NCBI GenBank assembly: GCA_965200245.1
Contig: CBDATS010000015.1
Span: 128,001 to 192,000 of the forward strand
From: a bacterium
GTDB lineage: Bacteria; UBA8248
Length of the DNA: 64,000 bases
Direction: 5' to 3'
A program made the translations under genes and the position numbers. Position 1 is the stretch's first letter; the number at the start of each line of letters is the position of its first letter. The notes under the pieces were generated by a model. That model saw only the letters and a list, made by a program, of their open reading frames with translations. It had not been told where the DNA came from and did not search any database. Below, piece after piece: positions 1-64,000 of this stretch.

Positions 1-161
1 GCCTGCTTCAGGCCGGAAGTCCTGTTCATCCCGACAGCGGCACCCATGTACTATCCCGAACGCTTCGGTTCCTCGGCCATGCTGGTTTCCGTCGCGCCGA
101 GGGTGAGGCAGAGTCCCAGAATGATCCATACGATGCGTATTTTCCCCGGGTGAAATCGCAT
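1..161 (-). pseudogene. 5' end of a secreted, probable outer-membrane beta-barrel protein, interrupted by an in-frame TAG (runs off the window edge)
   Basis: Signal-peptide-like MRFHPGKIRIVWIILGLCLTLGATETSMA, then EEPKRSG*YMGAAVGMNRTSGLKQA. The frame stays open past the TAG at 51-53. G(W)YMGAAVG resembles the first strand of small OMP barrels, suggesting TGG>TAG. Confidence 0.5.
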
Positions 162-337
162 TTTCTTCTCCTTTTTGAACGTATCGAGCCGTTCCTGTCG
201 GCCGTAAAATTCCGTATAATTTAAGTGGTGGTTGTCCACTTGATTAACCAAACTACAATATGCATGTAAGGAATTTCTCACTTATATAAAGTGCCAAGCA
301 ATTTTGGAGGCTCGTGAAAAAACGATGCATCTTCTCT

Positions 338-1000
338 TCACTCACCGCCTTCCTGAAAGGCGATGCGCTCGCCGGGGGGCTCCACGACGAGGTGAAGGGC
401 TTCGGCCACGCGGCCCGTTAGGTTCCATAGCCCGCAGATGAGGGTCAACGAGACGAGTTGCTCTGTGGAGAAATGCTTCTTCATAGCCTCGAAGGCCGCG
501 TCGTTTCCCTTAGCGGTCAGATTCGTGACTTCTTCCGCCCACCCGATAGCGGCCTTTTCTTTTTCACTGAATAGTTCGCTATCCCGCCAGCCGTCACCTT
601 CGAGCAGATTGATTTTCTCCTGCGAGATGCCCCGAGCCCGACCGAGCTCGACATTGTGCCCGAGTCAGTTATTGCATTCAGTCAAAATCGCCGTCTTGAT
701 GATGACGAGTTGGGCCATGTGGAGGTATTCGGGGTCGGTGTTCTGGTACTGGACACGCAGTTTGCCGTCCATGATCTGCCAGCCCTCGACGAAACCGGGC
801 GCCCAGCCGAGTAGGCGCAGGAAACGCGACACTTTGCCCCAGCGCTTTACTCCGTGTTCATAGAGGGGCGCGAGTTCCTCGGCAAGGTGTTCAGGGATGT
901 CGGCCGGGTCGATGAGCGGTACGCGGGGGAGGGGGCAGGCCATCATCTCCTGGGTGACGCCCATCCCTTGGGCGAGGCCTGTGGCTTCGTTGATCGGCAT
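338..1000 (-). CDS. Carboxymuconolactone decarboxylase/AhpD-like selenoprotein (Sec at TGA 665-667, CxxU motif)
   Basis: The ORF track stops at ...AILTECNN*, but the frame continues LGHNVELGRARGISQEKINLLEGDGWRDSELFSEKEKAAIGWAEEVT...CGLWNLTGRVAEALHL to TGA at 338-340. This is the normal CMD/AhpD C-terminal half. The UGA sits at the second Cys of the CxxC-x-x-H motif and is followed by a SECIS-like hairpin. Confidence 0.9.
627..654 (-). promoter_or_regulatory. Bacterial SECIS-like hairpin
   Basis: mRNA AUGUCGAGCUC-GGUC-GGGCUCGGGGCAU. The stem closes a G-initiated loop 21 nt downstream of the in-frame UGA. Confidence 0.75.
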
Positions 1001-1145
1001 GGCGAATTCCTTTTCTGATGAAAATGTAAACGGATGAGATTGCACGAGCGTATTCTCGCGTAAGGGGGATAGGGGATCAATGGGGAGGGTTTGAAATGAG
1101 GTGTTTGGCCAATCATTCTATTGTTAGGGACAAGTCGCGACTTCT

Positions 1146-1170
1146 GGGTGGACGCACCGTCCGCCCCTAC
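1146..1170 (-). repeat. GTAG-type REP-like palindromic element
   Basis: Minus strand GTAGGGGCGGAC-GGTGC-GTCCACCC: a GTAG foot followed by an imperfect hairpin, in intergenic DNA. Confidence 0.45.
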
Positions 1171-1817
1171 GATAAAGCGTGATTCATGCGTACCTGTTCA
1201 ACCGCCCTCCGCTTCGCTCACGTCTTTAATGAAGGGGAGGTAATGGCAGAAGAAGTATTCGTTGACCAATCGAATTGGAAGCGGCCTGAAAAGATCAGGC
1301 GCCGCCTGCCTCTTACGGGGCATTTTCGCCGTGTATTACAGTCTTCAGGTACATAAAAGGAATAAAATTGTCTTTGAGCACCTTACGATAGTGCGCTATG
1401 GATTCTCGCGTCATCAGTCCTTTCGCGTGTATTTCGCTGATTGCGGACATGAGGCCTTCGCAGGAAAGGAAGCCAACTCCGGTAATGATCCAGGCGAGGA
1501 TAAGGAAGCATATGATGTGAAAAAACTTGTTTGTGGCGTATCCCCCCGCGTTGGCGGCCATCGATGCCAAGTCTTGCCAGCTGCCAGAAGAAGGCAGCCG
1601 CCTATGGTATCCAATATGGCTCCTGTCAATTGAATGTGTGGGCGAAGTGATGGGAAAACGAGAAATTTTTCCAAGCGATTCATGCGTCGGCGTGACGGAA
1701 AAACACGGACTGGCGCCTGAGGGGATAGGTTCTGACTTACATCGTCACCGGCGTAACCGTTAGTCTCGCAACGGCTTGCTACCGTCGCGGCGATTCAGCG
1801 AAATGACCGGTCCGCAA

Positions 1818-2192
1818 TCACCGAGCGTGTACCGCATTGTTTTTCGGGGAACAGAGGTAACCAAACGGGGGGCGCGGCAAGTGGGCCGCGTCTTTTAGCA
1901 ATAATGTTTCCCACCCCGTGGACGGACATGAAATTAGCCGTCGTCGCGGCAGTTCGGGATCGGGGACATATTCTGCAGCAAAGGGGACCCCATATTTGCT
2001 TTTGCACAGGGTTGTCAGTTCATCTAGGTCGTCGTTCAGATCATCCTTGGTGCAAAAGCGGCGCAATGCATTGTCCGCCGGGCAATCCGACCGCCACGTA
2101 AGGATGTCTGCCAAGGCCCCGGCTCCGTTGCCGGTGGCCTGTAAGTTAACGTCTGCCCCTTGGCTTAGATCAGCCATTAGGACATTTCTCAT
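1818..2192 (-). pseudogene. Truncated N-terminal remnant, possibly of a large AAA-family ATPase
   Basis: Overlaps the PIN stop codon (ATGA coupling). DILTWRSDCPADNALRRFCTKDDLNDDLDELTTLCK resembles the ILxW...P.WQxDALRRL N-terminus of island-borne AAA ATPases. No Walker A motif follows. Confidence 0.3.
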
Positions 2193-2710
2193 CCGTGCTG
2201 GGGCCCGGTTTCTGCGAGATATTCCAGCCGGGCGGATATCTCATGTTGAGGTAGAAAGGCCGTTTTGTCTTCTTGCCAGACTGTGAGTGCTTGAATTAGT
2301 AGTGACTTGGCGCAGGTTCTTTTGGCTTCGAGTTCATCGACGACCCAAAGCACGCCGTGTACACGTAGGCCATTTTCTGCAGCGACTTTACGTAGAAGAG
2401 CATCGCCAGTCAGCAGAATACCGGGATGAACGGGCGCGGTGACATAGCAGAAACAGTCATTAGCGGACAGTGGAGGATAACGAGCCTTAAGCGCGAGTGC
2501 TTGGGCAACTTCGTCCGGTGTGAGGTCGTGGGTGATCATCTAGGAATCGTCCAACTGTTGCCACTGGTTGTCGGAGAAGTCGAGGATTTCGGACTCGCGT
2601 ACGGGTAGCGGGACGACGAACCGGTACGGCAATTTGGGGAGTACGGTAAGTAAACCGCCTTTGTGGAGATCGATCAGGCAGGAAGCGTCATTGACGACGA
2701 CGCTTGTCAC
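2189..2710 (-). pseudogene. PIN-domain (VapC-like) protein with an internal TAG
   Basis: GTG start overlaps the upstream stop. Reads VTSVVVNDASCLIDLHKGGLL...QQLDDS*MITHDL...LSANDCFC...LLTGDALLRK...VHGVLW, with PIN acidic motifs. In-frame TAG at 2540-2542. Confidence 0.8.
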
Positions 2711-3655
2711 TGGATAGCCGGACCGCTGATTTGTCGCTCGACGAAGTCAAGGGACTGATTGAGGAGCGCCGCTGCCCGCGCAGGCGAGATCAGTTCTTCG
2801 CCGACCGCACGCGAAACGAGGCTCTTGAAGCGACGTGGCTTTTCGAAGGCAGCAAACTCGTGGTTGGTGTCAGGGATAGGCTCAGGCTCGATCTGGCGCC
2901 AGGAGCGTGCGAAGGTCGCGAAGGCATGCCGGACTTTGGTATGAGGGAGAACATTAACCTGCCCGAGGCGGATCAGAATGGCCGCGGCCGAAACGCCATA
3001 GGTGTGTTTGAGGCGCATGATCTCGTAGTAGGTAATGCGGTGACGGCGGGTGCCGATTTTCTCTAGGAGATGCTGTTTTGGGATTAGAAAGGCGCCGGCG
3101 AATCGGTTCATTGCCGTTTCCAGGTTGATGGTAGGATTGTCAGTGGAGCGTATGATCTTGTGGGCAAGCTCATGTGCGAGAGTGAAGCGCTTGCGCTCGA
3201 CATTGATCCGGCTAGAAATGACGATGGCCTCGGCAACGGGCTGACCGTCACGCAGGGCGCGGCATGCGAGACCGTTTATGCGCTCCGGGAGGTCGTCTTC
3301 GATTACTTTTGATACCCTTGCCCTTGCTCAGTTCGCAGAGGCTGGGAATAGGGCCCATGCCGAGATGCCAGTCGTCGCGGAGCGCATCGGCCTTGGCCCG
3401 GTCTCGAGCGGAAGCACCCGAATGCTTACGGAAGTCAAGGCCGTCGAAAGCCTCAACTTGTGCGCTCATCAGAAAATCCAGCGAAACATTAAGGGCCTTG
3501 CCTAGCGCAATCAAAACGGTCGAAGATGGCAACATCTTGCCCGCCTCGTACTTGCTGATGGCCTGAGCGGTGATCTTTGGGGTCATTTGCTCAGCCAGCG
3601 ACCGCATGGAAAGGCCTGCCCGTTTGCGGGCGAGTCGAAGTCGTTGGCAAAACAT
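2707..3655 (-). pseudogene. XRE-family HTH fused to an ImmA/IrrE-type Zn metallopeptidase, frameshifted
   Basis: N-terminal HTH (RLRLARKRAGLSMRSLAE...ISKYEAGKMLP). Removing one A at 3307-3310 gives KGIKVIEDDLPERINGL...ERKRFTLAHELAH (HExxH), which joins the 2707-3111 ORF (NRFAGAFLIP). Confidence 0.85.
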
Positions 3656-3769
3656 GCATTCTTCCCCTGGTTTGTTAACTTAAAGTTGATATGTTTTGCC
3701 TTAAAACGATTATGTCAATCACGGATTGGCACTATACCAGATATCTTATAGTGTAGACAGAGGTGAGGT

Positions 3770-4040
3770 ATGTTGCTGGATAGGATAGTAGACGGGTCCG
3801 AGGAGACTGGCACGAAGAAATACAAATTCAAGATGAACGGCGAGATGTTTTCTGGGAATGAGCAGACGGTCGATGCAGCGGTGTTGTTACGGAGAGCATT
3901 CGCCGACAAGGCGATTGGTGAGGATCCGGACAAGATTGGATATGTGCAGAGAGCCCCGGACTCAGACGTGATGTTTGTGTCAGGACAGACGGTGGAATTC
4001 GACAAGTACAACGTGTTTCGAGCCGTCCCGGTAGATGCGG
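3770..4040 (+). pseudogene. Probable multi-ubiquitin (ubiquitin-like beta-grasp) domain protein; its 3' end runs on into apparently non-coding sequence
   Basis: Good RBS (GAGGTGAGG). KYKFKMNGEMFSGNEQTVDAAVLLRRA...DPDKIGY...DVMFVSGQTVEFDKYNVFRAVP fits the Multi_ubiq pattern. The rest of the 218 aa ORF looks non-coding and overlaps the GNAT gene. The end coordinate is approximate. Confidence 0.5.
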
Positions 4041-4257
4041 GGTGTCACAGGATGTATCAATACCGACGTAATCCTCTTGGTGTCAGGCAATGCACCATGG
4101 ATGTGTCAAAGCGTAGGGACCGTTCGCGAACCGACCCTAAGGGAAGGTCACGACTTTTTCCTGCACTCTTGAGGCAAATGCCTTTACGCCGTCCTCAGGG
4201 CGGTTCACGAGTTGCTACCGTTTCCTGTAGTGTTCGTGGCGAGGAGGCGACGACGAA

Positions 4258-4724
4258 ATGCCCGAATTCATCATTGCGCAGAACGAAGAGGATTACCGTG
4301 AGGCACGGGTCTTGCTGCGCGAGTATGAGGCTAAGAGCGAGGTGGGCCTCTGCTTTCAGGGTTTCGAGGAGGAAGTCGAAACCCTTGAGGAGATATACGG
4401 TCCACCGGGCGGGAGGTTTATCCTGATTAGGGAAGAGGAAGCCATCGCGGGTTGCGTCGGGGTACGGGATTTGGAGATGGAGTCTGCGAGATGAAGCGCT
4501 TGTTCGTGCGACCTGTTTTCAGAGGGCGTGGGTTCGGGAGGTCGTGCGCGGAGCGAATCGTCCGGGAGGCGCGCGAGATGGGCTATGCCGTGATGCGCCT
4601 CAATACGTTGCCATCCATGCGCGAGGCCATCTCTCTTTACCGTTCGATGGGTTTCAGCATGATCGAATGTTACACAGAAACCCCCGTGGAGGGTGCCCTT
4701 TTTATGGAGTTGGTGTTGGTGTAG
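4258..4724 (+). pseudogene. GNAT acetyltransferase with a single-base frameshift
   Basis: MPEFII...AGCVGVRDL and GDGVCEMKRLFVRPVFRGRGFGR...LNTLPSMREAISLYRSMGF lie in adjacent frames. One extra G at 4473-4474 joins them. Confidence 0.8.
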
Positions 4725-5573
4725 GGGTTGTTGTGCAATGGCTATTTGGTCGTGATCTAGGTTTTCAAGGCGCTGAGAGAAACGCATCAATCAACAGGGA
4801 CGCTTCACGAACGTTGGCCGTTCACGGGAATGGCCTCTGCAAGTTTCTCGATTTTCTTCGAAAAAGGCGGGTGGAGATTGGATATCTTCGAAGTCCGCGC
4901 CGGGCGCAGCGGAGCAAGCAGATACGATTCCGGTACTATCAAGCGTCAATTCACTTCCTGCTGGGATTGGCGATAAACCATGGAACTGCATCTGCGAAGG
5001 TTGTTCTGGTTCTGGCCGAAGCACTCCTCGCCATTGTCGGTAGCGTCCATGCGGCTGGGTCACGGTTGGCTGTCAACTCCTCTGTGGGTCTTGGAAGGCG
5101 AAAATTAAGAAACCCGATGCGAAGGGCATTGGGCTGGAAGGACGTCAATTTCGCTAGATTCACCTTCGGGACAGAGGTGATCAAAATGATGGTATCCCGT
5201 CGGCGGACATTGTGCTCAACGACTCCTCGCCAACGGTAGCGGGCTACAGCCGGGGATAGGCGTGATTGTAGTGAGCGCCGCTTTTTACAATGGATATTGT
5301 GTTTCTCCGGTCGTGGTGCTCGGTACTATCGCCTTTATTTTCGAGCTCTGCATCGCATCGAAGGAGTACTCGGGCAAGTACTGGGTGCGTTCCTGATGTG
5401 TGTCAGCGAAATTCCATTGGGATGTAGAGACAAACCCCTCATCTGGGTCGCCCCATAGGTCGCGACTTGTACCCCTGCGAGCTTATGGATCGTGTAATGG
5501 GATTGAACGAAGCGGGCGCGGGGAGCCACCCCTGCAATGTACAGCAACCACCACAATGACAGACTGAGTCCCT

Positions 5574-5984
5574 CTATGCGCCCAGCGCCCGTTTCGCCTT
5601 GCGATGGTCCTTGGGATTCACCCAGAAGATGGCTCCGTAGCGTTGCTTGCCCGCGGCGATGGCCGTGATGGCGGTGATGTTGATGTTCGCCTCCTCGAGT
5701 TTTGTGAGAATCGGCAGGAGTGCCCCTGTGCGGTCCGTGCCATCGACGAGGAACGCTTTCTTCCGGGCGCTGAGCTTGATCTTCGCCTTGCGCGCGAAGG
5801 AGGTGAAGGCTTTCGCGTCCTCGGGCACGATGTCCACCTGAAGGCGCCTGCGTTCGGGGAAAGCATGTATCGCCAACAGGCTTACGCCCGCTTCCTTGAA
5901 CATGGTGGCTAATTTGGCGCCTTCTCCCGGCTTGTTGGGTGCAGTGATGTAGTAATAGGGAACTTCACGAACTGTTTCGGCCAT
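5574..5984 (-). CDS. ACT-domain (double ACT) protein
   Basis: Start MAETVREVPYYY after a GGAG RBS. PNKPGEGAKL and DRTGALLPILTKLEEANINI are ACT-type motifs. Confidence 0.7.
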   Translation of the reverse strand: MAETVREVPYYYITAPNKPGEGAKLATMFKEAGVSLLAIHAFPERRRLQVDIVPEDAKAFTSFARKAKIKLSARKKAFLVDGTDRTGALLPILTKLEEANINITAITAIAAGKQRYGAIFWVNPKDHRKAKRALGA

Positions 5985-6600
5985 TGCCTGTCTCCTGATT
6001 GACCCGGTGGTCTTGGAGGGCGGGATGACTTGCGTATTATGGGTCGCACCGAAAGCGCACACCATAACGCAAATAATCATACAACATGAGGCGAGGGGAG
6101 GGAAACGATTTCATTTCGATTGAGGCAAGAGGGATGGATACGCTCCGTAAAGGCACAAATTTCGGACCGCTAATTCTGCGAAACCGCGTATCAATCGAAA
6201 CGAGTCTCACACGCCTTGTGCGCATTCGTTCGAGGACAAGGAATCCTCTCGTTCATACGTCTCGATTGCATGCGCCTTTACACACATTTGCCAGTGGCAA
6301 TTTTTCGTCGGGATGGGCGAGAATCCCTCGCGCGATAGTGGGTGTTCTTGTGGACGAGAGCAGGGAATAAAAATGGAAGGAGTGCTTCAACTTTGTGCCA
6401 GAACCATAGCTACTTTTCAGCCAGGATGGACTTCCTCTGCCCAAAACCGCGAATCACAATCAAGCTCAGGTCCGAGCCCTCAAAGGATTTTTCAATGATT
6501 GGACAGATATGGATAGATTCGTGAGGTTTTACTGAAATTCATAGGATATAAACTGGTTGAACAATACATTGTAAATTGCTGATATATTGATAATTATTTG

Positions 6601-7836
6601 TTATGCGGGCATCACCTTGGGGTGTTCGAGCATCTCCTTGAGCGTGGAGAGGAACTCAGCCGCCGGCGCGCCGTCCACCAGGCGGTGATCGGCGTTGATG
6701 CCGATGAAGGCCGTCGTCCGGGCCACAACCTCGCCATTTCGCACGACAGCGCGCTCGCGCGCCGCCCCCACAGAGAGAATAGCGGATTCAGGGTGGTTGA
6801 TAATGGCGCTGAAGTGGTCTACGCCGTATGCTCCCAGATTCGAAACCGTGAAGGTACCGCCTTCCAGCGTGTCAAGCCCCAACGCACCGGCGCGGGCGGC
6901 TTCCGCCAATTCACGCGATTCGCGCGAAATGGCGTCGATGGACTTCTGATCAGCTCCCCGTATGACAGGCACCATGAGACCCTGCTCTACAGCGACGGCC
7001 ACCCCGATGTTCACGTCTTGCATCTGTTCGAGAGCGTCTGCGCTCAGGCGAACGTTCACGGCCGGGCAGCGGCGTACGGCGCGTGCGGTGTAGAAGAGAA
7101 TGAGATCGTTGATGGATACCTTTACACCGAGATCATTCTCCCACGCTTGGCGACTGGCTTCGCGCACGGCAAGGAGGTTCGTGAGGTCGACTTCCGCCTG
7201 CATGGTGATACGTGGCACTTGGGACCAGCTTGCGAGCATGCGCTCTGCAATTATTTTCCGCATACCGGTCAGGGAGGTGGAAGCCGCCACTGCCGCGGGG
7301 CCGCTCACGGCGGCAGGTACTGTAGCGGGAAGTCCCGATGCAGCTGCAGCCCGCACGTCGGCTTGCACAATCCTGCCGCCGGGACCAGAGCCTTTGAGAG
7401 TGCGGTAATCAATGCCGAGTTCACGGGCGACGCGCCTTGCAGCGGGGCTTGCAAAAATGCGGTCAGTGGGCACAGGTTGCACAGATGCAGGAACTGCCAC
7501 AGGGGGAGGCGCCGGTGTCAGTGCCGCCTGCGTAACCTCTGGCCCAGGCTCCTCAGGTTCCTTGGAGCGATCCCCTCCAAAACTGCTGATATCCTCTCCC
7601 GCTTCGCCGATCACGGCAATGTCTATGCCACAGGGGACGACGTCGCCTTCTCCTGCAAGCGTCTTGAGAAGGAGTCCACCTTCCGGCGATTCTACCTCGT
7701 ATTCGACCTTGTCTGTCTGGATGTCGAGAATAATCTCGCCCTTTTCGACCGCTTCACCCTCGTCCTTTCGCCATTTGAGGATGGTTCCTTCTTCCATGGT
7801 GAGGCCGAGCTTTGGCATCGGGAGGGGAGTGGCCAT
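6601..7836 (-). CDS. acoC: Dihydrolipoamide acyltransferase (E2) of an acetoin/2-oxoacid dehydrogenase complex
   Basis: Lipoyl domain (MPKLGLTMEEG...TDKVEYE), E3-binding domain (ASPAARR...GSGPGGRI) and catalytic DHRLVDG. Confidence 0.9.
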   Translation of the reverse strand: MATPLPMPKLGLTMEEGTILKWRKDEGEAVEKGEIILDIQTDKVEYEVESPEGGLLLKTLAGEGDVVPCGIDIAVIGEAGEDISSFGGDRSKEPEEPGPEVTQAALTPAPPPVAVPASVQPVPTDRIFASPAARRVARELGIDYRTLKGSGPGGRIVQADVRAAAASGLPATVPAAVSGPAAVAASTSLTGMRKIIAERMLASWSQVPRITMQAEVDLTNLLAVREASRQAWENDLGVKVSINDLILFYTARAVRRCPAVNVRLSADALEQMQDVNIGVAVAVEQGLMVPVIRGADQKSIDAISRESRELAEAARAGALGLDTLEGGTFTVSNLGAYGVDHFSAIINHPESAILSVGAARERAVVRNGEVVARTTAFIGINADHRLVDGAPAAEFLSTLKEMLEHPKVMPA

Positions 7837-7872
7837 GTATCTTTGCTCCTAATGAATGAATGTGTTCGGGAC

Positions 7873-8853
7873 TTATACTGTCTCTAACATACCACGGACA
7901 CCGGCGATTACGTCATCTTTGTCAGGAATGACGTAGGATTCGAGTTTGGGCGAAAATGGCACTGGTGTTTCCTTGGCGCAAACACGCTCGATGGGCGCAT
8001 CCAGGTAGTCAAAGGCTTCCTTGGCTGCCAGTGCGGCGACTTCCGCCCCCCAGCCACAACGTTGCACTGCCTCATGGGTGATGAGGAGCCTGCCTGTCTT
8101 GCTGACCGAAGCGAGAATCATCTCTGTATCCAGCGGGAAAAGCGTCCTGGGGTCGATGACTTCGCAGTCAATTCCCTCTTTTTCAAGCTCTTCTGCTGCG
8201 GCTAGCGACTTGCCAACCATTGAGGAGGTGGCAACGATAGTGAGGTCGTTCCCCTCCTTCTTCACTTCGGCGACGCCGATCGGGATGATTTCCTCATTAT
8301 CAGGTACGACACCTTTTTCCAGGTACAGGAGTTTGTGTTCAATGAAAAATACCGGGTCGTCATCCCGAATGGCCGCTTTTAATAGGCCTTTTGCGTCGCG
8401 CGCACTGGAGGGCATGACCACTTTCAGTCCCGGTACGTGAACGAACCACGCTTCCAGGCTTTGCGCATGTTGGGCGGCGGAACTGCGGCCCGCGCCACCC
8501 TGTGTTCTGATGACGAGCGAGGTGTTCGCTTTGCCGCCGAACATGTAGCGTACTTTGGCGACTTGATTGACGATTTGATCCATGGCGACGGCAGAAAAAT
8601 CGATGTACATCAACTCTGCCACGGGGCGCATGCCCACCAGAGCTGAGCCTAGAGCCGCGCCGATTATGCCTTGTTCGGAGATAGGCGTGTTCCGTACCCG
8701 CTCGGCACCGTATTTCTCCAGGAGCCCAACCGTTGTCTTGTATGATCCGCCGAATTCGGCGATGTCCTCCCCGAGGAGAAAGACGGAATCATCCCTCGCC
8801 ATTTCCTCATCCATGGCTTCGATGATGGCCTCTCGGTATAAAACCTCGCGCAT
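7873..8853 (-). CDS. acoB: Acetoin/pyruvate dehydrogenase E1 beta subunit
   Basis: LLGEDI, TPISEQG, AQHAQSLE and VIDPRTLFPLD motifs. Confidence 0.92.
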   Translation of the reverse strand: MREVLYREAIIEAMDEEMARDDSVFLLGEDIAEFGGSYKTTVGLLEKYGAERVRNTPISEQGIIGAALGSALVGMRPVAELMYIDFSAVAMDQIVNQVAKVRYMFGGKANTSLVIRTQGGAGRSSAAQHAQSLEAWFVHVPGLKVVMPSSARDAKGLLKAAIRDDDPVFFIEHKLLYLEKGVVPDNEEIIPIGVAEVKKEGNDLTIVATSSMVGKSLAAAEELEKEGIDCEVIDPRTLFPLDTEMILASVSKTGRLLITHEAVQRCGWGAEVAALAAKEAFDYLDAPIERVCAKETPVPFSPKLESYVIPDKDDVIAGVRGMLETV

Positions 8854-8864
8854 GATCCTTTTCT

Positions 8865-9836
8865 CTAAACCGACACGTAAATGTCGGTCATGGCATCTTT
8901 GAGTTCGGGTTCCGGGCTTTTCCGGGCGAATTCTATGGCTTCTTCCATCTCTTTGTTCACGTTTTCAATGATTGCGTCAATACTTTTCGGGCTTAACCAA
9001 TTCTTTTTCTTGAGTATTTCGGCGAATGTGATGAGCGGATCGCGCTTGAGCCACTTGCCTACCTCTTTATCGTGTCCATATGCGGTACCGGGATCACCCA
9101 CATAATGACCCAAAAATCGCATTGTCTTTGCTTCAATCAATGTCGGTCCTCGCCCCTTGCGCGCGCGTGTAATCGCTTCACCGGCGACTTCGTATATTGC
9201 CTGCGGATCCATGCCATCAACGAGGATTCCGGGTATTCCGTAAGCTTTGGCCCTTTCGGCGATGTCTTGAACCGCCTGATGAGTGGCCCGAGGCGTGCTT
9301 TCGGCGAATCCGTTGTTCTCGCAGACGAATACAGCAGGTAGCTTCCATGTAGCAGCAATGTTGATACCCTCATGGAAGGCGCCTTCATTGCTGGCTCCGT
9401 CGCCGAAAAAGCTTACGACGACGTGTTTTTCACCCTTTAATTGAATCCCCAGAGCGGCACCGGCGGCAATAGGGATGCCACCACCAACGATGCCATTCGC
9501 CCCCAGGACCCCCAAATCCTGGTCGGCGATGTGCATGGAACCACCTTTTCCTTTGCAATAACCAGTCGCTCGGGCATACAATTCGGCAAACATGCCTCTG
9601 TATTGTAGCCCTTTGGCGATCATATGGCCGTGCCCACGGTGCGTAGAGGTGATTTGATCTTTGGGAGTCAAGTGAGCGCAAACCCCGGCGGCAACCGCTT
9701 CTTCGCCGATATAGGCATGAAGAAAACCCGGCAGTTCCCCCGCTTGGAACAGCTCGATCGAGCGCTCCTCGAACCTCCGGATACGAACCATCGTCTCGTA
9801 AATCCAGAGGGCCTTGGCTTTTGTCAGTCGAATCAT
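8865..9836 (-). CDS. acoA: Acetoin/pyruvate dehydrogenase E1 alpha subunit (ThDP-dependent)
   Basis: LPGFLH, STHRGHGH, GKGGSMH and the GDGA...ENN ThDP motif. Confidence 0.92.
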   Translation of the reverse strand: MIRLTKAKALWIYETMVRIRRFEERSIELFQAGELPGFLHAYIGEEAVAAGVCAHLTPKDQITSTHRGHGHMIAKGLQYRGMFAELYARATGYCKGKGGSMHIADQDLGVLGANGIVGGGIPIAAGAALGIQLKGEKHVVVSFFGDGASNEGAFHEGINIAATWKLPAVFVCENNGFAESTPRATHQAVQDIAERAKAYGIPGILVDGMDPQAIYEVAGEAITRARKGRGPTLIEAKTMRFLGHYVGDPGTAYGHDKEVGKWLKRDPLITFAEILKKKNWLSPKSIDAIIENVNKEMEEAIEFARKSPEPELKDAMTDIYVSV

Positions 9837-10093
9837 GGATTCGCCTTTGAATCGAAGATAGCGTCCCCCAAAGGGGTAACCAAATCTTTGACAAGGGCCG
9901 GCTTCTTGCGAGGAACACGGAATCCTGAATAACTGTCGCTATTCTTTCGGCTATTCTCCCCTGCTGAATTCGGCAGAATTTAGCATGCCGTATTTCTTCG
10001 GGCAAGAATGACCTTAATTTCCGACAAGACGCTATTCCGCTTGCGTTTTTTTTTGAATGGTGATTAAAGTATTGTTGATATTGGCTGTCGAGC

Positions 10094-10121
10094 AAGTGGG
10101 TCAATCCATGGCCCATTTTTT
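10094..10121 (+). promoter_or_regulatory. rimP leader terminator/attenuator hairpin
   Basis: AAGTGGGTCA-ATCCA-TGGCCCATTT followed by a T-run, about 20 nt before the rimP start. Resembles the known rimP leader. Confidence 0.65.
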
Positions 10122-10142
10122 ATTTGCCATCGGAATAGAGTT

Positions 10143-10640
10143 ATGGCGCTCATTGATGTTGACAAAGAAATATGGGTTATCGCCCAGGAAATAGTATCTA
10201 ATCTGGGCTTTGAATTGGTTGATATTGAACTGGCCGGAAACCGGAACGGGCAAGTGATTCGAGTGTGTATAGAAAAACCAGGCGGGATTTCTCTTTCTGA
10301 TTGTGTAGAAGTTAGCCGAGAGCTTGGGAAAAGCCTGGACGATAAAGACATCATTGAAAATTCTTATCACCTTGAAGTTTCCAGTCCAGGCATCGACAGG
10401 CCACTGCGAAAAATACAGGATTTTGAGCGCTATATCGGACATCAAGCGAGAATACGCCTGAAAGGCAAGCGGAAAGGGAGCAGAAGAATCGTAGGGGAAA
10501 TTATCGAAGTGGATGGGAATATTATCCGTGTACTTTCAAAGAGCGGCGATAAAGCTTCCTTCTCGCTTGCCGATATCGCAAAAGCAAACCTGGATGTGGA
10601 TTGGGACGCTGAATTACAGGGTCAGGGGAATACGGATTAG
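10143..10640 (+). CDS. rimP: Ribosome maturation factor RimP
   Basis: GFELVDIE, GGISLSDC and YHLEVSSPGIDRPL motifs; upstream of nusA. Confidence 0.97.
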   Translation: MALIDVDKEIWVIAQEIVSNLGFELVDIELAGNRNGQVIRVCIEKPGGISLSDCVEVSRELGKSLDDKDIIENSYHLEVSSPGIDRPLRKIQDFERYIGHQARIRLKGKRKGSRRIVGEIIEVDGNIIRVLSKSGDKASFSLADIAKANLDVDWDAELQGQGNTD

Positions 10641-10672
10641 AGTCAACTCTGTCCATCATGGAGGAGTAGTTC

Positions 10673-12022
10673 GTGAGTCAGGAATTGATCGCGGTTCTAA
10701 CGCAACTGGAACGTGAGCGAGGTGTCTCCAAAGACGTTTTACTCGATACCCTCAAGGTCGCGATGGCGTCAGCCGCGAAGAAACAATACGGTTTAGGCAA
10801 GAATGTGGATGTATCATTCGATGAACAAACAGGCGAAATCGGAGTCACAGTGGCGAAAGAAGTGGTCAGAATTATCCAGAATCCTCAAAGTGAGATTTTG
10901 TTACATGAAGCGCGCAAGGAAAATCCTGATATCCAGGTCGGAGACTTTCTTTCACAGGGCGTCGAAACCGAGGGGCTGGGCAGAATCGCCGCGCAAATTG
11001 CAAAACAAGTGATTTGGCAGCGGGTTCGTGAAGCGGAGCGTGTGAACATTTACCAGGAATTCAAGGAACGGGAAGGGGATTTGATAACGGGGTCTGTCTC
11101 GCAGGTAGAACGCGGCAATATCTATGTTGATATTGGGCGTACTGAGGCGATCCTCCCTCGACGGGAGCAGATTTTCAGGGAAGTCTATATGCGTGGAGAT
11201 CGCATCCGTGCTTATATCATGGAAGTGCGTGAAATCACGAAAGGGCCCCAAATTGTTCTCAGCAGGACACATCCCGGTTTGTTGATCCGTCTTTTTGAGA
11301 TGGAAGTGCCCGAAATTTACGACGGTATCGTTGCCATAAAAGGTTGTGTCCGAGAACCCAGTGGACGTTCAAAAGTATCAGTTGTAAGCCATGAACGAGA
11401 CATAGATCCCGTAGGGGCATGCGTGGGGACACGAGGCAGCCGTGTGCAATCGATTGTGCAAGAACTTAGGGGTGAGAAAATCGACATCATCTCCTGGAGT
11501 GACGACATACGCACTTATGCGGCAAACGCGCTTAGCCCTGCGAAGATACAGCATATCATTCTGATTGAAGATGAAGGCCGGATGGAAGTATTGGTGCCTG
11601 ACAATCAGCTTTCTCTGGCGATTGGGAAAGGCGGTCAAAATGTTCGCTTGGCAGCTAAACTCCTGGGCTGGAAAATTGATTTGAAAGGTGAGGGCGAGTA
11701 TAGACGACTTATCGCGGAGCAGGCGTTTTCGAGTGATGAGTCCCAGGAAAACATCTCTGACTTGGAAAAACAAGATGATAGTATTCTGCCAACGGAAAAT
11801 GTTGGGGATTCTTCCAGCGAACTGGTGCAACTAGAGCTTGTTGGTGAGAAGATGGCTCGCCTGCTGGCCGATAATGGGTTTTCTGCAATTGCGGCGATTA
11901 AATCGGCCTCGACGGAAGAATTGTGTGAGGTCCCCGGGATTGGTCCCAAACGTGCCGAACTGTTGATAGATGCTGCTCGGTCGTATGAAAAACCTGCTGG
12001 TACGGAATCTCATGAGGAATAA
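10673..12022 (+). CDS. nusA: Transcription termination/antitermination factor NusA
   Basis: GRIAAQIAKQVI, S1 and KH domains (DPVGACVGTRGSRV, LSLAIGKGGQNVRLA), C-terminal HhH. Confidence 0.98.
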   Translation: MSQELIAVLTQLERERGVSKDVLLDTLKVAMASAAKKQYGLGKNVDVSFDEQTGEIGVTVAKEVVRIIQNPQSEILLHEARKENPDIQVGDFLSQGVETEGLGRIAAQIAKQVIWQRVREAERVNIYQEFKEREGDLITGSVSQVERGNIYVDIGRTEAILPRREQIFREVYMRGDRIRAYIMEVREITKGPQIVLSRTHPGLLIRLFEMEVPEIYDGIVAIKGCVREPSGRSKVSVVSHERDIDPVGACVGTRGSRVQSIVQELRGEKIDIISWSDDIRTYAANALSPAKIQHIILIEDEGRMEVLVPDNQLSLAIGKGGQNVRLAAKLLGWKIDLKGEGEYRRLIAEQAFSSDESQENISDLEKQDDSILPTENVGDSSSELVQLELVGEKMARLLADNGFSAIAAIKSASTEELCEVPGIGPKRAELLIDAARSYEKPAGTESHEE

Positions 12023-12037
12023 TGAAGGAATAAGTGT

Positions 12038-12601
12038 TTGCCGGAGAGAACATGCATAGTTTGTCGGAATAAGGGAAATGCGAATAATTTTTTTCGAATG
12101 GTAATCTGCCCAAACGGGAAAATTATTTGCGAACTGGGAAGAAAATTACCGGGGAGAGGAGCTCATTGCTGTTTCGACATGAGTTGCATTTCAAGGCTGG
12201 TTTCCTCGAATCGCTTGGAAGTTGCACTGAAAACCAGGGGTTTTACTTTCGATTTGGAGCAATTGATTCAAAATGTGAGGATGCTGCTTAGACAAAACCT
12301 CAAGGGCATGTTGGCAGCTTCTAATCGAAAGTGTGTGCTTTCTTGTGGGAGAGAAGCGGTTTTCGAAAGGATGAAACTCTCGAAAACAGGGAAGCTGTTC
12401 GTTTCCAAGGACTTATCACCAAAAAGTTTAGTGAAGTTGAAACGCGCGTCGGAAGAATATTATGTTTTGCCTTTTGCTATGAATGAACTTGGAGTATTTT
12501 TGAATCGAAAGCCGATTGGCGTGCTGTTTATTGATGAATCTCTTCTTGTAGATAGCATCTGCTTGCGCTTGATCCAGGAAAGGGCAGTTAGTAATTGCTG
12601 A
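12038..12601 (+). CDS. ylxR: YlxR/DUF448 domain fused to an L7Ae-like domain
   Basis: PERTCIVCR...GRGAHCC N-terminus, L7Ae-like C-terminal half (ELGVFLNRKPIGVL), conserved position between nusA and infB. Confidence 0.8.
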   Translation: MPERTCIVCRNKGNANNFFRMVICPNGKIICELGRKLPGRGAHCCFDMSCISRLVSSNRLEVALKTRGFTFDLEQLIQNVRMLLRQNLKGMLAASNRKCVLSCGREAVFERMKLSKTGKLFVSKDLSPKSLVKLKRASEEYYVLPFAMNELGVFLNRKPIGVLFIDESLLVDSICLRLIQERAVSNC

Positions 12602-12680
12602 AGCAAGATATGTATCAGGTTTCATGTTGGGTTTGTTATTGATTGCGACGCGGATGTGAAGAATCTGCGGTGGAGGCTTT

Positions 12681-14939
12681 ATGGCAAGCGTACGAGTATA
12701 CCAACTGGCTAAAGATCTTGGATATGACAGCAGAGCGTTTGTAGAGGAATTGGCCAGGGAAGGAATCGTAGTTAAAAGCCATATGAGCACTGTGGATGAT
12801 GAAACGGCAGAATTAATTATGGCTCTTTTTTCTCAAGAAGCACTCCAGGAGGAAAAAGAGTCTCCACCAAGAAAGCCTGAAGAGAAGGTTTCAACAAAGT
12901 CAAAATATGAAAAGCCTGAAAAAACAACGGATTCGGACTTAAAAGACATAGAATTCCATGAAGAATCAACGGATACTCCTGCCGTTCAGGAAGCAGCAAC
13001 CGAGGTTGTTGTCCCCCCTCAAGATACTGCCGTCGCCGAGAAACCAGACGCTAGCGAAGAAAAGGACAAGGTCGAAAAACGAGAAGTTTTAGATGAAACG
13101 GGATTATCATCAAAGGATAAAGTGGTCATATCACCGCCGACTCCAGAAGTTGCACCAGATGCCGGTATTGAAAGGCCCTCTCGCCGCCATGGCGGGCGCG
13201 TACGTATTGCGGAAACGATAACAGTCAAAGAACTTGCTGACAAAATTAACGTGAAGGCGACAGAAATAATCAAGGAATTGATGAAAAAAGGCCAGATGAC
13301 GACAATCAATCAAATGATCGATCACAATACGGCCACGAATATATCCGAAACCTTCGGCTATGAGGTTGAAATATCGAAGGACAATATTGAGGGTTTGCTG
13401 ATTCAGGAAGATGATAATGAAGAAGACCTTCGGCTCCGGGCTCCTGTCATAACAATCATGGGTCATGTTGATCATGGAAAAACGAGGCTTCTTGATGCCA
13501 TTCGCAAAGCAAATGTGATGGAAGGCGAAGCAGGTGGAATTACCCAACACATTGGCGCCTACAGAGTAACTACGGACAGGGGAACGGCCGTATTTTTGGA
13601 TACTCCGGGGCACGAAGCCTTTACAGCAATGAGAGCGCGGGGAGCGCAAGTGACGGATTTGGTAATCATCGTTGTAGCTGCGAATGAAGGAGTTATGCCC
13701 CAGACTCGAGAGGCAATCGATCACGCGAAAGCTGCCGGGGTTCCGATTATGGTGGCGATGAATAAAATAGACTTGGCAGACGCAAATCCAGACAGGGTAA
13801 AACAACAACTCTCGATTTTGGATTTAATCCCGGAAAATTGGGGTGGAGATACGGTTTATTCTGAGGTTTCGGCAAAAGAGAATATCGGAATTGATGACCT
13901 CTTGGACCTTGCCATTCTGCAGGCTGAACTCATGGAATTGAAAGCGAATCCGAACCGACTCGCCAGCGGTGTCGTTGTGGAAGCCAAGCTGGATAAGGGG
14001 CGCGGGCCGGTTGCTACGGTTTTGGTACAACGCGGCACTTTGAATGTGAGTGATAACTTCGTGGCTGGTAAATGGAGTGGCAAGGTTCGCGCACTTCTGG
14101 ATGATCAGGGGCGCAAGTTGAAATTGGCCGGGCCATCTACACCGGTAGAAATTTTGGGATTCGCCGGTGTTCCGGAAGCGGGCGATACATTCACTGTTTT
14201 GGAAGATGAAAAAACGGCGAGGGAGATAAGCGCCAAACGACAACAACGTGAACGCTTGGCAGCTCTTATGGCTTCCGCGCGTGTTTCTTTGGAAAGCTTC
14301 ATGGAAAGTGTTGAAGAAGGCCAGGTCAAAGAGTTGAGCCTGATCTTGAAAGCAGATGTGCAAGGTAGCATAGAGGCGTTAAAGGAATCCTTGGGCAAAC
14401 TAGGGAATGAAGAAGTGGGGGTGAGGGTTCTACATAGTGCGGTAGGAGGAATTACTGAAACTGACGTAATGCTCGCTGCTGCTTCGGCGGCCGTTATCGT
14501 GGGTTTTAATGTTCGCCCAACGCCGGGGGCCAGAGACGTCGCGAAAAATGAAAAAGTAGACATTCGGTTATATTCGATTATCTATGACGCGATAGATGAA
14601 ATCAAATCGGCCCTGGAGGGTATCCTCGAACCCGTCCAGCGAGAAATTGTGCGTGGGCACGCGGAAATCCGGGAACTATTCCATGTTCCCAATGTAGGGG
14701 CGATAGCAGGTTGTTACGTCACCGATGGAAACATCCACAGAAATTCGAGCGCGCGCCTTATCCGGGATAATGTAGTTATATACACAGGCAGAATCTCGTC
14801 TTTGAGACGATTCAAGGATGATGTGAATGAAGTCCAGTCTGGTTATGAGTGTGGAATCGGGATTGAGAATTATAATGACATCAAGCTAGGTGACATAATC
14901 GAACCATATGTTACGGAAGAAGTGTCCCGGACGCTTTAG
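12681..14939 (+). CDS. infB: Translation initiation factor IF-2
   Basis: VRVYQLAK N-terminus, [20 protein letters not shown] and [10 protein letters not shown]. Confidence 0.99.
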
Positions 14940-14972
14940 GTTGTTTTGTTACGTCATTGATATCTTTCCTCC

Positions 14973-15257
14973 ATGCCTTTTGTTGGTCTTTTGAAAATTG
15001 ATGTTCAGATTCCTGAATGCCACTCACTGAAGGCAAAACGTAAAATTGTTCAGTCTATCACTACACGCTTGCGTCAAAGGTTTAACGTATCTGTCGCTGA
15101 GGTCGATTTCCAGGATAAGTGGCAGAGGTGTCTTATCGGTGTGAGTTTTGTGAGTAATGATCGTCGATTTGTGGATAGCCAGCTCAGAAAAGTGCTTGAT
15201 TTTCTTGAGGGACTGGGCTTAAGCATAACATTGGATTTTTATATTGAGATTTTTTGA
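14973..15257 (+). CDS. ylxP: DUF503 (YlxP) family protein
   Basis: HSLKAKR...FNVSVAEVD.QDKWQR; conserved position between infB and rbfA. Confidence 0.9.
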   Translation: MPFVGLLKIDVQIPECHSLKAKRKIVQSITTRLRQRFNVSVAEVDFQDKWQRCLIGVSFVSNDRRFVDSQLRKVLDFLEGLGLSITLDFYIEIF

Positions 15258-15281
15258 AGTCTGTGGAGTGAAATTGTCAAT

Positions 15282-15635
15282 ATGAGCCATTCCCGAATGT
15301 TCCGTGTAGCAGAACTAATCCACTCAGAACTCGCGAATGTGATGATGAAAGAAGTGAAGGATCCACGTGTGCGACATGTTGTGATTACCCGGGTGGAGGT
15401 GGCCCCGGACTTGCGCATTGCGAAGGTTTACTTTAGCCGATACGGTGAAAATCAGGGAAATATCGAGGAGATGGAAGAAGGTTTTCAGGGCCTTGAGCGA
15501 GCAAGTGGATTCTTGCAAAGGAAACTTGCCGAACGTTTGCAATTGAAAAGCACGCCCAAGATAAAATTCTTCGTCGATCGGGGATTGGCATACAGTGCCG
15601 AAATCGAACGCTTGCTATCTGACGTGAGGAAATAA
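15282..15635 (+). CDS. rbfA: 30S ribosome-binding factor A
   Basis: RVAELI...VKDPRV...DLRIAKVY...TPKIKFFVD. Confidence 0.96.
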   Translation: MSHSRMFRVAELIHSELANVMMKEVKDPRVRHVVITRVEVAPDLRIAKVYFSRYGENQGNIEEMEEGFQGLERASGFLQRKLAERLQLKSTPKIKFFVDRGLAYSAEIERLLSDVRK

Positions 15636-15655
15636 GTTCGAGGAAGGATCAAATT

Positions 15656-16582
15656 TTGGAACTATCGGGCGTTTTGAATCTGAAGAAAAAGCATGGTCCC
15701 ACCTCACATGACATGGTTCATGCTGTGAGAACACTGCTTCCTGGAAAAGAAAAAGTGGGCCATGCAGGCACGCTTGATCCTTTGGCCGAAGGAGTGTTGC
15801 CGATTTGTATTGGTCATTCGACGAAATTGTTCTCATATTTTTTGGACTGCAAGAAATCGTACCAAGCTGTAATGTTGTTTGGGCGAGTGACGGATACCCA
15901 GGATATAACGGGAAAATTGCTGGCCGAAACTGAGCCGGGAGACATCTCGCTTTCTCAAGCCCAAGAGCTTCTGAATGCGTTTTTGGGAAAGACAGAGCAG
16001 ATGCCGCCAATGTATTCTGCATTAAAGACGAATGGCAAGCGGCTGCATGAACTGGCCCGCTCTGGCCAACAGGTTGAAAGAGAAAAACGGCTCATTGAGA
16101 TATATGGGATCAAGGCAATTGGAATAGATGGACCACAACTTAGCTTTGCTGTCACATGCTCCCGAGGCACATATATTCGATCTATTTGCCATGACGTCGG
16201 TGCAAATCAAGGGTCCGGTGGATGTTTGCAAGCGCTTACGCGTACCGCTTTGGGGCCATTCGATCTCTTGGATTCGGTTACTATTGAGGAGGTCGCACAT
16301 TACTCGAAAGAAAGACGCCTTCGAGAGATTCTGATGAGTCCGGCGCAGGCGCTCGCACATTTGCCTGCCATATATGTACGTCCGAGAGCGGAAGTGCGGG
16401 TATTGAATGGCGCTATGATTAGAATAGAGGATGTCCACCAAGTTCTTGATTTGCCGGTGGATACCCGTGTGCGAATGCTCAATGAACCGGGAGAGTTATT
16501 GGGAGTCGGAAAGATGATCGATGAAAATAAGCGCAAACTAAATCAGGGGTTTGTGGCGCCTGAAAAGGTATTTGTCACCTAG
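15656..16582 (+). CDS. truB: tRNA pseudouridine(55) synthase
   Basis: KVGHAGTLDPLAEG, PPMYSALK and CSRGTYIRS motifs. Confidence 0.97.
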   Translation: MELSGVLNLKKKHGPTSHDMVHAVRTLLPGKEKVGHAGTLDPLAEGVLPICIGHSTKLFSYFLDCKKSYQAVMLFGRVTDTQDITGKLLAETEPGDISLSQAQELLNAFLGKTEQMPPMYSALKTNGKRLHELARSGQQVEREKRLIEIYGIKAIGIDGPQLSFAVTCSRGTYIRSICHDVGANQGSGGCLQALTRTALGPFDLLDSVTIEEVAHYSKERRLREILMSPAQALAHLPAIYVRPRAEVRVLNGAMIRIEDVHQVLDLPVDTRVRMLNEPGELLGVGKMIDENKRKLNQGFVAPEKVFVT

Positions 16583-16612
16583 AATGAAGCGAGAATATGC
16601 ACTTGCACTATA

Positions 16613-16641
16613 TTTACATGGATTAAAAAGTCGTATAAAAT
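16613..16641 (+). promoter_or_regulatory. Sigma70-type promoter for rpsO-pnp
   Basis: TTTACA (16613-16618), 17 nt spacer, TAAAAT (16636-16641). Confidence 0.55.
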
Positions 16642-16720
16642 CCGCCCGTTTTTCTAATTAATGGGCAAATCGTGCTCAGTTGGGTAGAATAACCTATTTG
16701 TAGTGGAGGAAGTGACGGAA

Positions 16721-16990
16721 ATGCCCCTAGCGAAGGAGCGAAAATCTGAAGTTATCGAAAAATTTCGCACACATGACACCGATACTGGTTCACCAGAAGT
16801 TCAGGTAGCTATCCTTACCGAGCGTATTTCCTACCTCACCGACCATTTCAAGACCCACAAGAAAGATCATCATTCTCGAAGAGGTTTATTGAAACTCGTG
16901 GGTCAACGGCGTCGTCTCCTGGATTATTTGAGAGATAAGGACATCCACCGCTACCGCACGATTATTCAGGATCTCGGCCTGCGTCGCTAG
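16721..16990 (+). CDS. rpsO: 30S ribosomal protein S15
   Basis: [13 protein letters not shown]...[21 protein letters not shown]. Confidence 0.99.
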
Positions 16991-17022
16991 ATGTGGGTTT
17001 CGCCCCAGAGGGAAGTTATCTA

Positions 17023-19158
17023 ATGCCACCGTATCGTAAAGACATGTCTATCAATGGTTATACACTTGCTTTTGAAACAGGTGAGATAGCCAAGCAAGCC
17101 AGTGGCGCTGTCATGATGCATTATGGTGAAACCAGTGTTCTGTGCACGGCTTGCGCCTCGCATTCCCCCCGTGAGGGAGTGGATTTTTTCCCACTAACTG
17201 TCGATTACCGAGAATTTTTCTACGCGGCAGGAATCATCCCGGGAAATTTTTTTCGGCGCGAAGCCAAACCTGGCGAGAGAGAAACACTGACCTGCCGATT
17301 AATTGATAGGCCGATCCGTCCCCTTTTCCCCAAGGAATTTCGTTGTGAGACGATGATCCAGGTCATGGTCATGTCTTATGACAAATTGAACGATTCCGAC
17401 ATTCTGGCAATCAATGGAACCTCAGCCGCTCTCCACATTTCAGATATCCCTTTTGCCGGCCCTGTCGGTGCTGTCCGCGTCGGACGCCTTGAAGGTGAAA
17501 TTATCGTCAACCCAACGATCGAACAGCAAATTGACAGCGATCTGAACTGTGTGATGGCTGGAACATCAGACGCGATAGTGATGGTGGAAGCAGGCAGTTT
17601 TGAAGTTTCTGAAGATGTGTACATGGAAGCGTTTGAGAAAGGCCATGCTGTAATCAAGGAATTATGCGCCTTGCAAAATGAACTCAGGGTCGAATGTGGA
17701 AAACCCAAACGAGTCGTCGAGGCTGAAGAAGAAGATGCAGAATTGTTGGGCAAAGTGCGTGAAATTGTTGTGCCTAGATTAGAGGCAGCAGCTGAAATAC
17801 ACGATAAAGAGGGGCAATATGGCGCAATAGATGAGGCGAAAGCTGCTGCACTCGATTCTCTTTGCGCAGAGGAGGAAGGATCTCCTGCGAAAGGGGTCGT
17901 TTCTGATTATTTCAGCAAGATCGAAAAAGAGGTTTTCCGAGGTCTGATCCTGGATGAAGGAAAACGTTCAGACGGGCGGGGGCTTCGTGATGTCAGGCCG
18001 ATAACCATTAGAATGTCTCCACTGGCCAGGCCCCATGGCAGTGCATTGTTCACACGGGGTGAGACCCAGGCATTGGTGACTGTAACGCTAGGCACTGCTT
18101 CAGAAGCGCAGTTGATAGACACATTGGATGGCAAAGCCGACAGGACATTTTTGCTTCACTACAATTTCCCCGGATTTAGTGTTGGCGAAGCGAAACCGAA
18201 CCGTGGTCCCGGACGCCGCGAAATAGGCCACGGCGCTTTGGCTTCTCGGGCCGTCCAGGCGATTTTGCCTGAACAGGAAGAGTTTCCTTACGTGATCCGC
18301 GTGGTTTCGGATATCACGGAAAGCAACGGCAGTTCATCCATGGCGAGTATCTGCGGAGCTAGTTTGGCCTTGATGAATGCAGGAGTACCGATCACATCCC
18401 CGGTGGCCGGTATTGCCATGGGTTTGATTAGCGAAGAATCAACTGGAAGAACTGCAATACTTACCGATATCCTCGGATTGGAAGATCATTTGGGAGATAT
18501 GGATTTTAAGGTCGGTGGTACTCGTCATGGCATTACCGCCCTTCAGATGGATATCAAGATCAAAGGGTTGCAATTAGGTCTCGTAAGAGAGGCCTTGGCG
18601 CAGGCGAAAGACGCTCGAATGCATGTGCTTGATCAAATGGACAAGGTCATTTCCCAGCCAAGCGAGGAGATTTCACCTTATGCGCCGAGGATAATGACGA
18701 TGCAGGTTTCCAAGGACCGCGTGAGAGACGTGATAGGGCCGGGCGGGAAGGTGATTCGTGGAATTGTCGAGGAAACAGGTGCGGATGTAGATATTGAGGA
18801 TGACGGAACCATATTCATTTCATCTACGGAAGAGGCGGCTGCACTCAGGGCGATGGAGATAATTCGTGAACTTACTCAGGAAGCTGAGAAGGGAACGATT
18901 TACTACGGAACTGTCAGAAAAATCATGGATTTTGGAGCATTTATCGAAATATTCCCGGGAACGGATGGGCTTTGCCATATCAGCATGATCGCGAAGAAGA
19001 GAATTGGTTCAGCAAGTGACGTTCTGAAAGAAGGCCAGAAGGTTTTGGTAAAATGTATGGAAGTGGAAGGTAATGGGAGGATTCGGCTATCCATGAAAGA
19101 TGTGATAGAAGAAGAGTTGCCTGAAGAATGGAAACAATTCTATGCACCTGTGACTTGA
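17023..19158 (+). CDS. pnp: Polyribonucleotide nucleotidyltransferase (PNPase)
   Basis: DFFPLTVDY, RREIGHG, ESNGSSSMA and GDMDFKV motifs; KH and S1 domains. Confidence 0.99.
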   Translation: MPPYRKDMSINGYTLAFETGEIAKQASGAVMMHYGETSVLCTACASHSPREGVDFFPLTVDYREFFYAAGIIPGNFFRREAKPGERETLTCRLIDRPIRPLFPKEFRCETMIQVMVMSYDKLNDSDILAINGTSAALHISDIPFAGPVGAVRVGRLEGEIIVNPTIEQQIDSDLNCVMAGTSDAIVMVEAGSFEVSEDVYMEAFEKGHAVIKELCALQNELRVECGKPKRVVEAEEEDAELLGKVREIVVPRLEAAAEIHDKEGQYGAIDEAKAAALDSLCAEEEGSPAKGVVSDYFSKIEKEVFRGLILDEGKRSDGRGLRDVRPITIRMSPLARPHGSALFTRGETQALVTVTLGTASEAQLIDTLDGKADRTFLLHYNFPGFSVGEAKPNRGPGRREIGHGALASRAVQAILPEQEEFPYVIRVVSDITESNGSSSMASICGASLALMNAGVPITSPVAGIAMGLISEESTGRTAILTDILGLEDHLGDMDFKVGGTRHGITALQMDIKIKGLQLGLVREALAQAKDARMHVLDQMDKVISQPSEEISPYAPRIMTMQVSKDRVRDVIGPGGKVIRGIVEETGADVDIEDDGTIFISSTEEAAALRAMEIIRELTQEAEKGTIYYGTVRKIMDFGAFIEIFPGTDGLCHISMIAKKRIGSASDVLKEGQKVLVKCMEVEGNGRIRLSMKDVIEEELPEEWKQFYAPVT

Positions 19159-19181
19159 GAAAGTCAATTTTCGATGTGTGC

Positions 19182-19210
19182 GCCGGTCTCCCGGGAGGCC
19201 GGTTTTTCTT
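19182..19210 (+). terminator. Rho-independent terminator after pnp
   Basis: GCCGGTCTC-CCGG-GAGGCCGGT followed by TTTTCTT. Confidence 0.75.
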
Positions 19211-19291
19211 TGACTATAGAGCAGGTGGAGCGGCAAATCTATTGATGCCAATTGTCAGTAGTTACTTTTTCCGGAAATCCAGGGGGCGAAA

Positions 19292-20380
19292 ATGAACAGG
19301 AAATCTTTAGGTGTGGGTGTTGTGGGTTCCGGCAGAATAGGAACTTTGCGGGCGAATCTCGTTTCACGCCACCCATCTCTGGAGTTTTTGGCCGTCTCCG
19401 ACATCGATCAACATCGGGCGAAAGAATTGGGGTCTCAAGTTGACGCTCAACTCGCTACCGGCAGTAATGAAGAAGTTATTGAACACCCTGAAGTCACGAC
19501 AGTAATCGTGTCCACGCCCGAGCATGATCATGCCGATTCCATTATCCATGCCTTGGAATTAGGCAAACCCGTGTTGGTGGAAAAACCCATATCTCTGACT
19601 TTGGAGGATGCAGATCGCATACTCACAGTTGCTGAAAGGACGGGTACTGAACTCAGGGTAGGGTATGCCCAACGATTCAAACGTCGTTACCAGATGGCGA
19701 AAGAACAGATTGCCCAAGGAAGGCTGGGTGAAATTCTTGCCGGCACAGGCAGAACCTGCAACACCCGCGCCCAAGGACTACAGATACTGAAGCGCTCGCC
19801 TCACGCAACGCCCGTTCTCGATGTGCTCACGTATTGGGTGGATATGACCTGCTGGTTCTTGGAAGGTCATCGACCGGTTGAAGTGGTCGCCCGTGGAAAC
19901 GGGAAAATATATAAGGAACATGGTTATTCGGCGAACGACGTCACTTGGTCCATTGTTACGTTTGATAATGGAGCCGTGATGAATCTGGGTGTTTTTTATG
20001 CTTTGCCTGCAAAATATCCTGCTTTGGGACAGAGCGTGAGAATGGAGATTTATGGCACGGATGGCGTTTTAATGCTTGATGAAGACCACAAGGATGAGAT
20101 GCTGTACACCGATAAGGGAATTCCTCACACTTATATACCTGATCACCACATCAACACGGCATTTTTAAGCAGCACGACTCCAGGTGACTGGGCGGCGGGT
20201 GATTATTGGGGTCCGCTGGGTGATGAAACAAGAAGCTGGCTGGATCATGTCGTCAACGGGCGGCCAACTACGCACGCCACGGCTGAAGATGCGCGCCAAA
20301 CCCTGGAAGTGACGATAGCGATGGAATTGTCATCCCAAACGGGCGAGGCCGTGCGATTGCCATTGGGGGAAGGGCATTGA
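19292..20380 (+). CDS. Gfo/Idh/MocA family NAD(P)-dependent oxidoreductase
   Basis: VGVVGSGRIG Rossmann motif and VLVEKP motif. Confidence 0.88.
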   Translation: MNRKSLGVGVVGSGRIGTLRANLVSRHPSLEFLAVSDIDQHRAKELGSQVDAQLATGSNEEVIEHPEVTTVIVSTPEHDHADSIIHALELGKPVLVEKPISLTLEDADRILTVAERTGTELRVGYAQRFKRRYQMAKEQIAQGRLGEILAGTGRTCNTRAQGLQILKRSPHATPVLDVLTYWVDMTCWFLEGHRPVEVVARGNGKIYKEHGYSANDVTWSIVTFDNGAVMNLGVFYALPAKYPALGQSVRMEIYGTDGVLMLDEDHKDEMLYTDKGIPHTYIPDHHINTAFLSSTTPGDWAAGDYWGPLGDETRSWLDHVVNGRPTTHATAEDARQTLEVTIAMELSSQTGEAVRLPLGEGH

Positions 20381-20447
20381 AAGATTGTCACTTGCAACGA
20401 AAATGGCCCGAGGCTGTCGGGATATAGCCTGATTTGACATTCTTATT

Positions 20448-21263
20448 CTAGATGCGCATCAAGTCTTGTCCGAAAATAATCTTCCCATCAAAAAACCGCG
20501 TTACTTCTTCGATGGTTTTTTCTCTGGATGCCATGGGTGGCGTAAGATGAGACAATACAACTGTGTTTACATTCGCCTCTTTTGCCGTACGTCCAATTTC
20601 TTCTGTAGTCGCATGATGGCCAGCGATTATTTTCGCCATTTGCTCGGTTTGGTCTAGCATTTCCACTATAGATTCAGGAAGGCATGGATGCATCATCAAG
20701 ACATCCGCGTTTCTCGCGAATGAGGCGAGTTTTTCGTTTGGACTCCCGTCGCTTGCAATGACAATGCTTCTGCCTTCGGCTTCAAATCGATATGACAAGA
20801 TATCATCCACGTTTCCGTGCTCTGTGCATTTATCGGCGGAAACCCTCAGGTTTCCGATTTCAAACGATTCTCCCCTTGAAATGATGGTTGTCTGCAAGTC
20901 CAGACCCGCTCTTGGTTTGCCCTCTTTTGCGCGAAGTTCGATATCGTATTCATAGTAATGAAGCATACGTTCGACATGTTGTTCTACCGGAGTGGGACCA
21001 AAAACATGGAGTGTGTTCGATGCTCCAAATAACCAGCGCGTGATATAAAAATCCCCAAAACCGGTAAAATGGTCTGAATGAAAATGAGTGAATAACCGGT
21101 GGTTGACTGAGTGGATCTTGTATCCTGCAGACACGATTTGGCGGGGGACGTTCCTGCCGGCATCAATGAGATATAATCTGCCGCCAGATACAATTCCATT
21201 CGCGTGTCCGCTCGCTCCGGGATACGGTGGTGGTGAGCCTACTCCCAAGAGTATCAATTCCAT
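20448..21263 (-). CDS. Metallo-beta-lactamase fold hydrolase (RNase Z/arylsulfatase AtsA-like)
   Basis: MELILLGVGSP, LIDAG, THFHSDH (HxHxDH), H..TEEIG and VLSHL. Confidence 0.85.
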   Translation of the reverse strand: MELILLGVGSPPPYPGASGHANGIVSGGRLYLIDAGRNVPRQIVSAGYKIHSVNHRLFTHFHSDHFTGFGDFYITRWLFGASNTLHVFGPTPVEQHVERMLHYYEYDIELRAKEGKPRAGLDLQTTIISRGESFEIGNLRVSADKCTEHGNVDDILSYRFEAEGRSIVIASDGSPNEKLASFARNADVLMMHPCLPESIVEMLDQTEQMAKIIAGHHATTEEIGRTAKEANVNTVVLSHLTPPMASREKTIEEVTRFFDGKIIFGQDLMRI

Positions 21264-21319
21264 ATTGTGGGCCTTCAAGAACCAAGGGAAGAAAACCAGA
21301 ACCGAATGGAATCCCGAAT

Positions 21320-21360
21320 GCAAACCGGGCCCGACCGATGTTGATGGCGGGCCCGGTTGC
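21320..21360. terminator. GC-rich hairpin downstream of the TAXI gene
   Basis: AACCGGGCCCG...CGGGCCCGGTT inverted repeat just after the stop codon. Confidence 0.5.
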
Positions 21361-21366
21361 GTAAAT

Positions 21367-22353
21367 CTATTGAATACTCGCAGGAATTTTGTAACCTTTT
21401 TCCTTCCAATACCTTGCGGCCCCTGGGTGGATTTTCAGGCCGATAGCGGCCATCTGATCGAGAGCGGGGGCTACTTTGAATCCCGACACCCAACCGCGAT
21501 GTACCTTGGGTAAATATTCACGTCCCTGGTCTGAAAAGTTGATGCGCGCAACCTCATATCCTACTGATGGGGAAACGTGCGCTCCCACAACGGTCCAAGC
21601 GGTGTAGCCAACTGTGGAAACATCTTTGGTGACGCCGTTATATGAGCCAGCCGGAATGTTGATGTTGAAATAAGCCGGGCTGTCTTTCAGGAATTTTTCG
21701 AGCGTTGTACCTGTGATGGGCAATAGACGGATGGGAGCGGCGGCTGCAGCTTTGTAGAAAGCGGGCCCCGGTACGGGTAAGGGAATAGAGAATGCTTGAA
21801 TGCGATTATCCTTCATCGCGTCAGCCAATGCGCTAAAGGGCATATACTCCCGACGTACCTTGAGGCCGGCATGCTTAATCAGTCGGCTGGTCATGAAATG
21901 GGCGTTTCCGCCCTTTCTGCCGGAACTGATGGTTTTTCCGTTCAGATCATTTAAGGATTTGATGCCGGAACTTTGAAAGGTAGCCATCTGAAACATGGAG
22001 ACAGTGGCGGGGCCCATACCTCGAATATTGCGGTGTTTTTTCTTGTAGGGTTTTTTCCCGTTCAAGGCTCGAAGTACGAGACCCGCGACTCCAAGCCCGA
22101 ATTCTGCTTTTTTCCCTTCGATAAGACGGAGATCCTCTACGGCGCCACGAGTCGTCTTATTTGTCATTTTAACAGATTTTGAGTTTTGCGATACGAGATT
22201 GGCCAGACCTCCATACATCACGTAGATACTCGTGCCGGGACCGGAACCCACAACGGATACATGGGTAGGGGCTGCTGATGTATAGGAATTTGTAAGAAAT
22301 AGACATGAAATGAATATGGCAACGGTGATGGGTAAAGCTCGTACGATTTGCAT
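21367..22353 (-). CDS. TAXI-family TRAP transporter solute-binding protein
   Basis: Signal peptide, TTRGAVEDLRLI, SGIKSLNDLNGK and IHPGAARYWKEKG C-terminus. Confidence 0.9.
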   Translation of the reverse strand: MQIVRALPITVAIFISCLFLTNSYTSAAPTHVSVVGSGPGTSIYVMYGGLANLVSQNSKSVKMTNKTTRGAVEDLRLIEGKKAEFGLGVAGLVLRALNGKKPYKKKHRNIRGMGPATVSMFQMATFQSSGIKSLNDLNGKTISSGRKGGNAHFMTSRLIKHAGLKVRREYMPFSALADAMKDNRIQAFSIPLPVPGPAFYKAAAAAPIRLLPITGTTLEKFLKDSPAYFNINIPAGSYNGVTKDVSTVGYTAWTVVGAHVSPSVGYEVARINFSDQGREYLPKVHRGWVSGFKVAPALDQMAAIGLKIHPGAARYWKEKGYKIPASIQ

Positions 22354-22453
22354 TTTGACTCCTCAAAAAAGAAAAATACACACGAAAATTGATGAAAAAG
22401 GAATGGAGAGACAAGAAAACGGAGTCGGTTCACTCTCCGTTGCGTTCTTTCAT

Positions 22454-23455
22454 CTATACATTTTCTTTTAGGGCAGAGTAGTCCTCCGTATAGTTTGGAG
22501 CCGGGGTTGCCCCTTGTCCCTGAATAATGTGAATTTTGCCTTCCGTCCGGTCGGCATTCCGGAAACCTCGCTGAATACCAGTGGGCACCCAGCAAGCATC
22601 CCATGGTTCGAGAACGGCTTGGTGAATGTTTCCACGTTCATCTGCCCAGTAGACGACCCATCTGCCTTCTAGCGCGATAAAAAGTTCTTCGCAAGGGTGG
22701 TCATGTAGTGGCGCGCCTCTGCCATTGCCGCATTCCACCATAGCGTATCCGATCTCTCCCTCTGACAAAGAAGGCGGTGGGCCTTCATCCGTATCACCGG
22801 AAACGCCACCGATATAGCGCCTCAGCGAACGAACCCCCTCGGGCAATTTCGCTTCGTGATATACGTTCCAATTGCGTGGACATTCCTCGAAACGCACCAA
22901 TTGCGTGGCTGGGTCGTAAGCGGGTTGGTTGACGTAAGGTTCGGTGCGAACCCCTTCGGGCAAACGTGCCTGTAGCGATTCGGGGTAGACGGGATATTGG
23001 TAGTCGCCTTGTCCATGGATGAAGTGCAAGAATCCATCATCCTTTCCGACATTTTTGAACCCGCGCATCACACCCGAAGGAACGCGGACAAGATCATATT
23101 TGCCCAGCACGACGTTTTGCAACGCTTTGAATTCGAAATCTTCCCAGAAAATCTCGAATTCTCCTTCCCAGACCATGAAAATCTCTTCATCTGGGTGGTC
23201 GTGAAGAGGTGCGCCATTTTGAGGTGGAGTCATTACGACCCCACAAGTAAATTCCCACCCAGGAAGAGGAGAGCGAAGATTTTGACCGGAAATGCCGCCA
23301 ATGTATCGGTAGATCGCACGATGATTCCCCTCGATATGTGATTCGTGATATTCCCCCCAATCTGGAATCAATTCTCCGAAGCGAATGACTGTAACTGGCG
23401 CTACGGTTGTCTTTGGTTTGGGAGTTTGATGGGTTAAATTATTGGAAATATTCAC
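22454..23455 (-). CDS. Bicupin (tandem cupin domain) protein
   Basis: Two copies of GAPLHDHPxEE(I/L)F...VP(S/T)G..RGF.N. Confidence 0.8.
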   Translation of the reverse strand: MNISNNLTHQTPKPKTTVAPVTVIRFGELIPDWGEYHESHIEGNHRAIYRYIGGISGQNLRSPLPGWEFTCGVVMTPPQNGAPLHDHPDEEIFMVWEGEFEIFWEDFEFKALQNVVLGKYDLVRVPSGVMRGFKNVGKDDGFLHFIHGQGDYQYPVYPESLQARLPEGVRTEPYVNQPAYDPATQLVRFEECPRNWNVYHEAKLPEGVRSLRRYIGGVSGDTDEGPPPSLSEGEIGYAMVECGNGRGAPLHDHPCEELFIALEGRWVVYWADERGNIHQAVLEPWDACWVPTGIQRGFRNADRTEGKIHIIQGQGATPAPNYTEDYSALKENV

Positions 23456-23769
23456 TTTTTGTTCCCCTTTGGATAGTGATCATTACTATCTCACGAACCC
23501 CATGTTTGCTGAAATTAGTGATTGAGATAATTATGCTATCACTATCATAGATGTATTTCTATCTCTTGATATTGGGGGGATTTTGAAAAATGGTTTTTGG
23601 ATTTTGGGAGCATCTCACGATTCCAGGGAATAGAATATTCGCAATAATCTTCGTCGTTTGGGCGATTCTCCCGTATTCAGCGTTTGCCCAGCCTAGCGAT
23701 ATCGTGTTTGTGAACGGAAAAGTATTAACGGTCGATACGAACTTTTCTACACATCAGGCAGTGGCCGTT

Positions 23770-24983
23770 GGTGAAGTCCTAAACTTGCTGGATAAACAGG
23801 AGGGGTGCATCCTCGGCAGAGGCATCACACAGGCATGCCGGTGAGAGGCCGGTATCTAACCGAGGAGGCACCCCATGCAGAAGAGAATACAGGCATCCAT
23901 GCAGACCCGCCAGGCCCTGCACGCCCTGATCGAAGGTCGTCTGTCGAGTCGCGATGCGCGAGCCGACCTGGTGAAGCTGGCCACACGACTCATCGTGGAA
24001 GAAGCGCTGGAGGCGGAGAGCCGCGACGCTCTGGGCCGGGCGTACTACGAGCATGGAGCGAAGCCCGGCCAGGGCTATCGCAACGGCCAACGTCGGGGTC
24101 GTCTGAAGACGGCGGAAGGGTTCATCGAGTACGCGCCGCCTCAGATCGCCGGGCGCGAGGAAGGGTTCCACCCGGAGATCCGGGCGGGCCTCAAGGGGCG
24201 CACCGAGGCGTTAGAGGGATTGGCGGTGGAACTCCTGGCGCGCGGCCTGTCGGTACGGGACATCGAAGACGTCTTTACCGACGGGAGCGGTCGCCTTCTG
24301 CTCTCGCGCACGGCGGTCTCCGAACTCGGGGAGCGGCTCTGGGAAGACTGCCAGGAGTTCGCGTCACGGGACCTGGGCGAGTAGGAGGTCGTCTATCTGT
24401 TCATCGACGGGATTGCGGAACGTATCCACCCGGGGAGCAGGCGCGAGCCGGTACTGGCGGCCTGGGGGTTCACGGCGAACGGCGCGAAGGTGCTGCTCCA
24501 CCTGATGGCGGGTTCGAAGGAGGACACCGAAACGGGGAGCGCGTTCTTCCATGACATGCGCGCCCGCGGCCTGGGCGACCCGCTGCTGGTGGTCAGCGAC
24601 GGGGCGCCGGGCATCATCAAGGCGATCGAGACGTGCTTCCGCGATGACTTCGAGGCCTGCATCGCGCACCTGCGAGTGCCGATTAACCACCGCCGTGGCG
24701 TGTGCACGACGAACCTGCTCGAGCGGTTGTTCGTCGAGGAGCGCCGGCGGATGAAGATAATCCCCAATGCCTTCGGGGAGAAGGCCGTACGCAAGCTCAT
24801 GTGCGCCGCCATGCTCCGGGCTTCCGAGCGATGGCGGGCGCTCAGGGTCACCGGCTTCGAACGGCGCCAGATGGACGCCCTGAGAAAGGAACTGGACCAG
24901 AACTACAAGGAGGATAACGACATCAGGCAGCCCTCAGCCGGTGTGCGCCAGAAGAAATTATCCAGCATCTACAGGACTTGACC
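23770..24983 (+). mobile_element. IS256-family insertion sequence (defective)
   Basis: Imperfect 26 bp terminal inverted repeats (GGTGAAGTCCTAAACTTGCTGGATAA / GGTCAAGTCCTGTAGATGCTGGATAA, 21/26 identical). 9 bp duplication GTGGCCGTT at 23761-23769 and 24984-24992. GC is higher than the flanks. Confidence 0.92.
23875..24981 (+). pseudogene. IS256-family transposase with an internal stop and an apparent deletion
   Basis: YRNG...R.LKT, GLSVRDI, YLFIDG, LVVSDGAPG and TTNLLERLF motifs. TAG at 24382-24384. The QRC..H segment expected after AIETCF is absent. Confidence 0.85.
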
Positions 24984-26713
24984 GTGGCCGTTCAGGGCGA
25001 ACGCATAATATCTGTGGGGAATACGGCCCGGATAAGAAAGCTGATAGGCTCCAATACAAAAGTCATTGATTTGCAAGGCAAAACGCTGATTCCAGGCTTG
25101 ATCGATAATCATGTTCATTTCATCCGCCATGCGTTGCGCTGGGATCATGAAACAAGAATCGACGGAGTCACCTCACGGAAAAAGGCGCTTTCCATCATCT
25201 CCACAAAAGCGAAATCAATGAAACACGGAGAGTGGGTGCTCATCATTGGGGGATGGAGTCCCGACCAGTTTCACGATAAGCCGGAATTGTTCACAAAAGC
25301 GGAATTGGACAGGGCTTCTCCGAATAATCCGGTTTTCATCCAGCAAGCTTATCGGTTCATGATTCTGAACAGTATGGCCCTGAAGAAGGTTGGTATTGAT
25401 GAGAATTCAGAAGATCCGAGAGGATGGCGAATAGTCAGAAACGAATCCGGCGCTCCTGCGGGTGTTATTTATGGACGTCGGGCTATTTTTCGATTCTGGC
25501 GGCGTGAACTGCCAAAAGTTACGGACGACAAATAATATCAGGTCTAAAGAAACTTATGACGGACTTCAATCGTGCTGGTGTGACGAGTTTATTAGAATTG
25601 GGTGGTGGCGGAGTTCGAGATGCGACTTACAAGATGATCAAGCAAAGATTGGCTGGAAACAACGGTCTCACAATACGGATTTTTCACACACCTCGTTTCC
25701 GGGCTCGAACTCCAGAGAGAAACAAGCGAGTGATAACGCGAATTCGTAACTCCCGCCCTGATAAATCCGCGAAGATGATGGGCAATATAGCACTTGGTGA
25801 GCATATGTATGCGCCACTCCACGATTCGCTGTTCAGACCCTCCCGTTATCCGGATGAGGATTATGACGAATTCAGAAAAGTATCTGAGGTGGCCGCGGAT
25901 GTGGGATGGACGATTCACGAACATGCTTTTCGCGATACCACGATCACGAGATATCTGGACATCTTCGAGAAAATAAACAGGAAAAGGGAAATTACGAATC
26001 TGCGCTGGTCGATTCATCACGCGGATTTCATTTCTCACAGAAACATCAAGCGTGCCAAAAGGCTCGGGATGACTTTTGCCCTGCACAGTAAAATGACGAT
26101 TCTAGGTTCCGCGTTGAGACGACGATACGGAAAACGCGCTCTCTCGCTCCCGCCTTTGCGTACGGTTCAAAATAGCGGTGTTATATGGGGGCTCGGCACG
26201 GATGCTGGCGTAGTAGCTCCATATCCACCAATGCTCACCCTCTGGTGGGCCGTGACAGGCAAGGATCTGGGTGGGGAGATAGCACTCTCAGAGACAGAAA
26301 CTATTTCCAGAAAAAACGCGCTTATCGCTCATACGAGGTCAAATGCATACCTGCTTTTCAAGGAGAATGAGCTAGGTTCGATTGAAAAGGGTAAATTAGC
26401 TGATTTGGTCGTTCTTGATCGTGATTATATGACTGTTCCCGAAGAGCAAATCAAGGACATCAAGCCCTTGCTCACGATGATCGGGGGAAGGGTGGTGTTC
26501 CGATCTGGAATATGAATTTCGGGGAATTACAAACAAGAGTAATCAAAGAACTGCTAGGTTTTTCCAAGCCAGGTGGCTTTTCCTGCAGAACTTGCTAGTG
26601 CCTCCTGAAACAAGAGATTGAATTTGATGGCAAGAACCGGATAGATAACTCTGGGTATTGTAGTTACATTATGAGCAAATGTGTAATGGCGATATCCATT
26701 CGGAGGCAGAAAG

Positions 26714-27790
26714 GTGAACAAGAACGCTCAATGGGAGGCGATACTCAACCGGGACGCGACGGCAGATGGCCGTTTCGTTTACGCTGTACGCTCCACCAAA
26801 ATCTATTGCCGGCCTTCTTGTGCAAGCCGAAAGCCGAGGAAAAACAACGTATTGATCTTCGAATTTCCCGAACTGGCTGAAGCGCGCGGGTTCAGGCCTT
26901 GCCTGAGGTGCGTTCCACAGAAAGCTGGCTATGACCCCCGACTGGAGAAGGTGAGAAAAGCCGTTCGCTACATCGAGGAGTATGCCGATAAAAACCCGAC
27001 GCTCGCGGTGCTGGGATGCAGCGTGGATTTGAGTCCCCACCATTTGCAGCGTAGCTTCAAACGCGCCTTGGGTGTGACTCCCCGCCAATATGCCGAGTCA
27101 TTTAAAGTAAATAAATACAAGGGTTTGCTAAGAAAAGGACGCGATCTTTCCGGAGCGGGCTATGAAGCCGGCTATGGCTCGAGCAGCAGGGTGTACGAAG
27201 GTGCCTCGCGCTATTTTGGGATGACGCCGGCCACCTACAAAAAGGGCGGGGAGGGCGTTTCGATTCACTACGGAATCACCTCTTGCAGGCTGGGGCGGCT
27301 GTTGGTGGCAGCTACAACGAAGGGAGTGTGCCGCGTGAGTATCGGAGAGAATGTCCATGAACTCGTATCCGATCTGAAAAACGAATATCCTCTTTCGAAT
27401 CTGATTCGTAACGATGATGAATTGAAGGGATACTTGAATATAGTCGCTCGCTTGGCCAAAGGAGAATTGCCATCCGAGTTCTTGCCGATCGACGTGCGAG
27501 CCAGTGCCTTTCAGTGCCGTGTTTGGGAGTGTCTCAAATCCATTCCTCCCGGAAGTACGATGACTTATAAGGAAATAGCAGATGACTTAGGGGTTAAAAA
27601 CGGTGCGCGGGCGGTGGGAAAGGCATGCGCCGATAACCCGGTAGCACTGCTGATCCCCTGTCATCGAGCGGTTCGCAAAGATGGGGGTATTGCGGGCTAC
27701 CGCTGGGGCCTGGAGCGCAAGAAAACACTACTGGATTTGGAGAAAAACGAACAGAATATCAACAAGTTACATATGAAAAGGGAGCCATGA
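26714..27790 (+). CDS. ada: Bifunctional transcriptional activator / O6-methylguanine-DNA methyltransferase Ada
   Basis: YCRPSC...FRPCLRC Zn site, AraC-type HTH and IPCHRAV active site. Confidence 0.95.
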   Translation: MNKNAQWEAILNRDATADGRFVYAVRSTKIYCRPSCASRKPRKNNVLIFEFPELAEARGFRPCLRCVPQKAGYDPRLEKVRKAVRYIEEYADKNPTLAVLGCSVDLSPHHLQRSFKRALGVTPRQYAESFKVNKYKGLLRKGRDLSGAGYEAGYGSSSRVYEGASRYFGMTPATYKKGGEGVSIHYGITSCRLGRLLVAATTKGVCRVSIGENVHELVSDLKNEYPLSNLIRNDDELKGYLNIVARLAKGELPSEFLPIDVRASAFQCRVWECLKSIPPGSTMTYKEIADDLGVKNGARAVGKACADNPVALLIPCHRAVRKDGGIAGYRWGLERKKTLLDLEKNEQNINKLHMKREP

Positions 27791-27882
27791 AATTAGCTGC
27801 ATCCCGCTCTGTGCCGGCTGTAGGGAAGGGCACGTAGCTGTGCCCCATGTGCAGAACCTGATTTTCTCGCTGGATACCGACT

Positions 27883-29235
27883 TCAGTTCCCCACGCGCTC
27901 GACGGTATTTCCGTAGCCTGCCTTACCGGTTACTTCGCCGTTTTCCATTACGATTTCGCCGCGGACGAGCGTCATCACGGGTGCTCCCTTCATCGTCCAA
28001 CTGTCGAACGGCGTCCATTTGCACTTGGATACGATGTCCTCATCGCGGAGCGTCTCTTTCCTGTCCATGTCTACGACGATGAAATCCGCATCCGCGCCGA
28101 CTTGGATGCACCCCTTGCGGGGATAGATGTTGAAGATACGAGCGGGCTGCTCGCAGCAGACACGCACCATCTGGTGCAGGGTGAGCACACCCTCGTTCAC
28201 GGCATTGAGCATCAGGCGTACCGTTGTCTCCACGCCCGGTATTCCGAAGGGCGCCTCGTGGATGTTCTCGAGGCCGTCCACCTTCCGCTGGCGCGGGAAG
28301 GGACAGTGGTCGGTGCCAATGGTATCTACCATGCCACGTCCCAGGGCTTCGCGCATGCCGTCACGCGTTTCGGCGGAACGGATGACCGGCGTGAATTTGA
28401 CGAAAGGCCCCAGCTTTTCCAGATGTGAATGATCCAGATAGAAATACTGGGGACAGCTTTCTGCGAAAATCTGTGCTCCCCTCGCACGTGCTGCCTGAAT
28501 CGCTTCCAGAAGAACGGGCTGGCTCACGTGTGCCACCAGTACGGTGCAACCGGTGAGTTCGGCGAGTGCCACCGCGTCGAGCGTCGCCACGTATTCACTT
28601 TCCGGGTTTCGCCAGTCGCTGATGCACATGTAGTCTGTCCGGTTGTCTGCGTCGATTTGCTCTTTTGATTTCTTGAGGATGGAATCGCTCTCGCAGTGCA
28701 ACATTACCGTGCCGCCGAAGGATTTCGCCTCCCGCATGATGTTCAGGAGGATCCCCTCGGACAGGTCGGGCACGCCGTGTAGCTCGCACATGAAGCCTTT
28801 AAAGCCCAGTGCCCCGCCCTCCCACATGGGGCGCAGGTGCTTGAGGTTGTCGACGTCGAGTCCGCCCAATTGTCCAAAATCCACTACCGAGCGCGAGTCG
28901 ATGTAGGCGGTTTTATCTTCCAGAATCTCCCGCGTGTAAACGAGCGGATCGCTCCTGTGATGGTCAATCACGGTAGTGATGCCGCCCCTGGCCGCCGCCT
29001 CGGTGCCCGTCGTCCAGTCTTCCCTGTCCGTGAAGCCCGGGTCCATCATGTGCACATGTTCATCTACCATGCCCGGGAGGAGATGGCGGCCCGCGGCGTC
29101 GATTTCGCGCGCAGCGCCCGTCTCGGCTTTTTCCGTGATGGCGGAAATCCGTCCCCCCTCCACGTAGACGCAGCCTTCATACGTGTCCGTAGGCGTCACG
29201 ATTTTCGCGTTCTTGATCAATAGTTCGGCGCTCAT
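27883..29235 (-). CDS. Allantoinase/dihydroorotase-family cyclic amidohydrolase
   Basis: PGMVDEHVH, GTEAAARGGITT, GTDHCP and KGCIQVGADAD motifs. Confidence 0.85.
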   Translation of the reverse strand: MSAELLIKNAKIVTPTDTYEGCVYVEGGRISAITEKAETGAAREIDAAGRHLLPGMVDEHVHMMDPGFTDREDWTTGTEAAARGGITTVIDHHRSDPLVYTREILEDKTAYIDSRSVVDFGQLGGLDVDNLKHLRPMWEGGALGFKGFMCELHGVPDLSEGILLNIMREAKSFGGTVMLHCESDSILKKSKEQIDADNRTDYMCISDWRNPESEYVATLDAVALAELTGCTVLVAHVSQPVLLEAIQAARARGAQIFAESCPQYFYLDHSHLEKLGPFVKFTPVIRSAETRDGMREALGRGMVDTIGTDHCPFPRQRKVDGLENIHEAPFGIPGVETTVRLMLNAVNEGVLTLHQMVRVCCEQPARIFNIYPRKGCIQVGADADFIVVDMDRKETLRDEDIVSKCKWTPFDSWTMKGAPVMTLVRGEIVMENGEVTGKAGYGNTVERVGN

Positions 29236-29635
29236 GCGTATGTCCTCTCATGAATTGACGATCTCATGTGAAACTTCACGTGGTTCAAGAATGGCGTCAT
29301 TATGACGTATTCGAGAGTGGAGAGCCAAGAGGGTCGGTCATGACCGAAGACTGAAGGAGGTCTGAACTGTCGTGAGCCATACGGCATGAACGTTTTCGCG
29401 TCGGGTCGTATATTTGCGTCACAATGGTGGATTCCTGTGCGTAGCCGATCGATCCTCTGTGATTGTCCGAAAATCCTGGAATTTTCCTTTGAAAGTTCTC
29501 TCTTGGGAGTCGGGTGCCCGTCTATATTGTCGAACCTGACGTCCATGTAGGGCGCGACCGAAAGAAAGGGGTTCAAAAAACAGGAAAGGGATATTGTAGT
29601 GGGAGAGGGCAGGGTGCACCCCGACCTCGCTTGAT

Positions 29636-30526
29636 TCATTTTTTTGCTTTCGGCGCCAGCCCTAATTCCCGCCTTTTCTGAATCACACCCGAGAGGCGGT
29701 ACCACGCCGCGCGGCCGGGGTCGATGCGTGAACCACGTGTGATGAGGCGCGAGGCGAAATCTGGTTCCTTGTTCAGGTAGACGAGCAAAGAGGCAAGGTT
29801 CAAGAGTACGCCCACGTCTTCGGGCGATTTTTTTTCCGCGTCTTTCAGAATTTCTTCCGCCTCTTCGTAGCGGTATTGGGAGACCAGATATTTGGAGTAT
29901 TTGTTCGAGATGACCGGATCCTCGGGAGCGAGTTCACGGGCCTTTTGGTAAGCGGCTAGCGTTTGGTCCAGATCGCCTGCCTCGTCCATCATCTTCGCCA
30001 GCGCGAGCCACGTCTCTACGTTCCTTGGGTTGATCTGAAGGTCGCGGCGGATAAGTTTGAGAGCGTCCCCGTCTTTTTTCTTCTCCATGAGTTTGCGGGT
30101 GCGTTCATAAAGCGCGTTTGTCGTTTTCTGGAGAATGGAAAATCCCTCATCGGAATTTATGATTCTCGACGTCGCACCGAGTTCTAGGTCCTGCACCTCG
30201 GCACGTACGCCGGCGCTCAGTTCCGAAAGTTCAGCCTTGCGGGCGGCGAGCGCTTTATCCTTGAACTCATGTACCACCTTGCGGAAAGGAATCCCGAGGA
30301 TAGCTGTCTTGTCATACGCCTCTTTCGCCGTGTCGTAGTCAGGAAGTGTCAGGACGCGAAAAAAAAACGGTTCTTCGGTATTTTTTTTCTGTATGGATTT
30401 GAGTGGTGGTCGGCGTTCTTTCTTCTCCAGGGGAGGAAAAAGCGATCGGATGTTCACACAGCTCGTCAGCAGCAAGAACGCCGATGGCAAGACAGCGATT
30501 ACCAACTGCCGTCTGTATTCACGCAT
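29636..30526 (-). CDS. Lipoprotein with a parvulin-like segment and TPR repeats
   Basis: Lipobox LLLTSC; parvulin-like ...LELGATSRIINSDEGFSILQK; TPR-like helices (ETWLALA, AAYQKARELAPED). Confidence 0.7.
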   Translation of the reverse strand: MREYRRQLVIAVLPSAFLLLTSCVNIRSLFPPLEKKERRPPLKSIQKKNTEEPFFFRVLTLPDYDTAKEAYDKTAILGIPFRKVVHEFKDKALAARKAELSELSAGVRAEVQDLELGATSRIINSDEGFSILQKTTNALYERTRKLMEKKKDGDALKLIRRDLQINPRNVETWLALAKMMDEAGDLDQTLAAYQKARELAPEDPVISNKYSKYLVSQYRYEEAEEILKDAEKKSPEDVGVLLNLASLLVYLNKEPDFASRLITRGSRIDPGRAAWYRLSGVIQKRRELGLAPKAKK

Positions 30527-30533
30527 GGCGAAG

Positions 30534-31166
30534 CTAGGTGCCCGCTGTCTCAGCCAGGGCACGCTCAAAGGTTTTTACGAAAACCTCCATAGGTTGCGCG
30601 CCCGTGATTCTGTATTTGCCGGAGAAATCGACCGTGGGCGTAGACTGCATTCCTGCGTTGAGTGCTTCGACATGGTCCGTCCAGACGCGCTTTTCCATCT
30701 GCGGGTCGGCCATCACCTCGCGCATGATAGCAGTCTCCGCTCCCAGCCAATCGGCGGCAGCCACGAGCACCTCGGCGTCGTCGATGTTCCTGCATTCGAT
30801 AAGATGCGTTCGCTCCACGGCTTCCAGATATTCGCCTTCGCGATTGGGGAATTGGGCGGCAAAGGCCTTGATGGCGATCGTCCCGGGAGTGGAATGAGGA
30901 TAGGGAAAGTCGCGTTGCGCCATGAGTACAGGGTTAATCTCCTCTCCGCTTGGGTGGCTTTTCGCCATCGCCCAGTGGCCCATGATGGCCTCCTTTCGGG
31001 CAGGACGATGATCCGGCTCGGGAGAGAGAAGAAAGGCACGATAGTGGATAACAAGTCGTCCGTTCATCATCAGGCAAAGTTTTCGCAACCGCCCGGTCGC
31101 GATCAGGCACCATGCTCAGTGGACGCAATAGGTGTATATGGCTTCTACAACGGGTTCGTTTGGCAA
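30534..31166 (-). CDS. FrnE/DsbA-family thiol oxidoreductase selenoprotein (Sec at TGA 31116-31118, UxxC motif)
   Basis: The frame extends upstream of the listed ORF through one TGA: TTG start, PNEPVVEAIYTYCVH-U-AWC-LIATGRL, matching the FrnE-type CPWC site. C-terminal cis-Pro loop (QSTPT) and ITGAQP. SECIS-like hairpin present. Confidence 0.85.
31083..31102 (-). promoter_or_regulatory. Bacterial SECIS-like hairpin
   Basis: mRNA UCGCGACC-GGGC-GGUUGCGA, an 8 bp stem with a G-initiated loop 21 nt after the UGA. Confidence 0.75.
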
Positions 31167-31246
31167 TGCACAGCCCTCATCGTTCGGCGGACTTCAAGGC
31201 GCAATCCTTTCATCTTGAGCGGTGTGGCGCAAACGGCGGTCGCAAA

Positions 31247-31933
31247 TCAGCGCAGATATTCCCGCGTATACCGGGCGCGCGTGTCATCCTGAAAGAGGCG
31301 GCGTTTCAGGTTTTCCACATCGTTCGCCTCGTCCACGTCGCACCATTCAGGAAGGAGGGTAGTCTCGATGCTGATCGCGCGTGCTTTCTTGAGCGTTTGC
31401 GAGAGTGTATCGCTCACGCTCCAGGGAACGTCGATAAAGATTTTGGGCACGAACCTGTTCATACCGATCAGATAGTAGCCCCCGTCCGACGCCGGACCGA
31501 GCACGACTTGGGACTCACCCCCGCATTCGAGTTTCATGAACGCGTCGAGGAGAATCTCGACCGGCAGGTCAGGAAAATCCGTGCCAATGAGCACGGCACG
31601 ATCCCCGGTTGCGAGGCACCTTCCCAGAGCCGCTGACATGCGGGCACCGATGTCCGCACCCGTTTGCGCGCGATGGATAAAGGCACCGGGCAGCCAGTCT
31701 GCAAGAGGGAAATCAGCGAGCGTTTCCCCTCGCTCCAGCGCCCACTCGCAGACGAGGGAGACGCCGAGCCTTGTTTCTCTGAGCACACGCGCCGTCTCGG
31801 CGGCATCTCGCAGAAAACACGCATAAAGACGTGCGGCGTTCTCTCGTCCAAGGCTTTGGGCGAGGCGCGTCTTCACCCGGCCCGGCAGGGGCAGTTTGGC
31901 GAAAAGGATGAGTGATTCGGCTGCCATCGTCAT
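31247..31933 (-). CDS. TIGR04282/DUF2064 family transferase (CofC-like, rSAM/selenodomain-associated)
   Basis: LILFAKLPLPGRVKTRLA, QTGADIGARM, LIGTDFP, VLGPASDGGYYLIG and DVDE motifs. Confidence 0.88.
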   Translation of the reverse strand: MTMAAESLILFAKLPLPGRVKTRLAQSLGRENAARLYACFLRDAAETARVLRETRLGVSLVCEWALERGETLADFPLADWLPGAFIHRAQTGADIGARMSAALGRCLATGDRAVLIGTDFPDLPVEILLDAFMKLECGGESQVVLGPASDGGYYLIGMNRFVPKIFIDVPWSVSDTLSQTLKKARAISIETTLLPEWCDVDEANDVENLKRRLFQDDTRARYTREYLR

Positions 31934-32037
31934 TCCCGATGAGGAGTTGTCTATAGAGTAAAACGCCGCGTCTTGGTAAAATCATACCCTCGTTCGACAA
32001 TTATTTCGCCTCACACAAAGCAGAAAGGACACACAAC

Positions 32038-32481
32038 ATGGAATTTAACCAGGAGATTACGGTTGCCGCTTCCCGAAAGAAAGTGTGGGACTTCATCTGG
32101 CAGGTCGAGGAATTTGCGGCCTGCGTGCCCGGCGTGAAGGACGTGGAAAAAATAGACGATGCGACCTACAGCGTGAGAGTCGAGCAGAAGGTCAGTTTCC
32201 TGAAAGCGAGCTTTCATATCCAGATCAACATCGAGGAAGTCCGTGCTCCCGAGTACATCCGTACGGTGGGCGAGGGGAAGGATTCGAAAATCGCGGCGAG
32301 CCTCAAGCAGAAAAACGCGGTGATGCTCGAAGCCGTCTCCGAGAACGAAACGAAGGTTTGCATCAACTCTAGTGTCGATGTCTTCGGTAAGCTCGGTTCT
32401 CTGGGTTTCAGCGTTATCAAGAACCAGGCGAACAAGATATTCGCCGAGTTTGCCAGGAACGTGAAAGCGAAGGTGGAATAA
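32038..32481 (+). CDS. CoxG/SRPBCC family protein
   Basis: MEFNQEITVAASRKKVWDF...CVPG and GKLGSLG...FARNV. Confidence 0.82.
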   Translation: MEFNQEITVAASRKKVWDFIWQVEEFAACVPGVKDVEKIDDATYSVRVEQKVSFLKASFHIQINIEEVRAPEYIRTVGEGKDSKIAASLKQKNAVMLEAVSENETKVCINSSVDVFGKLGSLGFSVIKNQANKIFAEFARNVKAKVE

Positions 32482-33688
32482 GTTCAAAAGCCTCTCGCCA
32501 TGCGGTCTTCTGCTCCAGATACCTATCTGCCGTATCACACCTGATACAGAGGGCTGTACCAAGTGAGTCCCGACCGAGCCGCATTCAGGAAGCGTATCTA
32601 ATTGTGTAACACAATAGGTTAAGATGGACTGTCCTGCCTTTGCGGCCTTGCGTGCGGGTTGGGGAGCGGCGAATCTTCCTGCTGCGCTGCCACGGGCCGA
32701 TTGTGCGACGCGAGTATTCCTTGAGGATCTCACATCGAACAGGCCTGCATCTTATGGGTCGGCATCCCGGACGAAGCCGGGCTGCCCGCGGCCTTCGTAC
32801 CACCGCCTGCGCCACACACGTGGACGTCACAGGGCGTCATGAGCGTGTCGGGCTCATAACCGTCGGGCGCTTGGCCAGGAGACAGGAAGCGAGAGACCAC
32901 CATCTGTGCCCATCTCGACGATGCTGTTCTCAAGGACGCCGCAGAGGGTACGGGATCCGAGACGCCGGACTATGCGAAATGCGGCGTAGCACTGAGAGCC
33001 ACTTAAGAAAGCGGTATACCGATAAGGCATGTCGGCATCGGTGAGTCGATGGAAAATTTCATGGATTTTGAGCCGATGCTTTCATCAAGGCCGTATGTGG
33101 GGAATAATCTACCCAGAGTCCCATTATTGATGATGATATTGTGAAACACCCTTGCTTATCAACTAAATCTGTCAGAAATTATTTTCAGGAATTTATCTGA
33201 AAGGTCGTGGATTAAAATAAATTTAGCGGATTTTCAGGAAACTTCCTCAGCCCCGAACGAGTCGATTCTCTCCACTGCCATCCCCGCTTTCTCCTATTCT
33301 CCCAGCACCGTAAATGCGGGAAATTGCCTGTGATGTTCCGGGCCGATGATTCTGTTTCGACCGTAGAAGTTTGGGCCTGCGCGTCTTGGGGGATGACTCA
33401 ACAGTGAAACACGCCAATCCTTCACGATACTTTTGGGCGCTTCGTTTCTCACTACGGCAATTGCGTATAACGCATTTGTGATGCTGGTGGACGAAGACGA
33501 CCGCAGAGGGACTGTTGATGAAGCCTGATTCCGTGCTAGAATAATGTCTTATTTCCTTAGGTTGGATTCAGCGATAATACGAGGTGCCGGGAAAAGAGGG
33601 TCGTGGCCAGTTCTCCGTGGGAACATTTCCCGGCACGTATTCTGAATTGTCTTATTGCGCTGGCAAAACTTAGCTAGGCATCAACCCA

Positions 33689-34279
33689 ATGAAGCCTGCC
33701 ATTTTGAAAGTAGAAGAATCTAGCATGAGAAAATTACTCCAGAATTACAAGCCCCAAGTAATTCTCAAGATAGCCATTTTATTGCCGGCTGCGTTGTTTC
33801 TGATTTACGACCTGATCACCGATGCAAGTTTGGGGGAGGAGTTCGCCTCTACGCATTTTATTATCGAATCGGTTGTATTCTTCTTTGTACTGACCGTCCT
33901 CATTATCAGTTTACGGGATATTGCCAACTTGCGAACGCAACTACAGCAAGAGGAGAGACGAAACAAAATGCTCGCCGGTGAACTAGCCGCTGTCATCGAA
34001 GAACAGATGAGTGAGTGGAAGTTGACCCCCAGCGAAAGAAAAATCGCATGTATGATAGTCAAAGGTTACCGATTTGCCGAAATTGCTGAACTGCGCCAAG
34101 TGAAGGAAAACACTACTCGGTTGCAAGCTACCGCTCTCCACGCAAAGGCTGGCGTGAACGGGCGTGCCGAATTTGTCGCCAAGATCATCCATCACTTACT
34201 AGCCCCCGTCTTGGAAGATACTTCTTCCGACAAGAACCGCCCCACCGTCCCGACTGGCCCAGGCGGTATCTCATCCTAG
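33689..34279 (+). CDS. Membrane-anchored LuxR-family HTH transcriptional regulator
   Basis: Two hydrophobic helices, then WKLTPSERKIA...KGYRFAEIAELRQVKENT...AKAGVNGRAEF. The start may be the ATG at 33725. Confidence 0.85.
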   Translation: MKPAILKVEESSMRKLLQNYKPQVILKIAILLPAALFLIYDLITDASLGEEFASTHFIIESVVFFFVLTVLIISLRDIANLRTQLQQEERRNKMLAGELAAVIEEQMSEWKLTPSERKIACMIVKGYRFAEIAELRQVKENTTRLQATALHAKAGVNGRAEFVAKIIHHLLAPVLEDTSSDKNRPTVPTGPGGISS

Positions 34280-34324
34280 AAAATATCAGGTGGCAACACG
34301 AGGGCAATTCTGAGTTGGGGGTTA

Positions 34325-34789
34325 TTACTGACCAATACGGAAAGCCCTGCCTTTACCTTTTACCCAAAGGGCCGCACGGCGCAGCATGCGTAGCCATGGG
34401 CAGAGGATGCGTACGAGTCTTGGATTCGAAGAAAACCATCTTACGAGAATATTGAACCAGTCGTCTCCGCTCGTCATCGCCTCAAGCACCATCATTGCTT
34501 CCGCTCCCTGATGCCGCTGGCCATCCAGGACAAGAATCATCCCATCCTCAATGTCGTATCCTTCCCGTCGCAGTTTGTTGGCCAGTTCGGTCGCCCGATT
34601 GGTGTCAATGAGCCGCAATGGCCGCCCGGTTTGCATCTCGAACCTCGATTTTCTCACGTAGAGACTGCAAAAGGGGCATTCGTCGTCATAAAGCAGAAAG
34701 TCATCTTGCGGGGATACGTCGACGGTTTCGGTTCGGTCGGTTTCTTGTGAATGTGAAGTCGTCAACGCATCTTCTCGTTCCATACTCAT
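34325..34789 (-). CDS. DCC1-like thiol-disulfide oxidoreductase (DUF393)
   Basis: LLYDDECPFC (DxxCxxC), then GYDIEDGMIL...GAEAM and a hydrophobic/basic tail. Confidence 0.85.
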   Translation of the reverse strand: MSMEREDALTTSHSQETDRTETVDVSPQDDFLLYDDECPFCSLYVRKSRFEMQTGRPLRLIDTNRATELANKLRREGYDIEDGMILVLDGQRHQGAEAMMVLEAMTSGDDWFNILVRWFSSNPRLVRILCPWLRMLRRAALWVKGKGRAFRIGQ

Positions 34790-34927
34790 GTTTATTTTCC
34801 AAAGAATGTCGCATCACGCACGCACAGCCTGCTTTTCAGCAATCGGGCGAAATCAGTCGAGCCCGTGACGGCGATGAGGATTGTATCAGCCTGTCCATTT
34901 CCATGAGAGCGAAGTTATTCAGTATTC

Positions 34928-36325
34928 TCACTGGCCGAAAATAAGTCTCGTGTGCGAAATCACTTTTTTCTTGCCCCTGCGCCTCTCATGAAGAGGTACC
35001 TTTAGGGGCTTGATCCATTTTTGGGGCCAAATCGACCGAGGCACATTCAAGAGGTTGACATCGGGATCGATCAGGCGTTGTCGCCGCCGGCCGTTCAAGG
35101 ATACCTTGGAGTCGACGCGAATCGAGACCACCTTTATTCCTTCCGCCCGCAACCGGTCGCCCAAATAGTAGACGAATTGATGAATCATGTCCGGTCTGGC
35201 GGCCATTTTCTTCGCCTGCCAAGATTTGATGTAGCGGGCGGGGGATATTTTATACTCGTTTCCCGCCTCGTCGGTGACGAGAAATCTCGCCCGACCGGAT
35301 TTGCTGCGAAGCTTCATGTGCCAGGCGTAGAGATGCCCCTCTTCGGTCCAACTCACATTGCCAGGATAGAGCCAGTGCCTAAGTGGCATCAATAGTTGCC
35401 AGGAAATATAAACCACGAGGAATGCAAGCACGGTTCGTGAACAACGACTCGGGCCGGGAGGTGTTGCCGCCTGATATTTTTTCAGGATGAGATATCGCCT
35501 TGGCCAGTTGGGACTGAAGAACACCGTTGAGAGGGCAATGGCGAACCAGGGAAAAATTCCGATATGAAAGATGACGGCGTTGGTGAGATTAAAAAACAGT
35601 ACGCCGACGAACGCGATAACCCTCGTTCGCTTCCACATCAGGAGCGGCACGATGAGGAGGTCGAAGAACAGACCCCCGTAGTTCATGAGCATGACGACCA
35701 ATTCCTGTTTGAACAGGGGGCCGATCAACGGATAATCCGCGCGTTTATGCAACCAGCTTCTTAACGGTTCCCCGGCTAGCCAGTCGGAATTGATCTTGGC
35801 GACTCCGCCGTAGAAATAGGCGATGCCCACCTGTAAGCGCAGGATCCACAGACTCCATGTGGGGATGGTATCCGCTCCCTTGCAGAACCCAAACTTCGCA
35901 TCCAGTGAAACGGCCCGATTCGCCGGAACGATCGCCATTAGGAAGCTCACTAGGCAAACGAGATAAAAATGATTCAGGTAGCGCGCCTGCTCAAGCAGAA
36001 AGATGTAGCTGAAACCGACGAAGAAAAGTGCAGCGGCTACGCGATAGAACAAACCGAAGGTAATGAATAAGGCAAGAACACCCAATCCCAGGAAATGCCA
36101 ATACATTCCGTCGCCAGGCCAAGGAGCGACCCAATCGAACCCGAAGTAGCTAAAATGGAAGTCCGGCGCGATCCAATATTTATGGATCCAACCCTTCTTG
36201 AAATACCGTGCGACTTCCCACAGCATGATCAGCCCGAAAAAAATCCGGACAACCACCAACGAGGCGATATCAAGGGGCTCTGCAAGCCGTTCACGCAACT
36301 CCCCGACCATTTGTTTTGTGCTCAT
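34928..36325 (-). CDS. HTTM-domain vitamin K-dependent gamma-carboxylase homologue
   Basis: Multi-pass HTTM region (LVVVRIFFG, YLNHFYL, SLDA, YFYGGVAKINSDWL, IGIFPW) plus a soluble domain (WTEEGHLYAWHMKL, SLNGRRRQRLIDPDVNL). Confidence 0.9.
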   Translation of the reverse strand: MSTKQMVGELRERLAEPLDIASLVVVRIFFGLIMLWEVARYFKKGWIHKYWIAPDFHFSYFGFDWVAPWPGDGMYWHFLGLGVLALFITFGLFYRVAAALFFVGFSYIFLLEQARYLNHFYLVCLVSFLMAIVPANRAVSLDAKFGFCKGADTIPTWSLWILRLQVGIAYFYGGVAKINSDWLAGEPLRSWLHKRADYPLIGPLFKQELVVMLMNYGGLFFDLLIVPLLMWKRTRVIAFVGVLFFNLTNAVIFHIGIFPWFAIALSTVFFSPNWPRRYLILKKYQAATPPGPSRCSRTVLAFLVVYISWQLLMPLRHWLYPGNVSWTEEGHLYAWHMKLRSKSGRARFLVTDEAGNEYKISPARYIKSWQAKKMAARPDMIHQFVYYLGDRLRAEGIKVVSIRVDSKVSLNGRRRQRLIDPDVNLLNVPRSIWPQKWIKPLKVPLHERRRGKKKVISHTRLIFGQ

Positions 36326-36486
36326 TCCGCGTTCCTCGAACAAGCCTCAAAGTTTTTCATCAGGTTTACGTAAGTTATGCCATGAAATGGCTAAATCCAA
36401 TGGATTGAACACGGGGTGCCTCTATGTGTGTTAACTGTCTAGGAGGCATATTGAATTTAACGCTTCTCATTCTTTGGCATTCGGAT

Positions 36487-37763
36487 TTATGGTGTGCGTT
36501 TGGCTCCGAATACGCCGAGGAGGCTCTGCAGGTTGTCCGCGGTGTTGGCCCTGAAGGTGCCCGCCACCGAACCGGGATGGTCCGTGGGGTCGGAGTGGTT
36601 GCCGAAGAACTTCCCGCCCCACTTGCCCGAGAGCGCGACGCCAGCACCCGTCTCTCCGCTGGTGTCGCCGTCGAAGTTCCCCCCGAGGACGCTGCCGGTG
36701 ACGTCCGCAGATCCCAAGGTCAACGCGGGCAGGGACACGCCCCCATCCGTCCTGCCTCCCGTGATCGTCCCGGAGACGGTTCCCAGTGCAGTCGCGTCCC
36801 CGAAGTTGGCTGTCAGCTCAGCAGTCGCATCGAAATAATCGAACACGGGGTCCGCGTTCGCATCCGCCTTCATCATGTGCACGCCGGTCGCGGGCCCACT
36901 GTAGGTCGCCGTGCCCGTAAGGGCGGCGAGGTTGCCGTTCTCGAAGGGATCGTTGCCGCCCGCCGCAGCGCCCAGGGTGTAGGAACCAGTATAGCTGCCA
37001 TCCTCGGGGTCCTTGTAAATGAACAGCACAAACCCAGCGAGAGATAGTCCGTGTCCGAGTTGCCCTGGCTGTCCGTGTAGGCGTCCCAATTGAAAACGCC
37101 GTTTGTCTTGTCGTTGTGGACTTCAACTCCCTGCCAGCCCAATGCCAGGTCGTCCACCCTTCTCGACGACGCGCCCTGATCCGTCGTGCTCATGGTCGAG
37201 ACCGTGCCGGCGATGCTGCGCTTGAAGGTGAACTGCAGGCCCGCGCTCGCGTCGCGCTCGGCGAGGAAATACGAGGGGTCAGAAACCCTCCCGCCGGGGA
37301 CGTAAGAGGATTGCGTAGTGCTGCTCATCTCCTTCGAGGTGGGCGTGAACCCCAGAGGCCGTGAACTCCCGGCTCTCAGAATGCGTACCGCAGCGCCTCC
37401 CGCCAGACCCGCGTTCTCTCTGACTTCCTTCAGCAACGACCCTCTCAAGGGTGGAGTAGGCGGACCGCCTCCGTCGTCATCGTCGTCGCTGTCGTTATCG
37501 TTGTCGTCGTCATCACCGTCATCATCATCGTCGTCAAAAGGTGTAGGTACAGGCGGAGGCGCCGGATGCGGAGGTGACAGTGTAGGCGGGTTTATGTTTG
37601 TGTAGTCAAGCATAGTGGCGGGCATGACAACGACTCTTGTACTTCTACCGCCACCGTAACCCCAAGTAATGGAAAAAAGCACAAACAACGAGACTGCTAA
37701 GACGAAAACTGAAATTTTCGATTTCGTAAGCAATCGGCACTCACTAGAACTCGGATCAATCAT
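36487..37763 (-). pseudogene. Transferrin-binding protein B-like surface (lipo)protein with a Pro/Asp-rich linker; single frameshift
   Basis: Hydrophobic leader, Asp tract, then DYLSLGL(W)LF with one G missing near 37027. This joins GTATYSGPATG...AELTANF...G.WGGKFFG...PGSVAGTF...GVFGAKR, a TbpB-type barrel. Confidence 0.75.
37473..37535 (-). repeat. Low-complexity GAC/GAT tract encoding DDDDDDGDDDDNDNDSDDDDD
   Basis: Read directly: 17 Asp in 21 codons, flanked by Pro-rich segments. Confidence 0.95.
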
Positions 37764-37957
37764 TTCGTCGTCTATATCCTATATCCACGGGATCTTCTCT
37801 GAGATTGGGCTTTTCTTATAATCTCGCCCCCATAGCTATCATAAGAAGTTGTGAACACACCATCTTTGGTTTGCTATATATTGCTTATGCAAACGTTATA
37901 ATTGACGGTCCTGATTTTACGGAGCGCAATGCTGGAGGTTAGAGGAGGTGACTGCCG

Positions 37958-38163
37958 GCTAGGCTGAGCGAAACGGCGTTCCCCAGATTGTCTGCAAGCC
38001 GCTCAGAACGCGCACGGGCGCGCCGCTCCCTTCTGGCGTGACGACGTATTCCTGTCCCTGTATTCCAGGGGCGTTATCGCCTTTCCTGGTTCGGGCATCA
38101 CCGACAACTTTGTCGGCAAGACCAGGCAACTCGGTATACTTGTCCAGCAAGTCGCCGCATAGG
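37958..38163 (+). pseudogene. C-terminal remnant of a DUF2493 (YspA/SLOG-like) protein
   Basis: Across a stop and a frameshift it reads AERNGVPQIVCKP / NAHGRAAPFWRDDVFLSLYSRGVIAFPGSGITDNFVGKTRQLGILV*. This resembles the GRAAPF.RN...VIAFPG.GIT.NL..KAR.LGI ending of that family. Confidence 0.55.
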
Positions 38164-38782
38164 AATTCCGGGCCGCGTCGCGAGTCTCTCGGATGGGGTC
38201 GGTCTACTTTTCCGGACTTCTCCACACCACTCCATCTATTTGCCATTATGGGGTACAGGCGAGCAGGTAACGAGTGCGCACAGAGGGAACATGTAGATGG
38301 CGCCCGTTTGATCAACGGAACATGTGAGAAAGGATCCGTGCGCTGGGGGAACATTCCCAGATATGGGGCGCCACGTGTAATAAGTGCCGCATCACGCTTG
38401 CAACACGTAATGCTTACCCCTGTTGACGGGAATAGGACACAGTACGCATCCTGGGGCAGCCACGGTCGTTTCGCTCAATCGCAGCGACTGCTTCAGGCCG
38501 TTCATATATCGGCCCTTAAGGCCGGTTACATTGCGCCGAATAGGAACGCAACACTTGCCGCCGTTCGACTTTTTTTCGTCACACCTGACGCAATCTTGCC
38601 CGATTTACCTCGATCCCGGTTTGTCAGGTTCGTCATTCATTCCGGTTTATCGGTTGTTTCATACCGGTTTGCTTGGTTTGTCATTCCGGCAAAAGCCGAA
38701 ATCCATTTTCCCCTGGTCACAGACGAAAGACTCGGATCGAGAATGCGCTGGAACAGACTGTACCGGCAAGGTTTACGGAACC

Positions 38783-39259
38783 TCAGGGGCGCTTGATGAT
38801 CCACTCCTCCATCAGTTCGCAGCCGCTCTCGCGGTAAAGCGCGGAGATGGGGCATCGTCCGTGATGCTGGCGTTTTAGTTCCTCCACCCGTTCGTCGGAC
38901 TCGTCCGTGGTCAAGTGGATTTTCGCCTCCACGTAATCGAAGTTGGGGCTGATGCCGTTGTCCGGGTCCTTGGCACCTCTGGGGTCTGCAGTGCCGCGTA
39001 CCTCCACCTCCTGCGCGATGACGTTGAAATCGAGCCCCTCGGCCACCTTGTTCGTGATGACCGTGATGCAGGCGGAAAGCGCGCCCAGTGCGAGTTCTCG
39101 CGGCGTGGGGCCTGTGTCCGTCCCCCCGCCCTGCGTTGGTTCGTCGGCGATGAAGGCGTGTTTGCACGCTTGTATCTCCACGCGGCAGTCCTCGGATCGC
39201 TTGGCTCTCACCCGGCGTTCCTGTTTGGCCATCACTTCCTTGTCTACAGATTCCACCAT
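38783..39259 (-). CDS. OsmC/Ohr family protein
   Basis: ADEP..GGGTDTGPTPRELALGALSAC and C-terminal RCPI. Confidence 0.88.
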   Translation of the reverse strand: MVESVDKEVMAKQERRVRAKRSEDCRVEIQACKHAFIADEPTQGGGTDTGPTPRELALGALSACITVITNKVAEGLDFNVIAQEVEVRGTADPRGAKDPDNGISPNFDYVEAKIHLTTDESDERVEELKRQHHGRCPISALYRESGCELMEEWIIKRP

Positions 39260-39308
39260 CGGAAATTCTCCTTGTCGTATGAATAGGAATGCGTCTTCGC
39301 GTATGCAT

Positions 39309-40370
39309 CTAGTCGAATACCACCGCGGCCCTTCCTGTCACCCGGTTATCGATGAGTGCCTGGAATGCGGTTTCCGTTTCCTGAAGCGGGAAGGTTTCGG
39401 TGACGATGGGCTGAATTCTCCCCTGCTGAATCAGCATAAGCGACTGATTGAGCTCTTCCATCGAACAATAGCGTGATCCGTGTATCTCCTGTGCGAATGT
39501 CAGGAACTGGAGCGGGTCAACGGTGAAATTTGGCGATACATTGTTGTAGGCCGCAGGTGGGCGGTAGCCCACGATCACAAGCTTTCCACCGCGTCCGAGG
39601 CTGGCCACACCGGCTTCGAGCGTCTCGCGCGTGGCCACGTAGTCGATATAAGCGTCTACACCGCGCCCTTCGGTGAGTGAGAGGATTTCCTCCACGGTAT
39701 CGGTCTGTGCGGGGTTCAGAGTGGCGAAGGCCCCGAGTTGCGAGACGGTTTCGAGTTTTTTCTCCGACACGTCGATTCCGATGACGTGGCCACCGCACAC
39801 CTGAGCCATCTGCACCGCGTGAATCGCCACGCCGCCGCCCGCGCCCACTATCGCCACCACGTCGCCGGGCTTGATCTGCGCCTCTGCCACGCAGTTGTGG
39901 TAAGGCGTACAGATGGCGTCCGCTGCAACACAAGCGTCGAGCGAACTCACGCCCTCCGGAATCTTGCACAGATTCACGGCGGGAACGGTTGTGTACTCGG
40001 CGTAGCCGCCGTCCATGACGAGGCCGAAGTATCCCCGGAAATTCTCGCAGAGCGTCTCGCGTCCGCTTCGGCAATAGCGGCAGTTATGGCAGGTGAGATA
40101 GAAGTGGCATGTCACGTGATCGCCCACGCCCACATTCGTCACGTGGGAACCGATTTCGACGACCTTACCAGCGATCTCATGTCCCAGGATTCTCGGGTAT
40201 TCGTCCACTAGGCCCGGTGTACTTCGCATGATCACCAGCGTGAGGCCCACGCCCGTGGCCTGAAGACGCACAAGCGCATCGTTCGGTCCCGGCTGGGGAA
40301 TCGGGACCTCCTCAAGCTGAAACGTGCCGCCCAGTTCATGAAGCCGCATTGCTTTCATCGTGGATGCCAT
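39309..40370 (-). CDS. Zinc-binding (MDR) alcohol dehydrogenase family protein
   Basis: ILGHEIAG, structural Zn site CHNCRYCRSGRETLC and GAGGGV. Confidence 0.9.
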   Translation of the reverse strand: MASTMKAMRLHELGGTFQLEEVPIPQPGPNDALVRLQATGVGLTLVIMRSTPGLVDEYPRILGHEIAGKVVEIGSHVTNVGVGDHVTCHFYLTCHNCRYCRSGRETLCENFRGYFGLVMDGGYAEYTTVPAVNLCKIPEGVSSLDACVAADAICTPYHNCVAEAQIKPGDVVAIVGAGGGVAIHAVQMAQVCGGHVIGIDVSEKKLETVSQLGAFATLNPAQTDTVEEILSLTEGRGVDAYIDYVATRETLEAGVASLGRGGKLVIVGYRPPAAYNNVSPNFTVDPLQFLTFAQEIHGSRYCSMEELNQSLMLIQQGRIQPIVTETFPLQETETAFQALIDNRVTGRAAVVFD

Positions 40371-40793
40371 GGCGTAGCCTCCTTCCGTCTCATTGGCCGC
40401 TGCGAGTGTACGTGTCTAAATCTTTATAGAACTTTATAAGGGTTTTGCACCCGCCCTGAAAAGAGGCCGTTCGGGTTAGTCGCCTATAGGACCTATAGGA
40501 TGGTGCTCGGGATGGTCGCTTACTCATTTTAGTATAAGTCGAATTGGATCGTAACGCAGATGCCCCATCATGGGCAGCGCGCATCTTCGTCAGCCGACCC
40601 AGCGTGAAACGTCCGATTGTAACATTGCGAATGCGAGAAAAATCTGCCGCGACGAATCCGGTCACGAGCGCATTCGCATAAGGGTTATTCCCGCGAATGA
40701 GCCTTCTTTTCCTGCACTGAACGAGTCCCCATATGTCTATTCCGCGCGAACTCGTGCTAGAATCCGGGAAACACGACATGAAGGAGAAGTATT

Positions 40794-41186
40794 TTGGTAT
40801 TCAAGCTGTTTTTGCTTTTCACGCTGGTCCCCATCGTCGAGTTGATGATTCTCGTCGATCTGGGCGGTGCCATCGGCTTGGCGCCGACGCTGGGAATCGT
40901 GATTCTCACTGGCGCGCTGGGCGCATGGGCGGCAAGAACGCAGGGATTCTACGTGGTCTCGCGTATTCAGGCAGAAATGGCGGGGGGGAGGCTTCCCGGT
41001 GCTGAGATGGTTGAGGGTGCCATGGTGCTCGTGGGTGGTGTGCTGCTCCTGACGCCTGGCCTTCTCACGGATGCCGCCGGTTTCGCCCTTATGGTTCCCG
41101 CCATGCGGGCGGTGCTAAGGGGCTGGCTAACGAGAAAGTTCGAAAAAATGATCAAAGAGGGCAAGGTGCATGTCTACCGGGGCTAG
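40794..41186 (+). CDS. fxsA: FxsA family membrane protein
   Basis: LVPIVEL...GGVLLLTPGLLTDAAG motif. Confidence 0.9.
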   Translation: MVFKLFLLFTLVPIVELMILVDLGGAIGLAPTLGIVILTGALGAWAARTQGFYVVSRIQAEMAGGRLPGAEMVEGAMVLVGGVLLLTPGLLTDAAGFALMVPAMRAVLRGWLTRKFEKMIKEGKVHVYRG

Positions 41187-42117
41187 GGTGGAGCGTGTCA
41201 GTTCGCAGCACCTCGATGCGCAGACTACCCTGGGTGCGGAGGCTTTCGGGCTTTCGCGCGAGGAGGTGGTCGGTGGTTTCGGTGCGCCGGGTACGAAGGT
41301 CTGGCTTGTCTGGCCGGGGGGAGGAGGCGATGAGCGTCCGGCAGGTTATTGTCGCATGGTCGTGAACAGGGAAGCGAGAGCTAAGCACAGGGCCTGCATC
41401 GATGCTCTCTATGTGCGACCCGAGGCCAGGAAAGCGGGCTTTGCGCGGCTTCTGCTGGAGGCCGCCCTCGCCGAGGCGCGTGATAATGGCCTAGGCGGTA
41501 TCTGGGCGTACCTGCCCGTTTCGCTCCCGGGGCGTTTCGTGTATCTGAGCGGCGGGCGGAAAGTGCACGACCTCCGTTTTCTGAAGCATGACTCGCTGCA
41601 GGAGTTGGGGACGCCCAGTCTGTCCTCGGGCTATGGGATTCGATCGGCAGCCCTTCCAGAAGATGCGCAATACCTCGCCGATCTTTTCAACGCAACTTTT
41701 GTGAACATGTGGAATTTTAGAAGTCATACGGCTGAAACGATCATCGCTTGGTACAATGCGCCGGACACGGAACCGGAAAATACCTACATCATCGAATATT
41801 TGAATGGCGAATCGGGAAACCCCGAAGGGGTAGGTATGGCGATTCTGGCTGTCGACCCAAGCCGATTGGCCTCGGGTGATAAAGCCGTCTATGTTCCCTA
41901 TATTGGCGTCATGCACGGCCACCGAAGGAGAGGGCTGGGCCGCTTGTTGGTTCAGGCGTCCGCCCGAAGAGCGATCGACTGCGGAGCGGAGGCACTGGAA
42001 CTTATCGCTTCCGCCGCTGACCAGCAGGTGCGTGCCTTTTATCAAAGTCTGAGATTCAGTGAAATGGGAGTTATCAGCGTGTATGAATGGCTCTGCAATA
42101 ATTCTGAATCTACCTGA
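41170..42117 (+). CDS. Tandem GNAT acetyltransferase
   Basis: Two acetyl-CoA motifs: LYVRPEARKAGFA and IGVMHGHRRRGLG...FYQSLRF. Confidence 0.78.
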   Translation: MSTGARVERVSSQHLDAQTTLGAEAFGLSREEVVGGFGAPGTKVWLVWPGGGGDERPAGYCRMVVNREARAKHRACIDALYVRPEARKAGFARLLLEAALAEARDNGLGGIWAYLPVSLPGRFVYLSGGRKVHDLRFLKHDSLQELGTPSLSSGYGIRSAALPEDAQYLADLFNATFVNMWNFRSHTAETIIAWYNAPDTEPENTYIIEYLNGESGNPEGVGMAILAVDPSRLASGDKAVYVPYIGVMHGHRRRGLGRLLVQASARRAIDCGAEALELIASAADQQVRAFYQSLRFSEMGVISVYEWLCNNSEST

Positions 42118-42131
42118 ATAAACGGTTGTAA

Positions 42132-43409
42132 TTAATTGTTATTTAATCGTAAATAACTTTTTATATAGCCTGATATTTCCGCACGTTTCACTTCGGCCTG
42201 GCGGCTCTCGTTCATATGACGAACGCTAATGACGCCTTTGGCCGCCTCATCCTCACCGAGCAGGAATACGAAACCGGCGCCTGAGCGATCGGCACGCTTC
42301 ATCTGGCTTTTCATGCTTCCCCCGCCAAAAGATCGTTCTGTGCGAATACCCTGTGCGCGCAATTCGGTAGCGAGTTCGAATACTTGAGCCTGCGCCGCTT
42401 CGCCGAGGGATACGATATATACCTGTGCTCCCTCTTTGAGGGTGGGGGCCTTTTTGCCCGCCAGTTGCAGGAGGCGTTCCACACCGACGGCGAAGCCAAT
42501 CGCAGGCGTGGGCGGGCCGCCCAACTCCTCGACGAGGGCGTCGTATCGACCCCCGCCACACACCGCGTTTTGCGCACCAAGGCTCTCGCTCGTTACCTCG
42601 AAGACGGTGAGGCAGTAATAGTCAAGGCCGCGAACGAGCCTCGGGTTTATCTCATACGCGACGCCCGCGCTCTGGATGAGCCGGCATACGCTCTCCAGAT
42701 GTTCCCGGCAGGCATCGTTCCAGAACGCATCTATTCTGGGCGCACGCGCGATAATCTCTTGGTGGCCCGGGTCCTTGCTGTCCAGAAAACGCAGTGGGTT
42801 GCGCTCGATCCGTTCGGCGATTTCTGCGTCCAGATGCTTCGTTTCTTTCCTGAGATATTCCTGGAGGGCGGCGGTATATGCCGGACGGCATTTCTTGTCG
42901 CCCAGATTGTTGATCTGGAGTGATAGTCCTTCGACCCCCATCGCGTCCAGAAATTCCATGAGCATCACAATGAGTTCGGCGTCGACCGCCGGGTCCTCTG
43001 AGCCAAAGACCTCGGCGTCGATTTGATGAAACTGCCGCTGACGGCCCGCTTGGGGACGCTCGTAGCGGAACATGGGACCCATGCAGAAGAGTTTCGAGAC
43101 GCCGGGGCGGTTGTGAAGGCCGTTTTGCACGTACGCGCGGCAGATCGAGGCGGTCGCCTCCGGGCGGAGGGTGATGGAGTCGCCCCCCTTGTCCTCGAAG
43201 GTGTACATCTCCTTGGAAACGATGTCGGTTCCCTCGCCGATGCCGCGCGAGAAAAGTTCCGTGTGCTCGAACACGGGCACCCGAATTTCCCCGTATCCGT
43301 ATCGCGCAAAAATCTCTCGTGCCAGACGTTCGGCTCCCTGCCAGTTTGCCGATTCTTCGGGCAGAATGTCTTTCACGCCGCGCACCGCCGTGAGTCTGGG
43401 ACGCGCCAT
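42132..43409 (-). CDS. hisS: Histidine--tRNA ligase
   Basis: KEMYTF, LRPEATA, FRYERPQAGR, LVRGLDYY and GGGRYD motifs. Confidence 0.99.
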   Translation of the reverse strand: MARPRLTAVRGVKDILPEESANWQGAERLAREIFARYGYGEIRVPVFEHTELFSRGIGEGTDIVSKEMYTFEDKGGDSITLRPEATASICRAYVQNGLHNRPGVSKLFCMGPMFRYERPQAGRQRQFHQIDAEVFGSEDPAVDAELIVMLMEFLDAMGVEGLSLQINNLGDKKCRPAYTAALQEYLRKETKHLDAEIAERIERNPLRFLDSKDPGHQEIIARAPRIDAFWNDACREHLESVCRLIQSAGVAYEINPRLVRGLDYYCLTVFEVTSESLGAQNAVCGGGRYDALVEELGGPPTPAIGFAVGVERLLQLAGKKAPTLKEGAQVYIVSLGEAAQAQVFELATELRAQGIRTERSFGGGSMKSQMKRADRSGAGFVFLLGEDEAAKGVISVRHMNESRQAEVKRAEISGYIKSYLRLNNN

Positions 43410-43411
43410 CG

Positions 43412-44161
43412 CTATCCTCCAAAAGCCGCTTCGAGCAGGCGGGGAAGGGCGACGCCCGAGGGCTCCTGTACCGCTTCGTTCATATAGGGGCTGATCTCTG
43501 TCGGCTCGGGATTCACCTCAAGTACGAACGCACCGCCTCTCGAAGCTGTCATGGGCATCGAGGCAGCCGGCTGCACCACGGCGGAGGTGCCCGCCACGAT
43601 CAGGTAATCACAATCATCTACCGCAACCAGTGCCCGGCGCAACTGTTCGGGGTCGAGCATCTCGCCGAACCACACTACGTGGGGGCGCAGAATGCTATCA
43701 CACACATCGCACTGCGGGGGAAGGGGGTCTATCGGAACCTCGCGGTTCTCCCACGCGAGCGTGAAGCGCTCACATCCGGGGTTCGTGCAGCGAACGCGCC
43801 AGATGTTGCCGTGCAACTCCACGATTTCATTTGACCCGGCAATGCGGTGGAGGTTGTCGATGTTCTGTGTGATGAGGGTGAAGCGATTGAAGTGATCTTC
43901 CAGTGAGGCTATGGCGTACTGGCCCGCGTTGGGGGTTAAGGGAGCGAGCACCTCGCGGCGGTAGTTGTAGAATTCCCAGACGAGCTTGGGGTCGGCGCGA
44001 AATGACTCGGGTTTTGCCAGCGAGGTAGCACTGTACTCGCGCCAGAGGCCGCCCGTCCGTCGGAATGTGGGCACACCACTTTCCGCACTCACGCCCGCTC
44101 CGGTGAGGACGACCACCGATTCGGACTGCTTGAGGGCGTCTATCGCCCGGCGACTGAGCAT
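43412..44161 (-). CDS. cobB: NAD-dependent protein deacylase (sirtuin, class III type)
   Basis: TGAGVSAESGVPTFR, FYNYRR (YxxR), TQNIDNLH, ELHG and LRPHVVWFGE. Confidence 0.93.
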   Translation of the reverse strand: MLSRRAIDALKQSESVVVLTGAGVSAESGVPTFRRTGGLWREYSATSLAKPESFRADPKLVWEFYNYRREVLAPLTPNAGQYAIASLEDHFNRFTLITQNIDNLHRIAGSNEIVELHGNIWRVRCTNPGCERFTLAWENREVPIDPLPPQCDVCDSILRPHVVWFGEMLDPEQLRRALVAVDDCDYLIVAGTSAVVQPAASMPMTASRGGAFVLEVNPEPTEISPYMNEAVQEPSGVALPRLLEAAFGG

Positions 44162-44357
44162 TTTTTTCTCCCGGGTATGTCCGATGCCCGGCAATGAAGC
44201 AAACTGCTGCTCATCATATGTGCCGGTATGAAAACAGTAGGCGAGAAAGTAGACCATCCCCCCTTCGCGCGCAAACGGGTAGCGAAGTTGACATGCGCCC
44301 GGATGCCGCCTAGCTTTGGCAGGTTTTTTGTTTTCGTGGGAATCGGAGGATTCACAG

Positions 44358-46058
44358 TTGGCGCGAAACGGAGCGCAGGTGCTGCTTGATGCACTTCGGG
44401 AAAACGGTGCGGAATACATTTTCGGCATTCCGGGTACACTCACGTTACCCGTCTACGACGAGATGATCGACGATATGGGCGCGACACCCGTCGTGACGCG
44501 CCACGAGCAGGGGGCGGGCTTCGCGGCGGACGGCTACGCCAAGGTGTCCGGCAAGACGGGTGTGGTCTTCACCGTGCCGGGACCCGGCGGCACAAACCTC
44601 GCCACCGCGCTTCGCTCGGCTTTTGAGGATGCGGTTCCCCTGGTCGCGGTGACGGCCACGCTCGCCGACAACATGCGCGAGAGGAGCGCCATCCACGACG
44701 TGGACATGGAAAAAGCGCTCGCAGGCTGCGTCAAAAAGGCATTCACGCCCGATTCGGTCGCGGGTATCGAGCCTGCTGTTGAGGCTGCGTTCCGCTGGGC
44801 AACGGCGGGTAGACCCGGCCCGACGCAGGTGGTGATGAAGGCGAACCTCTTTCGGGCCAATGAGGAGCGGGTAATCATTAAGCCCGAGTTCGAAAGGCCA
44901 TCACCTGCGCTTCCTGTGGATGAGCGTGCACTTGATGCAATCGCAGAGTCGCTCCTTGCTGCCAAAAGGCCTGTGATATATGCGGGAAACGGCGTGGTGA
45001 CGGCCCGCTGCGAGAGGCAGGTGCAGCTTCTTGCCTCAAGGCTTGGCGCGCCGGTTGTCACATCCGTAAAGGGGAGGGGAGTTCTCTCGGAATCCGATCC
45101 GCTCTCCTTCGGCCTTGTGCATTTCCTGGGCTGCGAGGAGATGCTCGAAGAGTCAGATATGTGTCTTGGCTTGGGTACTGGTTTCGGGCAGTTCGCCACC
45201 TTCTGCTTCAAGGCGCCGATGCCGCAAAACCTCGTGCAGATAGACATCGATCCCGCGCGCATCGGGCGAAATTACCCCGTTTCAAAAGGCTTGGTGAGCG
45301 ACATGAAACCCGCGCTCGATGGTCTTCTCAAGAGACTTGCAGGTGTGCCCGAAGTCCCGCTTTCTGAAGGGCACGTTCGCGTTCGCGAGGGAAAAAGACG
45401 CTACGAGGAGAGACTTCGCTCGTTTTCGACGAAACCGACCGATCTGCCCTTCCATGGTCTGTTCGTGATGAAGACGCTCCGCGATCACACCTCACCAGAT
45501 ACGATTTTTGTCTCCGATTCCTCTGCTACACAGAGTTGGCTCATGGAGCAGGCATTCGTAGTCCACCGGCCCCGGAGTATCCTTCTCTCGGAAGCCTATC
45601 AGTCGATGGGCTACGCATTGGGCGCCGCCATCGGGGCGAAACTCGGCGCGCCTGAACGGCCCGTATGTGCTGTCGTAGGAGACGGAAGTTTCACCATGGC
45701 TTGCGGTGAGCTGGCCACGGCGACGGCACTCGATTTAACCGTCACCTATCTCATTTTCAACGATGGGGAATACAACGCGCTCAGGCACTCGCAAAAGCAC
45801 GTGTTCGGTGAGCGCTATATCGCCACCTCGCTGAACAACCCCGACTTCCCGGCCTTGGCCCGCGCGTTCGGCGCGCATGGGCATCGCGTCGAGTCGGCAG
45901 AGGAGTTGGGGAGCACCATCCGGGATGTTCAGGCGCAAGGCGGCGTTCACGTCATCGACTGTCCAATTGACCGGGATGTGTTTTCTTCTCGATGGGCGAG
46001 GACGATGAAATCCTTCCGGAGAGGGGCCGCCACCGCACCGCCCGACACAGACGACTAA
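44358..46058 (+). CDS. Thiamine pyrophosphate-binding enzyme (acetolactate synthase large subunit-like)
   Basis: TTG start after GGAGGA; IFGIPG, RHEQGAGFAADGYA and GDGSF...ND motifs. Confidence 0.88.
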   Translation: MARNGAQVLLDALRENGAEYIFGIPGTLTLPVYDEMIDDMGATPVVTRHEQGAGFAADGYAKVSGKTGVVFTVPGPGGTNLATALRSAFEDAVPLVAVTATLADNMRERSAIHDVDMEKALAGCVKKAFTPDSVAGIEPAVEAAFRWATAGRPGPTQVVMKANLFRANEERVIIKPEFERPSPALPVDERALDAIAESLLAAKRPVIYAGNGVVTARCERQVQLLASRLGAPVVTSVKGRGVLSESDPLSFGLVHFLGCEEMLEESDMCLGLGTGFGQFATFCFKAPMPQNLVQIDIDPARIGRNYPVSKGLVSDMKPALDGLLKRLAGVPEVPLSEGHVRVREGKRRYEERLRSFSTKPTDLPFHGLFVMKTLRDHTSPDTIFVSDSSATQSWLMEQAFVVHRPRSILLSEAYQSMGYALGAAIGAKLGAPERPVCAVVGDGSFTMACGELATATALDLTVTYLIFNDGEYNALRHSQKHVFGERYIATSLNNPDFPALARAFGAHGHRVESAEELGSTIRDVQAQGGVHVIDCPIDRDVFSSRWARTMKSFRRGAATAPPDTDD

Positions 46059-46079
46059 CCGGAAACTTCTTCGCGCCCT

Positions 46080-46400
46080 CGGTTCATATATGGCGGATGG
46101 CGCATCGACTCTTTTTTCACGGGTGGAATATTCAGGTTCGAGGCTTCTTCGGAACTTGTTCCAGTGTGTGGCGGCGTTGCGTGACCAGGTTTTGGCCGCG
46201 GGGTTAATCCGTGAGTAGACTTGAACGTAGATTTCGGGCACGCCCTCGTCATAATTGTACATGAGTCCCAGCCTGAACTGGGTTTTGGTATCTCCTTCCT
46301 CAGCCAGTGAGTGCCATTGTTGCAGCACCGTTTTGTAATCACCCTCGTCTGTATTCCTCTAGGCCTTTCCCGAAGTCTGCGCCTTGCGTTTTCGCATTTT
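46080..46400 (-). pseudogene. Decayed Sel1-like repeat protein
   Basis: ADFGKGLEEYRRG, an extra G at 46342-46344, then DYKTVLQQWHSLAEEGDTKTQFRLGLMYNYDEGVP, a degenerate Sel1 consensus. Boundaries are approximate. Confidence 0.65.
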
Positions 46401-46919
46401 GCTGCCCGTTTAGCAGAAGTGAGCATGCGGAAACAGTCTGAAATTTTTCAGCTAGGCCACTGCATCCTTCACGCGAAATGAGGGAGCAAATGCGTTTGTT
46501 TGCGAATACACTGATTGTCAAATACCAGAAATACAGCGATGACGGATTTCTGCAGTTTAATTTCGTGCGAGACGACTCGTTGCGCATGATTGCCTGTTGG
46601 GAGCGAGATATGTATTTGGAAGCAGTGGAGGTGGTCGGACTAGATTGGTGGCCACAGCGCATCGGATTTCCATGAGGAGGATAACAACATAATTCTTGGA
46701 ACTAGGCGGAGTCGGCGACCCGAACGTACACCCATCGGTAAATGCATTGGAGCGCGGGTCTTCAAGGCACTCGCCTCAAAGGCGACTCACTTCCCGTTGC
46801 CATGGTCGAGGCAGAAGTCCGGAAAGCCAAATGCCACACCGGTTCGCTGGTTTCCAAGGGGGCTCCAGCTTGTTCTGCTCCTCGATGAAAGGGCGGCACC
46901 TGCTACTTGCGGGGACGCG

Positions 46920-48242
46920 TCAACGCACGATTGTCCCGGCGACATCCGGCCTGCGTATTTCAAGGCGATCTTTCATGCAGATGTCATGGGCGGCGTTGAC
47001 GAACACGTGGGTGCCTTTGGTGAGATCATGAACCGATGCGTGCTCTCCTTCCTTCGGGTAGTAGCCTGTGCCGCCGCCGCTGGCGCGGCCTTGGGGACCA
47101 TAGCAGATCGCCGGAATGCCGGCGCGGGTCAGCGGTGCGGTGTCGGCGTACCAGCCGTCCCAGGTGATCTCGGGACGCTCGCCCCAGACGAGGTCGTGCG
47201 CGGCGGAGATGCTGCGCACGACGTATTCCTCGGGCGATATTTCGGCCGCGTACGCCGTCTGGATAACCTGTAACTCGATCTCCATTGCGGGGTCCTGCTC
47301 CCGCAACTGCCGGATTACCTGACCTACTTCGGCGATGATATCACCGTGCAACTGGCCCGGCATCATCCCGACTTCCAGATATAATCGGCAAAAGCACGGT
47401 AGTTTGCTTGCCCGGAACGGATGCCCCCCTTCAATGGCAATGATGTTGACGTTTCCGGCCGGCTCCCCCTTGTAGTGGGTCCTGTTCAGGTAGTCCTTGC
47501 CCCAACTCTTGAGGGCGGGTATGGCGTTCAGCATCTTCTCGATGGCGTCTTCGCCGGGTTTGATTTTCACCGTGGAGCCGCCGCGGCTGTAGGTGGCGGC
47601 CGGGTTGCCTCTCGTCATGAGTTCCAGGAACACGTATCCGCCCGTGGCCACCGAAATCCGGTTGGATGTCGGCTCGGGTATAACCACCATGTCGGCGGTG
47701 ATGCCGTTGTTGACCATAAAACGGGCGCCGATTCCGCAGCCCCGGTAGCGGGCTCCCTGGTAACGCCCCACCGGCGCGTGGCAAGTCTCGCCGACGACGC
47801 CTGCGATCATCAAGTTGCCGCGCAATTTCGCCTTGGAGCGGGCCATGGCCTCCACCGCGAGGATGGCCGACGCGTGACCGCTCTTCATGTTGTAGGTGCC
47901 CATGCCGTAGATCCACTCGCCCTCGCGCCAGGATTTCGGCTGGTAACCCGGCCCGAGATCGCGGATACCCTCCTCGTCGCCGCCGTAGGTCGTGTCCAGA
48001 TGGCCGCAGTACATCAGGTTTGGGCCGTCGCCCGTGCCCTCAAGCTGGCCGTAGACGTTGTATCGATCCGGTTCGACTTCCTGTAGCCAAGTCTGCAGGC
48101 CCGCCGCTCGGAAACGGTCGGCGAGATATTCGGCGAGCGCCTTCTCGCCGCCCATGGGACTCGGGATGTCGACCATCTCCATGGTCAACTGCGCGATAGC
48201 TTCCTCGTCGACGTATGCCAAGGCGTCTTCGACTATGCTCAT
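46920..48242 (-). CDS. M20-family (ArgE/DapE-like) metallopeptidase/deacylase
   Basis: GHLDT, IYGMGTYNMKSG, VVGET, IPEPT and CYGP motifs. Confidence 0.85.
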   Translation of the reverse strand: MSIVEDALAYVDEEAIAQLTMEMVDIPSPMGGEKALAEYLADRFRAAGLQTWLQEVEPDRYNVYGQLEGTGDGPNLMYCGHLDTTYGGDEEGIRDLGPGYQPKSWREGEWIYGMGTYNMKSGHASAILAVEAMARSKAKLRGNLMIAGVVGETCHAPVGRYQGARYRGCGIGARFMVNNGITADMVVIPEPTSNRISVATGGYVFLELMTRGNPAATYSRGGSTVKIKPGEDAIEKMLNAIPALKSWGKDYLNRTHYKGEPAGNVNIIAIEGGHPFRASKLPCFCRLYLEVGMMPGQLHGDIIAEVGQVIRQLREQDPAMEIELQVIQTAYAAEISPEEYVVRSISAAHDLVWGERPEITWDGWYADTAPLTRAGIPAICYGPQGRASGGGTGYYPKEGEHASVHDLTKGTHVFVNAAHDICMKDRLEIRRPDVAGTIVR

Positions 48243-48322
48243 CGTTCGTCCCTCCTAGGTGTGCGGGATCCGCGACTCCACGCTAGTCTGGGTTTCTCGT
48301 GGCGAGCGGCCCCGGTGGCCAG

Positions 48323-48387
48323 ATGCCAAGATGAATCTATCGTATGTTCGGTAACTACATGCCAAGATACATCTGTCGTATGTTCGG
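48323..48387. repeat. Imperfect 29 bp direct repeat (36 nt period) duplicating the 3' end of the LivF-like gene
   Basis: ATGCCAAGATGAATCTATCGTATGTTCGG (48323-48351) versus ATGCCAAGATACATCTGTCGTATGTTCGG (48359-48387), 26/29 identical. Confidence 0.85.
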
Positions 48388-49074
48388 ATCAAGCAGCAGT
48401 TCTGCCGAGTCTCCCTCGCGACGATTCCGACCCATGTCCAGCACGTATCCCCGGTCGGAATTCTCCAGGGCCTTGGCCGAGTTCTGCTCCACAACCAGGA
48501 TCGATACACCGTCGCGGTGAATTCGCTCGATGCTCTCGAAGATGGTTTCCATCACCGTGGGTGAAAGCCCGATCGTCGGTTCGTCCAGCAGGATGAGGGT
48601 CGGTTTGGTAACCATGGCCATACCGAAGCTGAGCATTTGCCTCTGGCCGCCACTGAGGGTTCGGGCCTTGCTGCGTTCTTTCTCCTTCAGGATGGGGAAC
48701 AGGCCGAATACCCCTTCGCGCGAGCGGCGGCGCTCCTCGGCGTCACCCACCGTCCAGGCGCCGAGGTTGAGGTGCTCGCTCACCGTCATCTGGGGGAAGA
48801 TGTTGCGCCCTTGGGGGCAATACGCGACTCCGTTCTGGATAATCAGGTGTGGCTCGATCCCTGTGATATTCTCTCCCCCGAGGACGACCGTTCCGTCCGT
48901 TGGCTTGAGGTATCCCAGGATGGTCAGCAGCACGGTCGACTTGCCGGCGCCGTTGGGCCCGATGAGAGCGATCGTCTCGCCGCGGCCGACCTCGAGGGAG
49001 ACGCCGTGCAGAATTTGCTTCTTGCCGTAGCCGGAGACGATTCCCTCGACCTTCAGCAGTGTATCCTTGGCCAT
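48355..49074 (-). CDS. livF: Branched-chain amino acid-type ABC transporter ATPase (LivF-like)
   Basis: GPNGAGKST, LSGGQ, LLDEP and LVVEQN. Confidence 0.9.
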   Translation of the reverse strand: MAKDTLLKVEGIVSGYGKKQILHGVSLEVGRGETIALIGPNGAGKSTVLLTILGYLKPTDGTVVLGGENITGIEPHLIIQNGVAYCPQGRNIFPQMTVSEHLNLGAWTVGDAEERRRSREGVFGLFPILKEKERSKARTLSGGQRQMLSFGMAMVTKPTLILLDEPTIGLSPTVMETIFESIERIHRDGVSILVVEQNSAKALENSDRGYVLDMGRNRREGDSAELLLDPNIRQMYLGM

Positions 49075-49077
49075 GGC

Positions 49078-49785
49078 TCAAGCCCCGAAATAGGCAGTGA
49101 GGACTGCCTCGTCCCGCCGGACTTCATCCGGCGAACCTTCGGCGATCTTCTCACCCATGCTCAGGACGACGACGCGTTCGCAGTTGTTCATGATCACGTC
49201 CATGTTGTGTTCGATGATCAGAAAGGTCCTTCCTTCCTTGTTCAGATGATGGATCAACTCCAGCAATTTCTTCTGCATCACGGGACTGACGCCGGCGGCC
49301 GGCTCGTCGAGCAGGATCAATCCCGGGTCGAGCATCAGGACCTGGATGATAGAGAGCAGACGTTGCTGGCCGAAGGAGAGGTCGCTCGCGTATTCGTTCC
49401 GCAGCTCGTACAGGCCGACGAACTCGAGAAGTTCATGGGCCCTGTCGTCCGCAGCAATGTTTCGCGTCGGCAAGGTGACGTTCTCGAGTAGGGTCATCTT
49501 GGGGAAGATGCGCGTAACTTGGAAGGTGCGGCCAATACCCTTCCGGGCGATTTGGTAGGGCGGCAGGCTCGTCACGTTCTCTCCTCGATAGAGGATGCGC
49601 CCGCCGTCCAGCGACAGATATCCCACGATGATATTGAACAAGGTCGTCTTGCCGGATCCGTTGGGGCCGATCAGGCCGACGATCTCGCCCTCTCCGACAG
49701 AAAAGCCGCATCCCGCGAGCGCATGGACGCCCCCGAAGCTTTTCCGGACATCCTGGATTTCTAGGAGCGGCCTATCAGCGGTCAT
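49078..49785 (-). CDS. livG: Branched-chain amino acid-type ABC transporter ATPase (LivG-like)
   Basis: GPNGSGKTT, GRTFQ, LSFGQ, LLDEPAAG and IEHNM. Confidence 0.9.
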   Translation of the reverse strand: MTADRPLLEIQDVRKSFGGVHALAGCGFSVGEGEIVGLIGPNGSGKTTLFNIIVGYLSLDGGRILYRGENVTSLPPYQIARKGIGRTFQVTRIFPKMTLLENVTLPTRNIAADDRAHELLEFVGLYELRNEYASDLSFGQQRLLSIIQVLMLDPGLILLDEPAAGVSPVMQKKLLELIHHLNKEGRTFLIIEHNMDVIMNNCERVVVLSMGEKIAEGSPDEVRRDEAVLTAYFGA

Positions 49786-49846
49786 ATTCCTCCCCCGGGT
49801 GGGCTCAAGCGGTGTCCCGTGGCGCGGAGGGTTTTCGCATTCATCG

Positions 49847-50794
49847 TCAGATCCACCTCGTTTTCGGCAGGATCCCCATCTCCTTGAGCCGAACCAGGAC
49901 GCCGTCGGGCATCCATATGACTAGGCAGACCAGAACGAGACCGAAGACAGTGATGTTGGCTTGGCCGAGGTGCAGCCAGACATAATCGCTGATGAGTTGG
50001 AGTGTGACGGCACCGAGCACCGCACCGAGGACGGTTCCAAGCCCACCGAACATAGCCATCACGATGGACAGCATGGTGTACTTGATGTCGAAAGCCGCGA
50101 AAGGTTCGATGTAGTGCAGAAAAGTGGCATGGATGCCGCCCGCCGTTCCAGCGAAGAAGGCGCTTGCGACGAACACGCTGACTTTCACAGCGGTGGTATT
50201 GACCGCGAGACCGCTCGCCGCGGCCTCGTCTTCCCGCACGGCGATCAGCGACAGGCCGAAGTACGAACGGGCAAAGAACATGGTCGCCAGCACGATGCAG
50301 ACCGCGAGCAGGAAGATAGCGTAGTACTTCTGGTTCAGGTTTCCCGCAAGGACGGGCATACCGGCGCCGCCGCGCGTTAGCGGCGTCAGGTACTTGGTGG
50401 ATATGAGCACCCGAGCACCCTCAGCCAGAGCCAGCATGGAAATCGCGAAATAGGCCCCGCGAATGCGTAGCAGCGGATAGCCTATCACCGCCGCGACGAG
50501 GGCGGAGAACAGCCCGCCCGTCAGGTAGCCCGGAATCAATCCCATTTTGAAGTCGACGAAGCCTATCACCGATGCGTACATGCCGAGTCCGACGAACAGG
50601 ACGAAGCCGAAATTGATATAGCCGGAAAAGCCGGAGAAGAAATTCCAGGCGCCGGCTAGGCAGGTGTAGTAGAGGATCAGGAACAGCAGGGAGACCGCCG
50701 CCGGGCTCAAGTAGAGCGGCGCAGTAGCTGCGAGGATCGCGTAGGCTATCAGGCCCGCGGCGCCGACGGTGGGAATCGCACGTCTCCAGGTCAT
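49847..50794 (-). CDS. livM: Branched-chain amino acid-type ABC transporter permease (LivM-like)
   Basis: GFSGYINFG, LRIRGAYFAI and AVREDEAAA. Confidence 0.88.
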   Translation of the reverse strand: MTWRRAIPTVGAAGLIAYAILAATAPLYLSPAAVSLLFLILYYTCLAGAWNFFSGFSGYINFGFVLFVGLGMYASVIGFVDFKMGLIPGYLTGGLFSALVAAVIGYPLLRIRGAYFAISMLALAEGARVLISTKYLTPLTRGGAGMPVLAGNLNQKYYAIFLLAVCIVLATMFFARSYFGLSLIAVREDEAAASGLAVNTTAVKVSVFVASAFFAGTAGGIHATFLHYIEPFAAFDIKYTMLSIVMAMFGGLGTVLGAVLGAVTLQLISDYVWLHLGQANITVFGLVLVCLVIWMPDGVLVRLKEMGILPKTRWI

Positions 50795-50801
50795 GGCCGA
50801 A

Positions 50802-51677
50802 TCAATCCTCCACCCCGTAGCCGAGCAAGCCTCGCCGCCGGATGGCCAGAATCAGCACGATGATCAGGTAAGGTAGCACCTGCGCCATGCGCGTCGTCAG
50901 GAAATAGGTGCCGACACTCTCGACGATGCCGAAGATATAGGCCCCCAGAAATGCACCGGGCAGACTTCCGAGGCCGCCGATGACGACGATGGCGAAAGCC
51001 TTGGCCACATAGATCAACCCCATTTGCGGATAAATTGTCCACACCATCGCCACCATGGTTCCGCACGCACCCGCGAGCGCGATGCCAAGGCTGAAGGTTA
51101 CCGTCATGACCTGCTTGACGTTGATGCCGCAGGCTTGCGCCAGGTTCCGGTTCTGCGCTGTGGCACGAATGGCCTCGCCGTATGCCGTGAAACGGAGGAG
51201 GGTGAAGAAAGCGGCAAGCAGCAGCAGCGCCAGAACGAAGGCGACGAGATATATCTTGCTGGTGGTGAGAAATCCGACTGTGATCGGCTCGCCCAGGTAG
51301 TCGACCGAACGAAAGGTCGGCGTGAAGACCACCTCCGCTGTGTTCCACAGGATCATGGAGAGCCCGAAGGTCAGCATCATCGGCGGCATCAGCCCGCGGA
51401 CGGCGACGACGTTGATCAGAAAATGCCCCAGTCCGAAGCCGACGGCGAAGAGCACCGCTATGGTGAGGGGCAGTGTCAACAGCGGATTCAGACCGAGGAA
51501 AGCCCAGGCGCCGAAGGTGGTGAAGGCGCCAAGCATCACGAATTCACCGTGGGCCGCATTGACGACCCCGCAGACGCCGAAGATCAGGCTCAAGCCTATG
51601 GCCACCAGTGCGTACATCGTCCCCAAGATGATCCCGAACGCGATCAACTCACCGAGGGCACCGAGGGTTTCGAACAT
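50802..51677 (-). CDS. livH: Branched-chain amino acid-type ABC transporter permease (LivH-like)
   Basis: YALVAIGLSLIFG...VNAAHGEF and VVIGGLGSLPG. Confidence 0.88.
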   Translation of the reverse strand: MFETLGALGELIAFGIILGTMYALVAIGLSLIFGVCGVVNAAHGEFVMLGAFTTFGAWAFLGLNPLLTLPLTIAVLFAVGFGLGHFLINVVAVRGLMPPMMLTFGLSMILWNTAEVVFTPTFRSVDYLGEPITVGFLTTSKIYLVAFVLALLLLAAFFTLLRFTAYGEAIRATAQNRNLAQACGINVKQVMTVTFSLGIALAGACGTMVAMVWTIYPQMGLIYVAKAFAIVVIGGLGSLPGAFLGAYIFGIVESVGTYFLTTRMAQVLPYLIIVLILAIRRRGLLGYGVED

Positions 51678-51795
51678 GCCGGATTTCCCAAACGAAGGGT
51701 GGTTGGCCGAAGCCGGTGACCCGGTGCAGCCTCCGGGAGCCCTCATCAAGGCGAACTCCCGGCAGCCTGCAGCGGTTCCGACAGGTCGCTCTCGC

Positions 51796-53082
51796 TTACA
51801 TGGCTTCCCACTTGAACGGGTGCACGAACTTGGCGGAGGCGATCTTGCTCGGGAAGATCACCTCCGGCACAACCTTGCCGTTCTTGATCTGGTTCTGCAA
51901 AGCGAGTCGCGTGCCTCCGACTTGGAGTCCGGAATCGGGATGGCCCAATGGGTTTACCCTGAACCGTCCGAACACGGTGGCGCGGTCGAGCGAGAACATG
52001 ACGTCGCGTATAGCCGAGCGATTCTCCACCGATCCGGCCCGCTTGACCGCTTCCTCGAGAATCTGACAGCCGCCGTATCCGGCAGCCGCGAGCCAGTCGG
52101 GTGCCTTTTTGTATTCTTTGCTAAAGGCGTCGACGAACTTCTTGTTGCCGGGCCAGTCGGCAGTCGGGAGCCACTCGGTGTCGCTGCAATGCCAGGCCGC
52201 GTTCTTCCCGAGCGCCTGATTGAAATCCACGTGGCCGAGAGCGGACATGTACCAGATCGCCTTGGGCGCCCATTTCAACGATAGGGCGGCCTTGGCAATC
52301 AGGATGGAGTCGGCAGAGTATCCGCCGCCGCAGAGCACCTCGGCGCCGGCGTCCCGGGCCTTGCGGACCAGCGGCACCATGTCCTGAATCCCGATGGGAT
52401 AGGCCTCGTCGAGAACGAGATCGAGGCCCGCGGCCTTGATCCGCTTGCGTACACCCTCCGCCGCGGCGATCGGCATAGCGTCGTCGATGTGTAACAAGGC
52501 GACCTTTTTCATCCCGGCGTTCTTGCACATCACTTCCATGCCGGCGAAGCGGTCGCGGCTCGGGACCATGAGTTGCACCTGCCAGTTGAGCTTCTGGCCT
52601 AGCCATATCTTCTGGCTCGAGGCGGTGGCGCTGACAGTAGGAATCTTCGCCGCGGCGACGATGGGCCGCACTGCCAGATTGATGGAACTGGCGTAGGGGC
52701 CGAGCAGCAGATCGACCTTCTGGTTGTGGATGAGATGAAGCATGAGTCGCGCGCCTTGGGTAGGATCGCTCGTATCGTCGAGAATGGTCAGTTCGACCTT
52801 GCGCCCGTCGATGAGCCCGGGCTCACGGTGCGGAAGTTTCTCGTTGCCGTAGCTGTATCCTTTCTCGTTGATATGCTTGGCCCAAAGCTTGTAGCCCTCG
52901 ACGCAGTACAGTGCCTCACGGGAATACCGCCCAGTGAGTGGCATCGGGCAGCCGATTTTGATAGGCTCCGCGGCGCGGGGTGATGTCAGGATTCCCGGTG
53001 CCGCCAGAGAGCCGAGGCCGGCCAAAGGACCAGCGGTCGAATACTTCAGGAACTCACGTCTCGTGATCGTGCTCTTGAACAT
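51796..53082 (-). CDS. Liv-type ABC transporter substrate-binding protein with a Tat signal
   Basis: TRREFLK twin-arginine leader; PIKIG..MPLTG, LDDTSDP and LLGPYAS. Confidence 0.88.
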   Translation of the reverse strand: MFKSTITRREFLKYSTAGPLAGLGSLAAPGILTSPRAAEPIKIGCPMPLTGRYSREALYCVEGYKLWAKHINEKGYSYGNEKLPHREPGLIDGRKVELTILDDTSDPTQGARLMLHLIHNQKVDLLLGPYASSINLAVRPIVAAAKIPTVSATASSQKIWLGQKLNWQVQLMVPSRDRFAGMEVMCKNAGMKKVALLHIDDAMPIAAAEGVRKRIKAAGLDLVLDEAYPIGIQDMVPLVRKARDAGAEVLCGGGYSADSILIAKAALSLKWAPKAIWYMSALGHVDFNQALGKNAAWHCSDTEWLPTADWPGNKKFVDAFSKEYKKAPDWLAAAGYGGCQILEEAVKRAGSVENRSAIRDVMFSLDRATVFGRFRVNPLGHPDSGLQVGGTRLALQNQIKNGKVVPEVIFPSKIASAKFVHPFKWEAM

Positions 53083-53467
53083 ATCTGTTCCTCCCTATGA
53101 GTGCGATCGGATCATTACGCTTTGCGGGCCATCACCGACGGGTGTTCAAACGGACGGCATCACGATCCGACTACCTTTCACGCCGCAATTCAAACGCCAA
53201 GCACTTCGTTACGCCCCGCACGATGGATTAAGAAGCCATTATGAATACTACAATGGCACAATAGGGATGAATACAACATGCTATCATAGGGATCCTTCTG
53301 TAGCAAGAGTCAGCGCGGGAGGTTGGAAACCGGTTGCGGATCCAGGGGGGGGGTTGGGGGGAGAGCGGACAGAACGTGTGCTCTCGAAGGATGACGACGC
53401 GCGCAGTGACTACAGGAGAAGCGTTACAGCAATAACCGCATCTTGTGCCCCCCTAGCTTGTTGTTGA

Positions 53468-53481
53468 TATAGTTAACTATA
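53468..53481. promoter_or_regulatory. Perfect 14 bp palindrome, a candidate operator between divergent transporter operons
   Basis: TATAGTTAACTATA in an AT-rich intergenic region. Confidence 0.45.
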
Positions 53482-53610
53482 GTGAATTTATATACCAAAA
53501 CGCCATTCATCCCTTTTGTCTTATGGTATGATCACTTAATACATGTATCATTCTATGCGGCCGACGAGTCATGACACCAATCCCCTGAGAGAAAACGAGG
53601 AGAGATATCC

Positions 53611-54960
53611 ATGACCACCAAGAGAGCAACTTTCTGGATCATTGCCTTCGGGCTCGCCCTGACCATCCTGGCATCACCTTTCGGCGCGGTCGCACTTGAG
53701 AAGAAACTCGTCATCGTGACGTCCTACCCACCAGACACGACGACCACGGTCAAGGCGGCTTTCGAGAAGAAACACCCCGGCGTCAAGGTCGAGATGCTCA
53801 AGAAAAAGACGACGGCCGGTATCAAGTATCTTCAGGAGACCTCCTCCAACAACCGGTCCGACATGTTCTGGGCCTCTGCGCCCGATGCCTTCGAGGTACT
53901 CAAGGGCGACGGTCTGCTGCAGAAATACAAGGTCAAGGTCAAGGGAATCCCCAAGAAGGTCGGCGCCTTCCCGATCAACGACCCCGAAGGGTACTACAAG
54001 GGATTCGCGGCATCTGGCTACGGCATCATGTGGAATACCCGGTATCTCAAGGCCAAGAAACTGCCCGCACCCAGGACCTGGGCCGATTTGGCCAAACCCG
54101 TCTATCACGGCCATGTCGGCATGAGTGCTCCATCACGCTCAGGTACCACGCATCTGACCGTCGAGACCCTATTGCAAGGGAAAGGTTGGGAGAAGGGTTG
54201 GGCCGAGTGGAAGGCCATAGCGGGCAACTTCAAGACCGTTACCGAGCGCAGCTTCGGTGTGCCCGACGGCGTCAATTCGGGTCAGTTCGGCCTTGGCATC
54301 GTGATCGATTTCTTTGGTCTGTCGTCTGAGGCGTCGGGATTCCCCGTCAAGTTTATCTATCCGCCAGTGACGACTCTGGTGCCTGCGAACATCGCTATCG
54401 TCAAGAACGCACCGCATCCCAAGGCCGCGGCAGCGTTCATCGAATTCCTTCTCTCGCCAGAGGGTCAGGAAGTACTGCTTAACCCGAAAATCCGGCGTCT
54501 GCCCGTGAATCCGGCGACCTACGCCAAAGCGCCCGCCGGCTTTCCCAACCCCTTCAAGGACAAGTCCATCGGCGCCGCAGTCAGGTTCGATCTCAAACTC
54601 TCGAAAAACCGTTACAACGTCATCAACTCCCTGTTTGACGTGATGGTCACCTACCGCCTCAGCGATCTGCGTGCGGCAACCAGGGCCATCCAGAGTGCCG
54701 AGGCGAAAATGGGCGGCAAGCCGAACACTGCGGCCAGGAAAATGATCGACGAGGCCAAGGCGTTGGTCGCCAAGGTACCCATCACCGCCGCCCAGGCGAG
54801 TAAAAAGGATTTCAACCGGACATTCAAGAAAAAGCGCAAGAAGACGACCACGAAGGTAACCGGCCGCCAGGCCGAGATCGAACAGGCATGGGACACGGAG
54901 GTCAAGGCCAATTACGCCAAAGCAAGGGCGTTGGCCGAGAAAGCGGCGTCTATGCTCTAG
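53611..54960 (+). CDS. ABC transporter substrate-binding protein (AfuA/FbpA/PgtC-like)
   Basis: Signal peptide, TWADLAKP, SAPSRSGTT and AAAAFIEFLLSPEGQ. Confidence 0.85.
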   Translation: MTTKRATFWIIAFGLALTILASPFGAVALEKKLVIVTSYPPDTTTTVKAAFEKKHPGVKVEMLKKKTTAGIKYLQETSSNNRSDMFWASAPDAFEVLKGDGLLQKYKVKVKGIPKKVGAFPINDPEGYYKGFAASGYGIMWNTRYLKAKKLPAPRTWADLAKPVYHGHVGMSAPSRSGTTHLTVETLLQGKGWEKGWAEWKAIAGNFKTVTERSFGVPDGVNSGQFGLGIVIDFFGLSSEASGFPVKFIYPPVTTLVPANIAIVKNAPHPKAAAAFIEFLLSPEGQEVLLNPKIRRLPVNPATYAKAPAGFPNPFKDKSIGAAVRFDLKLSKNRYNVINSLFDVMVTYRLSDLRAATRAIQSAEAKMGGKPNTAARKMIDEAKALVAKVPITAAQASKKDFNRTFKKKRKKTTTKVTGRQAEIEQAWDTEVKANYAKARALAEKAASML

Positions 54961-54990
54961 TCTTCACGCGGGGGTCTGGAAGAGGAAAGA

Positions 54991-56706
54991 ATGTCTCTGA
55001 AAGAGGTGGTGCGCGGCCAGTGGGGGCCGGTAGCAGTGGGTCTCATCGTCGGCCTGTTTCTGCTTGCCTTCCTGGTCGTGCCGGTCGCGAATGTGATCTA
55101 CGTCGCGTTCCAGGACCCTAACACAGGTGCGTTGACGCTCATCAACTTCTACGACTTCTTCCGCACCAGCCTGTTCCAGGAATCTTCCATCAATTCGATC
55201 TATGTTGCCTTGATGTCTGTGGTGCTGGCGTCGTGCTTTGCCCTTCCGCTCGCGTTTTTCACGACCCGCTTTCACTTCGGCGGCGCTATCCTCATCCAGA
55301 CCCTCGGCGTGCTCCCCTTGATCATGCCGCCCTTTGTCGGGGCCGTGGCGATGTTGCTACTGCTCGGCGAGAACGGTTCGGTCAACCTGTTGTTGGGTGA
55401 GTGGTTCGGCTTCACCATCCCCTTCATGGAAGGGCTCAACGGTGTCATCCTGGTCGAAAGCATCCATTATTTCCCGTTCATCTTCAGTAACCTTTCGGTC
55501 TCGCTCAGCAACATCGATCGTGCGATGGAAGAATCTGCCCAGAACCTCGGAGCCAGCGGGATGCGCCTGTTCCGGCGCATCGTGTTTCCGCTGGCCATGC
55601 CTGGGTATGTCGCGGGCGCATCGCTGGTCTTCCTGAAGGTTTTTGACGACATCGGCACGCCCCTGTTGCTCAACGTCAACAACATGCTGGCACCCCAGGC
55701 TTATCTGCGCATCTCATCCATCGGCATCTCCGACCCGATGGGTTACGTGATCTCGGTCATCCTCGTCATATTCTCCCTGCTGGCGCTCTGGACCTCGTTT
55801 CTTGCACTGCGAGGAAAGGATTACGCCACTGTGCAGAAGGGCGGGGGCGGATTGATGAAGCGCGACCTGAAACGCTGGGAAAAAGTCGGTTGCTACGGTA
55901 TCGTCATCTTCATCCTGTTGTTGGTGCTTTCGCCACATTTCGGTCTCGCCATCCTGTCTCTCGGCACGGTCTGGTCGTTCAGTGTCCTGCCCGACGCCTA
56001 TACTTTCGCGCATTATCTGCGGGTGCTTTCGAGCTCGTCCGAATTCATCACCAACACACTGCTCTACGCCGGCCTCGCCGCGGCCATTGATGTCGTGTTC
56101 GGCACGGCCATCGCCTACATCGTCTTGCGCACCAATCTGGCCGCCCGGCAATGGCTCGATTACATTGCGATGGGGGCGGTAGCGATTCCGGGTGTGGTGC
56201 TCGGCATCGGCTATCTTCGCACCTTCTATGCGTTCAATGTGCCGATCATCGACAAGCCTCTGGCGTCGTGGTGGATCATCATCGTCGTCGCCCTCGCCAT
56301 CCGGCGGCTGCCCTACGCGCTACGCGCCTGTGTCGCGGCCTTGCAACAACTCAGCGTGATGCTTGAAGAGGCGGCAGAGAACCTGGGCGCCACCAAGGGT
56401 CGTACCATCTATCGTGTCGTCGTGCCGCTGATGTCCGGCGGCATCGTCGCCGGTTTCGTCACCAGTTTCGCCACCGCGTCGGTCGAATTGTCGACGACCA
56501 TCATGCTGGTGTCGCAGGAATCAGACGCACCGCTCGCCTTTGGCATTTACGAGTTTATGCAGTCGGCAGCGGGCCGTGGCCCCGGTGCTGCGTTGGGCAT
56601 CATCGCCGTGGTCATCGTCGGGGTCGCAACTTACGTTTCGCACCGTTTCATCCAGCGCAAAGAGACACGCCAGACGCCAGACATGGCCATTGCTGCGGGA
56701 GTCTGA
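54991..56706 (+). CDS. ABC transporter permease (FbpB-type, two membrane modules)
   Basis: Two EAA loops (MEESAQNLGA, LEEAAENLGA) and PLIMPPFVGA. Confidence 0.9.
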   Translation: MSLKEVVRGQWGPVAVGLIVGLFLLAFLVVPVANVIYVAFQDPNTGALTLINFYDFFRTSLFQESSINSIYVALMSVVLASCFALPLAFFTTRFHFGGAILIQTLGVLPLIMPPFVGAVAMLLLLGENGSVNLLLGEWFGFTIPFMEGLNGVILVESIHYFPFIFSNLSVSLSNIDRAMEESAQNLGASGMRLFRRIVFPLAMPGYVAGASLVFLKVFDDIGTPLLLNVNNMLAPQAYLRISSIGISDPMGYVISVILVIFSLLALWTSFLALRGKDYATVQKGGGGLMKRDLKRWEKVGCYGIVIFILLLVLSPHFGLAILSLGTVWSFSVLPDAYTFAHYLRVLSSSSEFITNTLLYAGLAAAIDVVFGTAIAYIVLRTNLAARQWLDYIAMGAVAIPGVVLGIGYLRTFYAFNVPIIDKPLASWWIIIVVALAIRRLPYALRACVAALQQLSVMLEEAAENLGATKGRTIYRVVVPLMSGGIVAGFVTSFATASVELSTTIMLVSQESDAPLAFGIYEFMQSAAGRGPGAALGIIAVVIVGVATYVSHRFIQRKETRQTPDMAIAAGV

Positions 56707-56708
56707 GA

Positions 56709-57791
56709 ATGACGTCACAAAATGCCGCAGGTGTCGTCATCGAGCGTCTGAGCCTCGCATACGACACGACCGATGTGCTCAAGGACGTCAGTCTATGCAT
56801 CGAACCGGGCGAGTTGTTTACCTTCTTGGGCCCGTCGGGTTCCGGCAAATCCACCCTGTTGCGCGCCATCGCCGGTTTCGGCCCCACGCCCCGGGGGCGC
56901 ATCCTGATTGGTGAGGACGACGTGACGCACCTGCCGCCCTGGCGGCGCAACGTCGGCATGGTCTTTCAGTCCTACGCGCTATGGCCGCACATGACTGTGC
57001 GCAGGAACGTCGCCTTCGGCCTTGAGGAGCGCAAGACACTGGCCTCCGAGATACCCAGGCGTGTCGACGCCGCACTTGAGATGGTCGGGCTTCTGGACCT
57101 GGGAGAACGACGCCCCTCACAGCTGTCCGGCGGACAGCAGCAGAGGGTCGCGTTGGCACGCACCATCGTTGTCGAGCCCCGGGTGCTGCTGCTCGATGAG
57201 CCGCTCTCGAACCTCGACGCCAACCTGCGCGTGCAGATGCGGCGCGAGATACTCGACTTGCAACGGGAATTGAAACTGACCACCATCTTTGTGACCCATG
57301 ACCAGGAAGAGGCCAATACCATATCGGATCGAATCGCCGTTCTTGACGCCGGCATCCTTCAACAGGTGGGCCTGCCCATGGAACTCTACGACGAGCCGAT
57401 CAACCGCTTCGTCGCCCACTTCCTGGGCACCGCCAATCTCATGGACGGACGCATCGAGATTCAGGCCAATGGCGCACGCTTCGTAGGAGTCGGCGGCATG
57501 GTTTTGCCACTGACTGGCGGGGCTCATGGGGCGGGCGAGAATCGAACTGCGATGTTCCGGCCCCAGGACGTGGCCATCGCCGCGCCGGGCGAGACGGTCA
57601 CCGGAACCGCGCTTATCGGCCAGGTGCAGCATCGCGAGTTCCTTGGCAACCTCCTGCGCTACACGGTCGTCATCGGTGAGGATCAGTTGCTGGTCGACGA
57701 TACCCACCACCCGGGCCGACGCGCTTTCGCCGTGGGCGACGATGTCGTGGTGGGTCTCGACGGCGAGCAGGTTCGCATTCTCAAGCCTTGA
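56709..57791 (+). CDS. ABC transporter ATP-binding protein (FbpC/PotA-type)
   Basis: GPSGSGKST, VFQSYALWPH, LSGGQQQR, VTHDQEEA and a TOBE-like C-terminus. Confidence 0.92.
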   Translation: MTSQNAAGVVIERLSLAYDTTDVLKDVSLCIEPGELFTFLGPSGSGKSTLLRAIAGFGPTPRGRILIGEDDVTHLPPWRRNVGMVFQSYALWPHMTVRRNVAFGLEERKTLASEIPRRVDAALEMVGLLDLGERRPSQLSGGQQQRVALARTIVVEPRVLLLDEPLSNLDANLRVQMRREILDLQRELKLTTIFVTHDQEEANTISDRIAVLDAGILQQVGLPMELYDEPINRFVAHFLGTANLMDGRIEIQANGARFVGVGGMVLPLTGGAHGAGENRTAMFRPQDVAIAAPGETVTGTALIGQVQHREFLGNLLRYTVVIGEDQLLVDDTHHPGRRAFAVGDDVVVGLDGEQVRILKP

Positions 57792-58240
57792 AACGGCCAT
57801 TCCAGACGCTCGATTCCTGACAAACGAAGCGTCGAATCGGAAAGGATGAAAATTCTGCAAGAGCGTGCACTCCGTTTCTCGTGAGTTTCCTGGAACCGGA
57901 CAGTTCCCGATTCCTGAGTGACTGTGGGGTGACAAGGGCCGATCAATCCGCGGACGCTGGCATCCCGGCTGGAACCGACGCCTGATAAGGTCCTTACGAC
58001 ACTCGCGCTTCGCGAGCCCGGTTTGAGTATCGCGGCGACACCCGACACAGACACGACGCCTGCAACCCCGTCATCTGGCCGATCGCCAGTTGATGAAGAG
58101 CACGAACGTTTTTCCCATCAAAGGGATATGCCATCCTGCATCAGGCTGCACCGGGTGCGCTTGCTTTCCTTCGCCTTCGCGCGCGCTCGTGGTAGGCTTC
58201 GCCCCGGATGAATGGTTGAATTCTCTTCAAGAGGACAACG

Positions 58241-59239
58241 ATGCGCATGCGCACCTTGGGAAAGACGGACATTTCGGTTTCCGAAATAGGTTTCGGTACG
58301 GGCGGAATCAGCCGCCTGATGGTGGGCGACGACCACGAGTTGCAGCTTCGCGCGGTGCGCGGTGCGCTGGACGGCGGGGTGAACTTCTTCGATACGGCGA
58401 TGGGCTACGGGAACGGGAAATCGGAGGTCAACCTGGGTGCCACGCTCAGGAAACTGGGGGCGGACATCGTGCTCACGACGAAGATCCGTCTCACCGCCGA
58501 GGAGCGCGAAGCACCCCGAAAAGCGGTAGTTGCCTCGGTGGAGAAGAGTCTCGAACGGTTGGGCCGGCCTTATGTCGATCTGATCCAGATCCACAACTAT
58601 GTGGCTCCCGGGAGGGATTGGCCCGTGGGGGAGGTGGTGTTCGATCTATCCGATATTTTCGGTGCAGGTGGCGTGCTCGACGGCTTCAGGGAGTTGCGCG
58701 ATCGGGGCCTCGTGCGCTTTTTCGGTTTCACCGGCATCGGGCACCCCGCCGCGTTGGCCGAGATGATCGACAGCGGCGAGTTTCAGGCGGTGCAGGCGTA
58801 TTTCAATTTACTCAACCCCAGTGCGGCCTATCCTGTGCCCGAGGATTTCAGCGCGGTGGATTACGGTCTGCTCATAGCGCGTGCCGCGAAACTCGGTATG
58901 GGGGTACTGGCGATTCGCGCCCTGGCACTTGGCGCGCTCACCGCCGAACCAAATCTGCTGGGTTTTCTCGATGAATGTCCGCCGGTTCTCTCGCCAGGTT
59001 CTGAGTATGACAAGGATGTGACGCGCACCGAGAAGATCTCGTTTCTGGTTCGGGAGGGGCGCACGCTGGCTCAGTCGGCCCTTCAGTTCGTCCTGATGCA
59101 CGAGGAAGTCTCCTGCACTCTGGTGGGCTTTTCGAGTGAAGGGCAACTCACAGAAGCGCTTTCCTGCGTCGGTGCAGGGCCACTGGCCGAAGACGAGATG
59201 GAGCGCCTTGGGGATATTTGGGAAAACGATTTCGCCTAG
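58241..59239 (+). CDS. Aldo/keto reductase
   Basis: LGKTDISVSEIGFG, FFDTAMGYG.G.SE and SLERLG..YVDLIQIH. Confidence 0.92.
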   Translation: MRMRTLGKTDISVSEIGFGTGGISRLMVGDDHELQLRAVRGALDGGVNFFDTAMGYGNGKSEVNLGATLRKLGADIVLTTKIRLTAEEREAPRKAVVASVEKSLERLGRPYVDLIQIHNYVAPGRDWPVGEVVFDLSDIFGAGGVLDGFRELRDRGLVRFFGFTGIGHPAALAEMIDSGEFQAVQAYFNLLNPSAAYPVPEDFSAVDYGLLIARAAKLGMGVLAIRALALGALTAEPNLLGFLDECPPVLSPGSEYDKDVTRTEKISFLVREGRTLAQSALQFVLMHEEVSCTLVGFSSEGQLTEALSCVGAGPLAEDEMERLGDIWENDFA

Positions 59240-59264
59240 GGCAGGGCGAATCGATCGCCGAATT

Positions 59265-60512
59265 ATGGAAAACCCGGAAAAAACGCGCATCAGTCAGGCG
59301 TCCCTGTGGGCGTTGAGTTTTTCTCAACTTCCCATCATGCTGGTATATGCCAACTATCCGACGGCCATCCCGATTCTGAAAGCGGAATGGTTCCTCACCA
59401 ATGCGGATGCCGGTTCCATCTATTTCGCGTTCTATGTGGGCTACGTCGTCGCATCCGCTGTCCTCACCGGAGCGACGGATTATTTTAACGCGAGAACGAT
59501 ATATCTGTTCTCGGCGGCCTGGCTCGGCCTAACGAACCTCATGTTTCCCTTTTTCGCTGAGGGTTTGTGGACGGCGGCGCTTCTGCGATGCGCCTGCGGC
59601 GTGGGGCTGGCGGGCGTGTTCGGGCCGGGACTTCGTATCGTGGCGGAACATGCCTCACCGGCCTTGAGGGCGAAGATGGTCTCGGGCTACGCCTTTTTCT
59701 TCACCTTCAGCGTATCGGTCTCGATGTTCCTCACGGGTTATCTGCTTCCCGATTTCGGCTGGCGTTTCACGTTCGCCGCAGGTTCGCTCGGCCCCGTCGT
59801 TGGCGTGCTCATGGTGCTGCTCTGGGTGCCGGATCCCGGCAGGGACGAATCGGGGGGAGGGGAGAAATTCGCCTTCCCGCGCCTGCCGCTCAGGTGCTGG
59901 GTACTCATCGGTTCCTACGTGATGCACAGGTGGGAAATGTTTGCCTTCAGGGGCTGGGGCGTCACTTTTCTGGCTTCGGCGTTCGTGTCGCACGGTCTGC
60001 CGAGAGGAAACGCCGTCGACAATGCCGCGACGGCGCTGGCGTTCATGATCGCGATTTCCGCCTTTTCGAATTTTATCGGCGCCTGGTCGGCAGACAGGTA
60101 TGGGCGGCTCCGGAGCATCGGTGGGAGTCTGTTCTTTAGCGGCGCGATGGCCTATGGGGTTGGCCTTCTGTTTCATTCGCCTATCCCTGTTCTGTTGCTC
60201 GTGGCACTTGTCTGGGCGGTGACGATGGCCGTCGATGCCTCCATCTTTCTGACCGTGATGAGCGAAATAGCTCCCAAGCGTCATCTGGGCACGGCGCTGG
60301 GTTGCCTTGCCGGATTTGGTTTTCTCTTTGGAGCATTATCCTCCATCGAGGTAGGCTACATTCTCGACATTACGAACCCAGGCTCCAGCGGCGAGGTTTT
60401 GCCCGTCGAGTGGACGGCCGCCTGGGCTTCGGTTGGTGTGGGGGCATGGATCGGCCTGGGCGGCATCTTCTGGCTTTCCCGTATAATGAGAAGGCGGGCG
60501 CAGGATGGTTGA
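59265..60512 (+). CDS. MFS transporter
   Basis: About 12 hydrophobic helices; GAWSADRYGRLR motif. Confidence 0.85.
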   Translation: MENPEKTRISQASLWALSFSQLPIMLVYANYPTAIPILKAEWFLTNADAGSIYFAFYVGYVVASAVLTGATDYFNARTIYLFSAAWLGLTNLMFPFFAEGLWTAALLRCACGVGLAGVFGPGLRIVAEHASPALRAKMVSGYAFFFTFSVSVSMFLTGYLLPDFGWRFTFAAGSLGPVVGVLMVLLWVPDPGRDESGGGEKFAFPRLPLRCWVLIGSYVMHRWEMFAFRGWGVTFLASAFVSHGLPRGNAVDNAATALAFMIAISAFSNFIGAWSADRYGRLRSIGGSLFFSGAMAYGVGLLFHSPIPVLLLVALVWAVTMAVDASIFLTVMSEIAPKRHLGTALGCLAGFGFLFGALSSIEVGYILDITNPGSSGEVLPVEWTAAWASVGVGAWIGLGGIFWLSRIMRRRAQDG

Positions 60513-60577
60513 ATTCCTTATGGGAAGCCGATAGGCTCCCGCGCCAGCGAGGTAGATTCGCATATTCGGGCGCGGAC

Positions 60578-62383
60578 ATGAACAAGGGACAGGGAATCTT
60601 GAGTGAACTTCTGGAAAAAGGAAGAACCCACGACTGCGGAACGCTTCGTGTCTCCGATGTTGGCGACGAGGTCGTTTTGATGGGATGGGCGGGGTCGAGC
60701 CGCGATCACGGTGGATTGATTTTCATCGACCTGCGCGATCGCTATGGAGTCACCCAGGTGGTGGCCGACCCATCCTATGACGAGGCGGCCCACACTCTCG
60801 CCGAACGGGTGCGCGGCGAATGGGTGCTCGCCGTTCAGGGGATTGTCATCAAGCGTCCGGAGGGGATGGCGAACCCCAATCTCGCGACCGGTGAAATTGA
60901 GGTCCGTGTGACGAAACTCGAGGTCTTGAGCGAGGCCAGAACGCCACCCTTTGAAATTCAAGACGATTCCGACGCGGGCGAGGCGCTGCGCCTGCAGTAC
61001 CGCTACCTCGACCTGAGACGGCCCGCCCTGCGGGAGAATTTCCTCAAGCGCCACCGTGCGAGCCAGGTGATCCGGGATTTCCTGACGGAAAACAACTTCG
61101 TTGACGTCGAGACCCCGGTGCTTACGAGGAGTACCCCCGAGGGGGCGAGGGATTATCTGGTGCCGAGCCGCCTCGCGCGCGGAAGTTTCTTTGCGCTTCC
61201 CCAGAGCCCCCAGATGTTCAAGCAGATACTTATGGTGGCGGGTTTCGATCGCTATTTTCAGATTGTGAAATGCTTCCGGGACGAAGACTTGCGGGCCGAC
61301 AGACAGCCCGAGTTCACGCAGATCGACATCGAGTGCTCTTTCCTGAACCGTGAAACCTTCTTTGGACTCATGGAGGGTCTCGTGGCCGCGATATGGAAAG
61401 AGGTAGGCGGGATCGAAATCGAGGTGCCCTTCGCGAGGATTCCTTACGCGGATGCGATTGCGCAGTATGGAACCGACAGGCCGGACAGGCGCTTCGGCAT
61501 GAAGCTGGCCACCATCACCGACGTGGCGCAGGCGAGCGAATTCAAGGTTTTCAAGGGCACTGTGGAAAAGGGCGGCGTGGCGCGCGCCATGGCGGGGCCT
61601 GGCATGGCGTCGGCCTCTCGAAAGGAAATCGACGACATCATTGCGCACGCGCAGGAGTTGGGCGCGGGTGGTCTCGCCTGGGCGAAGCGGACAGAGAACG
61701 GGTATGAGTCGAACATCACCAAGTTTTTTCTGGATGGCCAATTGGAGGAGATTGGCGCGAGAGCAGGAGTGGAGGTTGGCGATCTGTTGATGATGGTGGC
61801 CGACACCCCTGCCGTGAGCGCGTCGGTTCTGGGGCATTTGCGAAACGAACTCGGGACGCGCCTGGGGCTCGTTTCCCGCGACAATGCGAAATTCGATTTT
61901 TGCTGGGTCGTGGATTTTCCGCTTCTCGAATACGATGAGGCGGAAAAGAGATTTCACGCGATGCACCACCCTTTCACTTCGCCCGTGCCCGAGGATGTCG
62001 CGTTGTTCGATTCCGATCCGGGTGCCATCCGCTCCCAGGCCTACGACATGGTCGTGAACGGGAATGAAATCGGCGGTGGCAGCCAGCGGATCCACCAGCG
62101 TGAAGTGCAACAGAAAATGTTCGCCGCACTGGATATGGATGAAGACGAGGCGCAGCGCCGCTTTGGCTTCTTCATGGAAGCGCTGGAATACGGCACGCCG
62201 CCCCACGGGGGAATCGCCTTTGGTCTGGACCGAATCATGATGCTTCTGACGGGCGCACCCTCGATCCGCGACGTCATTGCGTTTCCCAAAACCCAGAAGG
62301 CCACCTGCCTGATGACCGGCGCACCCGCCTCGGTCGATCGTCTCCAACTCCGCGAGTTGGGCATCGACGGGATTTTCCGGTAG
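60578..62383 (+). CDS. aspS: Aspartate--tRNA ligase, probably the non-discriminating Asp/Asn type
   Basis: RDHGGLIFIDLRD, TPEGARDY, LPQSPQ, FRDED and PPHGGIAFGLDR. The His in RDHGG and the Gly in RPEG are typical of non-discriminating enzymes. Confidence 0.98.
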   Translation: MNKGQGILSELLEKGRTHDCGTLRVSDVGDEVVLMGWAGSSRDHGGLIFIDLRDRYGVTQVVADPSYDEAAHTLAERVRGEWVLAVQGIVIKRPEGMANPNLATGEIEVRVTKLEVLSEARTPPFEIQDDSDAGEALRLQYRYLDLRRPALRENFLKRHRASQVIRDFLTENNFVDVETPVLTRSTPEGARDYLVPSRLARGSFFALPQSPQMFKQILMVAGFDRYFQIVKCFRDEDLRADRQPEFTQIDIECSFLNRETFFGLMEGLVAAIWKEVGGIEIEVPFARIPYADAIAQYGTDRPDRRFGMKLATITDVAQASEFKVFKGTVEKGGVARAMAGPGMASASRKEIDDIIAHAQELGAGGLAWAKRTENGYESNITKFFLDGQLEEIGARAGVEVGDLLMMVADTPAVSASVLGHLRNELGTRLGLVSRDNAKFDFCWVVDFPLLEYDEAEKRFHAMHHPFTSPVPEDVALFDSDPGAIRSQAYDMVVNGNEIGGGSQRIHQREVQQKMFAALDMDEDEAQRRFGFFMEALEYGTPPHGGIAFGLDRIMMLLTGAPSIRDVIAFPKTQKATCLMTGAPASVDRLQLRELGIDGIFR

Positions 62384-62436
62384 GCGTCCGCGTGTCGCCG
62401 AGGCAAAGGAAACCTCGTACCCGGGGCGACACGCGC

Positions 62437-63381
62437 ATGATCGACCCCGAAAAAATTCTTGGAAGCCCCGAAGCGCGACTTGAAACGCCCGCAGGTTTCC
62501 GATCCGGCTTCATCGCCATCATCGGACGCCCGAATGTAGGCAAATCCACCCTGCTGAACCGTATTCTCGGAGAAAAACTCGCTATCGTCACCAGAAAACC
62601 CGGAACAACGAGGCGGAAACTTCTCGGCGTGTTGAATACCGAAGACGCGCAGGCGACTTTTTTCGATACACCCGGATTCGAACGCCCTGCCTCAAAACTC
62701 GGGCGGTTTCTGCTCGAAGAGGTGAAAGCCGCCTGCTCGGGAGCCGACCTTATCCTGCTTGTGACGGACGACGCCGAAGGGGAGGTGGATGAAAATGCGC
62801 TCGCGCTGATCGAGGATGCGGACTTGCCCGTGTTTCTCGTCATCAACAAGACGGACCGTATCAAGGAAAAGACAAGACTTTTGCCGGTTTTGGCGAAACA
62901 CTCCGAAAACGGGATATTCAAAAGCGTGTACCCAATCTCTGCGCTCAAGGGAGATAACGTAGGGCCGCTGGTGTCGGACATCATTCAGACGCTGCCCGAG
63001 GGCCCTAGATATTTTTCGCCTGATATGACGACGGACGTGAGCGAAGCGCTCTTGGTAGAAGAATTCATTCGCGAGCAGGTGTATCGCCAACTACACAAGG
63101 AGATTCCCTACGCCGTAGCGGTGAAGGTGAGCGAAATGGAGCGTGACCAACGTTCTGGCCTGTTGCACGTCGAGGCGGAAATCTACGTGGAACGCAAGAG
63201 CCAGCGCGGGATTCTGGTGGGTAAGGGCGGTGCCCAGATCAAGAAAATCGGAGAGTACTCAAGAAAGGAGATCGAGTGGCGTCTTGATGAGCAGACATTT
63301 CTCGGTCTCAAGGTACGAATCAAGCCGAACTGGCGGCAAAAGGATGCCGCGCTTTCCGAACTCGGATATGAGACTGTATAG
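62437..63381 (+). CDS. era: GTPase Era
   Basis: GRPNVGKST, TTR, DTPG, NKTD and KH domain (VGKGGAQIKKIG). Confidence 0.96.
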   Translation: MIDPEKILGSPEARLETPAGFRSGFIAIIGRPNVGKSTLLNRILGEKLAIVTRKPGTTRRKLLGVLNTEDAQATFFDTPGFERPASKLGRFLLEEVKAACSGADLILLVTDDAEGEVDENALALIEDADLPVFLVINKTDRIKEKTRLLPVLAKHSENGIFKSVYPISALKGDNVGPLVSDIIQTLPEGPRYFSPDMTTDVSEALLVEEFIREQVYRQLHKEIPYAVAVKVSEMERDQRSGLLHVEAEIYVERKSQRGILVGKGGAQIKKIGEYSRKEIEWRLDEQTFLGLKVRIKPNWRQKDAALSELGYETV

Positions 63382-63383
63382 GT

Positions 63384-63572
63384 TTAGCGATTTTGTGCGC
63401 GCATGCGTTTTTTGTGCGCGGCGAGTATTTTTCTTTTGCGCTTCACGCTGGGTTTCTCGTAATATTCGCGCTTTTTAATTTCAGTGAGAATTCCAGATTT
63501 TTCGCATTGTTTCTTGAATTGCTTCAAAGCCTTGTCGATGGATTCACCCTCGTGTACTTTTACTCCCGGCAT
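63384..63572 (-). CDS. rpsU: 30S ribosomal protein S21
   Basis: [12 protein letters not shown]...[14 protein letters not shown]. Confidence 0.95.
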
Positions 63573-63706
63573 ATTGGTTCTGGTTCCTCCCGTTTGCGGC
63601 ATGTGGCGACAGAAAATAAAATAGGACTCTCAGGTCGCGAACTGTCTCGCATCCGCCCGATTTCGTCAAGACCTAAATACAAGAAGACCTGTCGGGAGAT
63701 GCTTTC

Positions 63707-64000
63707 TTGGCCATTTTCAGCGACGATGCCATCATCCTCGGCGCAAGACCTTATTCGAATACGAGTTTGATCGTGACGCTTCTCACTAGAGAGAAGGGCA
63801 AGGTGCGTCTGGTGGCGAAGGGCGTCCGTTCGGTGAAATCGAGGGTCGGCGTGGGACTCGAGCCCGCGAGCGAGAGCCATGTCGAGTGGAGCAGGCGCAG
63901 CAACTCGGATTTGGGGTCGTTGCGAAAATGCGAAACGACCCGGATATATCAAAGGCTCTGGAACGATTACGAGGCCATGCAGGCGGCGTCGCGCCTTCTG
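63707..64000 (+). CDS. recO: DNA repair protein RecO (5' part, runs off the window edge)
   Basis: Not in the ORF track. TTG start after GGGAG: MAIFSDDAIILGARPYSNTSLIVTLLTREKGKVRLVAKGVR...LEP, the RecO OB-fold. Lies close to era. Confidence 0.88.
   Translation, partial: MAIFSDDAIILGARPYSNTSLIVTLLTREKGKVRLVAKGVRSVKSRVGVGLEPASESHVEWSRRSNSDLGSLRKCETTRIYQRLWNDYEAMQAASRLL

Follow-up and report, generated by a model that had tools for sequence, protein, structure and literature searches.

Genes for VKGC-like membrane enzymes recur, across phyla, beside genes for exported proteins that carry poly-Asp tracts, and the conserved partner of the enzyme is the Asp tract and not the TbpB-like barrel that accompanies it in the locus described here. 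In this uncultured bacterium the four genes concerned form an accessory module at 33689–37763 of the window (the whole stretch of 64,000 nucleotides that was analysed; Table 1). By analogy with human GGCX, the VKGC-like enzyme and the poly-Asp exported protein may be an enzyme–target pair that carries out Asp carboxylation with support from the DCC1-like and LuxR-like proteins, a reading to which we give a probability of about 0.4.

Table 1. Features of the module, in window coordinates
Feature	Position	Strand	Description
LuxR/GerE-like regulator, candidate membrane-anchored	33689..34279	+	196 aa; two hydrophobic segments and a weakly matched C-terminal HTH
DCC1-like (DUF393) thiol-disulfide oxidoreductase, predicted	34325..34789	-	154 aa; PF04134 E 1.2e-6, 30.1 bits (cut-off 27.8)
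VKGC/GGCX-type membrane enzyme, predicted	34928..36343	-	471 aa; HTTM PF05090 E 6.6e-89 and VKGC_lumenal_dom PF22777 E 1.4e-45
TbpB-like gene, second frame (TbpB_B_D-type beta-barrel module, C-terminal GAKRTP)	36487..37032	-	ORF 36487–37089, 200 aa, overlapping the first ORF
Frameshift site	37030..37037	-	1 base missing from a Trp codon; codon kept in 8/8 homologous modules of relatives
TbpB-like gene, first ORF	36873..37763	-	296 aa
Poly-Asp tract	37467..37541	-	17 Asp in 21 residues; GAC and GAT codons mixed

The open reading frames bear out all four genes named in the initial annotation, at the stated positions: those for the LuxR-like regulator, the DCC1-like protein with its CxxC motif, the complete VKGC/GGCX homologue and the exported TbpB-like protein that bears the Asp tract. 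The enzyme joins an HTTM transmembrane domain to a lumenal (here periplasmic) domain, and the 3.68-Mb genome has no other HTTM gene. The DxxCxxC motif of the DCC1-like protein (D-D-E-C-P-F-C) was taken straight from the translation, and no signal peptide was seen by eye; the genome holds two DCC1-like genes, including that of the module. The LuxR-like gene is convergent with the DCC1 gene. The HTH assignment of its product is weak, with a GerE match (E 0.0044, 17.1 bits) below the cut-off of 23.5; the protein also matches NCBIfam LIC13292_fam (E 1e-13, but 51.8 bits where the cut-off is 200) and DUF3685 (E 1.7e-4).

The enzyme aligns with human GGCX across residues 20–459 (E 2.3e-43). Residues were compared by means of this alignment, a 23-sequence family alignment, and the residue roles given in excerpts of two reports (PMC12647623; bioRxiv 10.1101/2025.02.09.637231). 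The catalytic His and Lys and the substrate-site segment that had been picked out by eye do align with their human counterparts (H125 with His160, K183 with Lys218, and W341 with Trp399). Along with these three pairs, Asp263 (D228), Asn159 (N124), Trp223 (W188), Phe286 (F251), Phe299 (F264), and Met401 (M343) are kept and invariant among the 23 sequences, whose nearly invariant positions include Phe294 (F259) and a conservative change of Arg436 (K379). Judged from these alignments, the quinol and CO2 site of GGCX is conserved in the enzyme. The Glu pocket is altered: Tyr395 is replaced by H337 and Leu394 by G336, both invariant across the bacterial family. The pocket also holds an invariant acidic residue, E334, and a nearly invariant one, E335; these would be odd for a site that admits a polyanion, unless bridged by a cation, and count against carboxylation of the tract. 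A structure model of the enzyme (pLDDT 80.2), a check that the initial annotation had proposed, predicts the same fold as GGCX (TM 0.78–0.80), and all 16 Foldseek matches at E <= 1e-3 are GGCX (TMq 0.64–0.80). The active-site loop 324–345 is modelled at pLDDT <50, so that the model says nothing on pocket geometry.

These substitutions bear on a reading in which the tract is a substrate for other chemistry, such as epimerisation, exchange or cross-linking on Asp, or in which it merely gates quinol epoxidase turnover. GGCX Lys217, which has been linked to substrate-activated coupling, has Ala182 as its counterpart here, and the excerpted report describes Leptospira homologues that likewise have no counterpart of this lysine (bioRxiv 10.1101/2025.02.09.637231). 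Together with the invariant His at the position of Tyr395, and with HTTM-only relatives that act in peptide maturation systems (bioRxiv 10.64898/2026.08.19.745780), this replacement lends such a reading some weight. We nevertheless consider it improbable, since the CO2-stacking Phe299 (F264), Trp223 (W188) and His160 (H125) are invariant, the CO2-capture residues are described as conserved among bacterial orthologues, and one such orthologue, MloH, does carboxylate, the latter two points as given in part of PMC12647623.

The first ORF of the TbpB-like gene encodes an N-terminal signal-anchor, Pro-rich flanks around the 17-Asp tract that had been reported on this exported protein, a helix-like conserved motif (GSLLKEV...RPLG) and a Ser/Thr-rich handle, and runs out of frame past a 1-base deletion. 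The tract goes beyond what chance would give: in all six frames of the genome there is no second stretch of 20 residues with 14 or more Asp/Glu and no second in-frame run of at least six Asp, and the tract lies ~1.1 kb from the single HTTM gene. The barrel module in the second ORF matches TbpB_B_D PF01298 at E 2e-7 (32 bits, cut-off 26; E 4.3e-11 for the homologue in the relative L004) and is 74–80% identical to eight modules of relatives. A contig from a second, independent study (run X3) spans 35665–37900 without an indel, which shows the frameshift to be genuine rather than an assembly error. The gene is truly broken here, and the first ORF can therefore yield only the anchor and the Asp tract. 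Of the TbpB-like protein proposed as the encoded product, the barrel half is out of frame in this strain. The barrel itself holds as a profile match above cut-off and fails as a conserved partner, since the Asp tract elsewhere rides unrelated exported proteins.

Homologues of the first ORF in four relatives (L002, L003, L004, and L083) are proteins of 926–995 aa with two modules and three to six tracts, versus one module and one tract here. This reduction, the deletion seen in two independent assemblies, and a stretch of 53 nt beyond the DCC1 gene that repeats part of the enzyme gene in inverted orientation, present in the window only, would fit a module that is decaying in this strain, with the target gene a pseudogene and the cluster no longer a working system, which is compatible with any other reading. 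We regard such decay as possible but somewhat unlikely, because none of the ORFs for the enzyme, DCC1 and LuxR is disrupted and the first ORF still has both anchor and tract. Contigs from RNA libraries that cover the LuxR/DCC1 region and part of the first ORF are identical to the window there, which is a weak hint in the same direction because DNA can occur in such libraries.

The association of homologous carboxylases with acidic exported proteins, which the initial annotation had named beforehand as a refuting test, was found in a survey of 157 loci (1.535 Mb; 80 of 547 confirmed genome matches and 77 loci from 537 confirmed metagenome matches) that fall into 88 lineages, clustered at 70% identity. 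In-frame runs of at least six Asp adjoin the enzyme gene in 27 of the 157 loci, corresponding to 21 of the 88 lineages and at least 12 phyla, and the poly-Asp ORF and the enzyme gene are no more than 500 nt apart in 16 loci, plus L016, L026, and L029. At the nucleotide level, 31 clusters of GAYx6 sites occur in 28 of the 157 loci, whereas 55 clusters were counted away from HTTM genes in ~184 Mb from 38 whole genomes. The density is ~20 per Mb near VKGC-like genes versus ~0.3 per Mb genome-wide, a ~67-fold difference. The linked tracts are made of Asp, not Glu, and their carriers are unrelated exported proteins with T9SS-tail, SLH, DUF5666, PepSY, LysM, pseudopilin, TadE/Tad, M23+SLT, or Ig/MBG features. 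The tract is often at the very C-terminus of its carrier, directly upstream of the enzyme gene. No run of at least six Asp was present within the flanks examined of the other 130 loci (~80%), and five genomes of such tract-negative loci have poly-Asp sites only elsewhere in the genome.

Could poly-Asp be an ordinary acidic spacer of exported proteins that lies near the enzyme gene by accident? Two genomes (G053 and G054) are rich in poly-Asp sites, at ~1.5–1.7 per Mb with 8–10 other sites each, and genomes of this kind imply that a tract can exist without a VKGC-like enzyme. Against the accident, the 31 site clusters compare with ~0.46 expected, or ~2.7 at the highest single-genome density, and on an enzyme tree of 154 sequences the 34 positive entries, which include 12 named phyla, one of these archaeal, need at least 20 changes of state. 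In two genomes (G000 and G001) the sole site adjoins the sole HTTM gene. Within the genus of the bacterium, the VKGC-like gene and the tracts are present or absent together: multi-hit GAYx6 clusters adjoin the PF22777 gene in all four carriers among 23 genomes, and of the 19 genomes without PF22777, 15 have no GAYx6 sites and four have a few short ones (six site clusters). We judge a meaningless neighbourhood very improbable.

Homology between the window and the four cluster-bearing relatives is confined to 33726–37536, and the flanks of the module differ, with at least three genomic contexts; the OsmC-ADH flank, for example, is 450–520 kb away from the cluster in G019 and G025. Three related genomes share only this segment with the window, and 4 of the 23 genomes of the genus carry the module. 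The four genes are inherited or move as one unit. Homologues of the LuxR-like gene occur only in these four relatives, in reversed orientation in L003. DNA of the bacterium is present in sequencing runs labelled sponge metagenome.

The conserved regulator draws attention to envelope sensing, in which the poly-Asp protein would be not a substrate but a periplasmic cation- or regulator-binding partner of membrane signal transducers (LuxR here, response regulator–histidine kinase pairs or anti-sigma factors elsewhere), and the enzyme a co-regulated output or a catalyst acting on lipid, a small molecule or quinone. L005, L034, and L044 have a response regulator and a histidine kinase immediately upstream of the enzyme gene, and L077 has both nearby; the poly-Asp carrier of L056, encoded behind a gene for an ECF sigma factor, resembles an anti-sigma factor; two carriers (L056 and L094) have PepSY-type domains; and the periplasmic protein DbfQ (PMC12714742) is a precedent for control of a kinase. 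Such signalling genes in the clusters of several lineages (OmpR-type pairs, ECF sigma and anti-sigma, membrane LuxR) are as compatible with sensing as with modification. However, in most of the pairs no regulator gene separates or flanks the poly-Asp and HTTM genes, the carriers have only the Asp tract in common, as expected for a modification site, and all residues for quinol deprotonation and CO2 handling are kept, which is hard to explain without a carboxylation-type substrate. We hold envelope sensing to be unlikely, and the tract to be probably a substrate rather than a partner.

The link of homologous carboxylases to DUF393, which had also been anticipated, is rarer than that to poly-Asp. 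DCC1-like genes are immediate neighbours of the enzyme in 4 of 88 lineages by a motif regular expression that may undercount, and Pfam-confirmed neighbours are found in L035, L109 (L109/L110), and L125, as well as in the module's own clade. In addition, one HTTM protein (P0078) retains a DCC1 remnant at its N-terminus, and an HTTM–DCC1 fusion is described in part of a recent preprint (bioRxiv 10.64898/2026.08.19.745780). The genome carries two MqnA/MqnD-type genes of the menaquinone (futalosine) pathway, and this 96%-complete genome gave no match to VKOR. Lacking a signal peptide, the DCC1-like protein would be on the cytoplasmic side, whereas VKOR acts at the opposite face, which counts against the VKOR-like role first proposed; participation in quinone recycling is conceivable, though doubtful.

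Like human GGCX, the enzyme has a two-part architecture of HTTM and lumenal domains with the quinol/CO2-site counterparts kept, and in both systems the candidate target is acidic, clustered and on the non-cytoplasmic side. The human protein is longer (758 aa versus 471 aa), has Lys217, Tyr395 and Leu394 where Ala, an invariant His and Gly are found here, acts on Glu rather than Asp tracts, and has VKOR as its redox partner in place of a candidate DCC1-like protein. Unlike for GGCX, no Gla domain or propeptide-like element was recognised in the present system. The Leptospira VKGC orthologue studied by Rishavy et al. in 2005 (J Biol Chem) reportedly epoxidised vitamin K and did not carboxylate Glu peptides, a point against carboxylation here; no protein substrate is said to have been proposed, and Asp tracts were reportedly not among the substrates tried. 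That orthologue is similarly full-length, bacterial and devoid of a Lys217 counterpart, according to the excerpted preprint (bioRxiv 10.1101/2025.02.09.637231).

The malonomycin-pathway enzyme MloH (Law et al. 2018, Nat Catal), a bacterial VKGC orthologue that carboxylates an aspartyl unit (as outlined in part of PMC12647623), is a precedent for carboxylation of Asp over Glu. Compared by description, MloH acts at the alpha position of a polyketide-peptide intermediate and belongs to a biosynthetic gene cluster, whereas the candidate target here is made by ribosomes, is exported and carries a homopolymeric tract. The HTTM proteins of the HTTM-DCC1 fusion/DUF5819, SdpB/SdpA-type and linaridin systems share the tie to a DCC1-like thiol oxidoreductase. 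In the sections consulted of their description (bioRxiv 10.64898/2026.08.19.745780), they consist of the HTTM domain alone, a separate DUF5819 protein contributes the clamp domain, and the linked partners are small peptides; the enzyme described here, like GGCX, has the lumenal domain in the same chain, with DCC1 encoded by its own gene and a poly-Asp protein as the linked partner. As for TbpB and Slam-dependent surface lipoproteins (PF01298, NF041636), the C-terminal module exceeds the Pfam cut-off for TbpB_B_D, but the signal segment is not followed by a lipobox Cys, the NCBIfam equivalog score of 28.4 bits is far short of its cut-off of 80, and no Slam or TonB-receptor gene was found among the neighbours scanned.

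The initial reading as a whole is partly upheld, in its gene identities, its poly-Asp and DCC1 links, and the conserved Lys/His and CO2 site; Asp carboxylation as the chemistry, drawn from analogy, stays tentative, with odds somewhat short of even. In the enzyme–target reading, the soluble domain of the enzyme would face the periplasm, the compartment of the Asp tract of its membrane-anchored target. The enzyme would bind menaquinol, as GGCX binds its quinol, Lys183 would deprotonate it, and O2 would turn it into a strong base that takes a proton off the beta-carbon of a tract Asp, to which CO2 is then added. The product would be beta-carboxyaspartate, with a malonate-type side chain, and the modified tract would chelate Ca2+ or other cations far more strongly. 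On the cytoplasmic side, the DCC1-like CxxC protein may give the thiol reducing power by which the oxidised quinone (epoxide or quinone) is restored for use, and the two-helix LuxR-like protein may control the module. The pairing with poly-Asp gives the VKGC-like enzyme family a testable candidate protein target.

The four genes described by the initial annotation are all recovered where it had placed them, both in an ORF listing and in profile searches, and its observation holds as a whole. The enzyme covers profile positions 2–259 of 259 of the HTTM domain PF05090 (E 6.6e-89, 298.4 bits; cut-off 27.7), to which a VKGC lumenal domain, PF22777, is fused at residues 303–448 (E 1.4e-45, 155.3 bits; cut-off 27.7). 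Among all PDB sequences its sole matches are to human GGCX (8 distinct sequences, E 2.3e-43, query residues 20–459). An AlphaFold2 model of the enzyme (pLDDT 80.2 from a 23-row alignment, with residues 324–345 below 50) likewise retrieves GGCX in 16 of 16 Foldseek matches at E ≤ 1e-3 (TMq 0.64–0.80). The DCC1-like protein carries an N-terminal DxxCxxC motif, read from the translation as D-D-E-C-P-F-C. The LuxR-like protein gives 17.1 bits against PF00196 GerE (E 0.0044; cut-off 23.5) and 51.8 bits against NCBIfam LIC13292_fam (E 1e-13; cut-off 200).

Features of the module, of carrier proteins and regulators near homologous enzymes, and of other parts of the window. L numbers denote loci around VKGC-like homologues; other positions are those of the window.
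Feature	Location	Strand	Description
LuxR/GerE-like protein	33689–34279	+	196 aa; two hydrophobic segments; weak C-terminal GerE/LuxR match
DCC1-like protein	34325–34789	−	154 aa; PF04134 / DUF393, 30.1 bits, cut-off 27.8
VKGC-like enzyme	34928–36343	−	471 aa; complete HTTM plus VKGC lumenal domain
Surface-protein ORF 2	36487–37089	−	200 aa; TbpB_B_D barrel profile PF01298, E 2e-7
Surface-protein ORF 1	36873–37763	−	296 aa; N-terminal hydrophobic anchor, Pro-rich flanks, Asp tract
Asp tract	37467–37541	−	17 Asp in 21 residues; mixed GAC/GAT codons
GSLLKEV...RPLG motif region	37308–37430		in the alignment of the Asp-tract segment
Inverted copy, about 53 nt	34247–34299 and 35461–35514		86–95% complementary; second arm inside the enzyme gene
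T9SS sorting tails	L009, L072		poly-Asp heads in both
SLH	L015, L108		
DUF5666	L025, L056		
PepSY	L056		
LysM on anti-sigma-like protein	L056		
Prepilin methylation motifs	L006, L082		
TadE/Tad	L133, L099		
M23 plus SLT	L091		
Ig/MBG	L104		
DUF4382	L073		
Pseudopilin/TadE/TadG-like poly-Asp ORFs	L006 3139–4203; L082 1013–2065; L133 5197–5808; L135 5233–5808; L099 4992–6983		
OmpR-type RR and HK genes	L005 5196–6978; L034 329–2481; L044 4813–6998; L077 1602–3692		
ECF sigma and anti-sigma-like genes	L056 5086–6979		
Amidohydro_3 ORFs	24978–25535 and 25556–26515		first 141 and last 308 profile positions
Low-GC region	10001–24000		GC 0.45–0.50, against 0.54–0.61 elsewhere in the window

Upstream of the enzyme gene, the surface protein is encoded by two overlapping minus-strand ORFs, which are one gene split by the loss of one base from a Trp codon; the base is kept in all eight homologous modules of relatives. 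A 7.9-kb contig from sequencing run X3, a separate study, spans 35665–37900 with one substitution and no indel, so the break is real. The same stretch in run X1 is identical to the window, and X1 is possibly its source; the label of runs X3 and X4 is sponge metagenome. Two RNA libraries yield contigs that match 33600–34631, 34105–34463 and 37071–37540 without differences, a weak hint of expression for the parts covered, the remainder of the module carrying no information on expression. Contigs from X3 and a further run, X6, match the Asp-tract DNA at 37503–37536 with 3 mismatches (one of length 4057 nt and depth 60; one from an RNA library, of length 1096 nt and depth 12), from which it follows that the sponge community has other, more abundant poly-Asp genes.

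The barrel profile PF01298 scores 32 bits on ORF 2 (cut-off 26) and 43.9 bits on the homologue at L004, a relative in the same genus. Against the NCBIfam slam_lipo equivalog the window protein reaches 28.4 bits, below the cut-off of 80, and no lipobox Cys follows its hydrophobic segment. The structural model of the TbpB-like module, built from an 8-row alignment, is too low in confidence to use (pLDDT 34.5). We note that in relatives the motif GSLLKEV...LA.GAA..I..AG..RPLG is conserved after the last Asp tract and before each barrel module; it could be a docking element.

The genome that carries the window is a MAG of 3.68 Mb in 15 contigs (95.8% complete, 8.1% contaminated) with one HTTM gene, and the VKGC lumenal domain is present in four of the 23 genomes of the genus. 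Between the window and the loci of its relatives (L002, L003 and L004 in genus genomes, L083 on a metagenome contig), the DNA in common is limited to 33726–37536. The flanks are common to L002 and L003, different in L004, and different again in the window, whose OsmC-ADH flank lies 450–520 kb from the cluster in the genomes G019 and G025. Together the four genes form a single transferable module. Within it, the LuxR gene is inverted in L003, and the target protein of the relatives, at 926–995 aa, contains two barrel modules and between three and six Asp tracts, against one of each in the window copy. No tRNA gene that could mark an island border was found in 30–41 kb; the module region at 32–36 kb is slightly low in GC (0.51–0.53).

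Further features of the DNA are recorded here. The first arm of the inverted copy lies just past the DCC1 stop and overlaps the last LuxR codons, so a read-through transcript of DCC1 and the enzyme could fold back and self-pair across 1.2 kb; the copy is absent in L002, L003 and L004, and L002 has a different palindrome of 57 nt between DCC1 and LuxR. Elsewhere in the window, the two Amidohydro_3 ORFs are probably parts of one amidohydrolase gene that a stop or frameshift has interrupted, and the low-GC region may be a second foreign island.

In the six-frame translation of its own genome, the tract beside the enzyme is the only place where 14 or more of 20 residues are Asp/Glu, and also the only in-frame run of at least six Asp. 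We examined 157 loci of homologous enzymes, with up to 7 kb on each side (1.535 Mb in total; ORFs called crudely), drawn from 80 of 547 confirmed species-representative genome matches and from 537 confirmed metagenome matches (77 loci), and thus covering 157 of more than 1,000 confirmed relatives. The association of homologous carboxylases with acidic exported proteins, by which the initial annotation would have its proposal judged, is found: in-frame runs of at least six Asp (ORF of at least 60 aa) occur in 27 of the 157 loci, or 21 of 88 enzyme clusters at 70% identity, and are absent within the flanks examined in the other 130. Carrier ORFs are found within 500 nt of the enzyme gene at 16 loci, to which L016, L026 and L029 are added. 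With a looser criterion, at least 10 Asp in 20 residues, the count is 32 ORFs from 30 loci, of which two ORFs are judged spurious. Doubtful or spurious rows are the L029 minus-strand ORF, which overlaps the enzyme gene, the 83-aa L010 ORF, and the first L063 ORF, which is Lys/Glu/Arg-rich and without a signal.

For the background, a DNA pattern of six Asp codons was counted in 38 whole genomes, which are not a random sample (23 of the genus, ten with neighbour-positive loci and five with neighbour-negative loci). Away from HTTM genes, 55 site clusters (7 + 13 + 9 + 26) were counted in about 184 Mb by rounded genome sizes, a density of 0.30 per Mb; in the loci it is 20 per Mb. At the background density the loci should have about 0.46 clusters, and at the highest density of any single genome about 2.7; 31 were observed, in 28 loci. 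Genome G001 has a single site in 3.4 Mb, 3 kb from its only HTTM gene. Within the genus, each of the four genomes with the enzyme has large multi-hit sites next to the gene; among the remaining 19, 15 are without any site and four share six short site clusters. One large multi-tract site, at G046:C1:4516300-4516731 in the genome of L027, lies 1.6 Mb from the VKGC-like gene, and is a candidate for an unlinked target or for a sign that tracts exist independently of the enzyme.

On a FastTree phylogeny of 154 enzymes with 34 positive rows, the poly-Asp trait requires at least 20 state changes (shuffled labels: mean 30.6, minimum 25), so the trait is partly inherited but widely scattered. Positive rows of named origin fall in 12 phyla, Nitrososphaerota among them. 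A search for enzyme–substrate fusions among longer VKGC-like proteins turned up just two proteins (859 and 867 aa), neither with an Asp tract; so small a yield of long forms is weak evidence. No run of at least five Asp occurs in 120 VKGC-like matches of similar length. Comparative genomics gives good support to the view that enzyme and Asp tract are functionally linked, a link of which no description was found in the literature searched, most subscription journals lying outside it.

By Pfam, the carriers have the Asp tract and export in common and nothing else. Most have a signal peptide, a lipobox or an N-terminal membrane helix, as judged by eye with L005 and L025 (no clear start) and L077, L104 and L153 (contig ends) set aside. 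In L016, L029, L077, L132 and L056, and also in L141, L133/L135, L108, L005 and L079, the poly-Asp tail is the exact C-terminus of a protein encoded just upstream of the enzyme gene. The tract residues are Asp and not Glu, mixed only in L091; the Glu/Lys-rich L063 ORF seems unrelated. Such a pattern would have the look of a modification site or recognition element, and puts the tract in the compartment faced by the soluble domain of the enzyme. Pseudopilin and TadE/TadG-like proteins with 10–16 consecutive Asp are encoded within 1–3.5 kb of a VKGC-like gene.

Residue roles in GGCX, as described in the portions available of PMC12647623 and bioRxiv 10.1101/2025.02.09.637231, were mapped through the alignment of the two enzymes (human residue first), and conservation was judged in 23 sequences. 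The catalytic His and Lys, whose counterparts the initial annotation had picked out by eye, are indeed kept and invariant (His160/H125 and Lys218/K183), as is Asp263/D228, which neighbours the catalytic base Lys218. The pocket for CO2 and vitamin K is kept, with Trp223/W188, Phe286/F251, Phe299/F264 and Met401/M343 invariant and Phe294/F259 nearly so; Asn159/N124 and Trp399/W341 are also invariant, and the conservative change Arg436/K379 is nearly so. Lys217 and Asn158 are substituted by A182 and L123. The Glu pocket formed by Asn159, His160 and Tyr395 is incomplete, with Tyr395 replaced by H337 and, beside it, Leu394 by G336, both invariant in the bacterial family. From these alignments, the quinol and CO2 machinery appears intact and one wall of the substrate-carboxylate pocket systematically different; we make no geometric claim, because the loop with H337 is modelled at pLDDT below 50. 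Prediction of a complex between the enzyme and the Asp-tract segment, run without controls, gave ipSAE values of 0.02 and 0.01 (mark 0.32) and counts neither way. The substrates of GGCX are Glu-rich Gla-domain proteins with a propeptide, whereas the tracts linked to the bacterial enzymes are Asp-only in nearly all loci, and no Gla-like partner was seen near the bacterial enzyme genes.

The association with DUF393 that had also been predicted is seen in four of the 88 lineages, where a Pfam-confirmed DCC1 gene immediately adjoins the enzyme gene: L035 (E 2e-32), L109 (E 4e-10), L125 (E 4e-15) and the clade of the window. These neighbours were found by a motif regular expression followed by Pfam confirmation; L110 has a motif match like that of L109 (motif only), and L123 was set aside as a motif match without Pfam confirmation. 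Searching the loci for DCC1 with a locally iterated HMM added nothing beyond the window's clade. In the homologous protein P0078 a DCC1 remnant is fused to the N-terminus of the enzyme, and an HTTM–DCC1 fusion with a DUF5819 protein as its predicted partner is described in the available part of bioRxiv 10.64898/2026.08.19.745780. For menaquinone synthesis by the futalosine route, the genome of the window carries two genes of MqnA/MqnD type. It also has a second DCC1 gene outside the module and, at 95.8% completeness, no match to VKOR (PF07884). Given the adjacency and fusion of DCC1, the Mqn genes and the lack of a VKOR match, a thiol-dependent recycling role for DCC1 would be reasonable. DCC1 and VKOR belong to different families, so the likeness to VKOR is by analogy only; DCC1 would lie on the cytoplasmic face.

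Regulators also recur beside the enzyme. In L005, L034 and L044 the enzyme gene is immediately preceded by an RR–HK pair, and L077 has such a pair close by, an arrangement that looks like an RR–HK–enzyme operon in several lineages. In L056 an ECF sigma gene is followed by that for an anti-sigma-like membrane protein with LysM and a C-terminal (DDDDLY)n tail, which ends 10 nt before the VKGC-like gene, and the clade of the window has the membrane LuxR. Together with the precedent of DbfQ, as presented in the available text of PMC12714742, these neighbours keep alive a reading in which the module serves sensing and the Asp-tract protein modulates a membrane regulator.

The reading we favour is that the tract protein is the substrate or direct partner of the enzyme, to which we give a probability of roughly 0.7. 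Carboxylation of Asp would be the most economical chemistry, since the CO2 site is kept, changes fall in the Glu pocket, and aspartyl carboxylation has a precedent in MloH, by the material available on it; we advance it tentatively. Doubtful, and less probable again, is the general form of the proposal, by which full-length bacterial and some archaeal VKGC orthologues would be menaquinone-dependent aspartyl carboxylases of exported poly-Asp tracts and tails, the product being beta-carboxyaspartate on strongly cation-binding surfaces and DCC1 regenerating the quinone.

VKGC homologues number 4225 proteins at E ≤ 1e-3 among 8000 candidates scored, and full-length forms occur in thousands of bacteria and some archaea. 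We know of no natural protein substrate for any bacterial or archaeal VKGC homologue. The only assigned function cited for bacterial homologues, in the source text available, is that of MloH in an antibiotic pathway. The recurrent link to exported Asp runs makes the substrate question directly testable. If the proposal is true, beta-carboxyaspartate would be a widespread and so far unseen protein modification and a new CO2-fixing protein chemistry, and vitamin-K-dependent carboxylation, which acts on Glu in animals, would extend to microbial Asp. It would also account for at least some of the puzzling poly-Asp tracts that microbial surface proteins carry, and would have implications for how symbionts of sponges and of other habitats bind cations or handle minerals.
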